DNA of 64,000 bases from Raillietiella orientalis. Taxonomy: Eukaryota. The translations under genes and the position numbers were made by a program. How positions within the stretch are numbered: position 1 is the first letter of the stretch; each line of letters begins with the position of its first letter. The stretch is taken from positions 4,092,001 to 4,156,000 of the forward strand of contig JAYWIR010000014.1 of assembly GCA_036172245.1 (NCBI GenBank). Direction: 5' to 3'. Below the pieces are notes generated by a model. It saw only the letters and a list, made by a program, of their open reading frames with translations. It made no database searches and was not told the DNA's origin. Of this stretch, positions 1-64,000 are shown in pieces.

Positions 1-522
1 TGATCCGCTTCAGGCGGACTCTACTGAAGCTGGCAGAGTGACATCTCTTTAGGAACAGGGCGTAAAGAACAACCAGCCAAGTGAAGAATCGTGGGAAAGA
101 GCTATTTTGAAGTCTTTTCAGCTGGATATCGAAAGGATCGCGGCGCAGCACGACGAACACTCGCCGGATTCATTTTGCACACCGTGGCTCCGGCTAGGGA
201 GCAGCCTGGACGGGGTGGTCGCCGTGCGGTGGAAGTGGTTGTCGTTTCCCTCTTCCCGAAGGGATGCGCAAGATAGTTTCCTCGTCCCTATGCAAGAGAG
301 GTTTCGTCCTGAAGGCTTTCCGTTACTTCGAAGATTTCCGTGCTACGTGCTTTCTCAGGGAGACGCCATGCTTGGAGGACTCCATCGGCCATTTCGGTAC
401 GTTCGCTTCTACCCGGCCTCTTCGGAAGATGCTGATCCCCTGGGAGAAGTAGCCAGCTTGTAAGTAAGCGATCAGAACGCGAAACGGTCCGACAAGAAGT
501 AACCAGGAGACCACAGTTCCAA

Positions 523-1289
523 CGTCCTTTTTTTGGGGAGGGGAGGGGGGAGACACTGAGTACCCAGGAACCATTCGCCTCTGCAGGGAGTTCACGAAGC
601 TCCTTGACGCCGTCCACACCACCCAAGAGTGCGTGTCACTCTTCAACTCGCCGCTAGCGAGCCACAAACGGGCCGTGGCTGCTGGCGCTTCGATCATTTC
701 TCTTCCTTCCAACTGGCGCGAACGAAGGTAACAGGTCCGTCTTACAATCTTCAAGTTATAGGGGCTACCTCGAAGGGATCACCTCATGAATCCAGGAAGG
801 CTCCGGAGGAAGGAGTCCGAAGGGACGCTTCCGAATTTCTCTGAAGGGCACTGCCCGAAAGGAGCAGCACGCTTCTTGGACACTCTGGTGAGGCAACCAA
901 CCTTCCAAGGGAGGTATCAAACCAGCTCAGATGGTGCGCGAAGGAGGGTTTCATTTTCGCAATCAAAGGGGAACCCCAGAAAGGCTCCTTGATCTCTGAA
1001 AGTACCCCGGGGAGTCGAATTCCAATACCAGTCACTCAAAGGGATATCCAGTTTCCGGCTTCCAACAGTGCCGCACCCGGAACCAGCGTCATTCTGTAAG
1101 GGGTACCTCGGAGGGACCAACTCATGAATCCAGGAAGGCTCCGGAGAAAAGAGTCCACTCTTTCTCACTCTTGGTAGGGCAACTCATGACACACCCATTT
1201 CTCCGTGTCGATCCTCTACGTGGGGATTCGAACCCGCAACGCTTGGCACACCACGCGCGGAGACCGTCGCCACAAGGCCGCCAGCAAGG
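523..1289 (-). mobile_element. tRNA-derived SINE, copy 1
   Basis: Minus-strand B box GGGTTCGAATCCC (1223-1235) and A-box-like GGCCTTGTGG; body shares ATGAATCCAGGAAGG and GAAGGGACGCTTCCG with copies 2 and 3; flanked by GTTCCAA at 516-522 and 1290-1296; A7 near the 3' end. Confidence 0.7.
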
Positions 1290-2549
1290 GTTCCAATTTC
1301 CTTGGAGGGCATCATCTGCACTGACAGGAGTGAATGAGGACGACCCGTTGTTGGTTTATTTATTTATGTAGATATTTCTCTTACTCTTTTATCCTCTTCC
1401 AATTGTGCCCTGCCCACGATGCATCGTTTTTCTCCTCTTCCATGCTGCTGATCTGAGAGTAGTACTCTGTACTGTATGTATAGTATATTACATGTATGCT
1501 AATTTTAAATCTGAACAAAAGTCTCAGAGTGAACCGGTACAAATGAGTGGATTGTATGTATTGCCTATGCAAATACTTCAAGCCACACACAGTCCTGAGA
1601 CGCGACTGCTATCAACCTGCGGCACTGTAGGTCCGGCGGCTGCCGCGCATAGATGGCCGGACTCACTGCGAGTCATCTCCGATGAAGAAGGAGCATCGCT
1701 GCGAAGGTGTGCTGCCAAATGGCCGTCAGATTGCACATCCTGGACGTGACTGAAACTCTGGACGTGGAAGTTGGTGGATGCTGGAAGAATGCCATGGGGG
1801 GAGGGAAGAGAGCAAAAAAAGAGACTCAGTGCGAATGATAAAAATGATAGAAATTCGAGAAAACTTGCGCCGCATCTTCATCTTGTTCTGCTTTCTTCCC
1901 CAGCTAGAAGTGTTTATCCCTCCTTGCCCAGCAAACGGGTGAGTCCAGGAAAGGTAAGCGGAATGCCAGAGCCGCTTGCTGTGAACTTTTTACCGCGGAT
2001 GCTGTCCATGGTTCAGAGGCACGTATCACATCCGGTGAGCATTGCAGCAGCGACTAAAGTGTCAACAGAAGCAAGCAATCACGGGATGCAGACAGCGGTG
2101 ACACCGGGAGTAAGTAGAGGCTCGGAAGGTGTTCGAACGGATATTTCCACCAGGGCTTCCGGATCGGAGGAGAAGGAGCGAGACCTGAAGAGGCAGCAAC
2201 AGAAAAAGAGAAGCAGAAGAGATTCGGAGAGAGGTTGGGAACCGTCATTCAAACAACCACGCCCCAAGTGTTCCGCCGAATGATGCTGAATACTCCTTTG
2301 CCATTAGCCGGAGGAATCTACATTTTCTGCAGAACCGTGTCCCTAAATTGCATCCTGTTTGGAGAAAGGAGCCACGAGCTCTAGGGAAGTTTTTTTTTTT
2401 TTTTTTTTTGAAAGAAAAGAATGCAGGCAGACCTCCTGATGTCGACCACAACGTCGCCGTCATCGGCTCCTTGGTTATGAGACGATGTGGCTGTCGTGTG
2501 GCGAATGCCGCCGCTTCCGCATGTCAGATAAAAACGGAGCTCCTGAAGC

Positions 2550-3440
2550 CTCTGGACGGGAACACTAAGAATGTCTTCTCGTTTGAGAGACTGCTTTCCT
2601 CGGAAGGTGGAAGAGGACGAAAAATGGGGTGGTAAGCGATCTCCTCTACGGAAGGGGAACCCCGATGCGAATAACCAACCTGCATTTTGCGACGACTGGA
2701 TGCTGCAACCCATCTCCGGGGCGCTCTCGGAAGCACAAAACCCACTTTTTAAGAATGTGCTCTTCCTAGAGCCGAGAATCTAATCCTGCCTCGTGTTAAA
2801 GAAACTGTGACCTGGCGAAATTCAGGCTGCGTGGTTACCAGGTGGATACGGTGCCATCTGGGTGGAACTGCATCACCCCGTGAGGAGCTTCTTGCACTGG
2901 GCTAGGAGTTGCTAACCCTTTGAAAACTTCGTCTGCTGTCTGCACTGGAGTTGTTATCTTTAATGATGGACAAGGTCGAGGATGAATCTCTCCACGAAAA
3001 ACCCAAGGCTCAAGGAGAACTTGGAGCTTCGAGCAATCTGAAACTATGTATTCGTGAACTTGCACAGAGGGTTCACCTTCATTGTACTGACTCTTCCAGT
3101 CTCGTCGCGCCCTGCTCCAAGGCCAAGCTTGAGGATTTCGAGTCGCCCATTCTGTACTGGCTTTCTTGATGCGTGACATGGAAACGAGTTCTCTCGGATT
3201 GACGACAAAGAAGGGTGCATTTCCTCCAAGGATATCGACAGGTGAAATTCATGCTGTTTTCTGGAAAAAAAAAAATGTTGGAGATTCTCTTTCTTGATCA
3301 AAGATCAAGAGCACTTAGAGAAAATTTTTTAACAGGAACTCTAGAGAACATGTGCCCGCTCCTCGGAAGGTTTGGAGGAAACTTGCTTTCGTCGGAACTG
3401 CTTGATCAACTTCTTTGCTCTGGCGTCTCCATTTAAGGAA
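2550..3440 (+). pseudogene. NACHT NTPase (NLR-like) remnant
   Basis: Degenerate Walker A TEGEPRCE* near 2648, DDW, FKNVLFLEPR, Walker-B-like VVIFNDGQ near 2950, FIVLTLPVSSR and CPLL, in NACHT order across frameshifts. Confidence 0.4.
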
Positions 3441-4299
3441 TTCTTAGAAAAGGAATAGAGATTAAATTTACTTGAGCTTCGACGCACAGTCTGACAAGAA
3501 GAGACCGGGAAACCACGTTTCCAACTTCCATGGAGGGCACATCAGCACTGACAGGAGCCCATGAGTCCAAACATGGGAAAACTAACTATAGGAGACTATG
3601 GCACTACGGAAACACTGGTTTGGTTACATCTGGGTCAGGTAGCTCAAGGATTCAACGAAAACAGCAATTGATGCGGATTTTCACACTATAATCATACAGC
3701 CATTTTGGAAGAAAAACCCTTTCGCTACACATGCAGCATGGAGTGAGGGGAAAGGCTTTGAGGTGGCAAAGAGAAGCTTCGATTTGCATCGCTTATTGCC
3801 TCTCTCGAGCTGTTGATGAGAAGGCGTCCATTCCTCTGGAAAGAAGAGGAGACAATTAGCAACAGATTCTTCCTCTCTGTTCACATGTATCCATTTTTCT
3901 TGTGAATCCGTGGTTCAGATTTAGATTGTATTCAAATTTGAGATAAGCGATAAACGCCATAAATTATCAAGTATTTTTAGGGATCACATAGTTGTGTTCA
4001 AGGTGTGTGCGCTGTGTCACCGTTATGACTTTCTTGCACTTGCCGTTTAATTCATAGAATGATCCTGCAGAATTGTCGAACCGAAACTGTGGAGAGAAAG
4101 TCATTTTTCTAGTTGAAACTTCGCATACAATTCTAACTGTCGCGTACATCAGAAGATTCCCTGGATAGAATTGGCAGGAATTGAAAGTGGGTCATCTTTC
4201 CCACTAGCACGGAACCTTATCAGCCACCTTTTGATTGGGGGCATCGCAACAAATGAAACCGCTACGGTGAGATCAAAGATCCTAGGATTACTAATAAGC

Positions 4300-5900
4300 C
4301 CACGTGAATTCATAGGACGATGTGGATCACCAATAAGGTACCGCGTGTCACGTGCGTTTCCATCGTGCCTTCCTCTCGAGAGTTAAAACATAGTGTACAA
4401 AGGTGCCACGAGCTTCTGAGGAACCTCTGAAGAACTGCAGCAGCTGAGCTTGCTTGCCTGCTGCGTCCCTGTGCCCGACTCAGGCTTGCATCTCGACGTC
4501 CCATTCTGCTGCCAAAATCGTTTCCTCCTCGGGTCCTGTAGCTCACGTGGCTATCCCAGCTGGACTCGGAATTCCCGGGCAAGGGCCCTCCCGCCACACG
4601 CTACGCTTTCGTTGCTTTCCTGCCCAACGCACCTAGGAGAGCGCGAGTTCCCCTTGAAAGTGCTGGGAGGCTCTGGCGACCTCATCCCGGCCGGAGCGGC
4701 ACCACCCGAGTCTCGAAAAGGGGAAAAAATCCTTCGAGAAACATTCGAGAAGCTTTCACGGAGAGCTGCCACTCGAAGGACGCGAAAGGGGGGGGGGAGC
4801 CGAGCCAAATTTCCTCACGCGGAGTCCCTGAATTCCCAGGAAAGCCCAACGGTTTTCCCGAAAGGAGACAGGAGACGCGTGTCTCCTGTTGTTTGCAAAT
4901 TTCGCCATTTATTGTGACACGACATTTGTCACTGCATGACGTTTATTGCTCTCCGGCAAGCCAGGGATATCCATGATCGAGTAAATCGGTGCAAGGGGCT
5001 CTTCACACACGCGATGATCAGACGCCCAGCACTCCAAGGCATCCTGGAGCCCCACGGGAGTGACAGAGCGGAGCGTGTCGCAAGAGACTCTTTCCGGCCC
5101 TCCACCCGAGGTTCCGTGCAACCATCTCCTCCTCCCCGAGCTCTGTGCCTCGGCGAAAGGAATCACGAGGGGAAGCAACGACAATCACGCGCGCGTCCAG
5201 CATCCCTCGTCCTGGATGCTGCTGCTCGGGGCCCCGCGAGCGCTCACCCTCGTCTCCGTTTCTGCGGCTGCACGCCTTCGCGTGACGGTCGTTAGGAATC
5301 ATCGGAAGAACATGCGCCCAGCTGCACATCATTCCGGTGTTTCCGTGCACGCCTGATCCCGCGTTGCAAACAGCGCAACGTAATTGCAAATTACGGAGCT
5401 CTCCCGGAATCGCGCGGGCAAGGACTCTTTCGAAGGAGGAGGGATCGTCGCGGAAAAGCCGGGCTTCGTTTCCTCCTTCCCCTCCTGCCAGCACGAGAGG
5501 AGGGAGCGGACGAACCCTGCTTCGCGGGAAGCGCTCGTCGGAACTCCACCTTCTTTCAGCTTGGCATCCGATGGCCGCCTCCGGACTTGCCGAGAAGCTC
5601 GCTCAGATCTCCCTCCCCCCTCCTCCCCCGCTGTGGGGGTAGCGCTCGGGAATAACGGATGGTCCCACCCGGCGCTGCAGAACGATGCTTTCGAGTGCCA
5701 AAGCCCCTGCGATGCACTTCGCTGCCTTCCGAACCCAAAGCGTCCTCGGCACGGGAGGCGAGCGAGCAGCTCGTCGGAGAAAACACTTGCATCTGCAGTC
5801 TTCAGGTTTCCAAGCGTCCAGAAACTGTTGGCTGCAAACCGCTGACTGCCATCGATCAAATCGACTTGCATTTTCGAATTGTGCCCCCTCAGCGGGGGCG
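4300..5900 (+). mobile_element. highly decayed L1/Tx1-like RT-to-finger region
   Basis: Ordered degenerate motifs: PLKVLG (KYLG position), FRHLL, SLHDVYCSPASQG (LxxPxxxGG position), AFEC; GC-rich like the other copies. Confidence 0.4.
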
Positions 5901-6339
5901 TCACATACATCACATGTAAGAAGTAAAGGGTAAGGATGGAATCGTTCCCGTGCCAAAGTAGTAATGTTTTTTTTTTTTGTACGCATTGTACTTTGTATTG
6001 CAGATTCTTTTTTTTTTTTTCCGCATCTGGTGTTTTAGCACAGGTTTGTTTCCTCGGCAGTCTATTTGAGGCTCGCGTCCAGTACTTGGATGGGAGACAA
6101 CCTGGGAACCACGGGTGCCGTAGACAAAAGCAATCCCACTCTACTAGTAGTCAATGAGCCACACGAGTGCATCTGTACTTTTCGGAGATTTTTGACTTTT
6201 CATCTGTACTCTTATGCACAGGCACACACTTAAAATAAAACACTTGATGCTCTCAGAGACGGTCATGAGAACCCCTCTTGTTTCTCCGACGACGGCAGCA
6301 CCAGAAGGAATTCACTTAAAGCTCAAATATGACGAAACA

Positions 6340-7030
6340 CTTCCCACTGAAGAATGATGCTCGGCTGCAGCTCCCCGAAGCTTAGCAGCGCTGGCGGCCG
6401 TGTCTCCACAGAGTACGGGAGCGTACGGCGCGCCCGAGGCCAAGCGCTCCGGGTTCAGATGCCCCCGTGGGGGATCGATGCAGAGTTTGGATGCGTCGAG
6501 GGTTTGAAGTCTCCTCATGATGACGCTGAGCATGGTTTGGACTTCGGGTGTGCACTGGAAGATGGGGTATCCTGGAATCCGCTCCACGTGCATTTTGGGT
6601 GAGTGGCAAGGGAAGCTATCCTTGTGATCTTTCATGTAGAGGGGCCGTCGATCCGCTTCGATGTCCTCATGGGGTGAAGTAATGCCACGTGAGCACTTAG
6701 AGAACCAAAAAGAAAAAAAAGCTGGAAGGACGTGGAAAGCAGCAAATAAATCAGGATTCGCATCGTCCTCAGAGGAAAGTGCATTTCCAGAAGGATGCGC
6801 GTAACATATCCTTCTGAAATAGACGCTACGTGCCGTCCGGATCATCGTCTCCTTCCCTTAAAAGAGACCAAAGACCATGGTTATGAGCCAGAAAGTTTCT
6901 CTTGGGCGACGTCATGCCAGGTGACCGTTCAGAACCTCGTGTCTCGACGTGGCCAAAGTCAACCTACCCGATGGCGCAGACAGCATGCCAAAACACTACT
7001 TCGTTGGGATCTTTCTCTCTCTGCCGCGCG
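6340..7030 (+). pseudogene. reelin-repeat-like exon remnants
   Basis: AEFGC...EHGLDFGCALEDGVSWNPLH ending at a gtgagt donor (6599), then YEPESFSW..VTV...SQPTRWRRQ......W; resembles the Asp-box and TRFRWxQ pattern of reelin subrepeats. Confidence 0.35.
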
Positions 7031-10000
7031 CGCCCGGTACAACAGAACTTTTCTAAGCTACCATCTTCCCATGAGCTCCGCGCGACCTTACACTTCGTAT
7101 GGATACAGTCTGAGCAGATCAACTCTGTAGGGCTGCGCTGGCGCATCCCCTCAAATTAGGAACTCGATGCACAGATCTGCGGCAGGGTAGTGCCTTTCCC
7201 AGAATACTGCCTTCTTGGATGACCAATGCTTCATTCGCATTACCTGCAACCTCGGTTTGCGGATATACATCATGGAGAATTTGCTGCGTCATCTGTCAAC
7301 AAAATACACACAAATATCTGCTTGCACTTTTTCTTCAGCTATATTCAATATAATGAATCGAGGGAGACGGGCAGGTCACAGTAGAAGGGCGGAAGGTCTC
7401 TTCAGCTGCTCCTCCTGCTGCTGCTTGACATCCAGCGTGATGAGGGCGGATGAGGCGACTGGCGGTGGCCGCCGCCAAACAAGGTTGCACCTTGATTCTG
7501 CCTCTCCTAGTTCGTCTTTCGGGGGCTCCGACAGGACGGGAGCTCTACGAGAAGTCTCCTCGCCCTGCGTGGAGCTGCTGCTGCTGCGGAGACGTCTCCG
7601 CCCACTCGGCCGAAAGTTCTTCCGTTCTTTTTCGATCTTTCTCAGTGTCATTGCCAGCCCACTTTGCCGACGCCTCGACGTTCGTTTTCTTAGAATTGGT
7701 TTGAGCGTTTGGGCTCGATGCTTTCGGCTTCCATGCAAGCAGTACATGTGCTCCGGGAAGTTACACGCAACCCCAAAGACCTTCTGAAGTTCCAAAGAAA
7801 CATTTTCGATGAAAGCAGTTCAGTTGGCTGGAATTCTTGTTTCTGGAGCGCTCGACATCATCATGTGGATGCTACATCAGACTCTCTACGTACGTTACCT
7901 TGGCAAAATTCATGATTCCGAGCCCTTGGTGACAGTATTGCTATCACCGTGCACTCGAGAAACCATTTATTTTGTCAGTAGGAATGCCGTTGAAGCACTC
8001 GGGAACCAACCTCTTGGTTTGGTGAGAAAAACCTAAAGAAAAGCATTCCTGAAAACTGCAGAGCGAAAAAAAAAATGCGCCCGTGTTCTACATACCCGAC
8101 TCCAGGGTCACCAAAAGCAATGAATGGAATCAAGAAGCATGGGTTCAGGATACAAATGCATAAGAAACGGATCCCATCTTACATTTTTCTGTCGAAAGCA
8201 TGAACAGGAATAGGTCTTTCAAATCCTGGACGATCATTTTGATCATTCTAAAATCAGCAAACCGATTCCACCCGATTCTCCACCGAAGTCTTATAAGACA
8301 ACCAGATATACGTTTCATGAATACATTACCTAGTGTTCATGCGTGGTATCATGGAGCACACGAGACCAAGAATCATCGTCTGGATTCGAATGATGCTGAC
8401 TACTATTTTCTTCTGGAGAATCCTAAACTACCCTTAAGCGATGGCCTTGTTTTTCTTGCTACCATGGAATCCTCCGTCGGATATCCGAATTGTCCAGTAT
8501 CATTCATTACCAATACATTTACGAGCAAACCATAATCACTTTGCCTTCTGAGGTTTGTCTGCATTTTCACTTGACCTAATGGTTCAACATTGGCTGAAGA
8601 TTCCCAGTGTCGGTTTCCAATCAAAGGAAGCCATTTCATTGATGGTCTCGATTCGGATTCCCTCTCGTTCATTTCAAGAATCCGTCCTCGCAAGCCAAAG
8701 GTCTTCCATCCCTGCTACCAAAAATTCCCTCCTTCAGCTCAGTAGGTGATTTTCAAAAACGCTTTCCCTTTAGGAATCTTCAGAGATCCACATGCTCCAA
8801 GTGAACCTGAAAGGACTACCAACAGGAAATCAAGGATGGAGAACTTTTTCGAAAACCGCGAGCGAGTTTCCAAACACCACACTGGATATGGTAGGAAGAA
8901 TGAGAAAATCGATGGAAAATGCACTTTCTCTTGAGGCTTCAGGGAAGCAGAGCATCCTTAAGAAAGTGGGGAGAAAACACTGGATCCGATCCAACTGCCT
9001 GCCAGCCGTTTCTTTCCCTTAAAAAGCGGCAAACCATCGCTTCGATTTGATTCAAAAACCCGCGGCTTGCAGTTTTTTTGGAAATGAACAAAAATGAACT
9101 TTTAGAACTTTTAGTCTTTCCAGCGACTTCGTCGTGCCCTGGAACAGTTGCCCGAAGAGCAGGAAGTCTTTGTTGTTTTAACGTTTTATTTTTCGCGTTT
9201 ATTTTCGCGCTGACGGAGACCTACGCAGCCATCCATGTCTTTTGCGCAACCGAGGAGCGCATTCGCATTCCCTCGCCAGATGGCGCGCATTCAGGGACTG
9301 CAAGCGCATTTTTCTTGCTTCTGTCACACACTGTTCTCACCGCAGAATTTCATCGCGTGAAATAACAAAAGGAGAGATCAGTACAAATCATTGAAACGAA
9401 TGACGAACGGCACTTTTAGTAATGCGATCTCCCAAGAGAGTTGCTATCCAGCAAACTTAGTGGAACAGGAAGAATGGCATCCAAGCAAAGGTGCTGAGCG
9501 TCCTAAAAAGTTCTGCAAGAGAAAAATCTGCGTGGCGGGAGCGCAAGTATGTGAATCACACACACATGTAATAAAATTATTCCCAAGATTGAACCAGGAA
9601 AACCTTTGTAGTCAGCCGGGCTGTGGTTGGCATAGGAAAACGTCCATAAGAGGAACGAAACGCAGCATTTGAAAGAAAAGATAAGCGCAAATCCGAAAAT
9701 TTTATGTGATTTGAACATAAGTAAAGTGCATTTGATGTTGATAATTACTTGAATTTTTGTTGGGTTTAAATATGAAATTATTAGTAAAAAATTTTATGCA
9801 CAGAGGACGAACAAGCACAAGAAAGTTATAGAATCTTTTTAGAAGACACACAATGTTGGCATCAAGAATCCTTACTTTGACAACCAAAAGAACAGAAACG
9901 GAAAGCAGATGAAAACCAAATCCTTCGGTGGAACTGCCGAGATATCAAAAAGCCTCTACAAACATTGAAGGCATGCGGTAGAATGAGAAAAAGTAATGGT

Positions 10001-10398
10001 CCGATGCCACTGAAACCTCGTAGACGCGGGAATCAGCGATGCAACACACATGTCTGGGAAAGGAATTTGCCTTTGTTTTTAGTTTTGCTTCCCTCGTTGG
10101 GTGGATGTTCTATGCTTCTCCCATTTTCTTTTCTCTCAATCTGCGTGTTGTGTGGTGTTTTTCCCGGAATCCACGCTTTCTCGTCCGATCGCACAGGGTT
10201 GTTCTTTCCTCGAACACTTCTTCACAGATTTTGAAGGCTTTGAAGTGTGCTCACTTTTGATGTTCCGAAAATCACAATCCTCGATTCTTCGATTCTCTCC
10301 TTAGTTACTAACGCCGATTCCTTTTTCTTTTTTCTTTTTTTATCACGTCTCACCTAATTCATTATACCTTACTGGTCTTACTGTGCTAATGCGAAGAT

Positions 10399-10420
10399 GT
10401 GTGTGTGTGTGTGTGTGTGT
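10399..10420. repeat. (GT)11 microsatellite
   Basis: Directly visible. Confidence 0.95.
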
Positions 10421-11499
10421 TTTTTTCATCACCTCTTAGCAAGTGTTTTCAAAAACTGAAAAGAGTAATGATAATAAAGCATCAACTTTCAAGAAGGAGC
10501 AGGAATTGAAAGACGGTAAAGCGTGCGTTTTTTCCAGTTTCTTGAAGAATTATGTAAGAAGAGCCTTCACTCCTTACTATGCTGAGCATTGGATACATTG
10601 CAACACAATAGTACGCAAAGGCCAAACTATTTAGTGATGTTCATCAAACTGCTACCGAGCTCTTGAGAAAAGTAATGTATATTAACTATTATTTGAAAAC
10701 AGGCACCAATGCTATCGATTCATACGCTGGGCAAAAGAACTTTTTTTTGCCACAGATGATTAGAATTTCTCAGGTTTTCCATGTAGCACCTTCCCCACCA
10801 TGCAACGAAAACGAATTAGCCTCAAAGAGGCCTTTTGCTTAGGAACACCTTTCTTTCCTCAAAGGATATCCCACCATTTGTAAGAATAGCAGGATAAACC
10901 TAAAAATGTTTATGTACACATAAGGAATCTGTACGCCAACTGCACACGATAAAAAAAATTAAACGTGCAAAAAGAGCTGCCAAGGTAATCTCTTGTTTAT
11001 TAAGAGGAGGTCCACGGATTGCACAGATCGTTGTTTCGGTTCTTAGAAACACAAAAAAAAAACATGAACAACAAATAAATTTAATGAAGAAAGAACCCTG
11101 CACCTAAGGCTTGAAATTTTCTGCTTGAAACCGAGCATTATTTCCGGAAAGTAAATCTGAAAATCAAGATCTTTAAAGCATTCACAGAAAGCAGTATCGT
11201 GTGGATACTGTCCATTATACCACTTCATTTCACCCAGTTACGCCCGAGCTCTCCTTCACTCCAGGATTATACGAGAAAGTTATGCACATGATATGAAATC
11301 TGATTCCAGAATGATGACTTGCCTGGCACAAACCTTTCCCCCCATGTATCTGTTGTGCATGGCAGAGCTGTTTGCAAACTTGGTATTCCAAGCTGGCTGC
11401 AAACACGGATGCAAGGCATCCAGGAGATGTACCAATTCTTTCGCCTATGGCCCCCGGCTCTAGTACAAAGGCAGTCGTTAAGGCTGGCGTCTGGAAAAG

Positions 11500-11980
11500 G
11501 GGGAATACCCATAGAGATCCAGAACGGCCGTAGACGAATGGATGAATGAAAGGCGAGTTTCCGGTGCAAAACCCGTCCTGGCAGTTCTCTTTCCTCCACC
11601 GGCTAATCCACGCGAGCAAACCCAAACCTTTTTGTGGTGCCCGCCTATAAAAAGGCTCCGCCAAGTTCTTTCAAATGGGGAGCTGACGGCCATGTTACGT
11701 GCCGTGACCCAACGGCCAGCCACCAGCGTTAACGATTTCTCCGAACTCGTAATCCAAATAAAGCACGGTGCAACGAAAATCGTTGGAAGGATGTGGATGC
11801 TGGGTGTCGTTTTACAGTGTCCTGAACGAGAGACTTGCAGCCTGCATTGCAGAGAGGCACTCAGATGAAAATGCTGTGAAACCACTGTTGTACATAGTAC
11901 TGAGAAAGTGACGTTTCACCTTAGATGAAGTGTTTATGTAAATGTCTGTACCTGACGACGATCACCGGTCACGGGGTATG
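11500..11980 (+). promoter_or_regulatory. candidate RASSF8 promoter / non-coding first exon
   Basis: CpG-rich patch just before the CpG-poor gene body; TATAAAAA at 11646-11653; GCCATGTT (YY1-like) near 11689; candidate donor GGG|gtatgc at 11976. Inference only. Confidence 0.4.
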
Positions 11981-14128
11981 CCATCGTTTTTGTTTTTTGT
12001 TTTTTTTCTTCCTCCTCTCCCTCCCACCGTAAAACATTAGCAATTAATAATTTGAGCTCGCCCTACCACTTTGGTTTCTTTCAAGTAAACTCCTTTGTAA
12101 ACATTTGTTTCAACCTGTTTGTGTTGTAATGTCATGGTGTTTGGGTGTACTATTTGTTAATTAATTCATGTGTCTGAACAAATGTATCTGTTAAACAGGA
12201 ATGCCGTGCCCATACGTGAATGTTTGTATCCAGATACAGTACAGTTGTGCTTAGTCTTTGTTGAATCAATAGGATTTCTAAGTCATTTCATTCCGAAAAG
12301 GTTTTTTTTTTCAATTCCTTTTGACTGCTGAAGATACCAGTTTTGAAAGTACTTTATTACATTGACTGAACTATGGTTGTTTTCCAAGTTTTGGGGCAAA
12401 CCCTCCAAAAACCACAGCAAGTGGATTATGTATTGCATTTACAGAGGCAAAATTTAGCCTTGAGAAAATTATTTTTTGTGTTTGCAAAATAGCTTAAATC
12501 GCTAGAGTTATTGATTTAAGTAATTAGACTTAACGGATGATAAGTTCTTGCTAAAGTGCTCTAAAATAATCACTATTGCAGTCTGTGCAGAAATATTGAG
12601 TAAGTACAGCAGAGATTATTTATTGACCATGATCAGATTGCAACTAAAATAGTTTTTGTTGAATATTCTATAAAGTGTTGTCGGATTTCGGGTATGTAAT
12701 TTCCCTAGTGAATAAATTATGTGTAGTTCTCTTGCAAAGGAAGCCATTGTGTTTCGATATTTGACTTATACATTGGTATTTACATACATCAAAGCATTCT
12801 ATGAAGATTTTGCAAATTATATCATAAAAGACATACTTTAAGTTTAGACGTTTGAGGTTGTATCAGATTTGAAGTTTTAGTTTACTCTGTTTAATACTCC
12901 AAAATGTACTTTTAGAGATGATCAAACTATTTTAAGGGAAACATCAGTCAAGGTTGCATATTTTTCTTGATAGTTCATTATTAGTTCATTACAAAGTGGT
13001 GTATGTAAAAGTAGACCAAGTGAAGTTCTTGATGATCCCCACTTCACTGGTCTCTCATGGTAAGTTTGTTAAGGAGTACATTTTAACCAGTCAGTAGAAA
13101 ATCGAATGTACGCATTTGTTGATTTGAAGAAAATTCCAGATTTCCTGATAGACAGGTTGTTTGGTTTTCCTTTCTTCCAAAAACTCTGTGCATCAGTTTG
13201 TTTTCATTAGCACCCATCATTACCCATCAGAGTTTCTTTGAAATGTTCAAGCATTCTGTCAAACTTACTCATCATATTAAGTTTTATTCGAAAAATGAAC
13301 GTGCAGCTCATTTTTTGAAAACAAAACAATTTTGAAATTTGTAGTTTATTTAGCAATTTATTGTCATGTGCACAATGAACTAGCTATCTAAGTGGAAGAA
13401 TGAATGCTCTGGATATATCTCATTGGAAATTTGTAATGGTGGCAACACAAGACAAAGGATATGGTAGGATGTGAAAAAGATTGCAATCATAAGTTAGAAT
13501 CTAGAATTTATGATTCACAGAAAATCACCATTCAATTATTTTAAACCACATGTATAAATAGGTGTCTTACAGCATTACTTCAACTATTTGGTAGTCTTTA
13601 GATAGGTGCTTCAAGTAAATTTTATTCATGTTTAAAGGTTTAATATTTTTGGCTGTTATCAAAGTAATTTAGTGCTTTTCTCCAGATTTCCTATTGCATT
13701 TGTAATTTATACATAATTAAGTAACATATGCTTGGGATCTTTGTTTCTGAACAATTATTGTTGGTGCAAGCATTCTGCATTCCTAAACATCATGGTTTGA
13801 TAATTCTGTATGAGGTTGATTTTATAAACTAAGCTTTGTCTTAACTGGATGTTCAGGGAAAGAATTTTCTTCAAATCAGTTTGGGAACTTTTTCTCTAAA
13901 TTATTGTTAATGTACATCCTTACTACAGCTTATGTTGCGCTTAGCAGGCACATGTTGAGTGCTAAATGATTTAGCATTACACACATGTACCTGCTAAACA
14001 GGAAAATTCAGCGAATTATTGTTCAGCAATATCAAAGTGGTTAATTCATGCTGTTTCACTGTTTTTGTAGCAGCCTACCATTTCAATCAGATAACAAGAG
14101 AAATGAAGCAATTTTCAAGCAATTATCA

Positions 14129-14200
14129 ATGGAACTGAAGGTCTGGGTAGAAGGGATCCAGAGAATTGTGTGTGGAGTGACTGTCAACACTACTTGCCAG
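14129..14200 (+). CDS. RASSF8: RASSF8 coding exon 1
   Basis: ATG at 14129, [24 protein letters not shown], donor CAG|gtataa; candidate upstream acceptor tttttgtag at 14070. Confidence 0.95.
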
Positions 14201-17200
14201 GTATAATGTTTTAATTACCTTTGCATGAACCTTTGTCTTTAGTCCATGAACTATTTTCAATAAGGCATATCTAGCCATTTATGACTAAGCTCTATTTAAT
14301 CTAACATTATCTAACATTCTTATGTAATCTGCATTGGAATAATCTGTGCTTTTGTTGGAAATACCAAAGGAAAGTATTCTTTGTTTCTTTAAATGCACAT
14401 TAGTCCTGACAGGTGCAAATAAACCATTTGGACAGTGTTTGGGCTAATAACATTCGTTGTGTGCATTAATCATGCTATTTCTGAAAATTTTCTTTTTGTA
14501 AAATGTGTGCAATAAAATTCAATAAATTTGAAAAAAAATTTTTTTCTGGACGTTAATATTAGCGAATTCTGTTATCACAGTCCCTGATTACTTTTAATGA
14601 AATTAGTAAATGGATTGCTTTGATTTTTGTGAGAAGTAATATGCATAAAACTATGGTCTTTCGTGCATTGTGATGCATGCATACTTCCATGAAGATAAAT
14701 ACGTTTACAAATGTGCCAATGTTAACTGAGGAGAATTTGTTTAAAATTACTATGTGGTACTCTGGTTATGGCATACTTTTACATGTTATCTCATTCATCT
14801 TCTGCTCTGCATTCTATGATGCATATTCCCAGTGTAATTATGCATTACAACTATTTGATGTTCGTTAATTATAGTGTCGTTATTTCGCCATTTAGTGTCT
14901 GTTTATCAGTTGTTCACACAATTATTCCCCTTCAAGATGTCACCTCCATCTACCTCCCTGCTATTCTAGCAATGCGCTGTGGTATTGATGTGTTATTTAC
15001 TCATGAAAAGCGAGCATGGAAATAAGTAGATGAAGGTATGCAGTCTTTTTAACACATGTCACTAACATTGACATGTAGCAATTTCGTTTTCTTATATATC
15101 ATCAATTAGGTGTAATTTCTAGAATTTGCATAACTTAAGTATTCTAATTGCATACCTAAAGGTATTTTAACAAATTGTGGTAAACACACCAAGACAAAAA
15201 AACTAAGAACCAAAATTGCTAATTCCCCTCCCTTCTGCAAAGTGGCTTGTTTGCAACATGCTTTGTGCAATTGCCAAGGTGAGCAAATCAGAAAGAAGCA
15301 ATGAACCTTAGCCATAATGGATCTTCACACTCAATGAGCTGTCAGGAGACATGCACATGCAGTTAATTAACAAAATTCTTGCTTGGAAATTCTGTGTGTC
15401 TGTTCTGTAGTACTCAAAGTGGTTGCCTTGCTGATTCCTTTGACACCTCTGTGGTGCAAGAAAAGCAATTTATCTTTGATCATCCCACTGAGTGTAGTTT
15501 TTTAATAGCATAGGCTAGGCCGAAGCATATGAGTTAATTAAGATTTTTGCTTGGTCTAATATCGTTTTTTTTTTGTCCTGCACTTTTTTCTTTGGTCACT
15601 CTTCATGGTCTCATTTCCTTCAAAATTTTAAATCAAAAGAAAGTACAAAGATGTCTGGTTGATTGTTTTACAAAGACAACATGGAAAACAAAAAAGGTGA
15701 CACCAATATCAGTGCCATAAATAAGCAAATTTATAATATTCTAGCTGAAGTAGACTATTGCTTGGCAAATTTTGAAAATATTCAAATGTGATTGTTTTAA
15801 TAGTTGTCAATATACATTTTATGTTTGTGTTGGAGAATGAAAAGGGAAATCGAATAGGTGGCACGATTAAAACAATGTTGTCCTCTTTTAAAAATAATAA
15901 TAGTGTGTATACTGATTGTACATTTAGGGAAGTTACAGAGTAAATACTTTTTCTTAGAGAAGGAGCAGCTGTTTGGTTAAAAGTGTATCTATTAGTTGTT
16001 TAGCTGCCTATACTGTGTTTCAAATTCACCAACAGATGTGACTTGAGATTCATAACATTAGCATTGTTGATTTAGTGATAAAAGTGGTTAAATAATGTTT
16101 ATTGTTTATTGATGAAAAATTTTCAATCATGTAGCTGAAGGTGGAAATTGAAATATAAAAGCATGCTGTCTTCCAGTCAACTACTCATTCATGTCAGTGA
16201 GTTCAATTCAGTTGCCTAGAAAAGCATTAAAATGCAATATTCAGAATATTATGCTTTTACTTCATAAATTTCTTTTAAAGTTGCACAATGTGTAGAAAAC
16301 TGTACTTGAATCTCTTGGTAAATTCATAAATCAACTTTCACAATTGTATGAAAATTAAAATGAAAATTATACACATTTTAATACTAAGAAGTAATAATAT
16401 GTATTTGATTTTTTTAAAATATAAAACTGTAGGTGCTCACAATTACAGTGCTTATGGTGTGGTACATTACTTCTTGAGATTTTTCAATGCTATGTAATTC
16501 ACAAAGTTGAATTTGAAAGAGTGGATTGATCTTATAAGTTTCTTGTTTTAATTTTTAGTAAATGAGAACCAGTGCTTTATTTGCAGTGAATAGCAGCAGT
16601 GTTACATATGTATTTGCCACCTTTGTTGTCTGTTTGCAAAAAAAAAAAAGGGCCCTGAGTTCATACTGAATTTTAAAATTGTTCAAGTCAAAAAAATAAA
16701 TTTTTAATAATGTGGTTTGTGTGGGTTCTTCAATTCGTAATGAAATAATACGTCAACTCAAAAAAAATCTGAATTTTCTTTGTGCATTAGCATTTTGAAA
16801 AAAAGTCCTATTGTGTATGTTGGATTGCTTGCATCAATTATGCTTGTAAAAATTTCAAGATATTGACTACTAAATTGTTTGGCTCCTTAGGATGTTGTTT
16901 ATGCCCTAGCGCATGCCACTGGAAAAACGGGAAGGTTTAGTTTCATGGAGAAATGGAGAAATAATGAAAGACTGTTGGCACCTGATGAAAACCCTTTAAA
17001 AGTATGTTGCATCATCCCAGTCTTGATGCCATATTCTCTTTTCAGATTCTAATGAAGTGGGGAGAATATTCCAACGAAGTTCATTTCGTTTTACATTGGT
17101 CTTCTTTGGACAGAGAAAGTATGAGAAAGAAACTGAATTCTGCAAAGCAAAGTAATGAAATACAGTTATCCAAGAACTTGTTGCCAACGAATACTCTGTA

Positions 17201-18561
17201 CAGCTTTACAAAGGAAGTTAAAAAAGCTCTCACTTTTAGTGGAGCTCATCATTCCGATATTTTCCACGAGAATAGCAGAAAACTTCGGAAGGATAATATT
17301 GGCATAGTTAAAGGCATTCCTCAGAAATCTAATGAAGATGCAAAATTGAATACCATGCAAGGATCCAGTGAAGGAGGATCAAATCAACCTAAAGATCAAT
17401 ATAATCTATTCAATGAACCAAGTGATGTTTCTGGCTCCGAAACAGCATCATCAAAGGCATATCGACCATCCCATCCTCCACCCTATCGCCCACCTCCCCC
17501 TGCTGTAACATCAACACAACCTCAGTCCGAAATTATAGTCCATTATTCAGATACGTTGGACATGAAAATGACATATCATCCTCAGATAGGAGCATTTGAT
17601 CTTCAGCATGATGATAGTACTATTAGTGAGCAATCAGAGAATTGCTCTAAGACTCAGCAGGTGAGCATCTTTGTATGCAGTGTATGTGCTAATTTGGCCT
17701 CAGCCACAAGTGACCATAGTTACCAGCTTGCCTTACCAAACAGGTGATTTGACACAGCTACAAATGTTAGCTTTTGAAGGTGACAAAGAGGTAAGGGAGA
17801 TATCCATTTTCATGCTAGTTTGTAAAATATGTATCAGGCAGCACTATCAGATAAATATTTTATAAATAGTGGAAAATCAAGTCATGTCTCATCTAAATTT
17901 CAGCTGCAACAATTGGAACTGTTGGAACAGGAACACCAAATGTCAGTAATGTGGGAAAATCATGTGCACAATGAACTCAAGATGTTGCAAGAGCGGCTGA
18001 ATCATTGTGAAATTCAGCTGAGTCAGTGCTGCATTCGAATGAGGTTGGTAAAAATTATTTTGGTGTTCCGTATCATGGATGAAGTTAGAATTCTTTTGGA
18101 AGCAGTGCAAGAGGAGCAACTCCGACAAGATGAAAACTTGAACTTAGAGATGCAAAATCTTCAACAGCAGATTGTGTGCAGCAAATTGTTGAGTGAGGAG
18201 ATGCAGGTAATTACGTATTTGGAATTACGTTTTAATGAATCAGTGTTACCTAGGTAGCATCAGAGAAACTGGCACAGGACATTGGTACCCTGGAACAAGA
18301 AATTCGTGATAAGCTGAAAGTATTGGATGAACTACTAACAGATATTAAGAAAGAGAATTTGAAAGCATTGAATTCATTATCATCCGAAGAAGTGTGCTCT
18401 GTATCTTCAGGTATGCATATCATGGGATTTTCATCTTTTGCAATCCTGGATTTCTAGCTGGTGTTCACAAGTTAGGAAGAATGAGAAAAATGCTGGGATC
18501 TCCGAGACAGTTAGAAAATGCAGCTCCCACAATTAAAAACCCATATGGAGTCTGGGTGTGA
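14129..18561 (+). CDS. RASSF8: Ras association domain-containing protein 8 (RASSF7/8 family), 8 coding exons, about 489 aa
   Basis: join(14129-14200,16891-17001,17046-17660,17704-17790,17838-18043,18089-18206,18254-18410,18458-18561); all introns GT..AG and phase-compatible. N-terminus [77 protein letters not shown] is the RASSF7/8 RA domain; a coiled coil follows; C-terminus [21 protein letters not shown] resembles arthropod RASSF8. Confidence 0.95.
16891..17001 (+). CDS. RASSF8: RASSF8 coding exon 2
   Basis: ctccttag|[16 protein letters not shown]...PDENPLK|gtatgt; continues the RA domain in phase 0. Confidence 0.95.
17046..17660 (+). CDS. RASSF8: RASSF8 coding exon 3
   Basis: tttcag|[16 protein letters not shown]...PPPYRPPPP...SKTQQ|gtgagc; lies inside ORF 17004..17747. 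Confidence 0.9.
17704..17790 (+). CDS. RASSF8: RASSF8 coding exon 4
   Basis: Branch-like gctaat then cctcag|PQVTIVT...EGDKE|gtaagg; 87 nt, phase 0/0. Poorly conserved linker, so boundaries are inferred from splice signals. Confidence 0.7.
17838..18043 (+). CDS. RASSF8: RASSF8 coding exon 5 (coiled coil)
   Basis: gtatcag|AALSDK...[44 protein letters not shown]|gttggt; an alternative in-frame acceptor exists at 17903. Confidence 0.75.
18089..18206 (+). CDS. RASSF8: RASSF8 coding exon 6
   Basis: gttag|[14 protein letters not shown]...SEEMQ|gtaatt; separated from exon 5 by an inferred 45-nt in-frame intron. Confidence 0.75.
18254..18410 (+). CDS. RASSF8: RASSF8 coding exon 7
   Basis: cctag|[39 protein letters not shown]...|gtatgc; heptad pattern and the family NL motif. 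Confidence 0.88.
18458..18561 (+). CDS. RASSF8: RASSF8 terminal coding exon
   Basis: tttctag|...[28 protein letters not shown] at 18559-18561. Confidence 0.92.
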
Positions 18562-20029
18562 ATTGCCCTAGTCACGACGATATGGCACAGCCTGCATGTT
18601 CATTTGATGAAACTTGAACCTGAAGCTGTTCGTTTTTGCACCAGGCCAATTTTTTGCAGCACAAGTTTATTCAACAGAGATGTTAGCACCGATAAACACA
18701 GAATTTGCGAGTAATATTGGAAGAATTCATAAGAAGACCTATTTGTGGTGTTAAAGAATGCCAATGCAATTGAATACTTCAGCCAGTAATTGGGTGATCC
18801 ATATTGTGAGAGAAGCCAAATACTGTAATCATCTTAAGAGCTCCAGTTTAATGTATAGTATTCAATGCTATAACTGAATTTTTCATCCTCAATTTGCATT
18901 GCGTGTACTCATCTTTTTTGTTTGCCAATGGAGCACATATGGTATGTGAGAACCATTCCCATCAATGCAATGTTGTGTCAAGAGAAATTTTCAATATAAA
19001 TGGAATGTTTTCCTTTGTGTCCTCTATGCCTATGTTTTAATTAACTACATCTTGTGTGACTGATGCAGATGAATGTCAGATAACAATATCAATAATAATT
19101 ACTGTTTTTTTTTTTTTTTTTTTCACTTAATTCTGGAAATGAAACTATTGTCAGTACCAAAAGTGTGCTTAGTCGCCAAAGCACTGAGTGTGGTACTTGG
19201 AAGTTCCTGGTGAATTTGCACTGGTGCAGTTCTACCAGAAGTTTTAATGTCCAATGCATGTCCAAAGTTCAGAGTAACAGTTTACAGGAGCCTGACAAGC
19301 ATAATGTGCCTGGATCATGATTTGTGGTCTCATTTAATCATGATGAATGGAGAACAAAATTTTGGTTTCGATGGTATTTAGAGTCAAACAAATCGGAAGC
19401 TGCAAACGTGGCAAAAAAAGATTTATTCTGATAAGTGAAAATATTGAAGTATCACTTTTACTAACTTTTTTAAAATGAGTCACTCGGTTTCGTATATTTT
19501 ACGCTTAAAAAACAGCTGCTTCAACGTTAACCTGAAATTAGGATGATGAAGAGCAATCGAAAAATCTTAATGGGATGCAAATGTGTAAACATTTTTGCAT
19601 ACCGTATTCTTAGGAAAAAAAAAAAAAAACTAAATAACGTTTATTTTGATTAGACAAGATTTTTCCAGCGATTAGTAATTTTATCATATCTCAATTTCGA
19701 ATAAAAAAATTTTCATTTCTGACCAAAAAAATTTACTGCATCTATATGGATTATTCTAAATTGCAGCAGATAATTTCAGAACTTGGTGTTCTGAATTTTC
19801 GTTATTTGTGCGCTGGTATTTCATGTGGAATAATATGAGTTTTGTCTTGAAAAAGTGTTTGAATCCGGAAAAAAGGCTTCCAGAGGTTTAACGTGGGACC
19901 TCCTTGCTTTCCAGATTTCATTTCAGATCTGCGAAAGTATAACTCCAGAAAGAAATACCATCAACAGCCAAGCATGCTCATAGTATTTTGGACAGTTTGA
20001 AACAGTAATTAGTATTCAATGCACAAACC

Positions 20030-21390
20030 ATGAGGAAAACTTGGAAGTGTCTGTATTCACTTTTCCACTTTTACAGAACATTGAAAGGAATGAAGAAGTT
20101 TCCAATACATCCCTGTGGTCACCTCAAGGGCGTATAAGATAGGGCGTGTTCACCCGGATGCTGTGGGGGGCCTGATATCTATGTTTCAACTTGATGTCCA
20201 ATATGTAGATATGATTTCTGAGGGTTAAAGACTGAAGAGCTTCGGGATGGTCTGAATCTGGCAGATCTTGTTCGAAACTCCAGTTATTTCGGAACTATCT
20301 CCCTTTCGTTTCTCTATTTTCACCCTTTTGCTTTACATGTTTCCAACCTAAAGTTCCAAGACGGCTTTTGTTTTGACCTTCTGTGCCACCAATTGGAAGC
20401 TCAGGTGTGAATTGCAACTCTGCAAGCAACTTGCGGAAGACCGCAGGTTTGTTAACGGCCCACGTATAAACCAAGGAAGGGTCGAAATTCGGACTGCCTC
20501 GTAATGCCTGCTGATACGTAGCTGTTTTAGAAAATGGCATTGATTGCCTGGTTTTTATCAAAACCCGACCGTTTTTTCTTTTTTCCTGTTTGCAACATGC
20601 AAATCTGCTCATGGGCAGCACTGTTATCTGAGGAAGCAACTCCTTCGTAATAATAGTTATTTCAATGTCTTGCATCAGAAGGGGAATTTCGTGGAAGAAA
20701 AGATCCTTAAGAAATGAAATACAATTATGCAAAACAACCCCACAGAAGCAGGGTTTTTAAGCAAGAAGAATTGTGCCCACAATGAAAATTTAGAACTTGG
20801 GTGTATGATGCTGTATGGAATATTTGCTATTAGCTGTTGATGATTAGAAGCTAGATGTATCTTCCAGATCTGTCTGTCATCCGATTACTAAGAGCACATT
20901 TGATAGGAGAGTTCGTCCAAAAATTGATTGAATTCCACTATGTGACAGATGCGCACAGGTCACGTGAGGCGCTAGGATCGTCACTAAGGTCATGTCAGTC
21001 AGCAAGCAAAATATTGCTTGTGTTGAGATGCACCCTGCAAATAAATGGTGCTGTTGAGATTATGAAAAATAAGTGGATAGTTTTTTTTGAGCCGGGCTTC
21101 GTGCTTCCTACGGCAGCTGTCCATTTTGATGGCATTTGACGCGCACAAATGTTGATGTTTAAGCATAATTGATGATATGTACGTACGAGTCTGCAACACG
21201 TGGATTATAAGTGAACAACAACACGAACACGCGAATGATTTCGAAAAAGATTCATGCACCTTTTACGAACTGCAGGGCGTTCAGTATGAGAAAGATATAA
21301 TCACAAGCGTTTCTGTAATGCGAAGTCATCAACATCGACCACCACTCCTTTTGGTGCATCACGTGGATGCTTCGTTTGTTCAAGTCTCCT
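20030..21390 (+). pseudogene. RING / B-box (possibly NHL) TRIM-like remnant
   Basis: EENLEVSV, then one frame FPIHPCGH...*CPICRYDF*GLKTEELRDGLNLADLV with in-frame stops; FCATN..CELQLCK downstream; weak NHL-like text at about 21080-21280. Confidence 0.5.
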
Positions 21391-24314
21391 AAGATTTTTT
21401 ACGAGAGTGGAAATTTGGCACATACTGCAAATCCAGCACTCCAAATTGTAAACAAATTTGAATTCCCAATGTGGAGAAAACCTCTAACAGATACATAGTT
21501 TGAGACTCACAGGTCTTTCTCATGGAAGCTCCATGTGTCACAATTAGTATGATTGCACGACAATCCATGAACTATAAGGTGGTAGAGCTTGTTGATTTAT
21601 TTTAAGGAGTCAAGAAAATGAGGAGGGAAGGTAAAGTGCGAACTGTGAGCTTTCGTTACTCGAAGAGAAGCAAAGGCAATCCATGCACCAAGAGTATAAT
21701 TTCCTGCACTATTCTGCGCTTTTTATTTCAGTTGTGTGTCGGAATTGCCAGACGAGCAAGTAGAATGTGGTAAGATTTGGTGGATTCCTTCAGGGTGAAG
21801 GTAAACACTGAATTGATTTGTGCCATTAATATCCATTACCACCATTATCAGTTTATTCCATTATTTACCATCTTCCGGCCGCTTATGAATTAGGTGGTAA
21901 ATCTTTAATAACAATAATGTTGGAGTACAGGTACTCCAAGTAAATTTCTCTGGAATATGCTGCACGCGGATGCAATTTTTTTTCCTATGAGAATCGATTA
22001 CTGAAAACTGTAACAGTGAATGATGCATAAAATTCAGTCATAAGCAGACGCTGAAACACAAGCACATCTCTCCATGATGGACTCTTAGGGGCGGAGTTAA
22101 ATGATTCATTCCAGGCATCGAGTTTTGAACCGAAAAAATTTCCCTCCCTTCATCGAAGATACAAAGATCCCTGAAATTCATGGAAAATAGGGAATGTGGT
22201 GGGAAAATAAATACATGTACCAAATCAAACGTTATGCGATCACCGTGACAATCTTGAACATGTACTGCAATATTTGAAATGAGAGTCACAAATGTTTCCC
22301 ATTTGATGATCTTATGCAATCACTCGTTTCACAAAGTTAGCAATGTGTTGGAAAATGCCGGGGCAAAATAAACAACTTCATAACAGAAAAGGAAAACGAT
22401 GATAAGAACTTAAAAACAAAGGAAAATGCAAAGTATTCGGAATTAATTTAAAGCATAATTTTCTTAATATCCGTAAACAGTAATCAGTTAAGAATGCTAT
22501 TAGAAGAAAGACCATCCCCATCCAATTCATGTATTACACAAATATAGTGTGATTGTACTAAGCAAATAGGCATTTATAATCAGGGCGGGAGATGCTCGGA
22601 AATCCCCAAAGGTTCAACATTTGCTCATCACAACATGAGAGTGCAAAGAGTGTAAAGATTCTACTCCATGTCTCACGATGAAAAGGGAGCATCGGTAGCC
22701 CCCGAAGAATCAAAGACCACCAGTCACCAATTCAGTAGAGGCCGATTTTCTTTCTCTGTGCCACCCAACATTCCTTCTCGGCTCCAAAGAAGCGACGCTG
22801 CCTCCGTGGAAGAACTGTATCGCTATGTCAAGTCCCATGGATAAGAACGGAAAATGAATGGTGACATCAATTAGATATTTTTTTGAACTCTTAACCAGAA
22901 TGCTGCTTGTATGAATGAGAATACCATATGCGATATCGTAAGCTAGAAGATGAACGAGATGAACCAGACTACCAGCAAATGCCTCTTTGGTTGCAGCAGT
23001 AGATCTCTGGCTTTAGAACTCTCACGACGAATTTTGAAAATCAGTGAAGATCAGAAAAGCACTGGAACCAGCTGCTGTCAAAGATGAGAAGAAGTACGCA
23101 AAAGTCAGAGCACAGTCCGAACCATAGTCATACACGGACTCGAAAGGTGGCTTTTGATATGCAGACGGCAGAATCCAGGTTGCTCAGGATTGCCAGATTT
23201 TCTTCAAGCACACCCAGTAGCACCACTGGTTTCTGGGATTTTACTCATCATGACCATTACTAAGGAAAGATATTAGAATCCCATTGCTTCTAACCGAGGC
23301 CAAAGCCAAATCTGTCGAAGTCATTGGCGCCTCCGAAAAATGGTTTCATCAAATGTCGAACCGCTTAAAGGGAATTTTGAGGACGAAAACGCGATCGCAC
23401 GTGGAGTACAGCATATCAATGGCTTCAACACATGCAAAAGGCGCCAGACCTTCAGAAATTAAGTCCTTTTCTGAAAACACTGAAACATTCCTAACCATTC
23501 TTCTAGAAAGCAGTGCTGACAAATTTGTCATGCGGTGAAACAAACTGCATACGAACCTAATGGACCTGCTCAAAAAAAAGGGAACAAAGCAAAAATTCTG
23601 GAGAGGTCTCGAGATAATTTCGGTTCTCCTTTTTTAAGAGCATTTTTCTTTCATGCCTCCTTTATCCAATGAAAATTCCCTTCGTCTTTCTCTTGCTCGT
23701 GAGGAATATTCTTTGGTTGTAAAATAGAATATTGGAATGACAAAACAAAATATGGTTCGCATTGGTCTCTCATCGTTCCTTCTGGAAATGAAGTCTATCC
23801 AAGATGTCAGAAATCCCTTGCATTCTTAGCGATGCTTTTTTTTTCTTTTAAGAGAAGAGGAATGTTTCTTGTTCTGTGCGAAAGCTGGACTCAGAGACGG
23901 GATGTTCTCTCTTTATCTGCAACCACAGTTCATTGTAGTTTGGTGTTCCATTATGTTCCATTTCCATTCATCATGATGAGAACCATGATGAATACCGTGT
24001 TGACACTATGCTTATGTGGAAAATCTCAACATGTGACTCAGTTCATCTCTTGCCATACTTCTAGATGACACAATAGACATGGAGATAGTATGGGGGAATT
24101 TTGAGAACTGTCTCAAGCACTCAAGGTATCACGACTGTACATTTTACGTTCAGGATTGTGCGTTTTTTTTTTTTTTTTTTAAACTCTTGATTGCCCTCTT
24201 TTAATTGGAATTATCCTCACACACCTTTGACGTCAGCGAATCTTCAACCCCTTACTAAATTCTAAAAATCCCGTCATCAGATCCACATTCGAATAGTTCG
24301 AATAATCGAATACC

Positions 24315-24810
24315 TGTACTCTCCTTCGAATTGCATCAAAGTTTCTCAACATACGGAAGCACAAACAGGTAGTCGTGCCTGTGGACCGCAATCCTGTCTT
24401 TGCACTTCACGCAGAAGGCTCCCACTTGGGCTTCCGCTCGCAAATAGTTCTTGTGATTCGAGACTTGGCTCCGTGTTCGATGTGAAGTTTCTTTCAAGTC
24501 ACTGGTGCAGTCAGCACATGGCTTTTTTTCTGACAGTCTTGTAGATTGATTCTCCAGAGTTTCTCTTGAAAATCCGAAAGTCCTTTGGAGGATCTTTGTT
24601 TTGAAATAGTTCAGGGATGACTTTGAAAAGCATCACCTCCTTGTGCCCATTCTGCTAAGAGTTCTTGTGGCAAAATTTTTTCGATATCTTTTTACTGGGT
24701 GTGGGATTAGGATGTGATTCTTGGAGTAGGCATGCAGGTTAAATCTTCAACACTGATAAATGCCATCTCTGTTTCGACGGCAGACCAATGAAGCGTTACT
24801 TCTCTCGGAA
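24315..24810 (-). pseudogene. RING/B-box-like remnant
   Basis: MAFISVEDLTC start, KPCADC, AFCVKCKDRIAVHRHD; stops and frameshifts; tttcag acceptor and gtattc donor at the ends. Confidence 0.35.
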
Positions 24811-24979
24811 ACTGAAATTCGGTAGCAAGTAAGAAATAGGTAAACCACAAGAGGTGTGTATCAAGGGAGCAAGAAATTCTCTAAGCACCGGTAATTTTTG
24901 CATCCTGGGTTTGCATTTTTGGATCCCATTTGGGGAGTTTAAATTGAAGCATTCCGCACTCTGTGAATTCTCTGAATTT

Positions 24980-25290
24980 GCTTATCTGGATGAGACGTCA
25001 ATCGTGTTATAGAAGTACTTCTGATCTTCCTCTATAGAACGGTCGTACACGCTTGTCCTATCGTTGAACCTCGTTGGTGCCTTCCTTTTCATTTTTGTTT
25101 CGTCTCGAAGAGCTTTCTGAGATATGACGGCCGCATTCCAATGTCGCCAGTTTTTTTCTTTTTTTATGCATGAGGCATTCGAAAGATGTGCCACGCTGCG
25201 TGAGCTTCATTTGAAATCCTTTGCGACTTGATACACGTCTTTCTTTGTGGATCTCACTGAGATGACTACCCCAAAAGATGACAGACACAA
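24980..25290 (-). mobile_element. hAT (ZMYM1-like) transposase fragment
   Basis: KRKAPTRFND...DQKYFYNTID resembles the RKxPxRF...YYxxID segment preceding the hAT dimerisation domain. Confidence 0.45.
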
Positions 25291-25859
25291 ATGTGCATCC
25301 TGCTCTCTGCAGTAAGCGAGAAGCACATGGGAAAACGCATCGGGAAACTCACGAGTCGTCATGGAGATAACTAAGCGAGTTCGAGATCTCCATCGCCGTT
25401 TCGCTTCGGAGGATGGAGGGAAGTCGCGCGTCCACTTGGCTAATTTTACGTCCCTCGTAACATCAAGTACGGATTCACATTTCAGATGTCACGTACACGA
25501 GTTACAGGGAGGGCTGCGGCTGCGGACCCGATCGTGAGCGAAAGGTGATGGTCTCTAATGCAAGGCGGCAGATGAATCAAGCGAGCTTCGCCAAAATTCT
25601 AATGAGGCAGTGTGCCATTTCATGTAAGCATCGCACACAAGAGCGCAGTGCGCACATCGTGGCACCTGCATTTCCCGAGGAGGCAGCGTTCGAAAACTCA
25701 TTCGAAGTGGCTCCTCCTTTCGGGATAAAGCGCCGCCGTGCGAAAAAGGAGGACACAAGAGATCGATCCCTCTTTTTCAGTTGGTGCGAACACGACGAGC
25801 AAAAGCCAGTGGAACCTCATGAGCCGCTCAGCTGGCGGCGGCAGCATCCGCATGTGTGT

Positions 25860-26070
25860 TCCTAATGTCTTTCATCACCACTGATAGTGGAACCGTACCT
25901 ATGCTTGAGTATAAAGTAAAAGAGTTTATCACATCAGTAGAAAGAAGCTTCCAAGAGTGGAAGTACCATCCAGCACAGTCCTTCTGCATCCTTGAACGTT
26001 CCCCTCACTATCTCACAACTTTCGTGATGCCTTCGAAGAGGGCTGCATTCACCGGGTCGTCAGACTACTA
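25860..26070 (+). mobile_element. Ty3/gypsy-like RT scrap
   Basis: KYHP...VLLHP...YLTTFVMP resembles GYHQIxLHxxSxxLTTFxTP; no LTRs seen. Confidence 0.3.
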
Positions 26071-26879
26071 GTACACCACGTCCTTAACTTCTCCATCCTT
26101 TAGAAGTTTCGATGTCCACGTTTACTGGAAGTTTAGGTGCTCATGAAAGAAATTAAGAGAGGAGCTGGTCACCATCTCTACGGTTTAGACTATTTGACCA
26201 ATCTGGATGAATCTGGGCGAATCGGACCCTGTTCTGCAAGTCGGCGAACGAGTGACCACACTCGAAACGTTCCTTCGAGAGCTCTGGAAGATTCCAAGAC
26301 GCGAGAGTAGATACTGGGGTCTGGCTCAGCACCTTGCCGGAAAAGAGGAGTTTGCATCAGTACCAGCCATTGTTGTGGGATACCTCGGCGGTCGAGAGCC
26401 AGGGAGCTGGAGGACCTAGAAGATACCCAGAACAACGGAAGATCAAGAGGAAACGAGCCGAGTACATCAGAAACGAAATGGTATGCAGAAACATAGAATG
26501 CCCACGGGAGACGTAATCGAACCGTGGACAGGCCGCCGAATGCAGAAACTTGTGGAAAAGAAGGTTTGTTGGAGTCTCGAGGTTGTGCAAACTCTGGAAA
26601 TTGGGCATGATCTTCGGAATTCTGCGTATTCTTCCCAGGAGGTTTCTCTGGAATACCAGCGCTTTGAGCCTCGAAGGATGATCAACGCAACCTCCCAGTA
26701 GATGGCAGAACACTCGGCTGATGCGGACCGCCCCGAGTAAGAGTGACAGCACTCTCCACAGAGGCTGGGCGTGTGCATTCGAGAGATTCTCCAAGGTGAA
26801 TCAGTGGTCTTCTCATTGAGGAACGTGGCAAAGTGGCCTTTTCCGAATAACAGAGTCGAGGAGTTGCTACAATCGCACG

Positions 26880-27070
26880 CAGGTTACAGAAGACGCGGCG
26901 GGTGTGACCGGCAATCCTTGTCCCTTCTCCCTCCTTTATTTGTTTATTTATTGCCCCCTATCCTACATCCTCTCTGCCCTTCTTGTGTAGCCGACCTGAG
27001 AGTCAGTGGATTTCTATTTTTTTTTTGTTGTCCTTCCCCTGAATTTTCTATGGACTCGTGGATCCAATAA
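26880..27070 (+). mobile_element. LINE 3' UTR fragment of the same family
   Basis: CCTTGTCCCT...TTTATTTATTG and GCCGACCTG resemble 47041-47120 and 44733-44745. Confidence 0.5.
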
Positions 27071-27079
27071 TCCACATGG

Positions 27080-28920
27080 CTTTTTTATTTTTCTTTGTTT
27101 GGAAAAGAAACACCTTGGAAAGACCGGATGAAAACAATCGCTAAGGGTGACCATCCAGCTTCCGAGGAGCTTTCTTTCCTTTTCTGAGTAAACTCGGACC
27201 CTCTCGTCTTCGGGCCATGACGACGCGATGCGCATGGCAAAGAACGACCAGCGCTGCAGAGGGAGGGCACTCCGGCTTCTGAGGCGGAGATACTGTTCGT
27301 CGGCGGATGCAGCACACCGTCCGGGAGACCCAGCACTCGAAGGATCCTCCTCCGGACGGGTACCAATTCTGTCACAAGCTGGGGATGGACCTCCACGTGT
27401 CCTCAACATGGAGGCGGTTCTTCCTTTCCTCGAGATGCAGCTGACTCTTCTCGTTGCTGGGGAGTCCACGGTGCATGAGCAGAGATGCCGATTCTGGAAA
27501 ATGGATCTCTAAGGGTCCTGAGGGCTTCCCTCCAAAGCCCACGGCTTCACTTCAGGGCCGCAACCCCATCCGCCAAGACGCGGTCCTTGTCTTCCGCGCT
27601 CGTCGGCCGGCAGATATATTGTCGCCCTCGGAGGACTCTCGCGGTGGCCGTAGGGAGACAATGGGGCTGCGCGCGTGCGGTGTGGTCCAGGAGTTCAGGC
27701 ACTTGGAGATCCCAGCTTGGGCGGCTGTCCATCCTCGGGAAAGCGAGTCGTCACACTCCTCTTCCCAGTCTGGGGTTCGCCCCTCCCACGAGGGAGGCAG
27801 TGGGACGTGGAGGGAGGAGGTCGGTTCCCCCTCAGGGTGTGAATCGGGTGCTTGCAGTGGCGGGGGGTTCGGGGGCTAAAAGATGATTGCCAGAAGGGGA
27901 GGGGGGAGAGGAGAGGTCAGTTCGAGAGTAGGGGCGAGGCAGGGAGCCCAGGACGGACGAGCGGTGAACCGTGCGCGGGGACATGAGTCGAAGGCTATCT
28001 CCATCCATGAGGACCTAGCAGTTGCATAAGGTCTCCGCCGAGAAAGAAGCACTTCTTCTAGAGGTGATCACTGTTACGGTGCTTTTGACCTGACACGGAA
28101 GAAGGGCTCCTTTCGGAGCTGAGCGACAGGGGGCCGTGCGGGCACCCCTGGACGTTGCTTGAGCGAATGTGTGGGAGGGAACTTGAAGGCGGAAAGGAAC
28201 CCTTCGAGCGTCCAAAAATGAACAGCTATGAAGATGATCCGACGAAATGCCTGCGTTCTTTCCGTTCCACTCTGAACGTGCTTGAAGATGCCTCCGGAAC
28301 TGAAGCTCTGCCGAAGACTATCCGTCGGCAAAAGATGAGAGGATCGTCTTCCATTACCGAATAATGGCTTCCTCGATCCCTCCCATTAAATCCTGGAGGG
28401 GGATATTGGGAGAAAGTGCATCCGGCGGAGTGACTACGGGGAAGGCTGCCGCGAAGTGTAGCGCGCTCGGAATCCGTGAGCGGAGTCTGCTAGGATGAAA
28501 AACGCGAGAGATCATCACGGAGTCACAAGGGCGGTCTCTGAGTTGACGATGCAAATCGTAAGAATGAGAGTTGTGCGTGTTCCGGAAACGATTGTTTTCG
28601 AGAGCTTGTGCAACTCTCGGAAGTAGTGCAGTTGGTCTCCGACCCCCCCTCTGTCCCTTTTTTTTCCAGATGAGTGAAACGCCATCCTATCCACTGCAAC
28701 TGGTCTTCCTTTGTGATTTCTCACATCGGAAAAAGACTGTTCACGGCGAATCGTGCAGACATGGCGGACGCAGCATCACAAGGGCGCCGCCTTTCCCAGC
28801 CGAAAATTCTTCAATGGGTGAGGGGGAAGGGAAGGAGGGAAGGGAAACGAACGTGACCATGGTGTGGAAACCACCGGCTACTTTCCTTCACCCTTCCTCT
28901 CTTTCCTACGGGATCGCGTC
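27080..28920 (-). mobile_element. decayed Tx1/L1-like ORF2 (RT to C-terminal finger)
   Basis: Remnants SLIWKK..RPTALL, AFKFPP, LLMHRGLPSN, ELVPVRRRIL across frameshifts; A-rich end on minus... near 27080-27110. Confidence 0.6.
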
Positions 28921-30949
28921 TTAGCCGAATCCTGGGGCAAGGTCTTTCGGAATGCTTGGTCGCCTGGTCCCTCATTCGCTGCCAATGAATTCATGGAGAT
29001 GTTCTCGATGGATAATGATCCCAAACAAGGTCCAAGAAGTTCCCACTGATAGAAATGCAGTCGTCATAAACAATCCATGAAAACACAGAGGAACCAGCTG
29101 AAGCGTGCCAAGAGCGGCTGACACACCTCACCCGTGTCTCTTGGTGACGCACAAGTGATCTGCTTCTTCGGATCGGGCTACAAAAGGATTCGAGGACCAC
29201 AGATCGTTCTTTTGAAAATAGATGGAGATGAGCTCCAAGCCAGAGTGGATTTCTCTCTGAGAAGCACAGGACGGCTGACTCCGAAAGCTGAGGATGGGAG
29301 AACCTTGAAGTTTTGTTTATTCCACATTTGAATTCACTTTGATGGAGCTTCCGTCTGCTCTCCTCCGTCCTGTTATTCGAAAAGATGAGGATGAAACCGC
29401 CCCAAGTCGATAGCGACTTGTTTACAAGGAAGTAGCGTAATTAAAGCATTCCTCATCATTTCAGGATGCTCTCTTCGAATCTTCTTGGAGTCCTCCCTTA
29501 ACACATTTGATCCAGCTTCTCTGCAAGTCGTGTTTATTCTTTCTTCGTCACTTGAGAATAAATTCCAGTTCTTATTCATCTGGACGTTTTCTACACGGAT
29601 GAAGCATCTTCTATCGTTTGTTAGAGGTTTTCGCCTGTTCTGAGAGTCTAGGAGGAGACAGAAACTGAAATGACGTGCTCCCTACAAAAGAATGCCGCCA
29701 GAAGGCCATATGGGAAACACGAATCAGACTTTCATCTTGCTTTGCATTAAATTTTATTTCTGTTTTTGATGATTTCTATTGGATCTGCATTCTATTATTG
29801 CATTTCTTTTTTCTTAAAAAAAAAAATAAACAGAAAAGTTATAAACTTTCGTGGATTACCAGGTCGGCGAGACGTGCCAAGATTCTCTTATTGCATGCCT
29901 ATCTTTGATGTTATCACTTGGACTTTCACACAAGATGCGACCATTGCTGGATGCTTAGAAACATTTCCCAACTAACAAGAATAAACTCTAGGTCTCCGGA
30001 TGTAAGTCCTAGAGAGCAGAACCAGTTCTCTGCGCCACTTCTGAGCAGCCAAGCTGCCTATGTGGTAACCTCGCACTCTTATTCCAATATAGGGGATGGT
30101 GCTGAGAGCTTTCTTCTGCTAGAATCTCTTGGAACCAGGAGCACACACATGAAACAACCATTATATGGAACACGTAGAATTCTTATCGACGTCATATTTT
30201 CTCCTGTCGAAGGAAGAAGTGGTCCTTCACTATTTTTCTCTTGTTCTAAAAGAATTTAGGGCCTCTGTCTCGTTAGAAACGTCGTCGTTGCCAAGAACCA
30301 AAAGCAGCGCAGCAACAGGACTCACAAAGCCATCGTCTTTGGGAACGATCTGTTCCTTCTGGAAATAGAGATCTCTCCGCCTGTGAAATAGGCCGATCCA
30401 GCTCTAAGATCATAAGCACACCACGTTGTCACCACTCGAAACTTAATGGACTCAGCTGGTTTCAAGATCATGCGGTGACAAACACATTTGGAGACTGGTC
30501 CCCAGGGAGGATGAAAAGGAATTTTTTCGAAATTCCGTTCATCTTGAAATTTTCGTGCTTGGTGCGTAAGTCCTTTTCCCGAAGATGCCAGCTGAGATAA
30601 CAAGTCAAGTGTAATTAGGAAACTTCGCCATCGGAGTATTTCTGCACGTCTGATTGCAATTTATGTTTCCGAACAACGAAAAAAAATTCCTTCTCCACGA
30701 TCCACCTCTATCTAAAGCTTGAGCTGAGCAGTCACAATATCCTTCTGGGCATCTCACTTCCAATCACCTCATTGCAATGAACGTGTACATAGAATATGGA
30801 CTGCCAGATATGTCTGGCCACTTTGATTGCTTGCTAATAGAATCCCTTTATATTTCGCCTGGTATCAATAGGGATACTCTATGCTAATATGTAGATTTCT
30901 ATGTCGGACTCCTCCTCGGAAATGAAAGCATCTTATCATTGAGGGTATT

Positions 30950-31300
30950 TCAGGATTAGGGCAACCACTGTGATGGTGATTATTTTGGTGGACATCTGAA
31001 CATCCCTTTAGAAGCAAGAATCTCTCTATGGTTCCAAACTATGCTGATTTTTGAAGGCTGTTGATGTTGGTGGCACGAGAACAAGAGTCGGTCTCCTGGC
31101 GAAGGTTGGGATCAGAGAAGACAACACTGCAACAGATTTGCCTAAATACTTTCCAAGAAATCTTTCAAGGCACCGGTTGGCAAACGGGTTTGGAGTTGCC
31201 AGGCACTTCGAGTAAGATGGGCATCGCAAAGACCAGGTCAGTGCTTGAAATGCTATAGGAAATGATGATGAGCAGACACATGGCGTTGCCTTACGCACTT
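30950..31300 (-). pseudogene. rhodopsin-like GPCR remnant
   Basis: SISSTDLVFAMP, FLGKYLGKSV, GTIERF in TM2-ECL1-TM3 order; weak. Confidence 0.22.
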
Positions 31301-31568
31301 TAAATCACCTACACACTAATTGGTAGCTCCTAAAGAAAAACACAACATTGAGAGTTTTCATGCATGCACTGTGAACGAACACGCGTCCATTCGACATGAG
31401 CATTACAGACTGATGCAAATCAACCTGATTGCATATGCATCAAGCAATTACACATCGCAACATCTTTTTTCAATCCTTCTTTTCAATGTAAGCATAAACT
31501 TAAGTTAGAATTCATGATTTATTTTTTTTGTGGGGATCTTTTTAGCATAATTCTATTCGCACAACACA

Positions 31569-31870
31569 TTATGTTGTAAGAATGGAAATAGTAAGGACAC
31601 CATCTTGGAGATTTTGTCCAGAGAAAGCTATGGAAGTTTGGATTTCTTGAAGATAAGACCTGTAGAGAGTATCTTGGTTTTCAAATATCAACTTCATCTC
31701 CTTACGTAGAGTCCTTAAGTTTCGTTTCCGATATTGGGAAGCAAACTTTCTACCGCATCCTAAGGATACAGGGCTCACTCTCTGTTTCTTAGCAACGAAT
31801 CACCAGGAACAAATATGATTATTTTGTGGATGGTGTCACGTAAACCAGTACATCCATACGCACCACCTAC
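31569..31870 (-). pseudogene. small heat-shock protein (alpha-crystallin) remnant
   Basis: VRMDV upstream and LYRSY...NLQDGVLTISI, matching the FxRxY...LxDGVLTI end of the domain. Confidence 0.3.
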
Positions 31871-34800
31871 TGCACCAGCGGTACTTCCACGAAAAGATCT
31901 ACTTTAAAGTCAACCGGCACAAAAGCCAAGTCTGCAAACAATCAGGATCTCTCTGATCGGATGAGGACGAATCATGCCAGTTCGTGGCTTCCTTCTCCAA
32001 GAAAAGACCGGTCGTGAACTACGGTCTTTTAAGGAGATGCGAAAACTGCGGAAACAGCATTCTCCGCGTGTTTAATGAATTCAGACGAGAGGCAAGAGTG
32101 GATCAAGAGTCACAAGAGCATAGCAAACGAGTCGAAAAGATGAACGAAGCAGTCGAACCGATGTTTGTCTTATTGACAAGCAGGAGCAATCACTCAGAAA
32201 GATGCGACTGCTCTTAAACATAGGCTCATATGGCTGCAAACAGCACTCTGTGCCTCCCGTCCTAGGGTAGGGTAAAATCCTCTAATCTCTTCTTCACTTG
32301 AAACCTCTCAAAGCAGCGATTTGAGAGTCCAATGAAATGCAAGGGTGGGCTCAGTTTACAGATCAAAGACATCACAAACAAGGGCGTTAGAAGATGATGA
32401 TTACGATGAGTTTGCCATTAAACTTTTTTTTTTCCTCAGGCGTCGTTGGTCCACTGAAGTGCTCCCGAGTCTGCAAAGTATCGATCAAGAAATCAGAATT
32501 TAAGGTTTCGCGTGAGGAGATGTGACAAATAAAGGACCATTTGGGTATATGGGGACTGGTATGGTATGCTGGCTCTGTAACAGCCTCGAAAGGTCCGCAT
32601 TAAAGAGCCGCAGAACAATACGACAGCAGGGAATGAAAACTCTTCAGAATGGGAGATCGCTGTCATGCTCAGGCAGCATTCAGTGAACGGGAAAGGGTTT
32701 CTAGGAAACCCAGTACATGAACTGGCTTGGCACTCAATGGACTTTGAAGATTGACTCCAGTTCTGGAGAGCTGCACTGGAAGCTGCTTTATACGCGCTTC
32801 TGAGCGCTTTCGAAACGTTTGGCTCCTGCAGTCCCTAGCCAGCGTGAGGGGGAGATTTGCGCATTTAACGGAGTGTCACCATGTAGGGGACAGTGAGCAA
32901 ACAGAAATCAAACAAGACAATCTGCAGATACCTGCGTACAGTTGAAAGGAATTTTTTCTTCCATCACTCGACATTACGTCTTCCTATTGGCATCAGAGAG
33001 TAAGTTGATTCTCATGTCAACAGTTGTGTCATCCAAAGATTCCCCAAGGTTACAAGAAATAGCTATCCCGTGGCTATGTCTGAGATCTTTGAGGGAGAGG
33101 TGGATACTTTCGTTGGTTTCTCGTGGTCTTTTTGCCCTCCGGCAAACGATGCATTCGTTCTCTTAGTGTGAAGCAGCTCCACAGAGCGAGCTAACAAGAA
33201 AAACAACGTGTTCTAACATTTTTCATCTCTGAGAGGAATGGTGGCATTTTGACGTCCCAGTCGAGAGATGCCGGTCACGTAAAAGACACCTGATCACTGC
33301 CTCTTTAATGCATTTTTATTGTTTTCTATTTTTTTTATTAACTTAGACTTTCGTGTAGGCATACAATTCAGGTTCTCGAACAGACTGAAGACATTGGTAC
33401 TTCACAATCGTTTTGAAGTGTGCACCTTCATAAAAACTCCAACTGCACCATGTCTCTTACTCATGATTATTGGGATCCTTGCTTTTGGGAAACTAGTGGT
33501 TTTTAACTGATAATTACAAAGGATGCAACATCGTAGCTCATTAAGTAAACAAGCCAAAAAGATGAACGGAACGGTTGAACCGACACGTGCCTCACAAACT
33601 TCCTCTAAACGGAATAACCAGAAGTATTGTGCTTTTCCAAATAGGAAAACACAACTCACTCGCACTTCAAAGGAGGGAATGTTAGTTTAAGTGTAACCAA
33701 TTGGTGGGAATGCTTTATCGAAATTTTCCGGTAGCTGACACTATAGATTGCTGTTTTGCGTTCTGAAAAAGACGAAAGGAAAGGAGGAGTTTGCAGATTT
33801 ACGACAGATTTGGTCTCGCGAATCTGCAAACTCGGATTCTTGGAACCATTCGGCTGTTCCTTCTCTCTCTTTTTTTGTTGCAACGTGGAAGTCAGTTTCC
33901 TAGATGGATCGGGAGTAACACCCCACATTTGTAGAGCCCTGTAAAAGACGTTTGAATTCTTCAGAACACCAGCATCCCTCATAGAGGGTTTAGGAGGCTG
34001 TGGATCAGCTCAACCCCTCATTCTGAGCCCCTCTGAGTCCAACAGTTGTCCACATGACAGCTTTGGAATCAGTTACGTACGTTTAACCACCCATAAAGGA
34101 CATCGTTCCCGTCATCAGCATGTGCAAGTATCCACGCAATAAATTAGTTTTCCAGGAGCCTTCTCATTACTGACAAAGACATCGGAAAGGTTTACTACAC
34201 TCCGAAGGCTCAAAATAGTCGCTCAGACTGTGAGGCGTCAGAGGCGTCGAACGGAACAACGTGTGCAATAAATCACAGAAATGCAGCCGAGCTGATGGCA
34301 GTGTGCACGCCATTCGTGTGGCGCTTGCCAGCTACTTGGTACGCGTTTTTTGTCAACGAGGAACTGTCAGTCATGCATGCGTGATAACTCAGAACAGCGT
34401 TCAGCGTTTGCAGATGCGTAAAAAAAAAATGATGCGCTTCTGAGTAAACAAGCGTGAATGCAAGAAAGTCCCTCTCAAATACTCGATCCTGTGATGAAAT
34501 CATTAGCAACCGGTTCTGTTTTCTCACATCCCCGAATTCTTTTTTGCAATGGCACGAATTTGGGTGCGCATTCCGGAACCGACGGCATTTTCGACGGTTT
34601 ATCGAGCAGACATGCAGTTTGCCTCTTTCCTTTTAATCCAGAGCCTTTTGGATTCATTCAGTCCTGAGCATGCGCAAAGCAGCATCCAGCAGACTTGTGC
34701 GGCCACGATCATGGAAGCAATCCCATCCGGTCTGTTTTCGCGATTCATCTTCGTTATGAAGGCTGCCTCTGTGCAGGGAAGGGGAAAATCAAGATTCAAA

Positions 34801-34999
34801 ACGTCAGGTGCCACAACAGAAATGGATGCTCATCCTATTTGGCAAATCAGCTGTCTGGAGTCTGGAAAAAGTGCAGCGGTCCAAGCTGCCCGTCGCCACG
34901 AATGTACCTTTGAATCTATAGATTTTGCTCTCCTCCGCCTCCCCAATTTAGGTCGGGGTCCTGTTCGTGTTCCAGCAATTTTTATGCCATCTTCTTTTC

Positions 35000-35770
35000 G
35001 AGCGCAAGAAACAAGTACACTGGTGTTTCGTGAAACATGAATGAAAATGGGTCATTAATCACATGCTCCAGTAAACGGAAGCTTGTAAAGAGCATTTGGT
35101 GTGCTTTGGGCGAGAGCGGTTCAACCAAGACATCGAGGGAAGTGGATTGAATCCTTGATATCAAGTGGATAAGAGCATCCCACGATCCAGGAGTGTATCA
35201 TAAGAGGCCATCGAAATTTCAATCTGCTTTCTTTCTGTGTGTACACTTCAAGTGTGAATTCCTCAGTGCGAGGGCTCGACATCCCATTCTCCATTCTCCT
35301 CGGAGTTCATCGGTGGAACTGCTTGTGACTCTGTTTTGGCAGCACACACTCAAAGTTTCGTCCACAAGGGTGGTGCATCGCCACTCGGAGACGAAAACGG
35401 GGAGCACCCCGTTTTTGCTTTCGTTGTTAGCAAGGCAAGGAAGTACGCTGCTTCGTTTCATCTTGGGAGCGATTTTTATCTCTGGAGTTGGGCATCATCA
35501 CAGGGGGAATTTTCAGTTTACAAGCTCCAGAGCTAACGAGAACAAGATATTTGGGTAACGCAATCCCCCCCCCCCCTTTCCGCATTTGGCAAGATCTTCC
35601 GGCAAACGACATCCCTATCGAAAAGGATTTCCTGATACTAAGTGTCCTCATAGGAGCGAGGATGCTCATCCGTGCTAAATCTGACAACTGAATTCTGTTT
35701 ACTACCATCGCCTCGAGTCTGGGAAATGCACCCTCATAATCCAGAATACTCCAGCGTCCTCCTAGAGCTG
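35000..35770 (-). pseudogene. leucine-rich-repeat-like remnant
   Basis: ILDYEGAFPRLEAMVVNRIQL, ALALRNSHL, LFTSFRLLEHV; fragmentary. Confidence 0.25.
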
Positions 35771-38299
35771 ACGTTGTCAGCGAAATCGCTAATAACTTCT
35801 TGCAGTAAATGTTCCCGTGTGTGCTTTTCTGGAGATAAACGGAGCAAACTGCAATCAGAATGGAAGAAAAAGAAGAAAAAAATAACGATACCTCTCTCTC
35901 TGTGTACTCATTACCACTCTGAGTGCCCATAAGAGGAAGTGGATGTTGCGATTCCGAAATGGATTTCACGTGATACCTCCACCGGAGTCTCACAGTGTAT
36001 GATGAACTTTGTTTGGACTCGGATCCCTGTCAGCACTCCCGAAGCAAGGCAAACCCGGAGTGGGTGATGGCTCGTTCGAAGCATCCATTGGATTCCCTAA
36101 ACTCCATGCGTGTAATGGGAGGAGCTAATAATAGGAGAAAATGGTCTGATATTACGGTGCCTCTTCCAGCTTTGGCTTCCATAGGCTACCAAATGATCCT
36201 CCTGTTGTATCAGCAGCTCTGACAGTCTATAGAAAGTCTTTTTTGGGAGAGGGGGGGGGGGACAGTATACGAAAAAACGTGGGATTGTTTTTCTAGATGC
36301 GCACCTTAAATGGTCAAGACCGTCCATTTGGCACCATTCCTCACGCGGTCCGGATGATGTTCAGCCTTTTACTTTGTAGCTCCTCGAAGGGAATAATCGG
36401 GAACGGACGTGCTCATTACCTGTTTCCAGACCCAATGTCACTAACGGGTTGGCAGCATGGAAACAGAAAGCTCCGGTTGCTTCCCCGTGGACAAACACGG
36501 AGGCCGCAGAGAATGCGCGCTCGTGTTCCGGAAGAATATGAAATGAAGATCCAGATGGACGGAGCAATCGATCACGTTAAATATGTTGATCGGCCCCTTC
36601 ATTAGGTTGAGTGCAGCAGAACGGCGGAACCCTCCTCGAAGATAGGAACGCATTTGGGAAAAGAGTTGAGCAACCATTCTCTCGCGTTCGGAGGGATCGC
36701 AAGCTCTGTTTTCTCACGCCACAGGAAAATGGGAACGTAACTGAAGGCTCTCAGAAAGAAACCCGAGTTTGAGTCGCCGACTTCTCTGACTAAAGTCCTG
36801 CGTTCGGAAAAGAGCCAAAATGCGAAAATGGCGGAACCTGTAATGATGATGATCATCGCGGTGTCTCTTTGCTGTTATCCTTCACCGTGCCGTAAGCACT
36901 GCATCCTGCTTTACGCCGTTAGAGATGATGATGGCGCTGCCAGTAGAATCGTGTAGCTGTCAATAGGGTGGTGGTGGTGGGGGATCATCATGGCTGACCA
37001 TGAGGCTTAAGGGAAAGAATCGATCAGTTATCACGATACGAGCTGGCGTTTGCCGATGATTGATGTGACGTTCTTGACTTCTTTCCGGAGTGGCTCAATG
37101 GCACAGTTGAGGAACAAATGCTACATTTGCTCAGCAGGATGCAGATCCTGAAGAGAGAAAGTGATGCATGTAGATTTTTCCAGGTTCGTTCTCGAGGAAG
37201 TTTATTACAAAGACTAATAACGTTTGAAAAGAAGAGGGAGTTCCCTTCTGGTTTCTGAGCTTCCAAGAGGTAAAGGGAAGGTGAAAAGCCTTTCTTGTTT
37301 GAAGATGCAAACGGTTTCTCAAAGGAGAGCCATTGACTGTCACTGCCGTTGCTATGAAAGATCAACACATGATTCCTCAGTACGTGTTTCGATGTGATTT
37401 TCTTATTTTGGCCGGGAGGAGTTTAAGCTGGCAAGCTGAGTCCGGGATGGCGACCTTCAAGTTCAGAAGGGAAGAGCAATAAAAGCCATCATCGGCGATC
37501 ATGACGAACTCGTTTCCCATGCAACTGAACTTTCCAGGAACTTAAGAAGAGGGCAGCAGAACGTTTGAGTATAAAGGAAGGAGATCGGTAACCGCCAAGC
37601 GTTTCAGAGGTGTTCCCAAAGCGACGGAGGTTGATTCTGAGCCGGCGTGTTGGAGAAGTGCCGAAGGGGTGTAGCGAAGAAGATACCTTGATCGAACTTC
37701 CCGTGTTTGTCATGAGCCACTTCGGAACGAACTTGGTAAAGATCTAAACGTTGCTCTAACTCCAATGCACGATTTGCTCATTGCCTACCGAGAAGTGTGC
37801 TGAGAGTCTATGGAAATCTAGGCCTCCTCGTCATTTGGTATCCCTGCAGAGACATCCAGTCCTCTTTCTAAGCTTCGTGTGAAGTCGCCTTGCCCCAGAC
37901 GTCTGCCTTAAGGAGTGCATTTCTTCTTCCATCGCTTAATTTACGCTCCAATATTTTCCTTTCATCACTGACAAACACAGGAAGAGATGGACCTCATCTT
38001 AGACAGCTCTTCGGCAAAGTAAAAAAAATAAAAAAGGACCTTTACAAACTCTTCTTGTCTTCCTTTTAACATGCCAAGAGCCACAGTCGGCAATTAACAT
38101 GAAAAGTGTTTCGAACAATGGAACCAGTTCTCATGGTCTCTTGTAGCGTGGAGCAAGGCCGAAGACAGCTGAACAACATGGAAGAGTCCACAGCCGCTGC
38201 AGTCGATGAATACAAAGATCCTCACCGGCATTAGAAGGCCTGTTTATATGCCGTGCATGGGGCGTCATAGTGAAGCCACAAGGTGGTTGCCATAAAGTT

Positions 38300-38900
38300 G
38301 GGAAGAGAAAGAAAGGAGCAGTGGCTGCACGTAAGGATTTTCCTTGCGGCCAATTTTCATCGCGTTTCGCATCTTCGTTTGCGGAGGGATGAAGGAATTC
38401 TCCATTGGCTTGGCCGCCGATGCGGTGCCGTCCCCTCCAGACAACGTCTGGCCGTTAGAGTTGGGAAAGCAAAGACTGGAACCACGTTCCATGGAACCTT
38501 ACAGGAGCGGCAGCAGTGCCAGCGACAACAAATCACCCGACTCTGGACCCTGCACCGGGTGGACCGCCATTCGTGTGGCGTCTCTCTCGACCACATGCCC
38601 GCACTCCCCTGCGTCCGCGCGAATCAGAGCTTCGATTACCGGCTGGGATGGGTGCTCCACGGCGTGAAAGCAGCAGCTGCTGCAGAACGCTTCTTTCACC
38701 AGATTTCCCATTCCGCTTGCACGAGACTGTCGGCAATGGCGATGACATGTGTCCCAGTAGGTCTCTGGCAAGGGCGCTCCTTCGTTTTCAAGAGGGGTGC
38801 TCTTGATCCAGTTTTATGCTATCCTTGCAAGCAAGGGATGACCTCGGTGTCAAAGGAATGTAGTAGGTGCTCCGCTCAGAGAATCGCCTGGAACTGCAGC
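38300..38900 (-). pseudogene. Cys/His-rich RING/B-box-like remnant
   Basis: Scattered CxxC/H text (FCSSCCFH, ECGH, TRCRVQSRVICC); no clean domain. Confidence 0.2.
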
Positions 38901-39953
38901 TGAAAAATTCCACCGTTGAATTCGAACTCATGGCAGCATTGGTTTCCGATGTGCATCACTGTTGCTACATAGAAGTGCTAATAAATAGCTCACCTTATGT
39001 GTTCGGAGCACGAGTGTCAAGTGGATGCTGAACAACGCATCCCAGTTGCGGAGGCACAGACCAGTGTTCCATTTCTGTAGATAGTAATGCACTGTGTACC
39101 AAAACATGCTGTCGTAGAATTTTCGGGGGTTCTAAAATTGCACGCGCGCCATGTATGACTGAATATGCATGAAATAAATGGATATACATGTGGTGGGTGC
39201 GTGCACAGCACACACATGCAATCATTCACGTGTACAGCACTGACCGCTGGTTCTTCTTGACACGGAAACAGCACCTCAAAATGACATCTGTACGGAAATA
39301 CAATCGAAAAATACAAGTACAGTCATGTTGGATGAACCAGCGCTGCTCAGTATGCATAGTGGACTGCAGTTGCTCATTCTTTTATCGATGTCTGCAGTGT
39401 TTTCTTCCAGTGTTAAGGCGACTGAGGAGAGGGATGCAGAGGAGAACAGCAATTAGAAACGTGCTGTTTGGAAAGTGACTCTTGGTTTTTTTTTTTTCGA
39501 GGTGACTCATCTGCAAGTAAAACTACGGAGGGAACTTTCATCTGTAATCTGTGTGTACATTCTGGTACCACACGGGACTCATTAAAGACCAAAGGACTGC
39601 ACGAGGCTCAACGCTTTCATCATGTTTTGAAGTTTTTTATTTTTTTCCCACACTAATTCCCTTTTTTGCTTCTCACGGTGGGGAATTTAGGGTGGCGCCT
39701 CATGAAAGAGTCCATTCTATATGTGATTTATTCTAGAATCATCCTAGATGCCACGCCTAATCTGCACTGAGAAGCACTGAACTGAAGATCAGAAAGGATG
39801 CAGATGAGTTCCAACTATTTTCCCGAACGAATTCCTCTGACCCACTCGAAGATTCATCCTTCGAAAACTTTCAGCTTAAAAGTGATGCTGAAAACCATTT
39901 TCATCTGCTTTCTCCTCGCCTCTTCCTCTTTGATTGCCTATTGCAATGAACTG

Positions 39954-40095
39954 GTTTGATTTCAGCTTCAAGCTTCATCTTTAGTCTTCCTTATGGACAC
40001 TCACAAAACCATGACCTGAATCATCTCTAGCCAGGCATCTTGACGCGTTGAATTGAAAGCAGCAAGATAGAGTTGGTACAATGACCAGAAGTAAT
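39954..40095. repeat. 142-bp segment duplicated at 41162-41303
   Basis: Base-by-base identical by eye, GTTTGATTTCAGC...CCAGAAGTAAT. Confidence 0.95.
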
Positions 40096-41122
40096 CACAG
40101 CATGCAAAAATGGATGGATAATCTGATGCGTACATCCAGACACAAAAACTTGATGTGTCTGGACTACAGTTGAACGAATTTGTATGCTAAAACCCTATCC
40201 TGTTTCTTACAAAAGAGCTCTCCCTAGTTTCCTTCCCGAGGTCATCTCAGTGAGGAGGGAGTATCTCGACTCCTGCAGTGGCAGGCGTCGAGATACTCCT
40301 GGACGGCTGCAAGACGAACGTGTGGGTGGACGGCGCCACTCGTCGTTTCCAGACGAAATGACTCCTTCGGTCGAGTGACCTGCTCGGTTTATCACCTGGT
40401 CAAGCCGGGACGTTTATTATAAAAAATAAAAATACATGTGTAGGGTCATCGGCCCTACATTGTCCGAAAACATACCGGAACCTAACGAGTGAGCGGCACG
40501 CAAACCGACGAGGTTCGCCTCGGCAGCGGAGGGGCAATCAAGAATAAAAATAAACGAAAATCAGTAAAAAAAAAAAACTCTGAGGAGCACGGGAAGGGCT
40601 CACTGTCCTTTGCATCCTTTCCAGGATGCTGGCAAGTTCTATCAGAGAATGCCCCTGGTGGCGCCATCTTGCTGGCGTCCTCAGGAAGCTCAGGGCGAAG
40701 CAGAGGGTATCCCTATCGCGCCGTCCCCCTCTAGAGTAGCTTTAGGCCACCGCAATCCCACGTAGACAGAAGCAAAGAGCTGCTGAGGATGCGGCAGGCG
40801 AAAGGGCATCACGCACGAAGAGTCGCTTTATTAGACGTCCTTGGGATTGTCCGGTGGTGCCCCGAGGGCCATTGCATAGAGCAGCCTCAGGGTCCAGAAG
40901 GCAACACAGTCTACGAGCAGGTGCGAGAGGAATTCCCGTTCCTCGCACCTGCAATAGTTGGGGTCCACAGCTCCTGGGTCCAGTGAGAGCGGCGGGTGTT
41001 GCTCGGGAGATCCCAGAGCAACAGCATAAGTGCCGACTCCTGCCACTCCAGGGGGAGATCAAGTTGTTCTTCAGCGCTGGGATCACTCGAGGTCTTCCTA
41101 TAGGATTCCCAGCAGCTCACCC

Positions 41123-41334
41123 CAGCGCAATATAGTCCCTTCGGTGGGACTATATTGCGCTGTTTGATTTCAGCTTCAAGCTTCATCTTTAGTCTTCCTT
41201 ATGGACACTCACAAAACCATGACCTGAATCATCTCTAGCCAGGCATCTTGACGCGTTGAATTGAAAGCAGCAAGATAGAGTTGGTACAATGACCAGAAGT
41301 AATATAGTCCCTTCGGTGGGACTATATTGCGCTG
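41123..41334. repeat. 17-bp perfect hairpin, 142-bp insert, then 34-bp re-copy of the hairpin
   Basis: CAGCGCAATATAGTCCC-TTCGGT-GGGACTATATTGCGCTG at 41123-41162; 41129-41162 repeated at 41301-41334. Confidence 0.95.
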
Positions 41335-42401
41335 TCACTTGGGTTCGCAGAGTCCTTGAGCTGGCCAGTGGTCTAGTCACCTAATTCCTTCGCTCTTCCA
41401 CCGATCTCACATCGGACCTCCCATCTGGCCGGCCGGTTACTGTCCAGGTGCTTCCTGAGGGACGGCAGTGCCGCGGCTAGGGTGGTTCTTTGTGCCCACG
41501 CACACGTGGTGGGCTGCACGATGACGTCCTGCAGCGAGCAGTTGTTGTAGAAGGAGTGTAGCAGTTGCTGCCGCATCTCTGGGTTCACTTCCTTGTTCTT
41601 GGCCTATGTGCGAACGATTTCCTGAAACCAGGCACTACCTTTCGCGGGCCAGCAAGAGATCCAGTTGTTGGTCCTGGTTAGCTTGACCACTCGCCGGAGC
41701 TCTACTCTGCAGCTGGACACGTTGCGTCTGCGCCGCCGCGCCAGAAAAGAAGACAGTCCCGCTTAGCCAGTGGCTTGTTTGACCAGGTATCGTTTGGCCT
41801 GCACCAGTTTGTGCTCCAAAACTTCGCCACTAGGGTAAGCGTCCTTTACTGCCTCTCGGCTTTCTGCCGCTCCAGGCGCTCCAGCGTCAGAAAGCCGAAG
41901 CCTCTGTTGTGACACGGAGCGCACAAGTCCTTCAGGCGGACTTGGGGCCTCCCTGTGTTCCAGAGGTCGATTCTAAGGAGGTCCTTTGTCCGCCTTTTAG
42001 TTCTACTCAGTGGGGGGCAAACAAAAAGCAGGGGACGGAAGAGAGGATCCACAAACGCGTTCCATACCGCGGCTCGTTTCGACAAGAGAAACTTGTCATT
42101 CTGTAACGGGCCGATCGCTGACTCTGCTTTCTGGAGGTAGTTGGACCACTCCTACGCCGGAAAACAGTTCCCCAGCAGTACACCGAGGTACTTAAAGTAC
42201 CAAATCGTGGGGATCCTTAAGAGGATCCAGTCCAGCTTCCCGGTCCACGCCGAACTACTAACGATTTCGCCCTGTTCACTTCCAGTCCTGTCCAGCGGCT
42301 TGACAGCTCAAAGAAATCATCCAGTGCCGACCCCAGGGTGGACATAAAGAGCAGCAGCAGAAGATCGTCCGCATACGCCGATACAGCAGGTGTACCTGGG
42401 C

Positions 42402-42744
42402 ACACCACCAGACTTAAAAACATTCTGCCGGCACTTGTTCGCATCCAAAACCGGATGCAGTGGCCTCCTCACGGCGTACCGTGATCCCTTCCCTTCCCTT
42501 CCCTCCCCATAAAACATTGTCCCCCCAGGCGTTTTTGTTTGTTTGTTTGTTTTTTTTCTGGGTTTCCGGCCCATTTCGCCAGTGGAAAGGACCTTACCGG
42601 CTTGCGGGTCGGTAAGGACAGGTGCCCCAAGACAGTCAGAACTTTGTGTTCCGACTGAAAAATAACTTTAAGGACAAGACTTTATTATGAAATTTTCATT
42701 TGTAAAATTCTAATAATAAAAGCCCCGGCTTACCCGGGTGAAAA
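42402..42744 (+). mobile_element. 5'-truncated LINE insert A (mainly 3' UTR)
   Basis: TSD ACCTGGGC at 42394-42401 and 42745-42752; removing it restores host CMGPGTPAVSAYADDL in frame; ends AATAAAAGCCCCGGCTTACCCGGGTGAAAA. Confidence 0.9.
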
Positions 42745-44511
42745 ACCTGGGCCCATGCACGGCAGGTGAGCGAGGGTCTCTATGTACGCCCTCAGCACCA
42801 GCACAAAATAAGTACTGAAGGGCAAGGGGCTCAAGCTGTTGCCCTGCCGTATTCCGCGGCACACCGGCACACCGAACACGTTTCGTCCACTGAAAGAAAA
42901 AGTGGTCAAAGCGTCGTCCAGCAAGAGCGCAGAAAGGTCGTCAAAGAGGCCGGGAAGCCCAGGCGTTCCAGGAGCTCCAGAAGAAGTTCCTGGTCGACAC
43001 AGTAGAATGCTTTCCGCAAGACGACTGCGACCGCAAGGGTCGAGACCCAAGGGGACCTTTCCCGACCATTCGCTCACCATCGGCGGACATCCCGGAAATC
43101 GGAGTGCCGACCGTGTTCCCTGCGTTCGCTCTTCTCTGCTGGAACTGAAACCAGATGTTCGCGGAGAGCCGGTTAACGTCCATGCTCCGCCCGGGAACAG
43201 CGTAAATGAAGCTTTCCGCCACCCGTCCTAACCTCTCCACAGTTTCGCCAGCTACTCGGCGTCTGCGTTCAACACGATGATCGGACGCCAGTTGCTGAGG
43301 TACCTTAAGTCCCTTCCCTTCGGGAGAAGACTCATCCGCACCGATCGGAAGGAACGTCGCCTGTCTCCCGAATCAGCAGCGTTAAGCGCTGCACCAAGGG
43401 GGTCGGCTCCTCCAAGAAGCATTGGAAGAACTCCGTAGGCAGACCGCCTTTGTCTCGCGCCTTCCGCCTCTTGAGCTTTCCGATTGCTGTGAAGATTTCA
43501 CCCATCGTAAAAGGCGCGTCGAAGCGTGCTCTCTCCTCCTCCCCAATCTCTGGGCCGCCTTCCGGAAGCAACTCCGCTCCGGAGGTGTCCTAGCATACAG
43601 GTCGGAGTAATAACTGCGCATTGGGAGCTTTACTGCCGAAGGGTTCGAGTGCTCCTGGTCGTCGTCGTCCAACAAACTGGACGACCCGGGTTGCCAGGCT
43701 TGACGCACGGCCACGGCTTTGTGCTCTGCTAGTCGGCGGATGTCCGGTGTTCGTGTGAACCGACGAGCCTGCAAGTACACTCTTTCGTTCCGAACACCCT
43801 CGTCGAATCCTTTTGGAAGACGGTCCAGGGGGAAACGCCCGCGGAACTCTCGGACTAAGACCTTCAAATCGTCTCAGTCGTCGAGCGCCTGCATGCTGCA
43901 ACCTTTCAGGAATGCGTGGAAGTGTTCCGCTGCACCTGGCAAGTTGAGCCATTCCCTCGGGAGTCGCTACGCCTGCAAGGGTGAGGATCTCCTGTCACGC
44001 GGAAGAATGTTAATTTCCACCCAGAAGTGGTCGGAGAGTGTGGACGGCACCTTTCCTCGCCTCTTTACGCGGTAGCGCAGGTGCTGATTGAGGAAGACGT
44101 GGTCCACGCTTCCCTCCATTCCGGGCTCCCCGGCTAACAAGTTGGACGCGTGCATCGCAGCACCCGTTTTGTTAACCGGAGTGGACTCTTCCTTCGTCGC
44201 ACCTGACAGCAGGCGGATGTTGAAATCACCGGCTATGAGATGTGTCTTGAGCACGCCTGCCTCCACAAGCCAGTCGTGCTTCAGGGTAGGGAATAATACT
44301 CTCCGTGCCGTGCGCGGGCAGCCACCGCTGGATGGGTACACTTTCGTAACAGCGAGGTCGATCGAGTCGGTCCACTTGAAAATGATTCGACCGACCCGAC
44401 CTGCCTCGTCGAAACTTACGCTTTGCAACGCGCGTTGCAGGGCAGACTTGAGCAAGAAGACGACCCCGCACGACCGGTGGGAGCCGCAATGCCACGGGAG
44501 CTGACCGCCCG

Positions 44512-44841
44512 GAGGCCACCGAAATAGCCGACGAGAACATGACGTCGGCTGCCAGGTGGTCTCATCTTCCAGAAGACGCAAGGAAGGAGATCTCCGGCAT
44601 CCAATGCCGGTTTTGAAAGAAAGGAACGGCCGAAGCCAAAGACCCCTGTCTCCTCCCCTCCCCATATCTTTATTTATATTTTTTATATGTGTATTTGCGG
44701 TCCCCTCCCTCCCGTTCCGGACTTTCGAATTTGCCGACCTGCGTGTTGGGGAGACTTTCCTTCGTTTTTCTGTTCCCTTTGTCTGGGAATTTTTTTCCTG
44801 GATAGGTTAGTAATAAACGCCCCGGCGCACCCGGATAAGAA
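44512..44841 (+). mobile_element. 5'-truncated LINE insert B
   Basis: TSD GGA(G/A)CTGACCGCCCG at 44497-44511 and 44842-44856; carries ORF2 end (PMPVLKERNG), CCTCCCGTTCCGGAC and the terminal stem-loop; splits the host endonuclease. Confidence 0.9.
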
Positions 44842-45007
44842 GGAACTGACCGCCCGCTATCCTTTCGATCTCTCGCGTGTGTTCTGGTGGATCTCCTGCA
44901 GGAGTACGAGGTCAAAGAGTTGCAGGGCCTCAGCTGTGTCTCGTCTCCTGCCGTCGTGGGGAAGCCCGTTGATGTTCCAGCTGACCACGCGTAGTCGACA
45001 CCAGGTG

Positions 45008-47245
45008 GCGAGTCCCAGCCTTACTGTGGGAAAGTGATGTTGCGGCTACCGCCTCTGGTTCGGACGGGGTGCTGCTTGGGGACCCTGTGGCTGGGGTTCC
45101 ATGCTTGGTGTGCTCCCCGAAGGACTCGTGGTCCCCCCTCCCCTTGTGTGCAGACACCTCCGTGTTCCCTCTGAGTTGTAAACGGGATGCCCTGATGTTT
45201 CCGCGCTAGAGGTTCCAGTGCAATCAACGCAAACACCTGGTTTCCTGGAGAGTTGTCTCCCCGAATTGTTTGAGGTGCAAGACGATCGAATCATTCCTGC
45301 ATCTTTTTCTGGAATGTAATGCCCTTCGGAACTTATGGTGGAAGCTCGTTTCGGCGCTCCGACAGCCGCAGGACACCGTGTTGGACTGACTGAGACGCTT
45401 CTTCACCATAGGCGGGCTGAAGAAGAGCTCTGTGATTTCATACCCGGGTGCGCCGGGCATTTATTTCTCTTAGAGAGATCAATGAAGCCAAAAGGATTAT
45501 TACACTTAAAATAAGGGGAGGCCAGCGAGGTCAATCACGTCCACGAACGAGAAGGGGGATGAAACAAAAACAGAAAATAAAAACAAACTATAGCAAACAA
45601 AAACAAAAAACAAAAATCAGTTGGAGGGAAGGGAAGGAATCAAGCTTCGTGGTGGATGAGGCCTCTGCATCCGTTGGAGGATGCCGGCGAGCTCCTCCTT
45701 CTCCCTTTCCAGTTGGAGTCATCTCAAAGCTATCTGTAGGAAACGGATGGCGTGCAGGACAGTCCCTCCGTCGCTGCGACCTCTCTCGACGCCGCACTTC
45801 GCCGCGACGGCACCGCGCACGCAGCACAGCGCTGCGATTGCGGCTTCGGGCGTCATGGAGTCCCGCACGAAGAGGGTCCTCAAAGAGTCTCTGGGATCGT
45901 CCACGGGGTGCGGAAGGGACGCAGAGAAACGTTCCCACAATTCCCGGAGGGCGACATACTGCACTATGAGGTGGGGGAATGTCTCCTTCTCTCCACATCT
46001 GGCACAGTTCGGCGATGCGCTTCCCCTCGTCCAGTGGTGCGCATTGCACGGGAGACCCCAGTGCAGTATCAGCAGCGCCGATTGCTGCCACTTGAGGAAA
46101 CCCAGGTTACTGTCCGTAAACAAAGGGGCACTTCGAACTCTTCGGGCTGAATGGAGAAGAGTTCATCCCAATGTTCCAGTCCTTTGGAGACGGTTGTTGC
46201 TGTTGCCGCGTTAGCCAGCCACCGATAGGCTTCCTGAGGGCCGAGATCTTGCAGGAAACCTCCCACTCCGCCGGTAGGCAGGAGCCATGTACCGCGATAG
46301 CGGAGGAAATCGCTGCGGCGAAGGGGTGGCTGCTGGGTGGGCCAATATAGGGCCTAACTACGCACCGCCTCCAGTGTTCCTCCGCTGTTCTTCTGAAACT
46401 CTCAGCAGCGGGTAACTTCCAACGGATCCGGGTGAGTTGGGCCCACGTCCTCACTTTCTCCTGCCGCCAGGCCGGGATGTTCGCAGGGCGGCAGCAAATC
46501 CACTTGTTTGCTCTCACCAGAACAGCGACACACCGGAGAGGGAAGTCGCAAGATGGGAGGTGGTGGTGGTGGCACGCAAACAGGGTTGCGAGTCCTTCGC
46601 CACTCACTGCCAGTCGGGAGAGAAAACGTGCAGGAGCGCACCAATGGGTGGCCTACTTCTGTGCTACGAAGGCCAGTCTTCGGAAGTTCAGTTGAACTTC
46701 CATGCGCTCCAACGTCAGCAGTCCAAGTCCTCCGTCGCGACGAGGAGCGCACAAGTCTTTTAATCAGACTCGGAACCTCCCACTGCCCCAGAGGGCTTTT
46801 CGAAGGAGATCCTTCGTCCGTTTCATCATACCGGGGGAGGGGTCTGTGATCTCAACGAGCTTCTGCATCCGCGCGCCTTGGCAACAGCCCGTTCCGTGAT
46901 GGAGTCTCGTTCTCAGCGGAGGGAGGTCACCACCTCGATGAGGACGGCTACGCAGTGGTCTCACCTGCGAGAAGTCGCCAGGGAGATCGCCAGCATTCAG
47001 CGCTGGCCCTAGGAAGGATGGAGTGGCTAAAATCAAAGGCCCTTGTCCCTACCCTTCTCCATCTTTTGCTTTATTTATTGTATCCTCCCTCCCGTTCCCG
47101 ACTCCCTTAGAAGCCGGTCTGCGAGCTGGTGCTCACCTTCAGCCGACTTCTTTTGTTGTTGTATCTTTGTGTTTAATGGATACTGACCCTTCTGACTTGT
47201 AATTTACTTATTTTTAAAGAAACCTCCCGACGTGACCCGGTACAA
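45008..47245 (+). mobile_element. 5'-truncated LINE insert C (itself interrupted by D)
   Basis: PNCLRCKTIESFLHLFLEC finger near 45260-45320; reading resumes SVIS-TSFCIRA after D; 3' UTR about 47040-47245; candidate TSD ACCAGG(T/C)G at 45000-45007 and 47246-47253. Confidence 0.8.
45441..46842 (-). mobile_element. 5'-truncated LINE insert D, inside C
   Basis: TSD TCTGTGAT(T/C)TCA at 45429-45440 and 46843-46854; LKDLCAPRRDGGLGLLTLERME and LHWGLPCN...PNCARCGEKETFPHL; ends AATAAATGCCCGGCGCACCCGGGTA. Confidence 0.9.
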
Positions 47246-47639
47246 ACCAGGCGAGGCTTACGACGCAATGTTTCCTCAGTAGTAAAAATGCCAAGAGCGC
47301 AAGTTCACTTCGGACCGGCAGTTTCACACAAGCGATCCCTTGAGGGTGAACGGTGAACTCGTGGATGTTTTCCGGGTGTTCAAAGTCGCCAACTTTCCAC
47401 GATTCCACTAGTGTGAGAAATAAACGAAAGAATAGAATAAACGTCTGGAAAATGCACTTCCATAGAAGACACGTGCGCCTCAAGGCAGCAGGCAGCAAGA
47501 CGAGACAGGACCAAGACACGGCAGCTCGGAAAGTCCATACTTAATCTATAAATGTAAAGTACGAAAAAAATTTATTGCTTATATCCTAGACAATGACTCC
47601 AGTTAGCTTCAGCTGCTTTGAAAGCAAATCTTCCACTAT

Positions 47640-47950
47640 CCAGAAACTGGTGCAATTTGGAATCTTCTCGGTGGAGGTTCGAACTCCCTCTCAGCGAATG
47701 AGTTCTCGAACAATAATTTGGCATGCTTCTCTTCGAAAGTGTTCGAATAACTGGAGATAAACATAATCTCTCGAACGGAGTTCCACTGGCTATTTCCTTC
47801 CGCATTCACCGAGAAAGAACGGAATTCATTCCGTTCCTTAGAGTCGTGCATGCATTAACGAGCGTATCCTCAGAAAGCTTCATTCGGATGCCGAATTGCA
47901 TTCACTTGAAAAATGCATCAGAGCTGGAAGGAGTACGATGCAACTGAGAA
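47640..47950 (+). pseudogene. leucine-rich-repeat remnant
   Basis: FSNNNLACFSSKVFE*L and LTSVSSESFIRMPN fit extracellular LRR consensus. Confidence 0.35.
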
Positions 47951-49339
47951 AACTCAAATAATTTTCAGAAAGTGATTTCATCTCACCATTAGTTTGCTTT
48001 CAGTTTTCGTTTCTCTAAAGGACTCTCTCTCCGAGTGCACTGAACCTGTCTTTCTGAATTATCGAATCTTGTGAAATGCAGGCTTGGCGGCCGTTATCTG
48101 GTTAAATGGCATTGGATTCGTTTCTCATGCCTATTATATGAATGATGGGAAAAGCTAGACTTTTTTGCTCGGTCCACTTTAGGTTATATGGAAAAAAAAT
48201 GAAAAAAAAAAAGACTATATATGGGGAGGCATCTTCTAGCAAAAAAGCACTCTGAAGATCAGAATGTGCTTTTTCACTTTCTTGATCCTGCTTTTACTTA
48301 CAAAACTACTCATGATCTTCCTTCTGAAATGAGTCCGCGACCTGCAAGCTCTCTTCAGCTTTCTGCTGCACTGAAGATCTCTGGAATTTTATTACGTGTA
48401 TTGCAGCTTGCATTTAAAGTCCACTGTCTTCAAGCCAAGAAGCATTCTACGTTAAGGATTTTTCAAAGTCCCCTCAAAACCGACTCTCCGCCGTGTTTGA
48501 CCGTGACAATTTCTGACGAGTTCACGTGTTTTGAAACAGTAGGACCACAAGTCCCCAGGAACACAAGTGGACCTTTCATCACCAATCTTTTAACGAATCA
48601 GGCAATGCTAATCGACTCCGTCGACTTACTGCGTTCCTGAGCTGCAAACCTCAGTAGAAGTCGCTATTTCTCATTTACACGAAGCTCGAAGTAACTCTTG
48701 AAGCCATCTAAGCAGAAGAACAAACTGTACCTTACGTACCTGACTATGCATGACGCGACTGTAGAATTCCAGGTGGTCCCTTACATGCTTGTCGCAAACA
48801 GTAGACAGAAGTAAGAGCTCCCAACAGAGATAAAAACTGCGAGATACATAGAGGGAAATGAAAATTCCCCCTTTATTTATCTCGCAGGTCTCAGAATCAC
48901 TGATTTTGTACCAGCACTTCACAGAATTAGAAGACTCGATCTTAGACCGTTATTACTACTACCTAGTGAGATGCTCTGCATCAGGAGAGGGACCATCAGA
49001 AAAAAAAAAAAAAAAAAAAACGGATATCCATCATGACTTTTGATCTTATGACTTCTTTCCATCGTCGAATCACTTTCAAAGGCCAAATCATTACTCCGAA
49101 ATCTAATAGGAATGCACAAAATAGGTGATGTCAGTCATTAGGAACCAAGTGTACCGTAACAGGCTGAAATCGAACCCTGGGGCGTTACTTGTCTGCTTTT
49201 GCCCGCGATGCCATGCAACGAACGTGCATGGCGCACAAGGAAAAGCACAAGTTCAAAGTTGGTTCGCTAAGTACCTCAGAGCCGGTCGCGTGCCTCGCGG
49301 CGCACGTGGCTCTTTTTTTTTTTTTTAAACATTAAACAC

Positions 49340-50125
49340 TATTTTGTTTCCACGCCCCTCCGCCCGCGGCAACCCGCAGGGGGACGTGTAATTCTTCAGG
49401 ATAGGGGGCACCCCGGGATGGGGGTCCGCCCTATGAATCCAGGAAGGGCTCGGAGTCCGTTCCTCTCACGCTTGAGGAGGGATTCCCCCGGACGGGGGGG
49501 ATCGCACCTCCCACCCTGGTTGTCTCCGAAGGGGAACCCCGAAGGGAATCTCCTTCCTCATTCTCTCCGGAGGGACACCCCCCACCAATGGGGAGGGGCT
49601 GTCCTCTCCACTTCAACTTCATTTCAACTTCTCCGAAGGGAACCCGGAAAGGATCCGCTTGTAGGAATTTCTTCTCCTGAGGGAACCCGCAAGGGAACCG
49701 CTCCTTTATTCACTCCTCTGAAGAGAACCCCGAAGGGACGCTTCCGAAACTCAGAAGGGGCGCTGCAGCTTCCCGCAGGAAATCGCTCTCGCTTCCTTGT
49801 GCACTCTGTGAAGAGGCGACGACTCGGAGGGTCCCCCGGTGGGGGGGGTCCGCTCTCCGTTGCAGGACAGGAGGGGGGGACTCCCCACTCCTTGATTCCT
49901 GGGAGGACCCAAAGGTCGACTCCCATTGTTCCGGCCTTCATCGGGGGCCTCCGGCTTAATCCACCTCCGGTGCCACGCCCGAATGTCTCGGCCAACTAGC
50001 GCCATTGCAGGAGAAACTCGGAACTCAACAACGCAGTGGCGTCAGAGTTTCTGCCGAAGTATTCGAACCCGCGACGCATGGTGCCACACGCGGAAGCCTT
50101 AACCACAAGGCCTCCGACGCGGGCC
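49340..50125 (-). mobile_element. tRNA-derived SINE, copy 2
   Basis: Head GGCCCGCGTCGGAGGCCTTGTGGTTAAGGC...GGGTTCGAATAC (B box 50059-50070); body colinear with about 62850-63644; no TTTT on the transcribed strand in the body; A14 on minus at 49313-49326. Confidence 0.8.
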
Positions 50126-52799
50126 TTGTGGTTCAAAGTTGGCAAAAGAAGATGCAACACCTGGGATTTGGAACCCGATTTTGGGTGCACTCAGTCACGC
50201 GGAGCAGAAGCAAAATTGTCCCAAATGTTTTGCACACATTTAGAGTTGCAACATTTAGTAAAACCTCTCCTTGCAATTCCAAACTTTCCGAACTGAGGTG
50301 ATTTCATGGGGTCTCATGTCAGTTTGACCAGCGGCCAGAAAGATTTAAGACGATGTCTCCCGAGAAAATCGTGCTCAAGAGATAGAAGTCACCTTTCACA
50401 GGATCGTGGATACTAATTCCAAATAAACTTGGAATATTAAAAAAAAAAAAAAAAAAAAAACCAAATCGTCTACAGCTGACACTTCTAATTATGGCATAGT
50501 TACAAGAATCGTGCGTAAAGCAAACACTCTAAAATGATGAGCTCGGTGGAATAAGAGGAAAACGATAGAATAAACAGCGTTGAGTTATAAAGCACGCGAA
50601 AAAATAGGGAAAAATCAATTCGTTCCTCTTAGTGATTCGATCAATAACCAATCACACATGGCTACAAATCCCTCACATGCGTAGTTATAGCGGCGGACGA
50701 CGTCCTCCGGAGAATCACATCTTGCGTTCCGCAGAGCGTTAACCATGTTAATCTCCAGACATGACTCTGAGCATGCAAGAAGTAGCGCGTCCCGTTTGTC
50801 GTAATGCGATATCATCCTTTCAGTCTCTGTGAAATCTCGTCTCTTCCCTTGAGGGTGAAGGCGGCACTCGCTGCCTTCGCCACTTGAGCAAACCTTTGGT
50901 CATCCTTTAGCGAAATTTTCCTGCAAATCTTCTCAGCGCTCGGTTGCCACTCGATCATTCGATACGGCGAGTTCCTCCTCCAGGGTGGATTTCGCCCTCT
51001 GTTTTATTTAGATGAAGAAGGCGTCTCTTTCCGAAGAGCATCTGCTGTCCGTGTTTGCTTTGTGCACGGGAATGTATTTCTACTTCATAAATAAGCATGA
51101 GGAATGTTCATTAAGCTCGCTGCTTTGTGGTGCGGCTGCTACGGGACGGAGGGTCCAATGGAAGCTGCTGGTTGGTGTCTTTCGTTCCCAGTGCTCTCAG
51201 CAGCGTGTGCCCTTCATACCGCCTCTGGCTGGTACATCCTGAACCTCAAGGTGCGTTTATTCCACATGTGCTCCGGCTCTTTGGACTCCTCAGACATGGC
51301 GACACGGCTGGAGATGATTCCAATGGCAAATCGAAATCGAAGTGACCACACAATCAGCAATGGACTGGTGGTGATTCGAGTTCGAAAGCACATCTAATTT
51401 CCGCTTCATTTAGTCGCGAGTTTTTCATCTTCCGAGCGGGAGAACTGATTACGTGTGTTCGATTGGATGCGAAGACGAACAGTTTTTGAAGAGAAAGTGA
51501 AAACTCTCGCTCTGACGATTGCTCGTGTGGGAAATCCGAGTGTTTTTGCATTCGAGTAGGGATTCAGAAATTAGAATTCGTTTCGTATGCTCGAAGAGCG
51601 TAAGCATTTTTAAAAGTGTAAGCATTCTCTTTTTTTTTTTTTTTTTGAGACTGTTTGGAATTTTGAGCATTTCAAAAATGTTCCTTTTCTGATTCGGGTT
51701 TCGGTTTTCCAAGAGGAAATCAGCGCTTATAAGAGAACCTTCGTGAATAGAGGAATCATTTCGTCTGTTTACAAAGCCCGACACATCTTCCAGGACACGA
51801 GGCCGAAGATTCCTCCGTGTTTGTTTCAACTTCTCTTCATCGTTGTGGTTCGGATGAATTCTCAAAGAAGACGGGCAGGAGCGACCGTGCTAAGGCGCAC
51901 GCACAGCTCCTATTGAATTTATATAGCAATGAAAATCGAAAAGCGACCAGGGAACAGAATTCCTCCCCAGGAAAAGTCATGAAGTACCTGGGAATGGAGC
52001 CGATGAAACCGAATTTCGCGCCATCAATTTTGATGTATAGTGGAGTTCTAGAAAGGCTATTAGATGATCTACAACGAACAGCATGGACCATAGAACTTCC
52101 AAATATGCATGGAGCTTTACAGAAACGTAACGGTTTGCTTCAGTCGTCGAGGAAGTGCGGAAACGGATGAACTTTTGCTATTAGGACTCTGAAGGGACGA
52201 ATTCATATGGGGTTGCCTGCTAGAGATGGCGGCGGTGGATGCAGAGTTTGATTTCAAATGCTAATGGGATAATTAATGTTTAAAAGCATCCGGAGGATCT
52301 TAATGTTGCATCTTTTCTACCTCCCTGCAAGCATGAAACAAGTGCATACAAATAAACAGAAGCAGGCAGACGTGGGGGCAAATAGGGCGCAGCCCACTCG
52401 TACCAGCCTGCATGACCATGATTTACATGTACGTGTTCCTTCACTCCCATGACAGTGCAATTCACACGCCAGTGTCTCGAGAGCTGCGCTCCCCTCGTCT
52501 CCTGAGACCTGTGAGCAAAACATGGCAGAGGCAAAGTTTTTTTTTCCTCAGCAAACCTTACCAATTAATTGGACAGAAAAGTTCTGCTGGTGAGTTCAAG
52601 ACGTCCACGTTCTTAAGGGAATGAAACATCACGGCGCTTTCAAGATTGAAATGCAAGCCGCATGATTCTCTGGGAGCAGTTTTCCGGGGAAAGCGAACAT
52701 CATTCACAGGTCCAGCATTGGTTTCAGATGTCACTTCGGCTAGAATGGAATCATCGATACGGTTGATCAAAAGGCAAACAAAAGAGAAAAAACACCTTC

Positions 52800-55700
52800 A
52801 ACATTCTCGTAACAAAAATACCTGAATGTGCAGACCCTCATCGGAAATCGATCTTCCCAGCATTCTCAATCCAGTAGTCTCATAGCTGTTTCCGAGTTTT
52901 CCCTCTGTTATCTGGCTAGCAACGGGGCTTTCCTCCTTGAGCGCACTCGGATTGAGAAATTCTTCACCGGAATACCATTTAGAGAGAGAATCCAGCCGGG
53001 GTCCTCAGATCAAAATCGGTTTCATCTCGGGGGGCGTTTGCTAATTGGAAGAAAGAGGGGAGCGAAGTGATGGCGTCTCTCGCGGCAAGTACTGTAGTAG
53101 CCTGGCTCGAAAATGGTCGTCTTCGCCAGAGGGGGGGGGGGGGGAGAAGCTTCACCGGTCTGCGTTTCAGGTCTAGCTGACCACGAGGGGCACGCGTTGC
53201 CGCTTCAAATACACCGAATGCCTTCAAGCGCTCAGTTGCCTCACGATGGAAACGGCAGTCCTTCAGGAACTTCTACAGGAACTTCTCTCGTGTTCGGAGG
53301 GCAAGCCCAAACAAACGGGAGACCCCTGCACGGCCTCAGGCTGCAGCGCGCAGAGCCGCATCGGAGGTTCCGACGGGGAGTTGCTTTGCTCATCTTCTGT
53401 GAGAGTCTGGGGAAAATCCAAAGGGCGAGAGAACTTGACCACCAGGGTTCTCGGAAGTGGACTCCACATCGTTATAGCGGTAAGCAGAAAACAAGGGAGG
53501 AGTTGCCGAAATCACCAGCTTGGCCTTTTTACCGTATTGCACCATCATCACAAGCACACTGCCTATTATGCTTGCCCAACACCCGGCTTCCATAGATGAT
53601 AATAATGGAAAAAAAAATTAGCTCTACTCCTGATGGGGGATGCTCCGGCTGCGAGTTGATTAGCCAGTCGGAGATTTACGGCAGAGCTGGATTCCCTCCG
53701 ACAAAGAGGAAATCCATCGCTCTCGATTCGTGCAGTCGCGTTCTTCCGGGGACGCGTGAACGTGGGTTCGTCCACGAGGACGTTGACCCAGAGGAAGGCG
53801 AAGGTTAGTACTTCGGTCCAGAGGATCACTGGAAAGATTGCGGCTGGGACGTCCAGGGGCAGGCAGACACCCGACCGGATGAAACCGGGAAAGCGTAGCA
53901 GTTGATCAGAGCGTGGAGGCGCGGCTAGCGGCTCGGGAACTGACCCGAACGTGGGGACCACGCGGATCGCCTTCGTCGGAAGCACCAGAAGCACCGCGTT
54001 TGCGAGGGTGATAGATTCAGTTTTCTCACTCGGTGTTCTTTCCGTCGTCCGCCATATGCCAGCAGGACGACCTCGCATTGCACCAATTCTCACGAAGAGC
54101 TCCGGGAAGCTGCACGCGATCGAGAAGGAAGCTCCGTTTTTAAAATATCCAAGCGAGACAAGTGGACGCAGTCCCGTGAGAGTCCCTTTTTTTCCGTTTC
54201 TGCCAAGGGCATGCCGCATTTTTCCTTTCGCCAGGAATCGATGGGGATGCCATCTCCCGACTGGGTCCTCTCTGCCACCACGGACGGACGGACAGGACGC
54301 ACTGCCCATCGCGGGGTGCTCTTCGGTCTACGAGAGCCGCTGGTTTCACGGATCCGCACATAGAGCGATGCAGACCTTTCCTCCTCTGCCCCGAGTTTGC
54401 TGCTTGCATATACCATCGATTCTCCAGACGATACGCTCCCTCTGCGATGAAGAAGCTGCGTGAATTCTCGATGATGCGCCATCCTCAGATCTGTCAGTGG
54501 TCTCCCGTGTGCCCCCAGAACGCATTCTCTCGCTGCAGAAAAAATCGCCGAATGACCCTGGTGCAATCGGAATGCAGCAGGAACGTTTGGCATCCCGGCG
54601 GCAGAGTACTTGGGCCGTGGGCCTCACACCCGCTCCCTACGACGGGCTTTCCCAGAAGGCAGACCGAGACTGTTTGGAGCTTTGCCTACCTTTCCCTTTG
54701 TCTACTCCCACGAACTTGGTGTCCCTTTCTTGTGCCTAAACACTTCCGTGTTCCCGCTGAAATGGAAGCAGGACATCCTGCTGTTTCTGCATTGGGGCTT
54801 CCAGTATGCAACCAGCGGAGAATTTCCGGAGGGTGTCGTGTCCCGAACTGTCTGAAATGCAGGGAGATTGAATCGTTCCCGTCCCTCTTGCTGGACTGCA
54901 GTGCCCTCCAGGAACTTCGGCGGAGGCTGAAGTCAGCAATCCTGCATACTGAAGACTCTGCGGCAGAATTGCTGCAGCGATTCTTCGCTAGAGATAGAGC
55001 CACGAGAGACTCCGTGATAGCGACGACGTGTTGCGTCCGTGCCATCGTTACGGCCCGCCATTTGCTGGAGTCTCGGTGGTTGCGAACGGAGGCCGCCATC
55101 GCAGTCTGCCAGGTGGTCTTAACTAGGAGAGGAAGTGAAGAAGGAAATCGCCGATATCCTGTGCCGCTTCTGAAAGGAAGGAACGGCGACCATAGACCTG
55201 CCGTCCTTTTTTATGCAATTGTTTGCCGCCCACTCCCTCCCGTTCCGGACTTTCCCCGGTGTTTCATGAAGGAACGGAAAAAGCCAGAGACCTTGCCCCT
55301 GGATCCTCCAGTGTATGTTTGCTTTTGTTTTTTTTGCCCCGATCCCCCAGCTCCGGACGTTCAGGAAACCGGTTCAGGAAACGTGTCGGTGAACCCTCCA
55401 CTTGAGCTTCCTCTGGACTTTTCTTTACAGGGAAATCGCCGTCTCGACGGTTACTTACCCGTCTCGTAGGTTTGCTTGTGGGATAAACGCCCCGGCGTCA
55501 CCGGGTGCAATCTGTCTGCTCCCTGCCAACGTGGTTTGCTCTCCTTGAGTGAGCAGGAACGGCATGTCTGCACCGTTACGAATTCAATGCGAGCGCGAAA
55601 CCGCACACGCACCGTAGGTGACATGAAAAGAATAAAGAGAACGGGCGAGGTGGTGGTTCCGTCCCAGAGATCCCAACAAGGAGGTACGTAGGGAGAAGGA

Positions 55701-56940
55701 GGGGGGGGGGAACTCCTTGAAAAAGGTTTGGATCCGCTATTACAAAGCGTCTGGAGTCATCCCACAGAATGGGGCAATTTGGGGCGGCGATCGCGGATGG
55801 AACAAACGGGCGGGCGGTGGCCCCAACTTAGAATTTCGGCGATGAAAGGGGGGGAGGGGGGAGGGGAAGAAAGATTCTTCCATGGAGCGTCTCATCCTGT
55901 TTGTAGATGAGCACGAGCACGAGTCCATTCCTGTATCCACAGAAACGCATGGTCTCGATATGGGGCTGATATATGTTTAATGGGCGCACATGCTCATCGC
56001 GCGTGTTACATATCGAATCGACACGTAAATGCACATTTGTAGCACGTCAGTATACATGTGCCTTCCTGCGGATCACCTCTATTTTCTAGTCTACGACACG
56101 AGAGGGAGTTTTCCTCCAGGGAAGGCTGGGCGTGTTCAGAGGCTGCACGAAAGGACGTCGTTGCGAAGGTGAGTCGGCTTCGCGAGAGTGGCCTGAAGAG
56201 ACCCAGGAGCCACCCGGTCCCAAGGAAAGTGAGTGGACGAGGTCGCGTGTGAGGTTTGGAAAGCAGTGAAAAAGGTCGTTTTCTCCGATCTCCCAGCCCG
56301 GGCAGAATTTGCAAGGGTCGCTCCGAAGGGTTCTGCTCAGGGGGATCTTCCTCGCGCAGGGTCGGTTCCAGCTCGAGGGATGCGAGAGGCAGGGGCCCAG
56401 CGAGGGGACTCGAAGTCGAAAAGCGGGACTGGAAAAAGTCCACGGACGGAACTTCCCCAGGGAGGTGGGTTCGATGTGGAATTCTTTTCCCGATCAGTGA
56501 GGTTCGCTTGCCCGAGGACTCCTTCGTCACAGAGACATGCAGACGCAGAAGGGAGGGAGGCCATTTGCAGCTGGCGCCTTGCGGCCTGTTCGTGGGATGT
56601 TGCCCGGGGAACGCGGACATCGACTGGATCGGTCGCTTTATGATAGGTCAGCTCACTCGCAGCGCCCGAATCAAAGAAAGACCACGTACTTCGTCGGACA
56701 GCATTCGATCCTGGAACACCTATTCAACGGCAAATGGCATCGGTTCGTAGACTAAGGATGCATTCGTTCATGAGCCTGCGGCTCACGTTCCACTCTGGGC
56801 GGCCCATCTCTTGCAAGGACGGCACTGGTCACCTGCGCGGGAGGTGGGAGGAATCACTAGGTGACGTTCCCCACGGATAGGCCATCATGCCCGGGATGTA
56901 GCGCGACCCAGAGCAAGAGAACCGTCAACCAGACCATCCA
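52800..56940 (-). mobile_element. older decayed Tx1/L1-like element G
   Basis: EN remnant (LSVGNV, SLQEM) at about 56800-56880; RT remnants RQIA, KGLSRDCVHLS, GCATATG(G)CGGACGAC (AYADD with +1) near 54050, FAFLW; RGLP near 53320. Boundaries approximate. Confidence 0.65.
54569..55503 (+). mobile_element. 5'-truncated LINE insert E, inside G
   Basis: TSD GGTGCAATC at 54560-54568 and 55504-55512; LHWGFQY, PNCLKCREIESFPSLLLDC, TCCVRAIV, PVPLLKGRNG; 3' UTR motif and terminal stem-loop. Confidence 0.88.
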
Positions 56941-56999
56941 AACTCCGTGACAAAGCCAGAGCGAAGGGAAGGTAGGCGTACTGGGTGTCGTTATGGATA

Positions 57000-57940
57000 C
57001 CCATCAATGGCGTCGAAAGAATAGCAGACAGAAAGAGATGAGCGCGTGCCGAGGACGGACCGCTCCCGCTTCGCCTCCGAGGGAGTGTCCACTGTCACAG
57101 AAGAGGTTGTAGGAGGATTCCTGAGGTCCTAAAAGTGACGAAGCGTCAAGGGAACTCCCAGGAAGCAAGAGGAGCGCCACAGAAAAAATGCGGCGTGTAC
57201 TCGAACGTGCAGCCTTCCCAGGGTGTCTACTGGAAAGGGTCACCACCTTCTGCAATGCAGAAAACTTCGAAATCAGGAGAGGGAAGCGTGGAAAATCATT
57301 GTTGATTTCATTGAGAGTGCTCTCAGCTACCATGAAAGACCGGGCATGATGTTCGGGATGTCGTCAAGAAGAGGAAAGGCAAAAGCAAATCAAGAATGAA
57401 AACGTTTTCTTAGAGAGCATCTACTTCGTCATTTCTCCCTCTCCAGCGGAGTGTTCCAGGGCCAGTGAACAACAGAGATGCTGTCCCTCGATCCAGAGAG
57501 CTGCTTTTTAGGAAAGAAAAAACTCTTTCAATAGAGATGATTCGACCAGCAAATTCTTCCGAGCAGTTTGCTGCATGAATTCTTAAGTAAACGGTGCAAA
57601 GAGAAGCTGTTAAGAAAACAAACGCAAATACGCAGCAGCTGCGGAATGATGGGAAAGTGGAATAGTGCCCACAGAAAGATAGAACAGAGAAAAGAGACGA
57701 ACGTATTGGTGCCCAAGGCTGAGGGAAGGCTTTGCTGTTATCAGCTATTCGCAAGCTTCAAGGAAGACGCAAGAAAGCCACTGTTAAGATCAATGATTGT
57801 AGAACTGACGAAAGCAATATGGGAGATATTGAAATTGCCATGGATAGCACAAGTATCAGAATTCACAACAACACACCCGGTCACAGCAAGGAAAATAGTG
57901 GAGATAGAGAGTACCGCAGCTATTAGCAAGTAAGAAAGCT
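57000..57940 (-). pseudogene. Methuselah-like (class B) GPCR remnant
   Basis: AVLSISTIFLAVTGCVVV...AIHG (TM1-LRNxHG-like), SLFSVLSF..YSTF (TM3-like), IFSVALLLLPG, LISFCLLFF; frameshifted. Confidence 0.4.
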
Positions 57941-58449
57941 ACATGTGGTGTTGAATGTGGATCATGAAAAAGCTATGGCTGCAAAACGCAGCAGTGATGT
58001 CTATTCTGACCACTATGGAGCTCGTGAGTGGATTGGAGAAGTTAATTTTCAGCATTCCATGAAAGCGTTGTCGACGTATCTTCAAACCAACAGCAGCTGT
58101 GCTCTCTGGTTTAGCTGCAGCAGCTAGCAGAGAAGCGAAACAGTGCTGAAATCATCCGTGTACTTTACAGCACCGATGACTGCAGGTTACCAGGACAGAG
58201 AGCAATTTTTAGAACATTTTTGCCTTCCCATGCGGAGGGAGCACAGAGGGGCCAAGGAGGATGAAGTCGCTGGGTACTTTCGTGTAGAACATCTTTTGAC
58301 GCTTTGAGAGATGCATTAAGTTTTCCGGAAGAAGACTCCAAGATTGAACACCCCAGTGAGGAGGCGGTGGCAAGAATGGGAAGCACTCCTTATCATTCGA
58401 GCTCTCGTCTAGAGTGTAGGTCAGCTGCGTTCCATTGGAGGCAGCTCAA

Positions 58450-60470
58450 CTAAATAGAAAGGTGAAACGAGAAACTGTCGATGACCTCAGACAAGCCAAA
58501 TTTTTCGTAAGAGAATGACGGGTGCAAGCCTTCCGTTCGTTCTCCGATGAGAACGTTCATAAACGGGAACCTGTTCTCACATTTGGAGATCAACTCGTAC
58601 CTCCGGGTAGAAGGAAAGCTAAGGGAACATGAGGGAAAATGGAAAGCGCTCTTTTAGCCTGGAGCACGATTTTGCATCTCAAAGCATGAATTTCTCCAGG
58701 ACAAACACATCAGGAGCGTCGGAAACGGAACATCTGCCCTCACCAAATGCGATGATGACTCTCGAAAAGGACGTTTCTCAGAGCGAAAATGATGCAGGAA
58801 ACTCTCATTTGAAAGGGTTCGGATGCTCGGAAATGGCTGCTGCTGAGTTCCCAAAGCCCTTCGTTCCCGCCCACTTGCTGCGGCGGTCCGCAGAGACTGA
58901 GATTTTCCGGATCACCAGCACCCGTAGACCCAGTTCCTCGAGACAATGTACTGGAGTTCGCGCTGCGCCTCTTGTGAGAAGGTTATTATCCGGTCATGCC
59001 GGGACGTTCTTTAATAAAAATCAGGAACACGAAGGTCAGCACAGAACACAAACGAAGTTCAGGGAGAGGGTCCACCAACCCACAGGTCGGGATTCCTAAG
59101 TGTCCGGAACGGGAAGGAAGGGACGATCAAATAAACACGGGAACACGGAAGGGATGAGGCAAGAATCTTCCGTGTCGCTCCTTTTTAATGTAAAATCCGA
59201 AAAAGTTCCTGAGAGAAAGGGAGGGAAGATAAAAATAACAAAATAAACAAAGGGAGGGCGGGGACAACGGTCACTGGTGTCGGCCGTTCCTTCTCTTCAT
59301 GACTGGCGCTGGCTGCCGGATCTCTGCCTTCACTTCCACTTTCAGGTGAGGCCTCCTAGCAGCCGCCCTCATGTGAGCGACTGCCATGCGGGTGGCCTTC
59401 CGTCTCTGTGCTTGCGTCTGCAAGACATGGTGGACCGTAACGATGGCGCGCACGCAACATCTCGTCTCGATCCCTGCGTCAATCGAAGGTTCCCCGCGTG
59501 AGAAGAACCGCTGCAGCAGGTCACGGGCGATGTCCTCCTGTCTCGTAAGCACAGAAGTCGGCCTTTACCGCAGTGCATGGAGAGCGCGCCGCACTCCAAA
59601 ATCAGGTGCGGGGGAGGACTCCACCGACCCGCACCTGGTGCAGACTCTGAGATACAGCCACCCCGGAGACGAGGTGCCAGCGCTGATTGCATCAGATTCC
59701 CAATAAAGAAAGATCAGGACCTCATTTTTCCATTTAAGCGGGAACACCAACGTGTTCAGCATGAGAGAGGGATTCCTGGTTCGTCGGCGGACTCACTCAG
59801 CTGGCCCCACCGACGTAAGTCCACAGCCAGAGTATGAGGAGATGGTAGCATTCACCAATCCACGAGTCTTCCAGCCGCGAAGGAGTTTTGTCAAGGGCAC
59901 AGGAAAATTCCCAACTCGCCGGTTGAAAGTTTAGTCTCAGGGCTTGCCCTTGGAGCAGACAACACTGCAGCAAGAGCTGTGGCAACCATAGTAGACTACT
60001 TTGGCGAATCTTTCATCACCTCTTCCAACGGATGGGTGAGGAAGTGGCTCAGGGGGCAAAGTTGCTCTGAGCTCATTCTTGAGTTTGTAGACCAGAACGC
60101 AACAGACTCTTGCCTTTAGGCGTTAAAGTTCTTTGGGCGGCAGAAAACCCACGGATGGACTTTTAAAAGGGAGACGAGTTGTTTCAGGGGGAAGCCAAAT
60201 CCCTGCATCCTGTACTGGGAGTCCGGCAGCAACGAGAGTAGTTCTCTCCAGGAGTATCTCGGAAAGAGACGTGCTGGCGCACAAAAGGAGAAAATCTACA
60301 GTTTGGCACAGAGTGCCAGTATTCGGAACTGCATCCATGGTCCGATTGTAGGAAGTGGGGCAGCGGTAGAAGAAACGCTTCACAAGGGAAATCTACTACT
60401 AGCCTCTCAGTTGCACCATCCCATCCCCCATCGCTGGATGCTTCCAAACGATTTCGCACCTGCACAGGTC
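58450..60470 (-). pseudogene. ionotropic receptor (IR/iGluR-like) remnant interrupted by LINE F
   Basis: In order: DGGWDG, TVDFL, LPF, CLLQGQ, LLILWLWTYVG, [LINE F], LTRGAARTPVHCLEEL, KERF, EKFGL; follows the S1-M1-pore-M3-S2 layout. Confidence 0.45.
58985..59790 (-). mobile_element. 5'-truncated LINE copy F
   Basis: LNTLVFPLKWK...CTRCGSVESSP, LLQRFFSRG...CCVRAIV, PVMKRRNG; TTCCCGTTCCGGAC; terminal CCCGGCATGACCGG. No TSD resolved. Confidence 0.85.
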
Positions 60471-60959
60471 CACCCTCAATTCAAGTGACCAATACAAAGC
60501 AAAATCTCAGCGGGCGTGTAGCACGGTGCGCAGCTTGCGAAATCCGCGCAAAAATGCGTGGGCGGGCCGAAGCAGTGGTGAGGCAAAGAAATGCCGCCTC
60601 CTTGCATTCATGATTGCAGTAAGACACAGGAAATTTTTGGCGTCCCAACAGCCAGGAAGATTTTGCTAGCGTTCTCAGTCGGCACCCCACGAGAATAAAA
60701 GTGCAGGTTGTAATTTAGGGTAGGAAAAAATTTGCGAACGAAGAGGAGGGACAATGAGACATTCAGCAGGGAGAGTGTCTTTGAGGAAAACATTTCGTTT
60801 GCTTACACTGGAGAGGGAGGTGCACTTGTAAGTATTGGGAAGGCATGAGTGTCGGCACGCAAGCATCAGGAGAACAAGTGCGATAGGAGTAAACAGAAGC
60901 TCAGGAAAAGCTGATCAAATACATGGGAGAGAACTTGGATGAGGCGATCAAAAGAAGTG

Positions 60960-61700
60960 AATGCTTCAAGATGGATCGTGATTCTAAGGAGAACGCTGCG
61001 TAGTGAGAAGCGGCTGCCAGAGAGTGAACGGGCAGGTGACCTTTGCAGCATCCGTTTCTCTTGGAATGAAGCATTTTTTTTCGCAAGATATGGAATCAGA
61101 AGATGCCAGATGCATTCTGGTGACAGACAACTGGAACCATGAAACATGCTTCCGGTTGAAAATGAAAGATCTCTTGAGTCGCACACAGGATCGGGATTTG
61201 AGATTGAGGAGTGCAAGAATGATTTTCACAGGCTCATAATTAATTGCTGGAACGAGCACCGATGTCTGGAATGGCTCCACGGGTCCAGCATGAGCATTCA
61301 GAATGCGCAAGGTGCTCAGTTTTTTTCTGGATTTCCTGAGTCAGGGGAGAAAAGGACGTGTTCCTCAACGCCCATCCTAGTGGACCTAGATGAGCAAGCT
61401 CCCACAATGGGTGGATGGGTGGAAACGGTGCAGGAATACATTCCAATCCGAACAGGAAACACTAACTGTTTCCTGTTTGGCAACCTGTAGTTCATTCCTG
61501 TGAATTGCATGTGGATGACGGGACCCTTCGGGAGAAATCCGTTGTTGCCCGCGCATACTTCCTGCCTCCACTCGCCGGACTTTGAACATGTTGAGCTTTT
61601 ATTTCTTGGTGCCTCGAGAGTCATAGGAAAGGCCTTCTTCGGGTCATTTGAGGACTTCGTCTTGACGGCGCAATCCAATCAGTTTCGGGTGTCACTGCCC
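60960..61700 (+). mobile_element. pogo/Tigger-like (DDE_1) transposase remnant
   Basis: In order, across frameshifts: WIVILRR..RLPESERA, NHETCF (NxDETGF), IINCWN, SHNGWM (61400-61417), LLPAHTSCLHSPD (LPPHTTHxLQPLD). No TIRs located. Confidence 0.6.
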
Positions 61701-62599
61701 GCGCTCGCTTAGTGGCTTGCGTTGACTCGCAGCTCGCGTGGATCGCCCCCGGGATCGCCCATCTCGGTGGAAACTTCCTGAGGGGCATCTGGTACTAGCC
61801 TCGTTTCTCTCGGCTGCTCGCATCTTCTCTCAGACCCTTCCAAATGCTCCCAACAGTCTTTGTTTCTGTTGTTTTCGTATGCGGACGCATTGGACTAATT
61901 GAAAGAGGCCGGCAAAAGAGCGAAGCATCCTCAACCCATACTTCCAGGAAAGTGTCCGGCGACTTGGTTCCCCCCTTCCCCCCAGTCACAATGCAGGCCT
62001 CTGCGTTTCTTCCACATGGAAAGACAAAAGACAATGCGTCTCGCCCGCCCTTCTATCTACTCGGAAATTCAGCATCCATTCCGGTCGCAGTGATGAGCGT
62101 AACTAATCAGAAGATAGCAACCTTCCGGTAATCACCTTCGTGGAGTCATGATGACATGCGCACAATCCTCTTGAGCTCCGCAAAGAGTGCGGCAAGGTTT
62201 TTTCTTACCTCTCGGCTTTTAGGAGCCAAGTTTGATTGTGCTGCGTGCCCATAGGGGTGCTGGCTGTAGATGAATAACGACGCAGAGTACATGCTAAGCG
62301 TTCGTGCAGCGAGAGCAAACAGACCAACAAGCAGTCATGTAGAGTGCGTGTCATCCTTCTCATTCTGACGTGCAGGACCACAGATTCACATCGAAAAGAC
62401 CAAGAACATATAAGAATAACAAAGGTGGGTTTCCTCAACACCTCACAGCCTTAGCACTATCGACCTCGCGTTCCTGATCTTTTCAGCCAGTGGGCAACCT
62501 GGGCACCCGAGTTAGAACTTGACAGCAGAGTCTGATCTCCCTTATTCCATGCTGATGCGGCCTCACGAAGTCATCCGTGAAGAAGACCGCCGTCGAGGT

Positions 62600-63644
62600 C
62601 TCGAATCCTGGTGCCTCGAGTCTCATGCCACGACCTTCACATTTACACTCCGTCCCGAAAGCACAGGGAACAGGTGGACATCTCGCGTTCCGAACCTATG
62701 CCTTTCTGTTCCAGGTAGGGCTTCCAGCGGGACTCGTCGGCGGACGCGCGTTGCGAAAGGTCTCTGCGCCTGCCGAATCCACGGTCTCTTCCCATTGCAG
62801 GCTGGTTGGTGGAAATCATTTCTCTTCTGTCTTCACAGTTCTTCGACACGGTTCCACGCCACCCGAAGGTGGGATATTCTTCGATATGGAGGGTACTCCA
62901 GGAGGGGTCCGCGCTACGAATCCAGAAAGGGCCCGGAGTCCGTTCCTCTCACGCCTGGGGAGGAATCCCCGAAAATGGAGATCACCTCCACCCTGGTTGT
63001 CTCCCAAGGGAAATCCAGAAAAAAATCCTTCTTTCTTATTCTCTCCGGAAGACCCCCGGTGGTCTCCTCTCTATTCTTTCTTCTCTGAAGGGAACCCGGA
63101 AAGGATCCGATATTGGAATTTCTTCTCTGGAGGGATCCCCCGCAAGGGATTCGCTCCTGTTTACTCTGAAGAGAACCTCGAAGGGACTCTTCCGCAATTC
63201 AGAAGGACGCGCCTTCCCCGAAGGGATCGACTCGGGCTTCACTGCACTCTCTGGAGAGGTGGTGGCGACACACCTTCCCCGAAGGGATCGACTCGGGCTT
63301 CACTGCACTCTCTGGAGAGGTGGTGGCGACACACCTAGTTTATCAGTACGACGCGGAGGGTTCCCCCGGAATGGAGGGTCCGCTCCTTCACAACCAGAGG
63401 GAGCTTCCACTTCGTGATTCCTGGAAGGTCGACTCTCATTTGTCCCGGCTTTCATCGGGGGCATCCGGTTTGCAACGCTGCCAGTGCAGCACCCGGATGA
63501 ATTTAGGCCAACCAGTGTCATCTTGTGGAGTGAACTTGGGACCCACCACGCACTACGTCGATTCCTTCGGAGTATTCGAATCCACGACGCATGGTGGTGC
63601 CATGAGCGGAGACCACCGTAGCCACACGGCCTCCGACGCGAGCC
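62600..63644 (-). mobile_element. tRNA-derived SINE, copy 3
   Basis: Head GGCTCGCGTCGGAGGCCGTGTGG...GGATTCGAATAC (63572-63583); shares GGAGTCCGTTCCTCTCACG, CACCCTGGTTGTCTCC and GAAGGGAACCCGGAAAGGATCCG with copy 2, and ATCATTTCTCTTC with copy 1. Left boundary approximate. Confidence 0.75.
63212..63336. repeat. perfect 61-bp tandem duplication inside SINE copy 3
   Basis: 63212-63272 = 63273-63333, followed by CCT matching the unit start. Confidence 0.95.
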
Positions 63645-64000
63645 GAGCTTGCGGTCGTCTGGCGACCGAAAGCTCGGTCTAGATATTTCTGCTACAATCT
63701 GATGTTGGATGACACTTCAATTGTCCTCGGCTGGGATCGGAGGATTTGTAGATCTTTCATCCTTGAACCGCTGGCTGCGTCCTGGTGACCTCACGGGTGC
63801 TCACTGACGTCGTAACCCTCCTTGCAGGACATCTGAAGAACACGACTTTTACTCTCCTTGTTCTCCCGAGGCAGATCTGCATGCTCTCAGGGTCTTCTCT
63901 AAGCGATATATCGCGTCCAGAGTGATGACTCGATCTCTTCGTTGCAACAGGACTCACTGGAGGCACGGCTATGAATGAAAGGAGTGGAGAGCAGGGACAG

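Follow-up and report, generated by a model that had tools for sequence, protein, structure and literature searches.

Transposable elements commonly cluster within other transposable elements. Orientation bias among such nested copies has already been documented genome-wide in human (Levy, Schwartz and Ast 2010, PMC2836564). In the available portions of that study the biases are described as family-specific and are explained mechanistically from sequence features of the elements, while same-type self-insertions in sense orientation were ignored, being hard to call. The strand logic of such insertions is also found in the available part of Servant, Streva and Deininger (2017, PMC5717806), where a nick on the coding, non-template strand leads to an insert that is antisense to the transcription unit, a relation that the locus described here resembles. 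A full-text literature search did not bring up any report of a LINE family that nests into itself in antisense.

In the 64-kb window (the whole stretch of DNA that was analysed), a nest of LINE copies within a LINE is present at 40388-47521. The first-pass annotation had proposed that this family nests into itself, and that it does so in antisense in each of five cases. Our analysis upheld the self-nesting for three inserts (A, B and D) and probably for a fourth (C), but not for the fifth (E), whose host does not belong to the family. We regard it as likely that the nest is an ordinary transposon pile-up, in which the antisense pattern would not reflect a targeting rule.

The LINE family and its decayed host copy

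Eight family copies were counted in the window, five on the plus strand and three on the minus strand. Seven were recognised by a pattern match to the 3′ end common to the family, composed of AATAAA, a CCCGGC..CCNGG hairpin and a few A, and the eighth (K) was recovered with the family profile. A short A-rich tail of 3-5 A follows the AATAAA at a distance of about 20 nt, and where their 3′ regions were aligned the copies are only 43-59% alike. As is characteristic of APE-type LINEs, they have the same 3′ end, variable 5′ truncation points and flanking target-site duplications (TSDs). Five TSDs were compared with a positional null of 3000 random position pairs given identical search freedom; those of A, B, D and E stood out from it at p ≤0.014, and that of C did not. 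With regard to L1-clade features, a CCHC-type motif is present, seen in copy C as a C-terminal motif of the CX2CX7HX4C type, and the tail consists of a few A only, after AATAAA.

Searches of large protein collections yielded no detectable relatives of the endonuclease ORF or of the 429-aa ORF of E, and neither Rfam nor a tRNA scan gave any match in the window. The 3′-end pattern occurred at 28 metagenomic loci, none similar to the window, against a rough, uncomputed chance estimate of about 29. A 3′-end pattern match at 5449-5470 was discarded, as it had no nhmmer support. Pfam, run on 90 long ORFs from other parts of the window, gave one match at the E limit of 0.01, to UL42 (E 0.0093, 16.4 bits vs a cut-off of 25), which was dismissed as chance. 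A DNA sequencing run (X1) shares 7% of the window's words, as short contigs that are mostly 80-90% like the window (147 of 184 below 90%, five at ≥99%). Its contigs leave the bins 47032-47500 without cover, to which no weight was given, and the run was used solely for the 142-bp piece missing in other family copies and for the run-on at the boundary of A, both described below.

The host copy (H1) is a minus-strand LINE at 40388..47521, of about 3999 bp after insert removal, with an APE endonuclease, an RT, a CCHC-like tail and a 3′ UTR. The latter closes with AATAAA, the hairpin and a short A tail, and the resulting 3′ end at 40388 is the exact start of the interval of the first-pass annotation; the 5′ end is tentatively placed near 47521. 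Six motifs follow one another on the minus strand: SWNING (44982), LLQEIH (44904), GDFN (44230), SDH (44035), RQGNSLSP (42849) and YADD (42375), the first four of which we take to be APE endonuclease motifs. H1 is decayed, with stops and frameshifts, which explains why its N-terminal APE-like domain is only weakly recognised (Pfam Exo_endo_phos E 1e-4 and 22.6 bits, under the 24.5 cut-off; PDB L1 endonuclease 2v0s weak, E 0.42). The RT carries the QG..SP and YADD motifs; it scored E 0.13 with Pfam RVT_1, and its best PDB match, also weak, was the R2 RT 8gh6 (E 0.0066 over the motif region). For H1 itself, no TSD better than 8-mers carrying one mismatch was found, which is what chance would give; CCGAGC[T/A]G at 47522-47529 is a possible 5′ one.

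One apparent event in H1, either real or an assembly artefact, is not of LINE origin. At 41129..41335, an exact 142-bp copy of 39954-40095 is flanked by two exact 35-nt copies of a hairpin segment. H1 exceeds D by about 206 nt across this stretch, which other family copies in X1 skip, with joints 41112>41358 and 41125>41336.

Insertions in the nest and elsewhere in the window

Two plus-strand inserts, A (42402-42744) and B (44512-44842), consist of 3′ UTR only, have 3′ ends that align with the family and lie antisense to H1, whose sequence occupies the stretch between them (42402..44842 span). A is bounded by the 8-bp TSD ACCTGGGC at 42394-42401 and 42745-42752 (p 0.014), and its excision (351 nt) leaves 33 residues from RQGNSLSP to YADD in one frame. 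Other family copies in X1 continue straight through at 42403; this is a loose end, of which 17 of 27 letters match, by eye, H1 past A. The TSD of B, GA[G/A]CTGACCGCCCG, is found at 44498-44511 and 44843-44856 (13 of 14 bp, 11 exact; p ~0.001), and excising B brings the endonuclease spacing back to normal, but with a frame shift.

C (45006-47245, plus) is a 5′-truncated copy with the CCHC region and 3′ UTR, divided by D. Its two halves are colinear with E across D: 45104-45411 corresponds to E 54696-54993, and 46843-47103 to E 55011-55251. The flanks of C repeat ACCAGG (6 bp, at 45000-45005 and 47246-47251), which is not rare alone (p 0.14). Given this weak duplication, the 96-codon open frame obtained in H1 upon excision of C (null 3-5%) and a slight decrease in GC around 47530, C probably sits in H1, eight codons upstream of the endonuclease start. 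D (45437-46842, minus) is a 1.4-kb 5′-truncated copy, colinear with H1, that lies in C in antisense and is bounded by the 8-bp TSD TCTGTGAT at 45429-45436 and 46843-46850 (p 0.014). Like C, it holds the CCHC region and 3′ UTR, and Pfam zf-RVT matched 45722-46162 with E 0.04.

E (54710-55512, plus) is a 0.8-kb 5′-truncated copy in GC-rich DNA, with TGTCT[A/G]CTCCC (10/11; p 0.008) at 54699-54709 and 55513-55523. It had been read as an insert in a minus-strand family host, here called G, a GC-rich block (0.51-0.60) flanking E at approximately 52900..56940. The TSD of E stands, but G could not be matched to the family, in plus or in minus orientation, by blastn, tblastn, Smith-Waterman alignment against shuffles or nhmmer profiles. 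Neither were LINE motifs (Pfam, motif scan), PDB or Atlas leads or terminal repeats found in G, and as it is unrecognisable as a LINE or any other element, no strand was assigned to it. Two candidates from this block were rejected. The first, G as a plus-strand copy, came from a z 4.3 alignment of 53223-53274 with the CCHC region of E, which the nhmmer profiles miss. The second, a ninth 3′ end at 54539-54561 (plus) with nine letters in common with the terminus of E, was rejected because 53800-54600 is without family similarity.

Two further copies lie in hosts that do not belong to the family: F, a 5′-truncated minus-strand copy at 58983..60372 (upper end approximate), and K, a decayed plus-strand 3′-UTR fragment at approximately 26817..27134. 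K was found by profile search only (nhmmer E 1.6e-7) and reaches the 3′ end of the profile.

TSDs of 8-15 bp had been reported around every insert. Those of A, B, D and E were recovered, within an overall range of 6-14 bp in which the 6 bp of C are weak. The observation that target sequences differ between inserts was borne out, and the insertion points lie at four unrelated host positions. Copies, orientations, boundaries and the continuity of the hosts can be read directly from the window, and from them we infer an order of events. H1, a nearly full-length APE-type LINE of the minus strand, would be the older element and would have become a neutral landing ground, to which separate target-primed reverse-transcription events later would have added the 5′-truncated A, B and probably C. 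These inserts would derive from related yet strongly diverged LINE lineages. D, one further copy, would then have entered C, and each event would have left its own short, variable TSD at an unrelated target sequence.

Orientation of the nested copies

All resolvable self-nests in the window are antisense, and none is in sense orientation, even by profile search. As E fails as a self-nest, the five of five initially counted (about 1/32) become four of four, three of them firm, with p 1/16 one-sided and 1/8 two-sided for a pattern that was chosen post hoc. Four events from a single locus, three of which share a host, do not allow an orientation rule to be judged, and so small a sample is compatible with a true bias of at least two-fold. 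E and K are plus copies without a host from the family, so the plus orientation does not depend on an antisense host. Of the seven copies besides H1, four inserted into family sequence, with H1 making up about 4 kb of the 64 kb; this is more than expected under uniform insertion, in a window that was chosen for nesting. Chance is the most likely reason for all four running against their host, perhaps together with a modest bias such as has been reported for LINEs in nests or within genes.

A real antisense bias at integration is unlikely. It would require a putatively transcribed host copy in which only antisense insertions are completed, and by the two routes proposed, transcription-coupled repair would clear template-strand intermediates or the non-template strand of an R-loop would be easier to nick. 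The count of four of four agrees with it, as does the strand logic, which the first-pass annotation had correctly laid out: where a minus host holds a plus insert, the first nick fell on the coding, non-template strand of the host. In the same direction, the antisense bias of human L1 in transcribed genes is reported, in the available part of PMC5717806, to need transcription-coupled repair. However, the sample is four, and human L1-in-L1 nests show the opposite, with 21,559 sense vs 9,899 antisense in the accessible portion of PMC2836564.

To a similar degree it is improbable that a regional strand bias, for instance through replication direction, favours plus inserts, in which case A, B and C would not be independent trials. 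All five short 5′-truncated copies (A, B, C, E and K) are plus, including the two outside family hosts, and such a bias would account for the three H1 inserts about equally well. L1 integration has a strand preference relative to replication. It has also been linked to replication forks (PMC10760644, in its available part). D and F, however, are minus, and five plus copies out of eight are no significant excess.

Less probable again is survivorship, according to which sense and antisense nests arise equally and same-sense nests are lost by recombination or deletion. The loss of direct repeats by recombination is generally accepted, and the nest is without any same-sense fragment. Nevertheless, insert and host are about 45-60% alike in their shared parts, a divergence too great for homologous recombination to be efficient, unless the two were far more alike at the time of insertion, and the 3′ UTR parts of the inserts lie far from their insertion points within the host. 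The related suggestion that same-sense nests are merely harder to see fails for the window, because profile and pattern searches revealed no hidden same-sense fragment in the nest.

The full form of the initial proposal, a LINE group that prefers its own kind and integrates in antisense, with host transcription exposing or protecting the non-template strand and inverted nests seeding silencing RNAs, is in our view very unlikely. Targeting by homology, one of its suggested routes, lost ground, as the 3′ parts of the inserts show no homology to the host positions at which they landed. An endonuclease target asymmetry, with a nick motif commoner on the family sense strand that forces antisense insertion, is hardly credible: motif-driven orientation bias is known in human nests (L1/Alu sense bias, in the available portion of PMC2836564) and CC directly follows the A tail in four of seven 3′ flanks, but in H1 neither the candidate motifs (ACC 59 vs 64, A[CT]C 106 vs 103, ACC[AT]GG 5 vs 7) nor the base composition (A 891, T 852, C 1150, G 1106) differs between the strands to any extent, and five target sites do not suffice for defining a motif.

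If an antisense rule were true genome-wide, the transcription or strand state of the host element would steer LINE integration, and this would hint at how inverted nests of transposons, from which silencing loci are built, come about. Read as a pile-up, the locus is a well-resolved LINE-in-LINE nest, which is helpful for repeat annotation and not surprising.

Comparison with known systems

According to the trap model, piRNA clusters are nests of transposon fragments. The locus resembles them as a dense fragment nest of related elements in both orientations. Set against this model, the longest inverted match now present in the nest is 34 nt at 88%, formed by the hairpin duplication, the next being 30 nt at 80%, and the self-made dsRNA trap that had been suggested is not evident.

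Neighbouring pieces of a single LINE family on opposite strands also recall the 5′ inversions of L1 by twin priming, reportedly described by Ostertag and Kazazian in 2001. In twin priming, one TSD pair surrounds two non-overlapping parts of one RNA. This origin was rejected for the nest, where A, B and D each have their own TSD and 3′ end and where insert and host overlap in family position.

The family is similar to L1-like APE-type LINEs in its N-terminal APE, RT, CX2CX7HX4C-type motif, AATAAA, variable TSDs and frequent 5′ truncation, and differs from them in the tail of 3-5 A and in the conserved hairpin that precedes it. As regards the host, the available part of PMC5717806 deals with expressed genes and de novo events in cultured cells, whereas here the host is a decayed LINE. 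Finally, the locus shares with the human nests, as presented in the available portion of PMC2836564, the insertion of a retroelement into an earlier element that can be scored as sense or antisense; those nests number hundreds of thousands, with L1-in-L1 sense-biased by about 2.2:1, compared to four antisense events at one locus here.

LINE copies in the window and the host element

GC-rich blocks punctuate the otherwise AT-richer eukaryotic DNA of the window. Inspection of the sequence of 39.7-57.4 kb revealed a recurring terminus, consisting of AATAAA, a hairpin (CCCGGC..CCNGG) and a few A. A whole-window pattern scan located it seven times: four times on the plus strand (42715-42738, 44812-44835, 47217-47241 and 55482-55505) and three times on the minus strand (40395-40418, 45443-45466 and 58989-59012); two extra weak matches were not upheld by later analysis. 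All termini were in register when the seven 3′ regions were aligned, and an nhmmer profile built from the seven copies recovered all of them plus an eighth, decayed copy (K, 26817-27134, plus strand, E 1.6e-7), a 3′-UTR fragment detected by this profile only, bringing the family to five plus-strand and three minus-strand copies. K lies within another GC-rich block. Copies E (54710-55512, plus) and F (58983-60372, minus) are convergent, ~3.5 kb apart and ~60% alike over 0.7 kb, the sole long, imperfect inverted pair in that part of the window.

The host of the nest, H1 (40388-47521, minus strand), measures 3,999 bp without its inserts and is interrupted by stops and frameshifts. A scan for LINE hallmark motifs identified, in canonical order on the minus strand, SWNING (44982), LLQEIH (44904), GDFN (44230), SDH (44035), RQGNSLSP (42849) and YADD (42375). 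Pfam matches comprised Exo_endo_phos (E 1e-4, slightly below cut-off), RVT_1 (E 0.13) and, on copy D, zf-RVT (E 0.04), and structure matches the R2 reverse transcriptase (8gh6, E 0.0066) and an L1 endonuclease (E 0.42); searches of large protein collections found no relatives. As read from its sequence, H1 is a LINE, with database support that is weak but consistent.

Inside H1, the stretch 41129-41335 holds an exact 142-bp copy of 39954-40095, a source located 1.2 kb away and outside the element. A perfect hairpin segment of 35 nt borders this piece on both sides, identical in its two occurrences, and the junctions overlap by 2-3 nt. The copied piece is absent from related family copies in X1, a DNA sequencing run giving short contigs of other family members. 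It looks like either a templated repair insertion of very recent date, made at a palindrome, or an artefact of the assembly.

A ~0.8-kb SINE-like element is also found in two copies ~66% alike (49290-50130, minus; 62858-63644, plus). By reading of the sequence, the first ends with 16-17 A and its tRNA-like head includes a B-box-like GGTTCGAA; ARAGORN called no tRNA. The second contains a 61-nt tandem duplication (63206-63327). Two runs of 22-25 A, ~1.4 kb apart (48990-49022 and 50437-50462), flank the element.

Insertions within the nest

The nest illustrates LINE-in-LINE insertion cleanly. To gauge the flanking duplications, 3000 random pairs of positions were searched with equal freedom and served as the null. 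Insert A (42402-42744, plus), a 343-bp 3′-UTR fragment, has ACCTGGGC on either side (p 0.014); once it is excised with one duplication copy (351 nt), RT motifs B and C share a frame and are separated by 33 residues, the normal distance, and X1 contigs of other family copies continue straight through at its start. Insert B (44512-44842, plus) interrupts the endonuclease in the stretch from LLQEIH to the GVVF region and is bounded by GA[G/A]CTGACCGCCCG (p about 0.001), and its excision restores the spacing but not the frame. Insert D (45437-46842, minus), bounded by TCTGTGAT (p 0.014), aligns colinearly with the 3′-terminal 1.4 kb of H1 and cuts C in two, both parts of C being colinear with copy E.

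Insert C (45006-47245, plus) probably lies inside H1 rather than merely adjoining its 5′ end, because of a weak duplication, ACCAGG alone (p 0.14), a 96-codon open frame that continues into the endonuclease frame upon excision and is attained by random window positions 3-5% of the time, and a mild GC drop near 47530. The targets of A (42394-42401) and C (45000-45005) are alike, and both resemble ACCCGGG, the second hairpin arm of the family's own 3′ end; CC directly after the tail also occurs in the flanks of H1 and F. These resemblances, drawn from very few sites, may reflect an endonuclease preference.

Copy E and its surroundings

Copy E is a real insertion, with a duplication matching at 10 of 11 letters (p 0.008 by the same null). 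It is surrounded by G, a GC-rich block of ~4 kb (~52900-56940) that the first-pass annotation had taken for a minus-strand family member. No similarity of G to the family was detected on either strand by blastn or tblastn, by Smith-Waterman against shuffles, by nhmmer with single sequences and two profiles, or by Pfam on its long and short ORFs; the LINE motif scan was negative, queries of the structure bank and the Atlas yielded no leads, and no terminal repeats were found in G. An alignment of 53223-53274 with E's CCHC region (z 4.3) was set aside, as profiles failed to recover it. On these results E in G is no self-nest, and no orientation can be assigned to G. The anatomy proposed earlier largely stands.

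Chance, strand preference and known orientation biases

All five self-nests had been claimed to be antisense; with E in G removed, four antisense (three of them firm) and zero sense nests are left. For four antisense events the one-sided probability is 1/16 and the two-sided 1/8; without C these become 1/8 and 1/4. The pattern was spotted post hoc at a single locus, and the insertions of A, B and C into H1 may not be independent events. It seems rather likely that chance best explains the claimed rule, which amounts to four events. A regional strand bias is possible: the short copies A, B, C, E and K are all in plus orientation and two of them lie outside any family host, so such a preference would yield the same picture. 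A bias linked to transcription of H1, for instance through R-loops, is also possible, as is survivorship, in which sense nests were lost by recombination.

None of the mechanisms that were checked is supported. The inserts are 3′-UTR or C-terminal fragments; one insertion point separates RT motifs B and C, another falls within the endonuclease, a third a short way upstream of it and the fourth in a 3′ region. Homology-guided targeting is not supported: insert and insertion point show no positional homology, and microhomology at the 3′ junction amounts to one A at most. Endonuclease strand-composition bias finds no footing in H1, whose two strands are symmetric in candidate nick motifs and base composition, and pattern and profile searches revealed no same-sense nests that might have been harder to see. 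The suggested dsRNA trap is not evident: across the 3′ region that was aligned, the copies share only 43-59% identity, and inverted matches within the nest reach no further than 34 nt at 88%, formed by a duplicated hairpin, and 30 nt at 80%.

A full-text literature search found no report of antisense self-nesting of a LINE family. For human, genome-wide measurements of orientation bias among nested transposons exist; according to PMC2836564, L1-in-L1 nests show a sense bias (21,559 vs 9,899) and several other nest pairs an antisense bias, the explanation offered being mechanistic, from intrinsic L1 and Alu sequence features, and same-type sense self-insertions were left out there, being hard to separate from fragmentation. 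For L1 in transcribed genes, PMC5717806 describes an antisense bias arising at integration via transcription-coupled repair, a model with which the strand logic of the first-pass annotation agrees. Orientation bias in nests, as a general phenomenon, has already been described.
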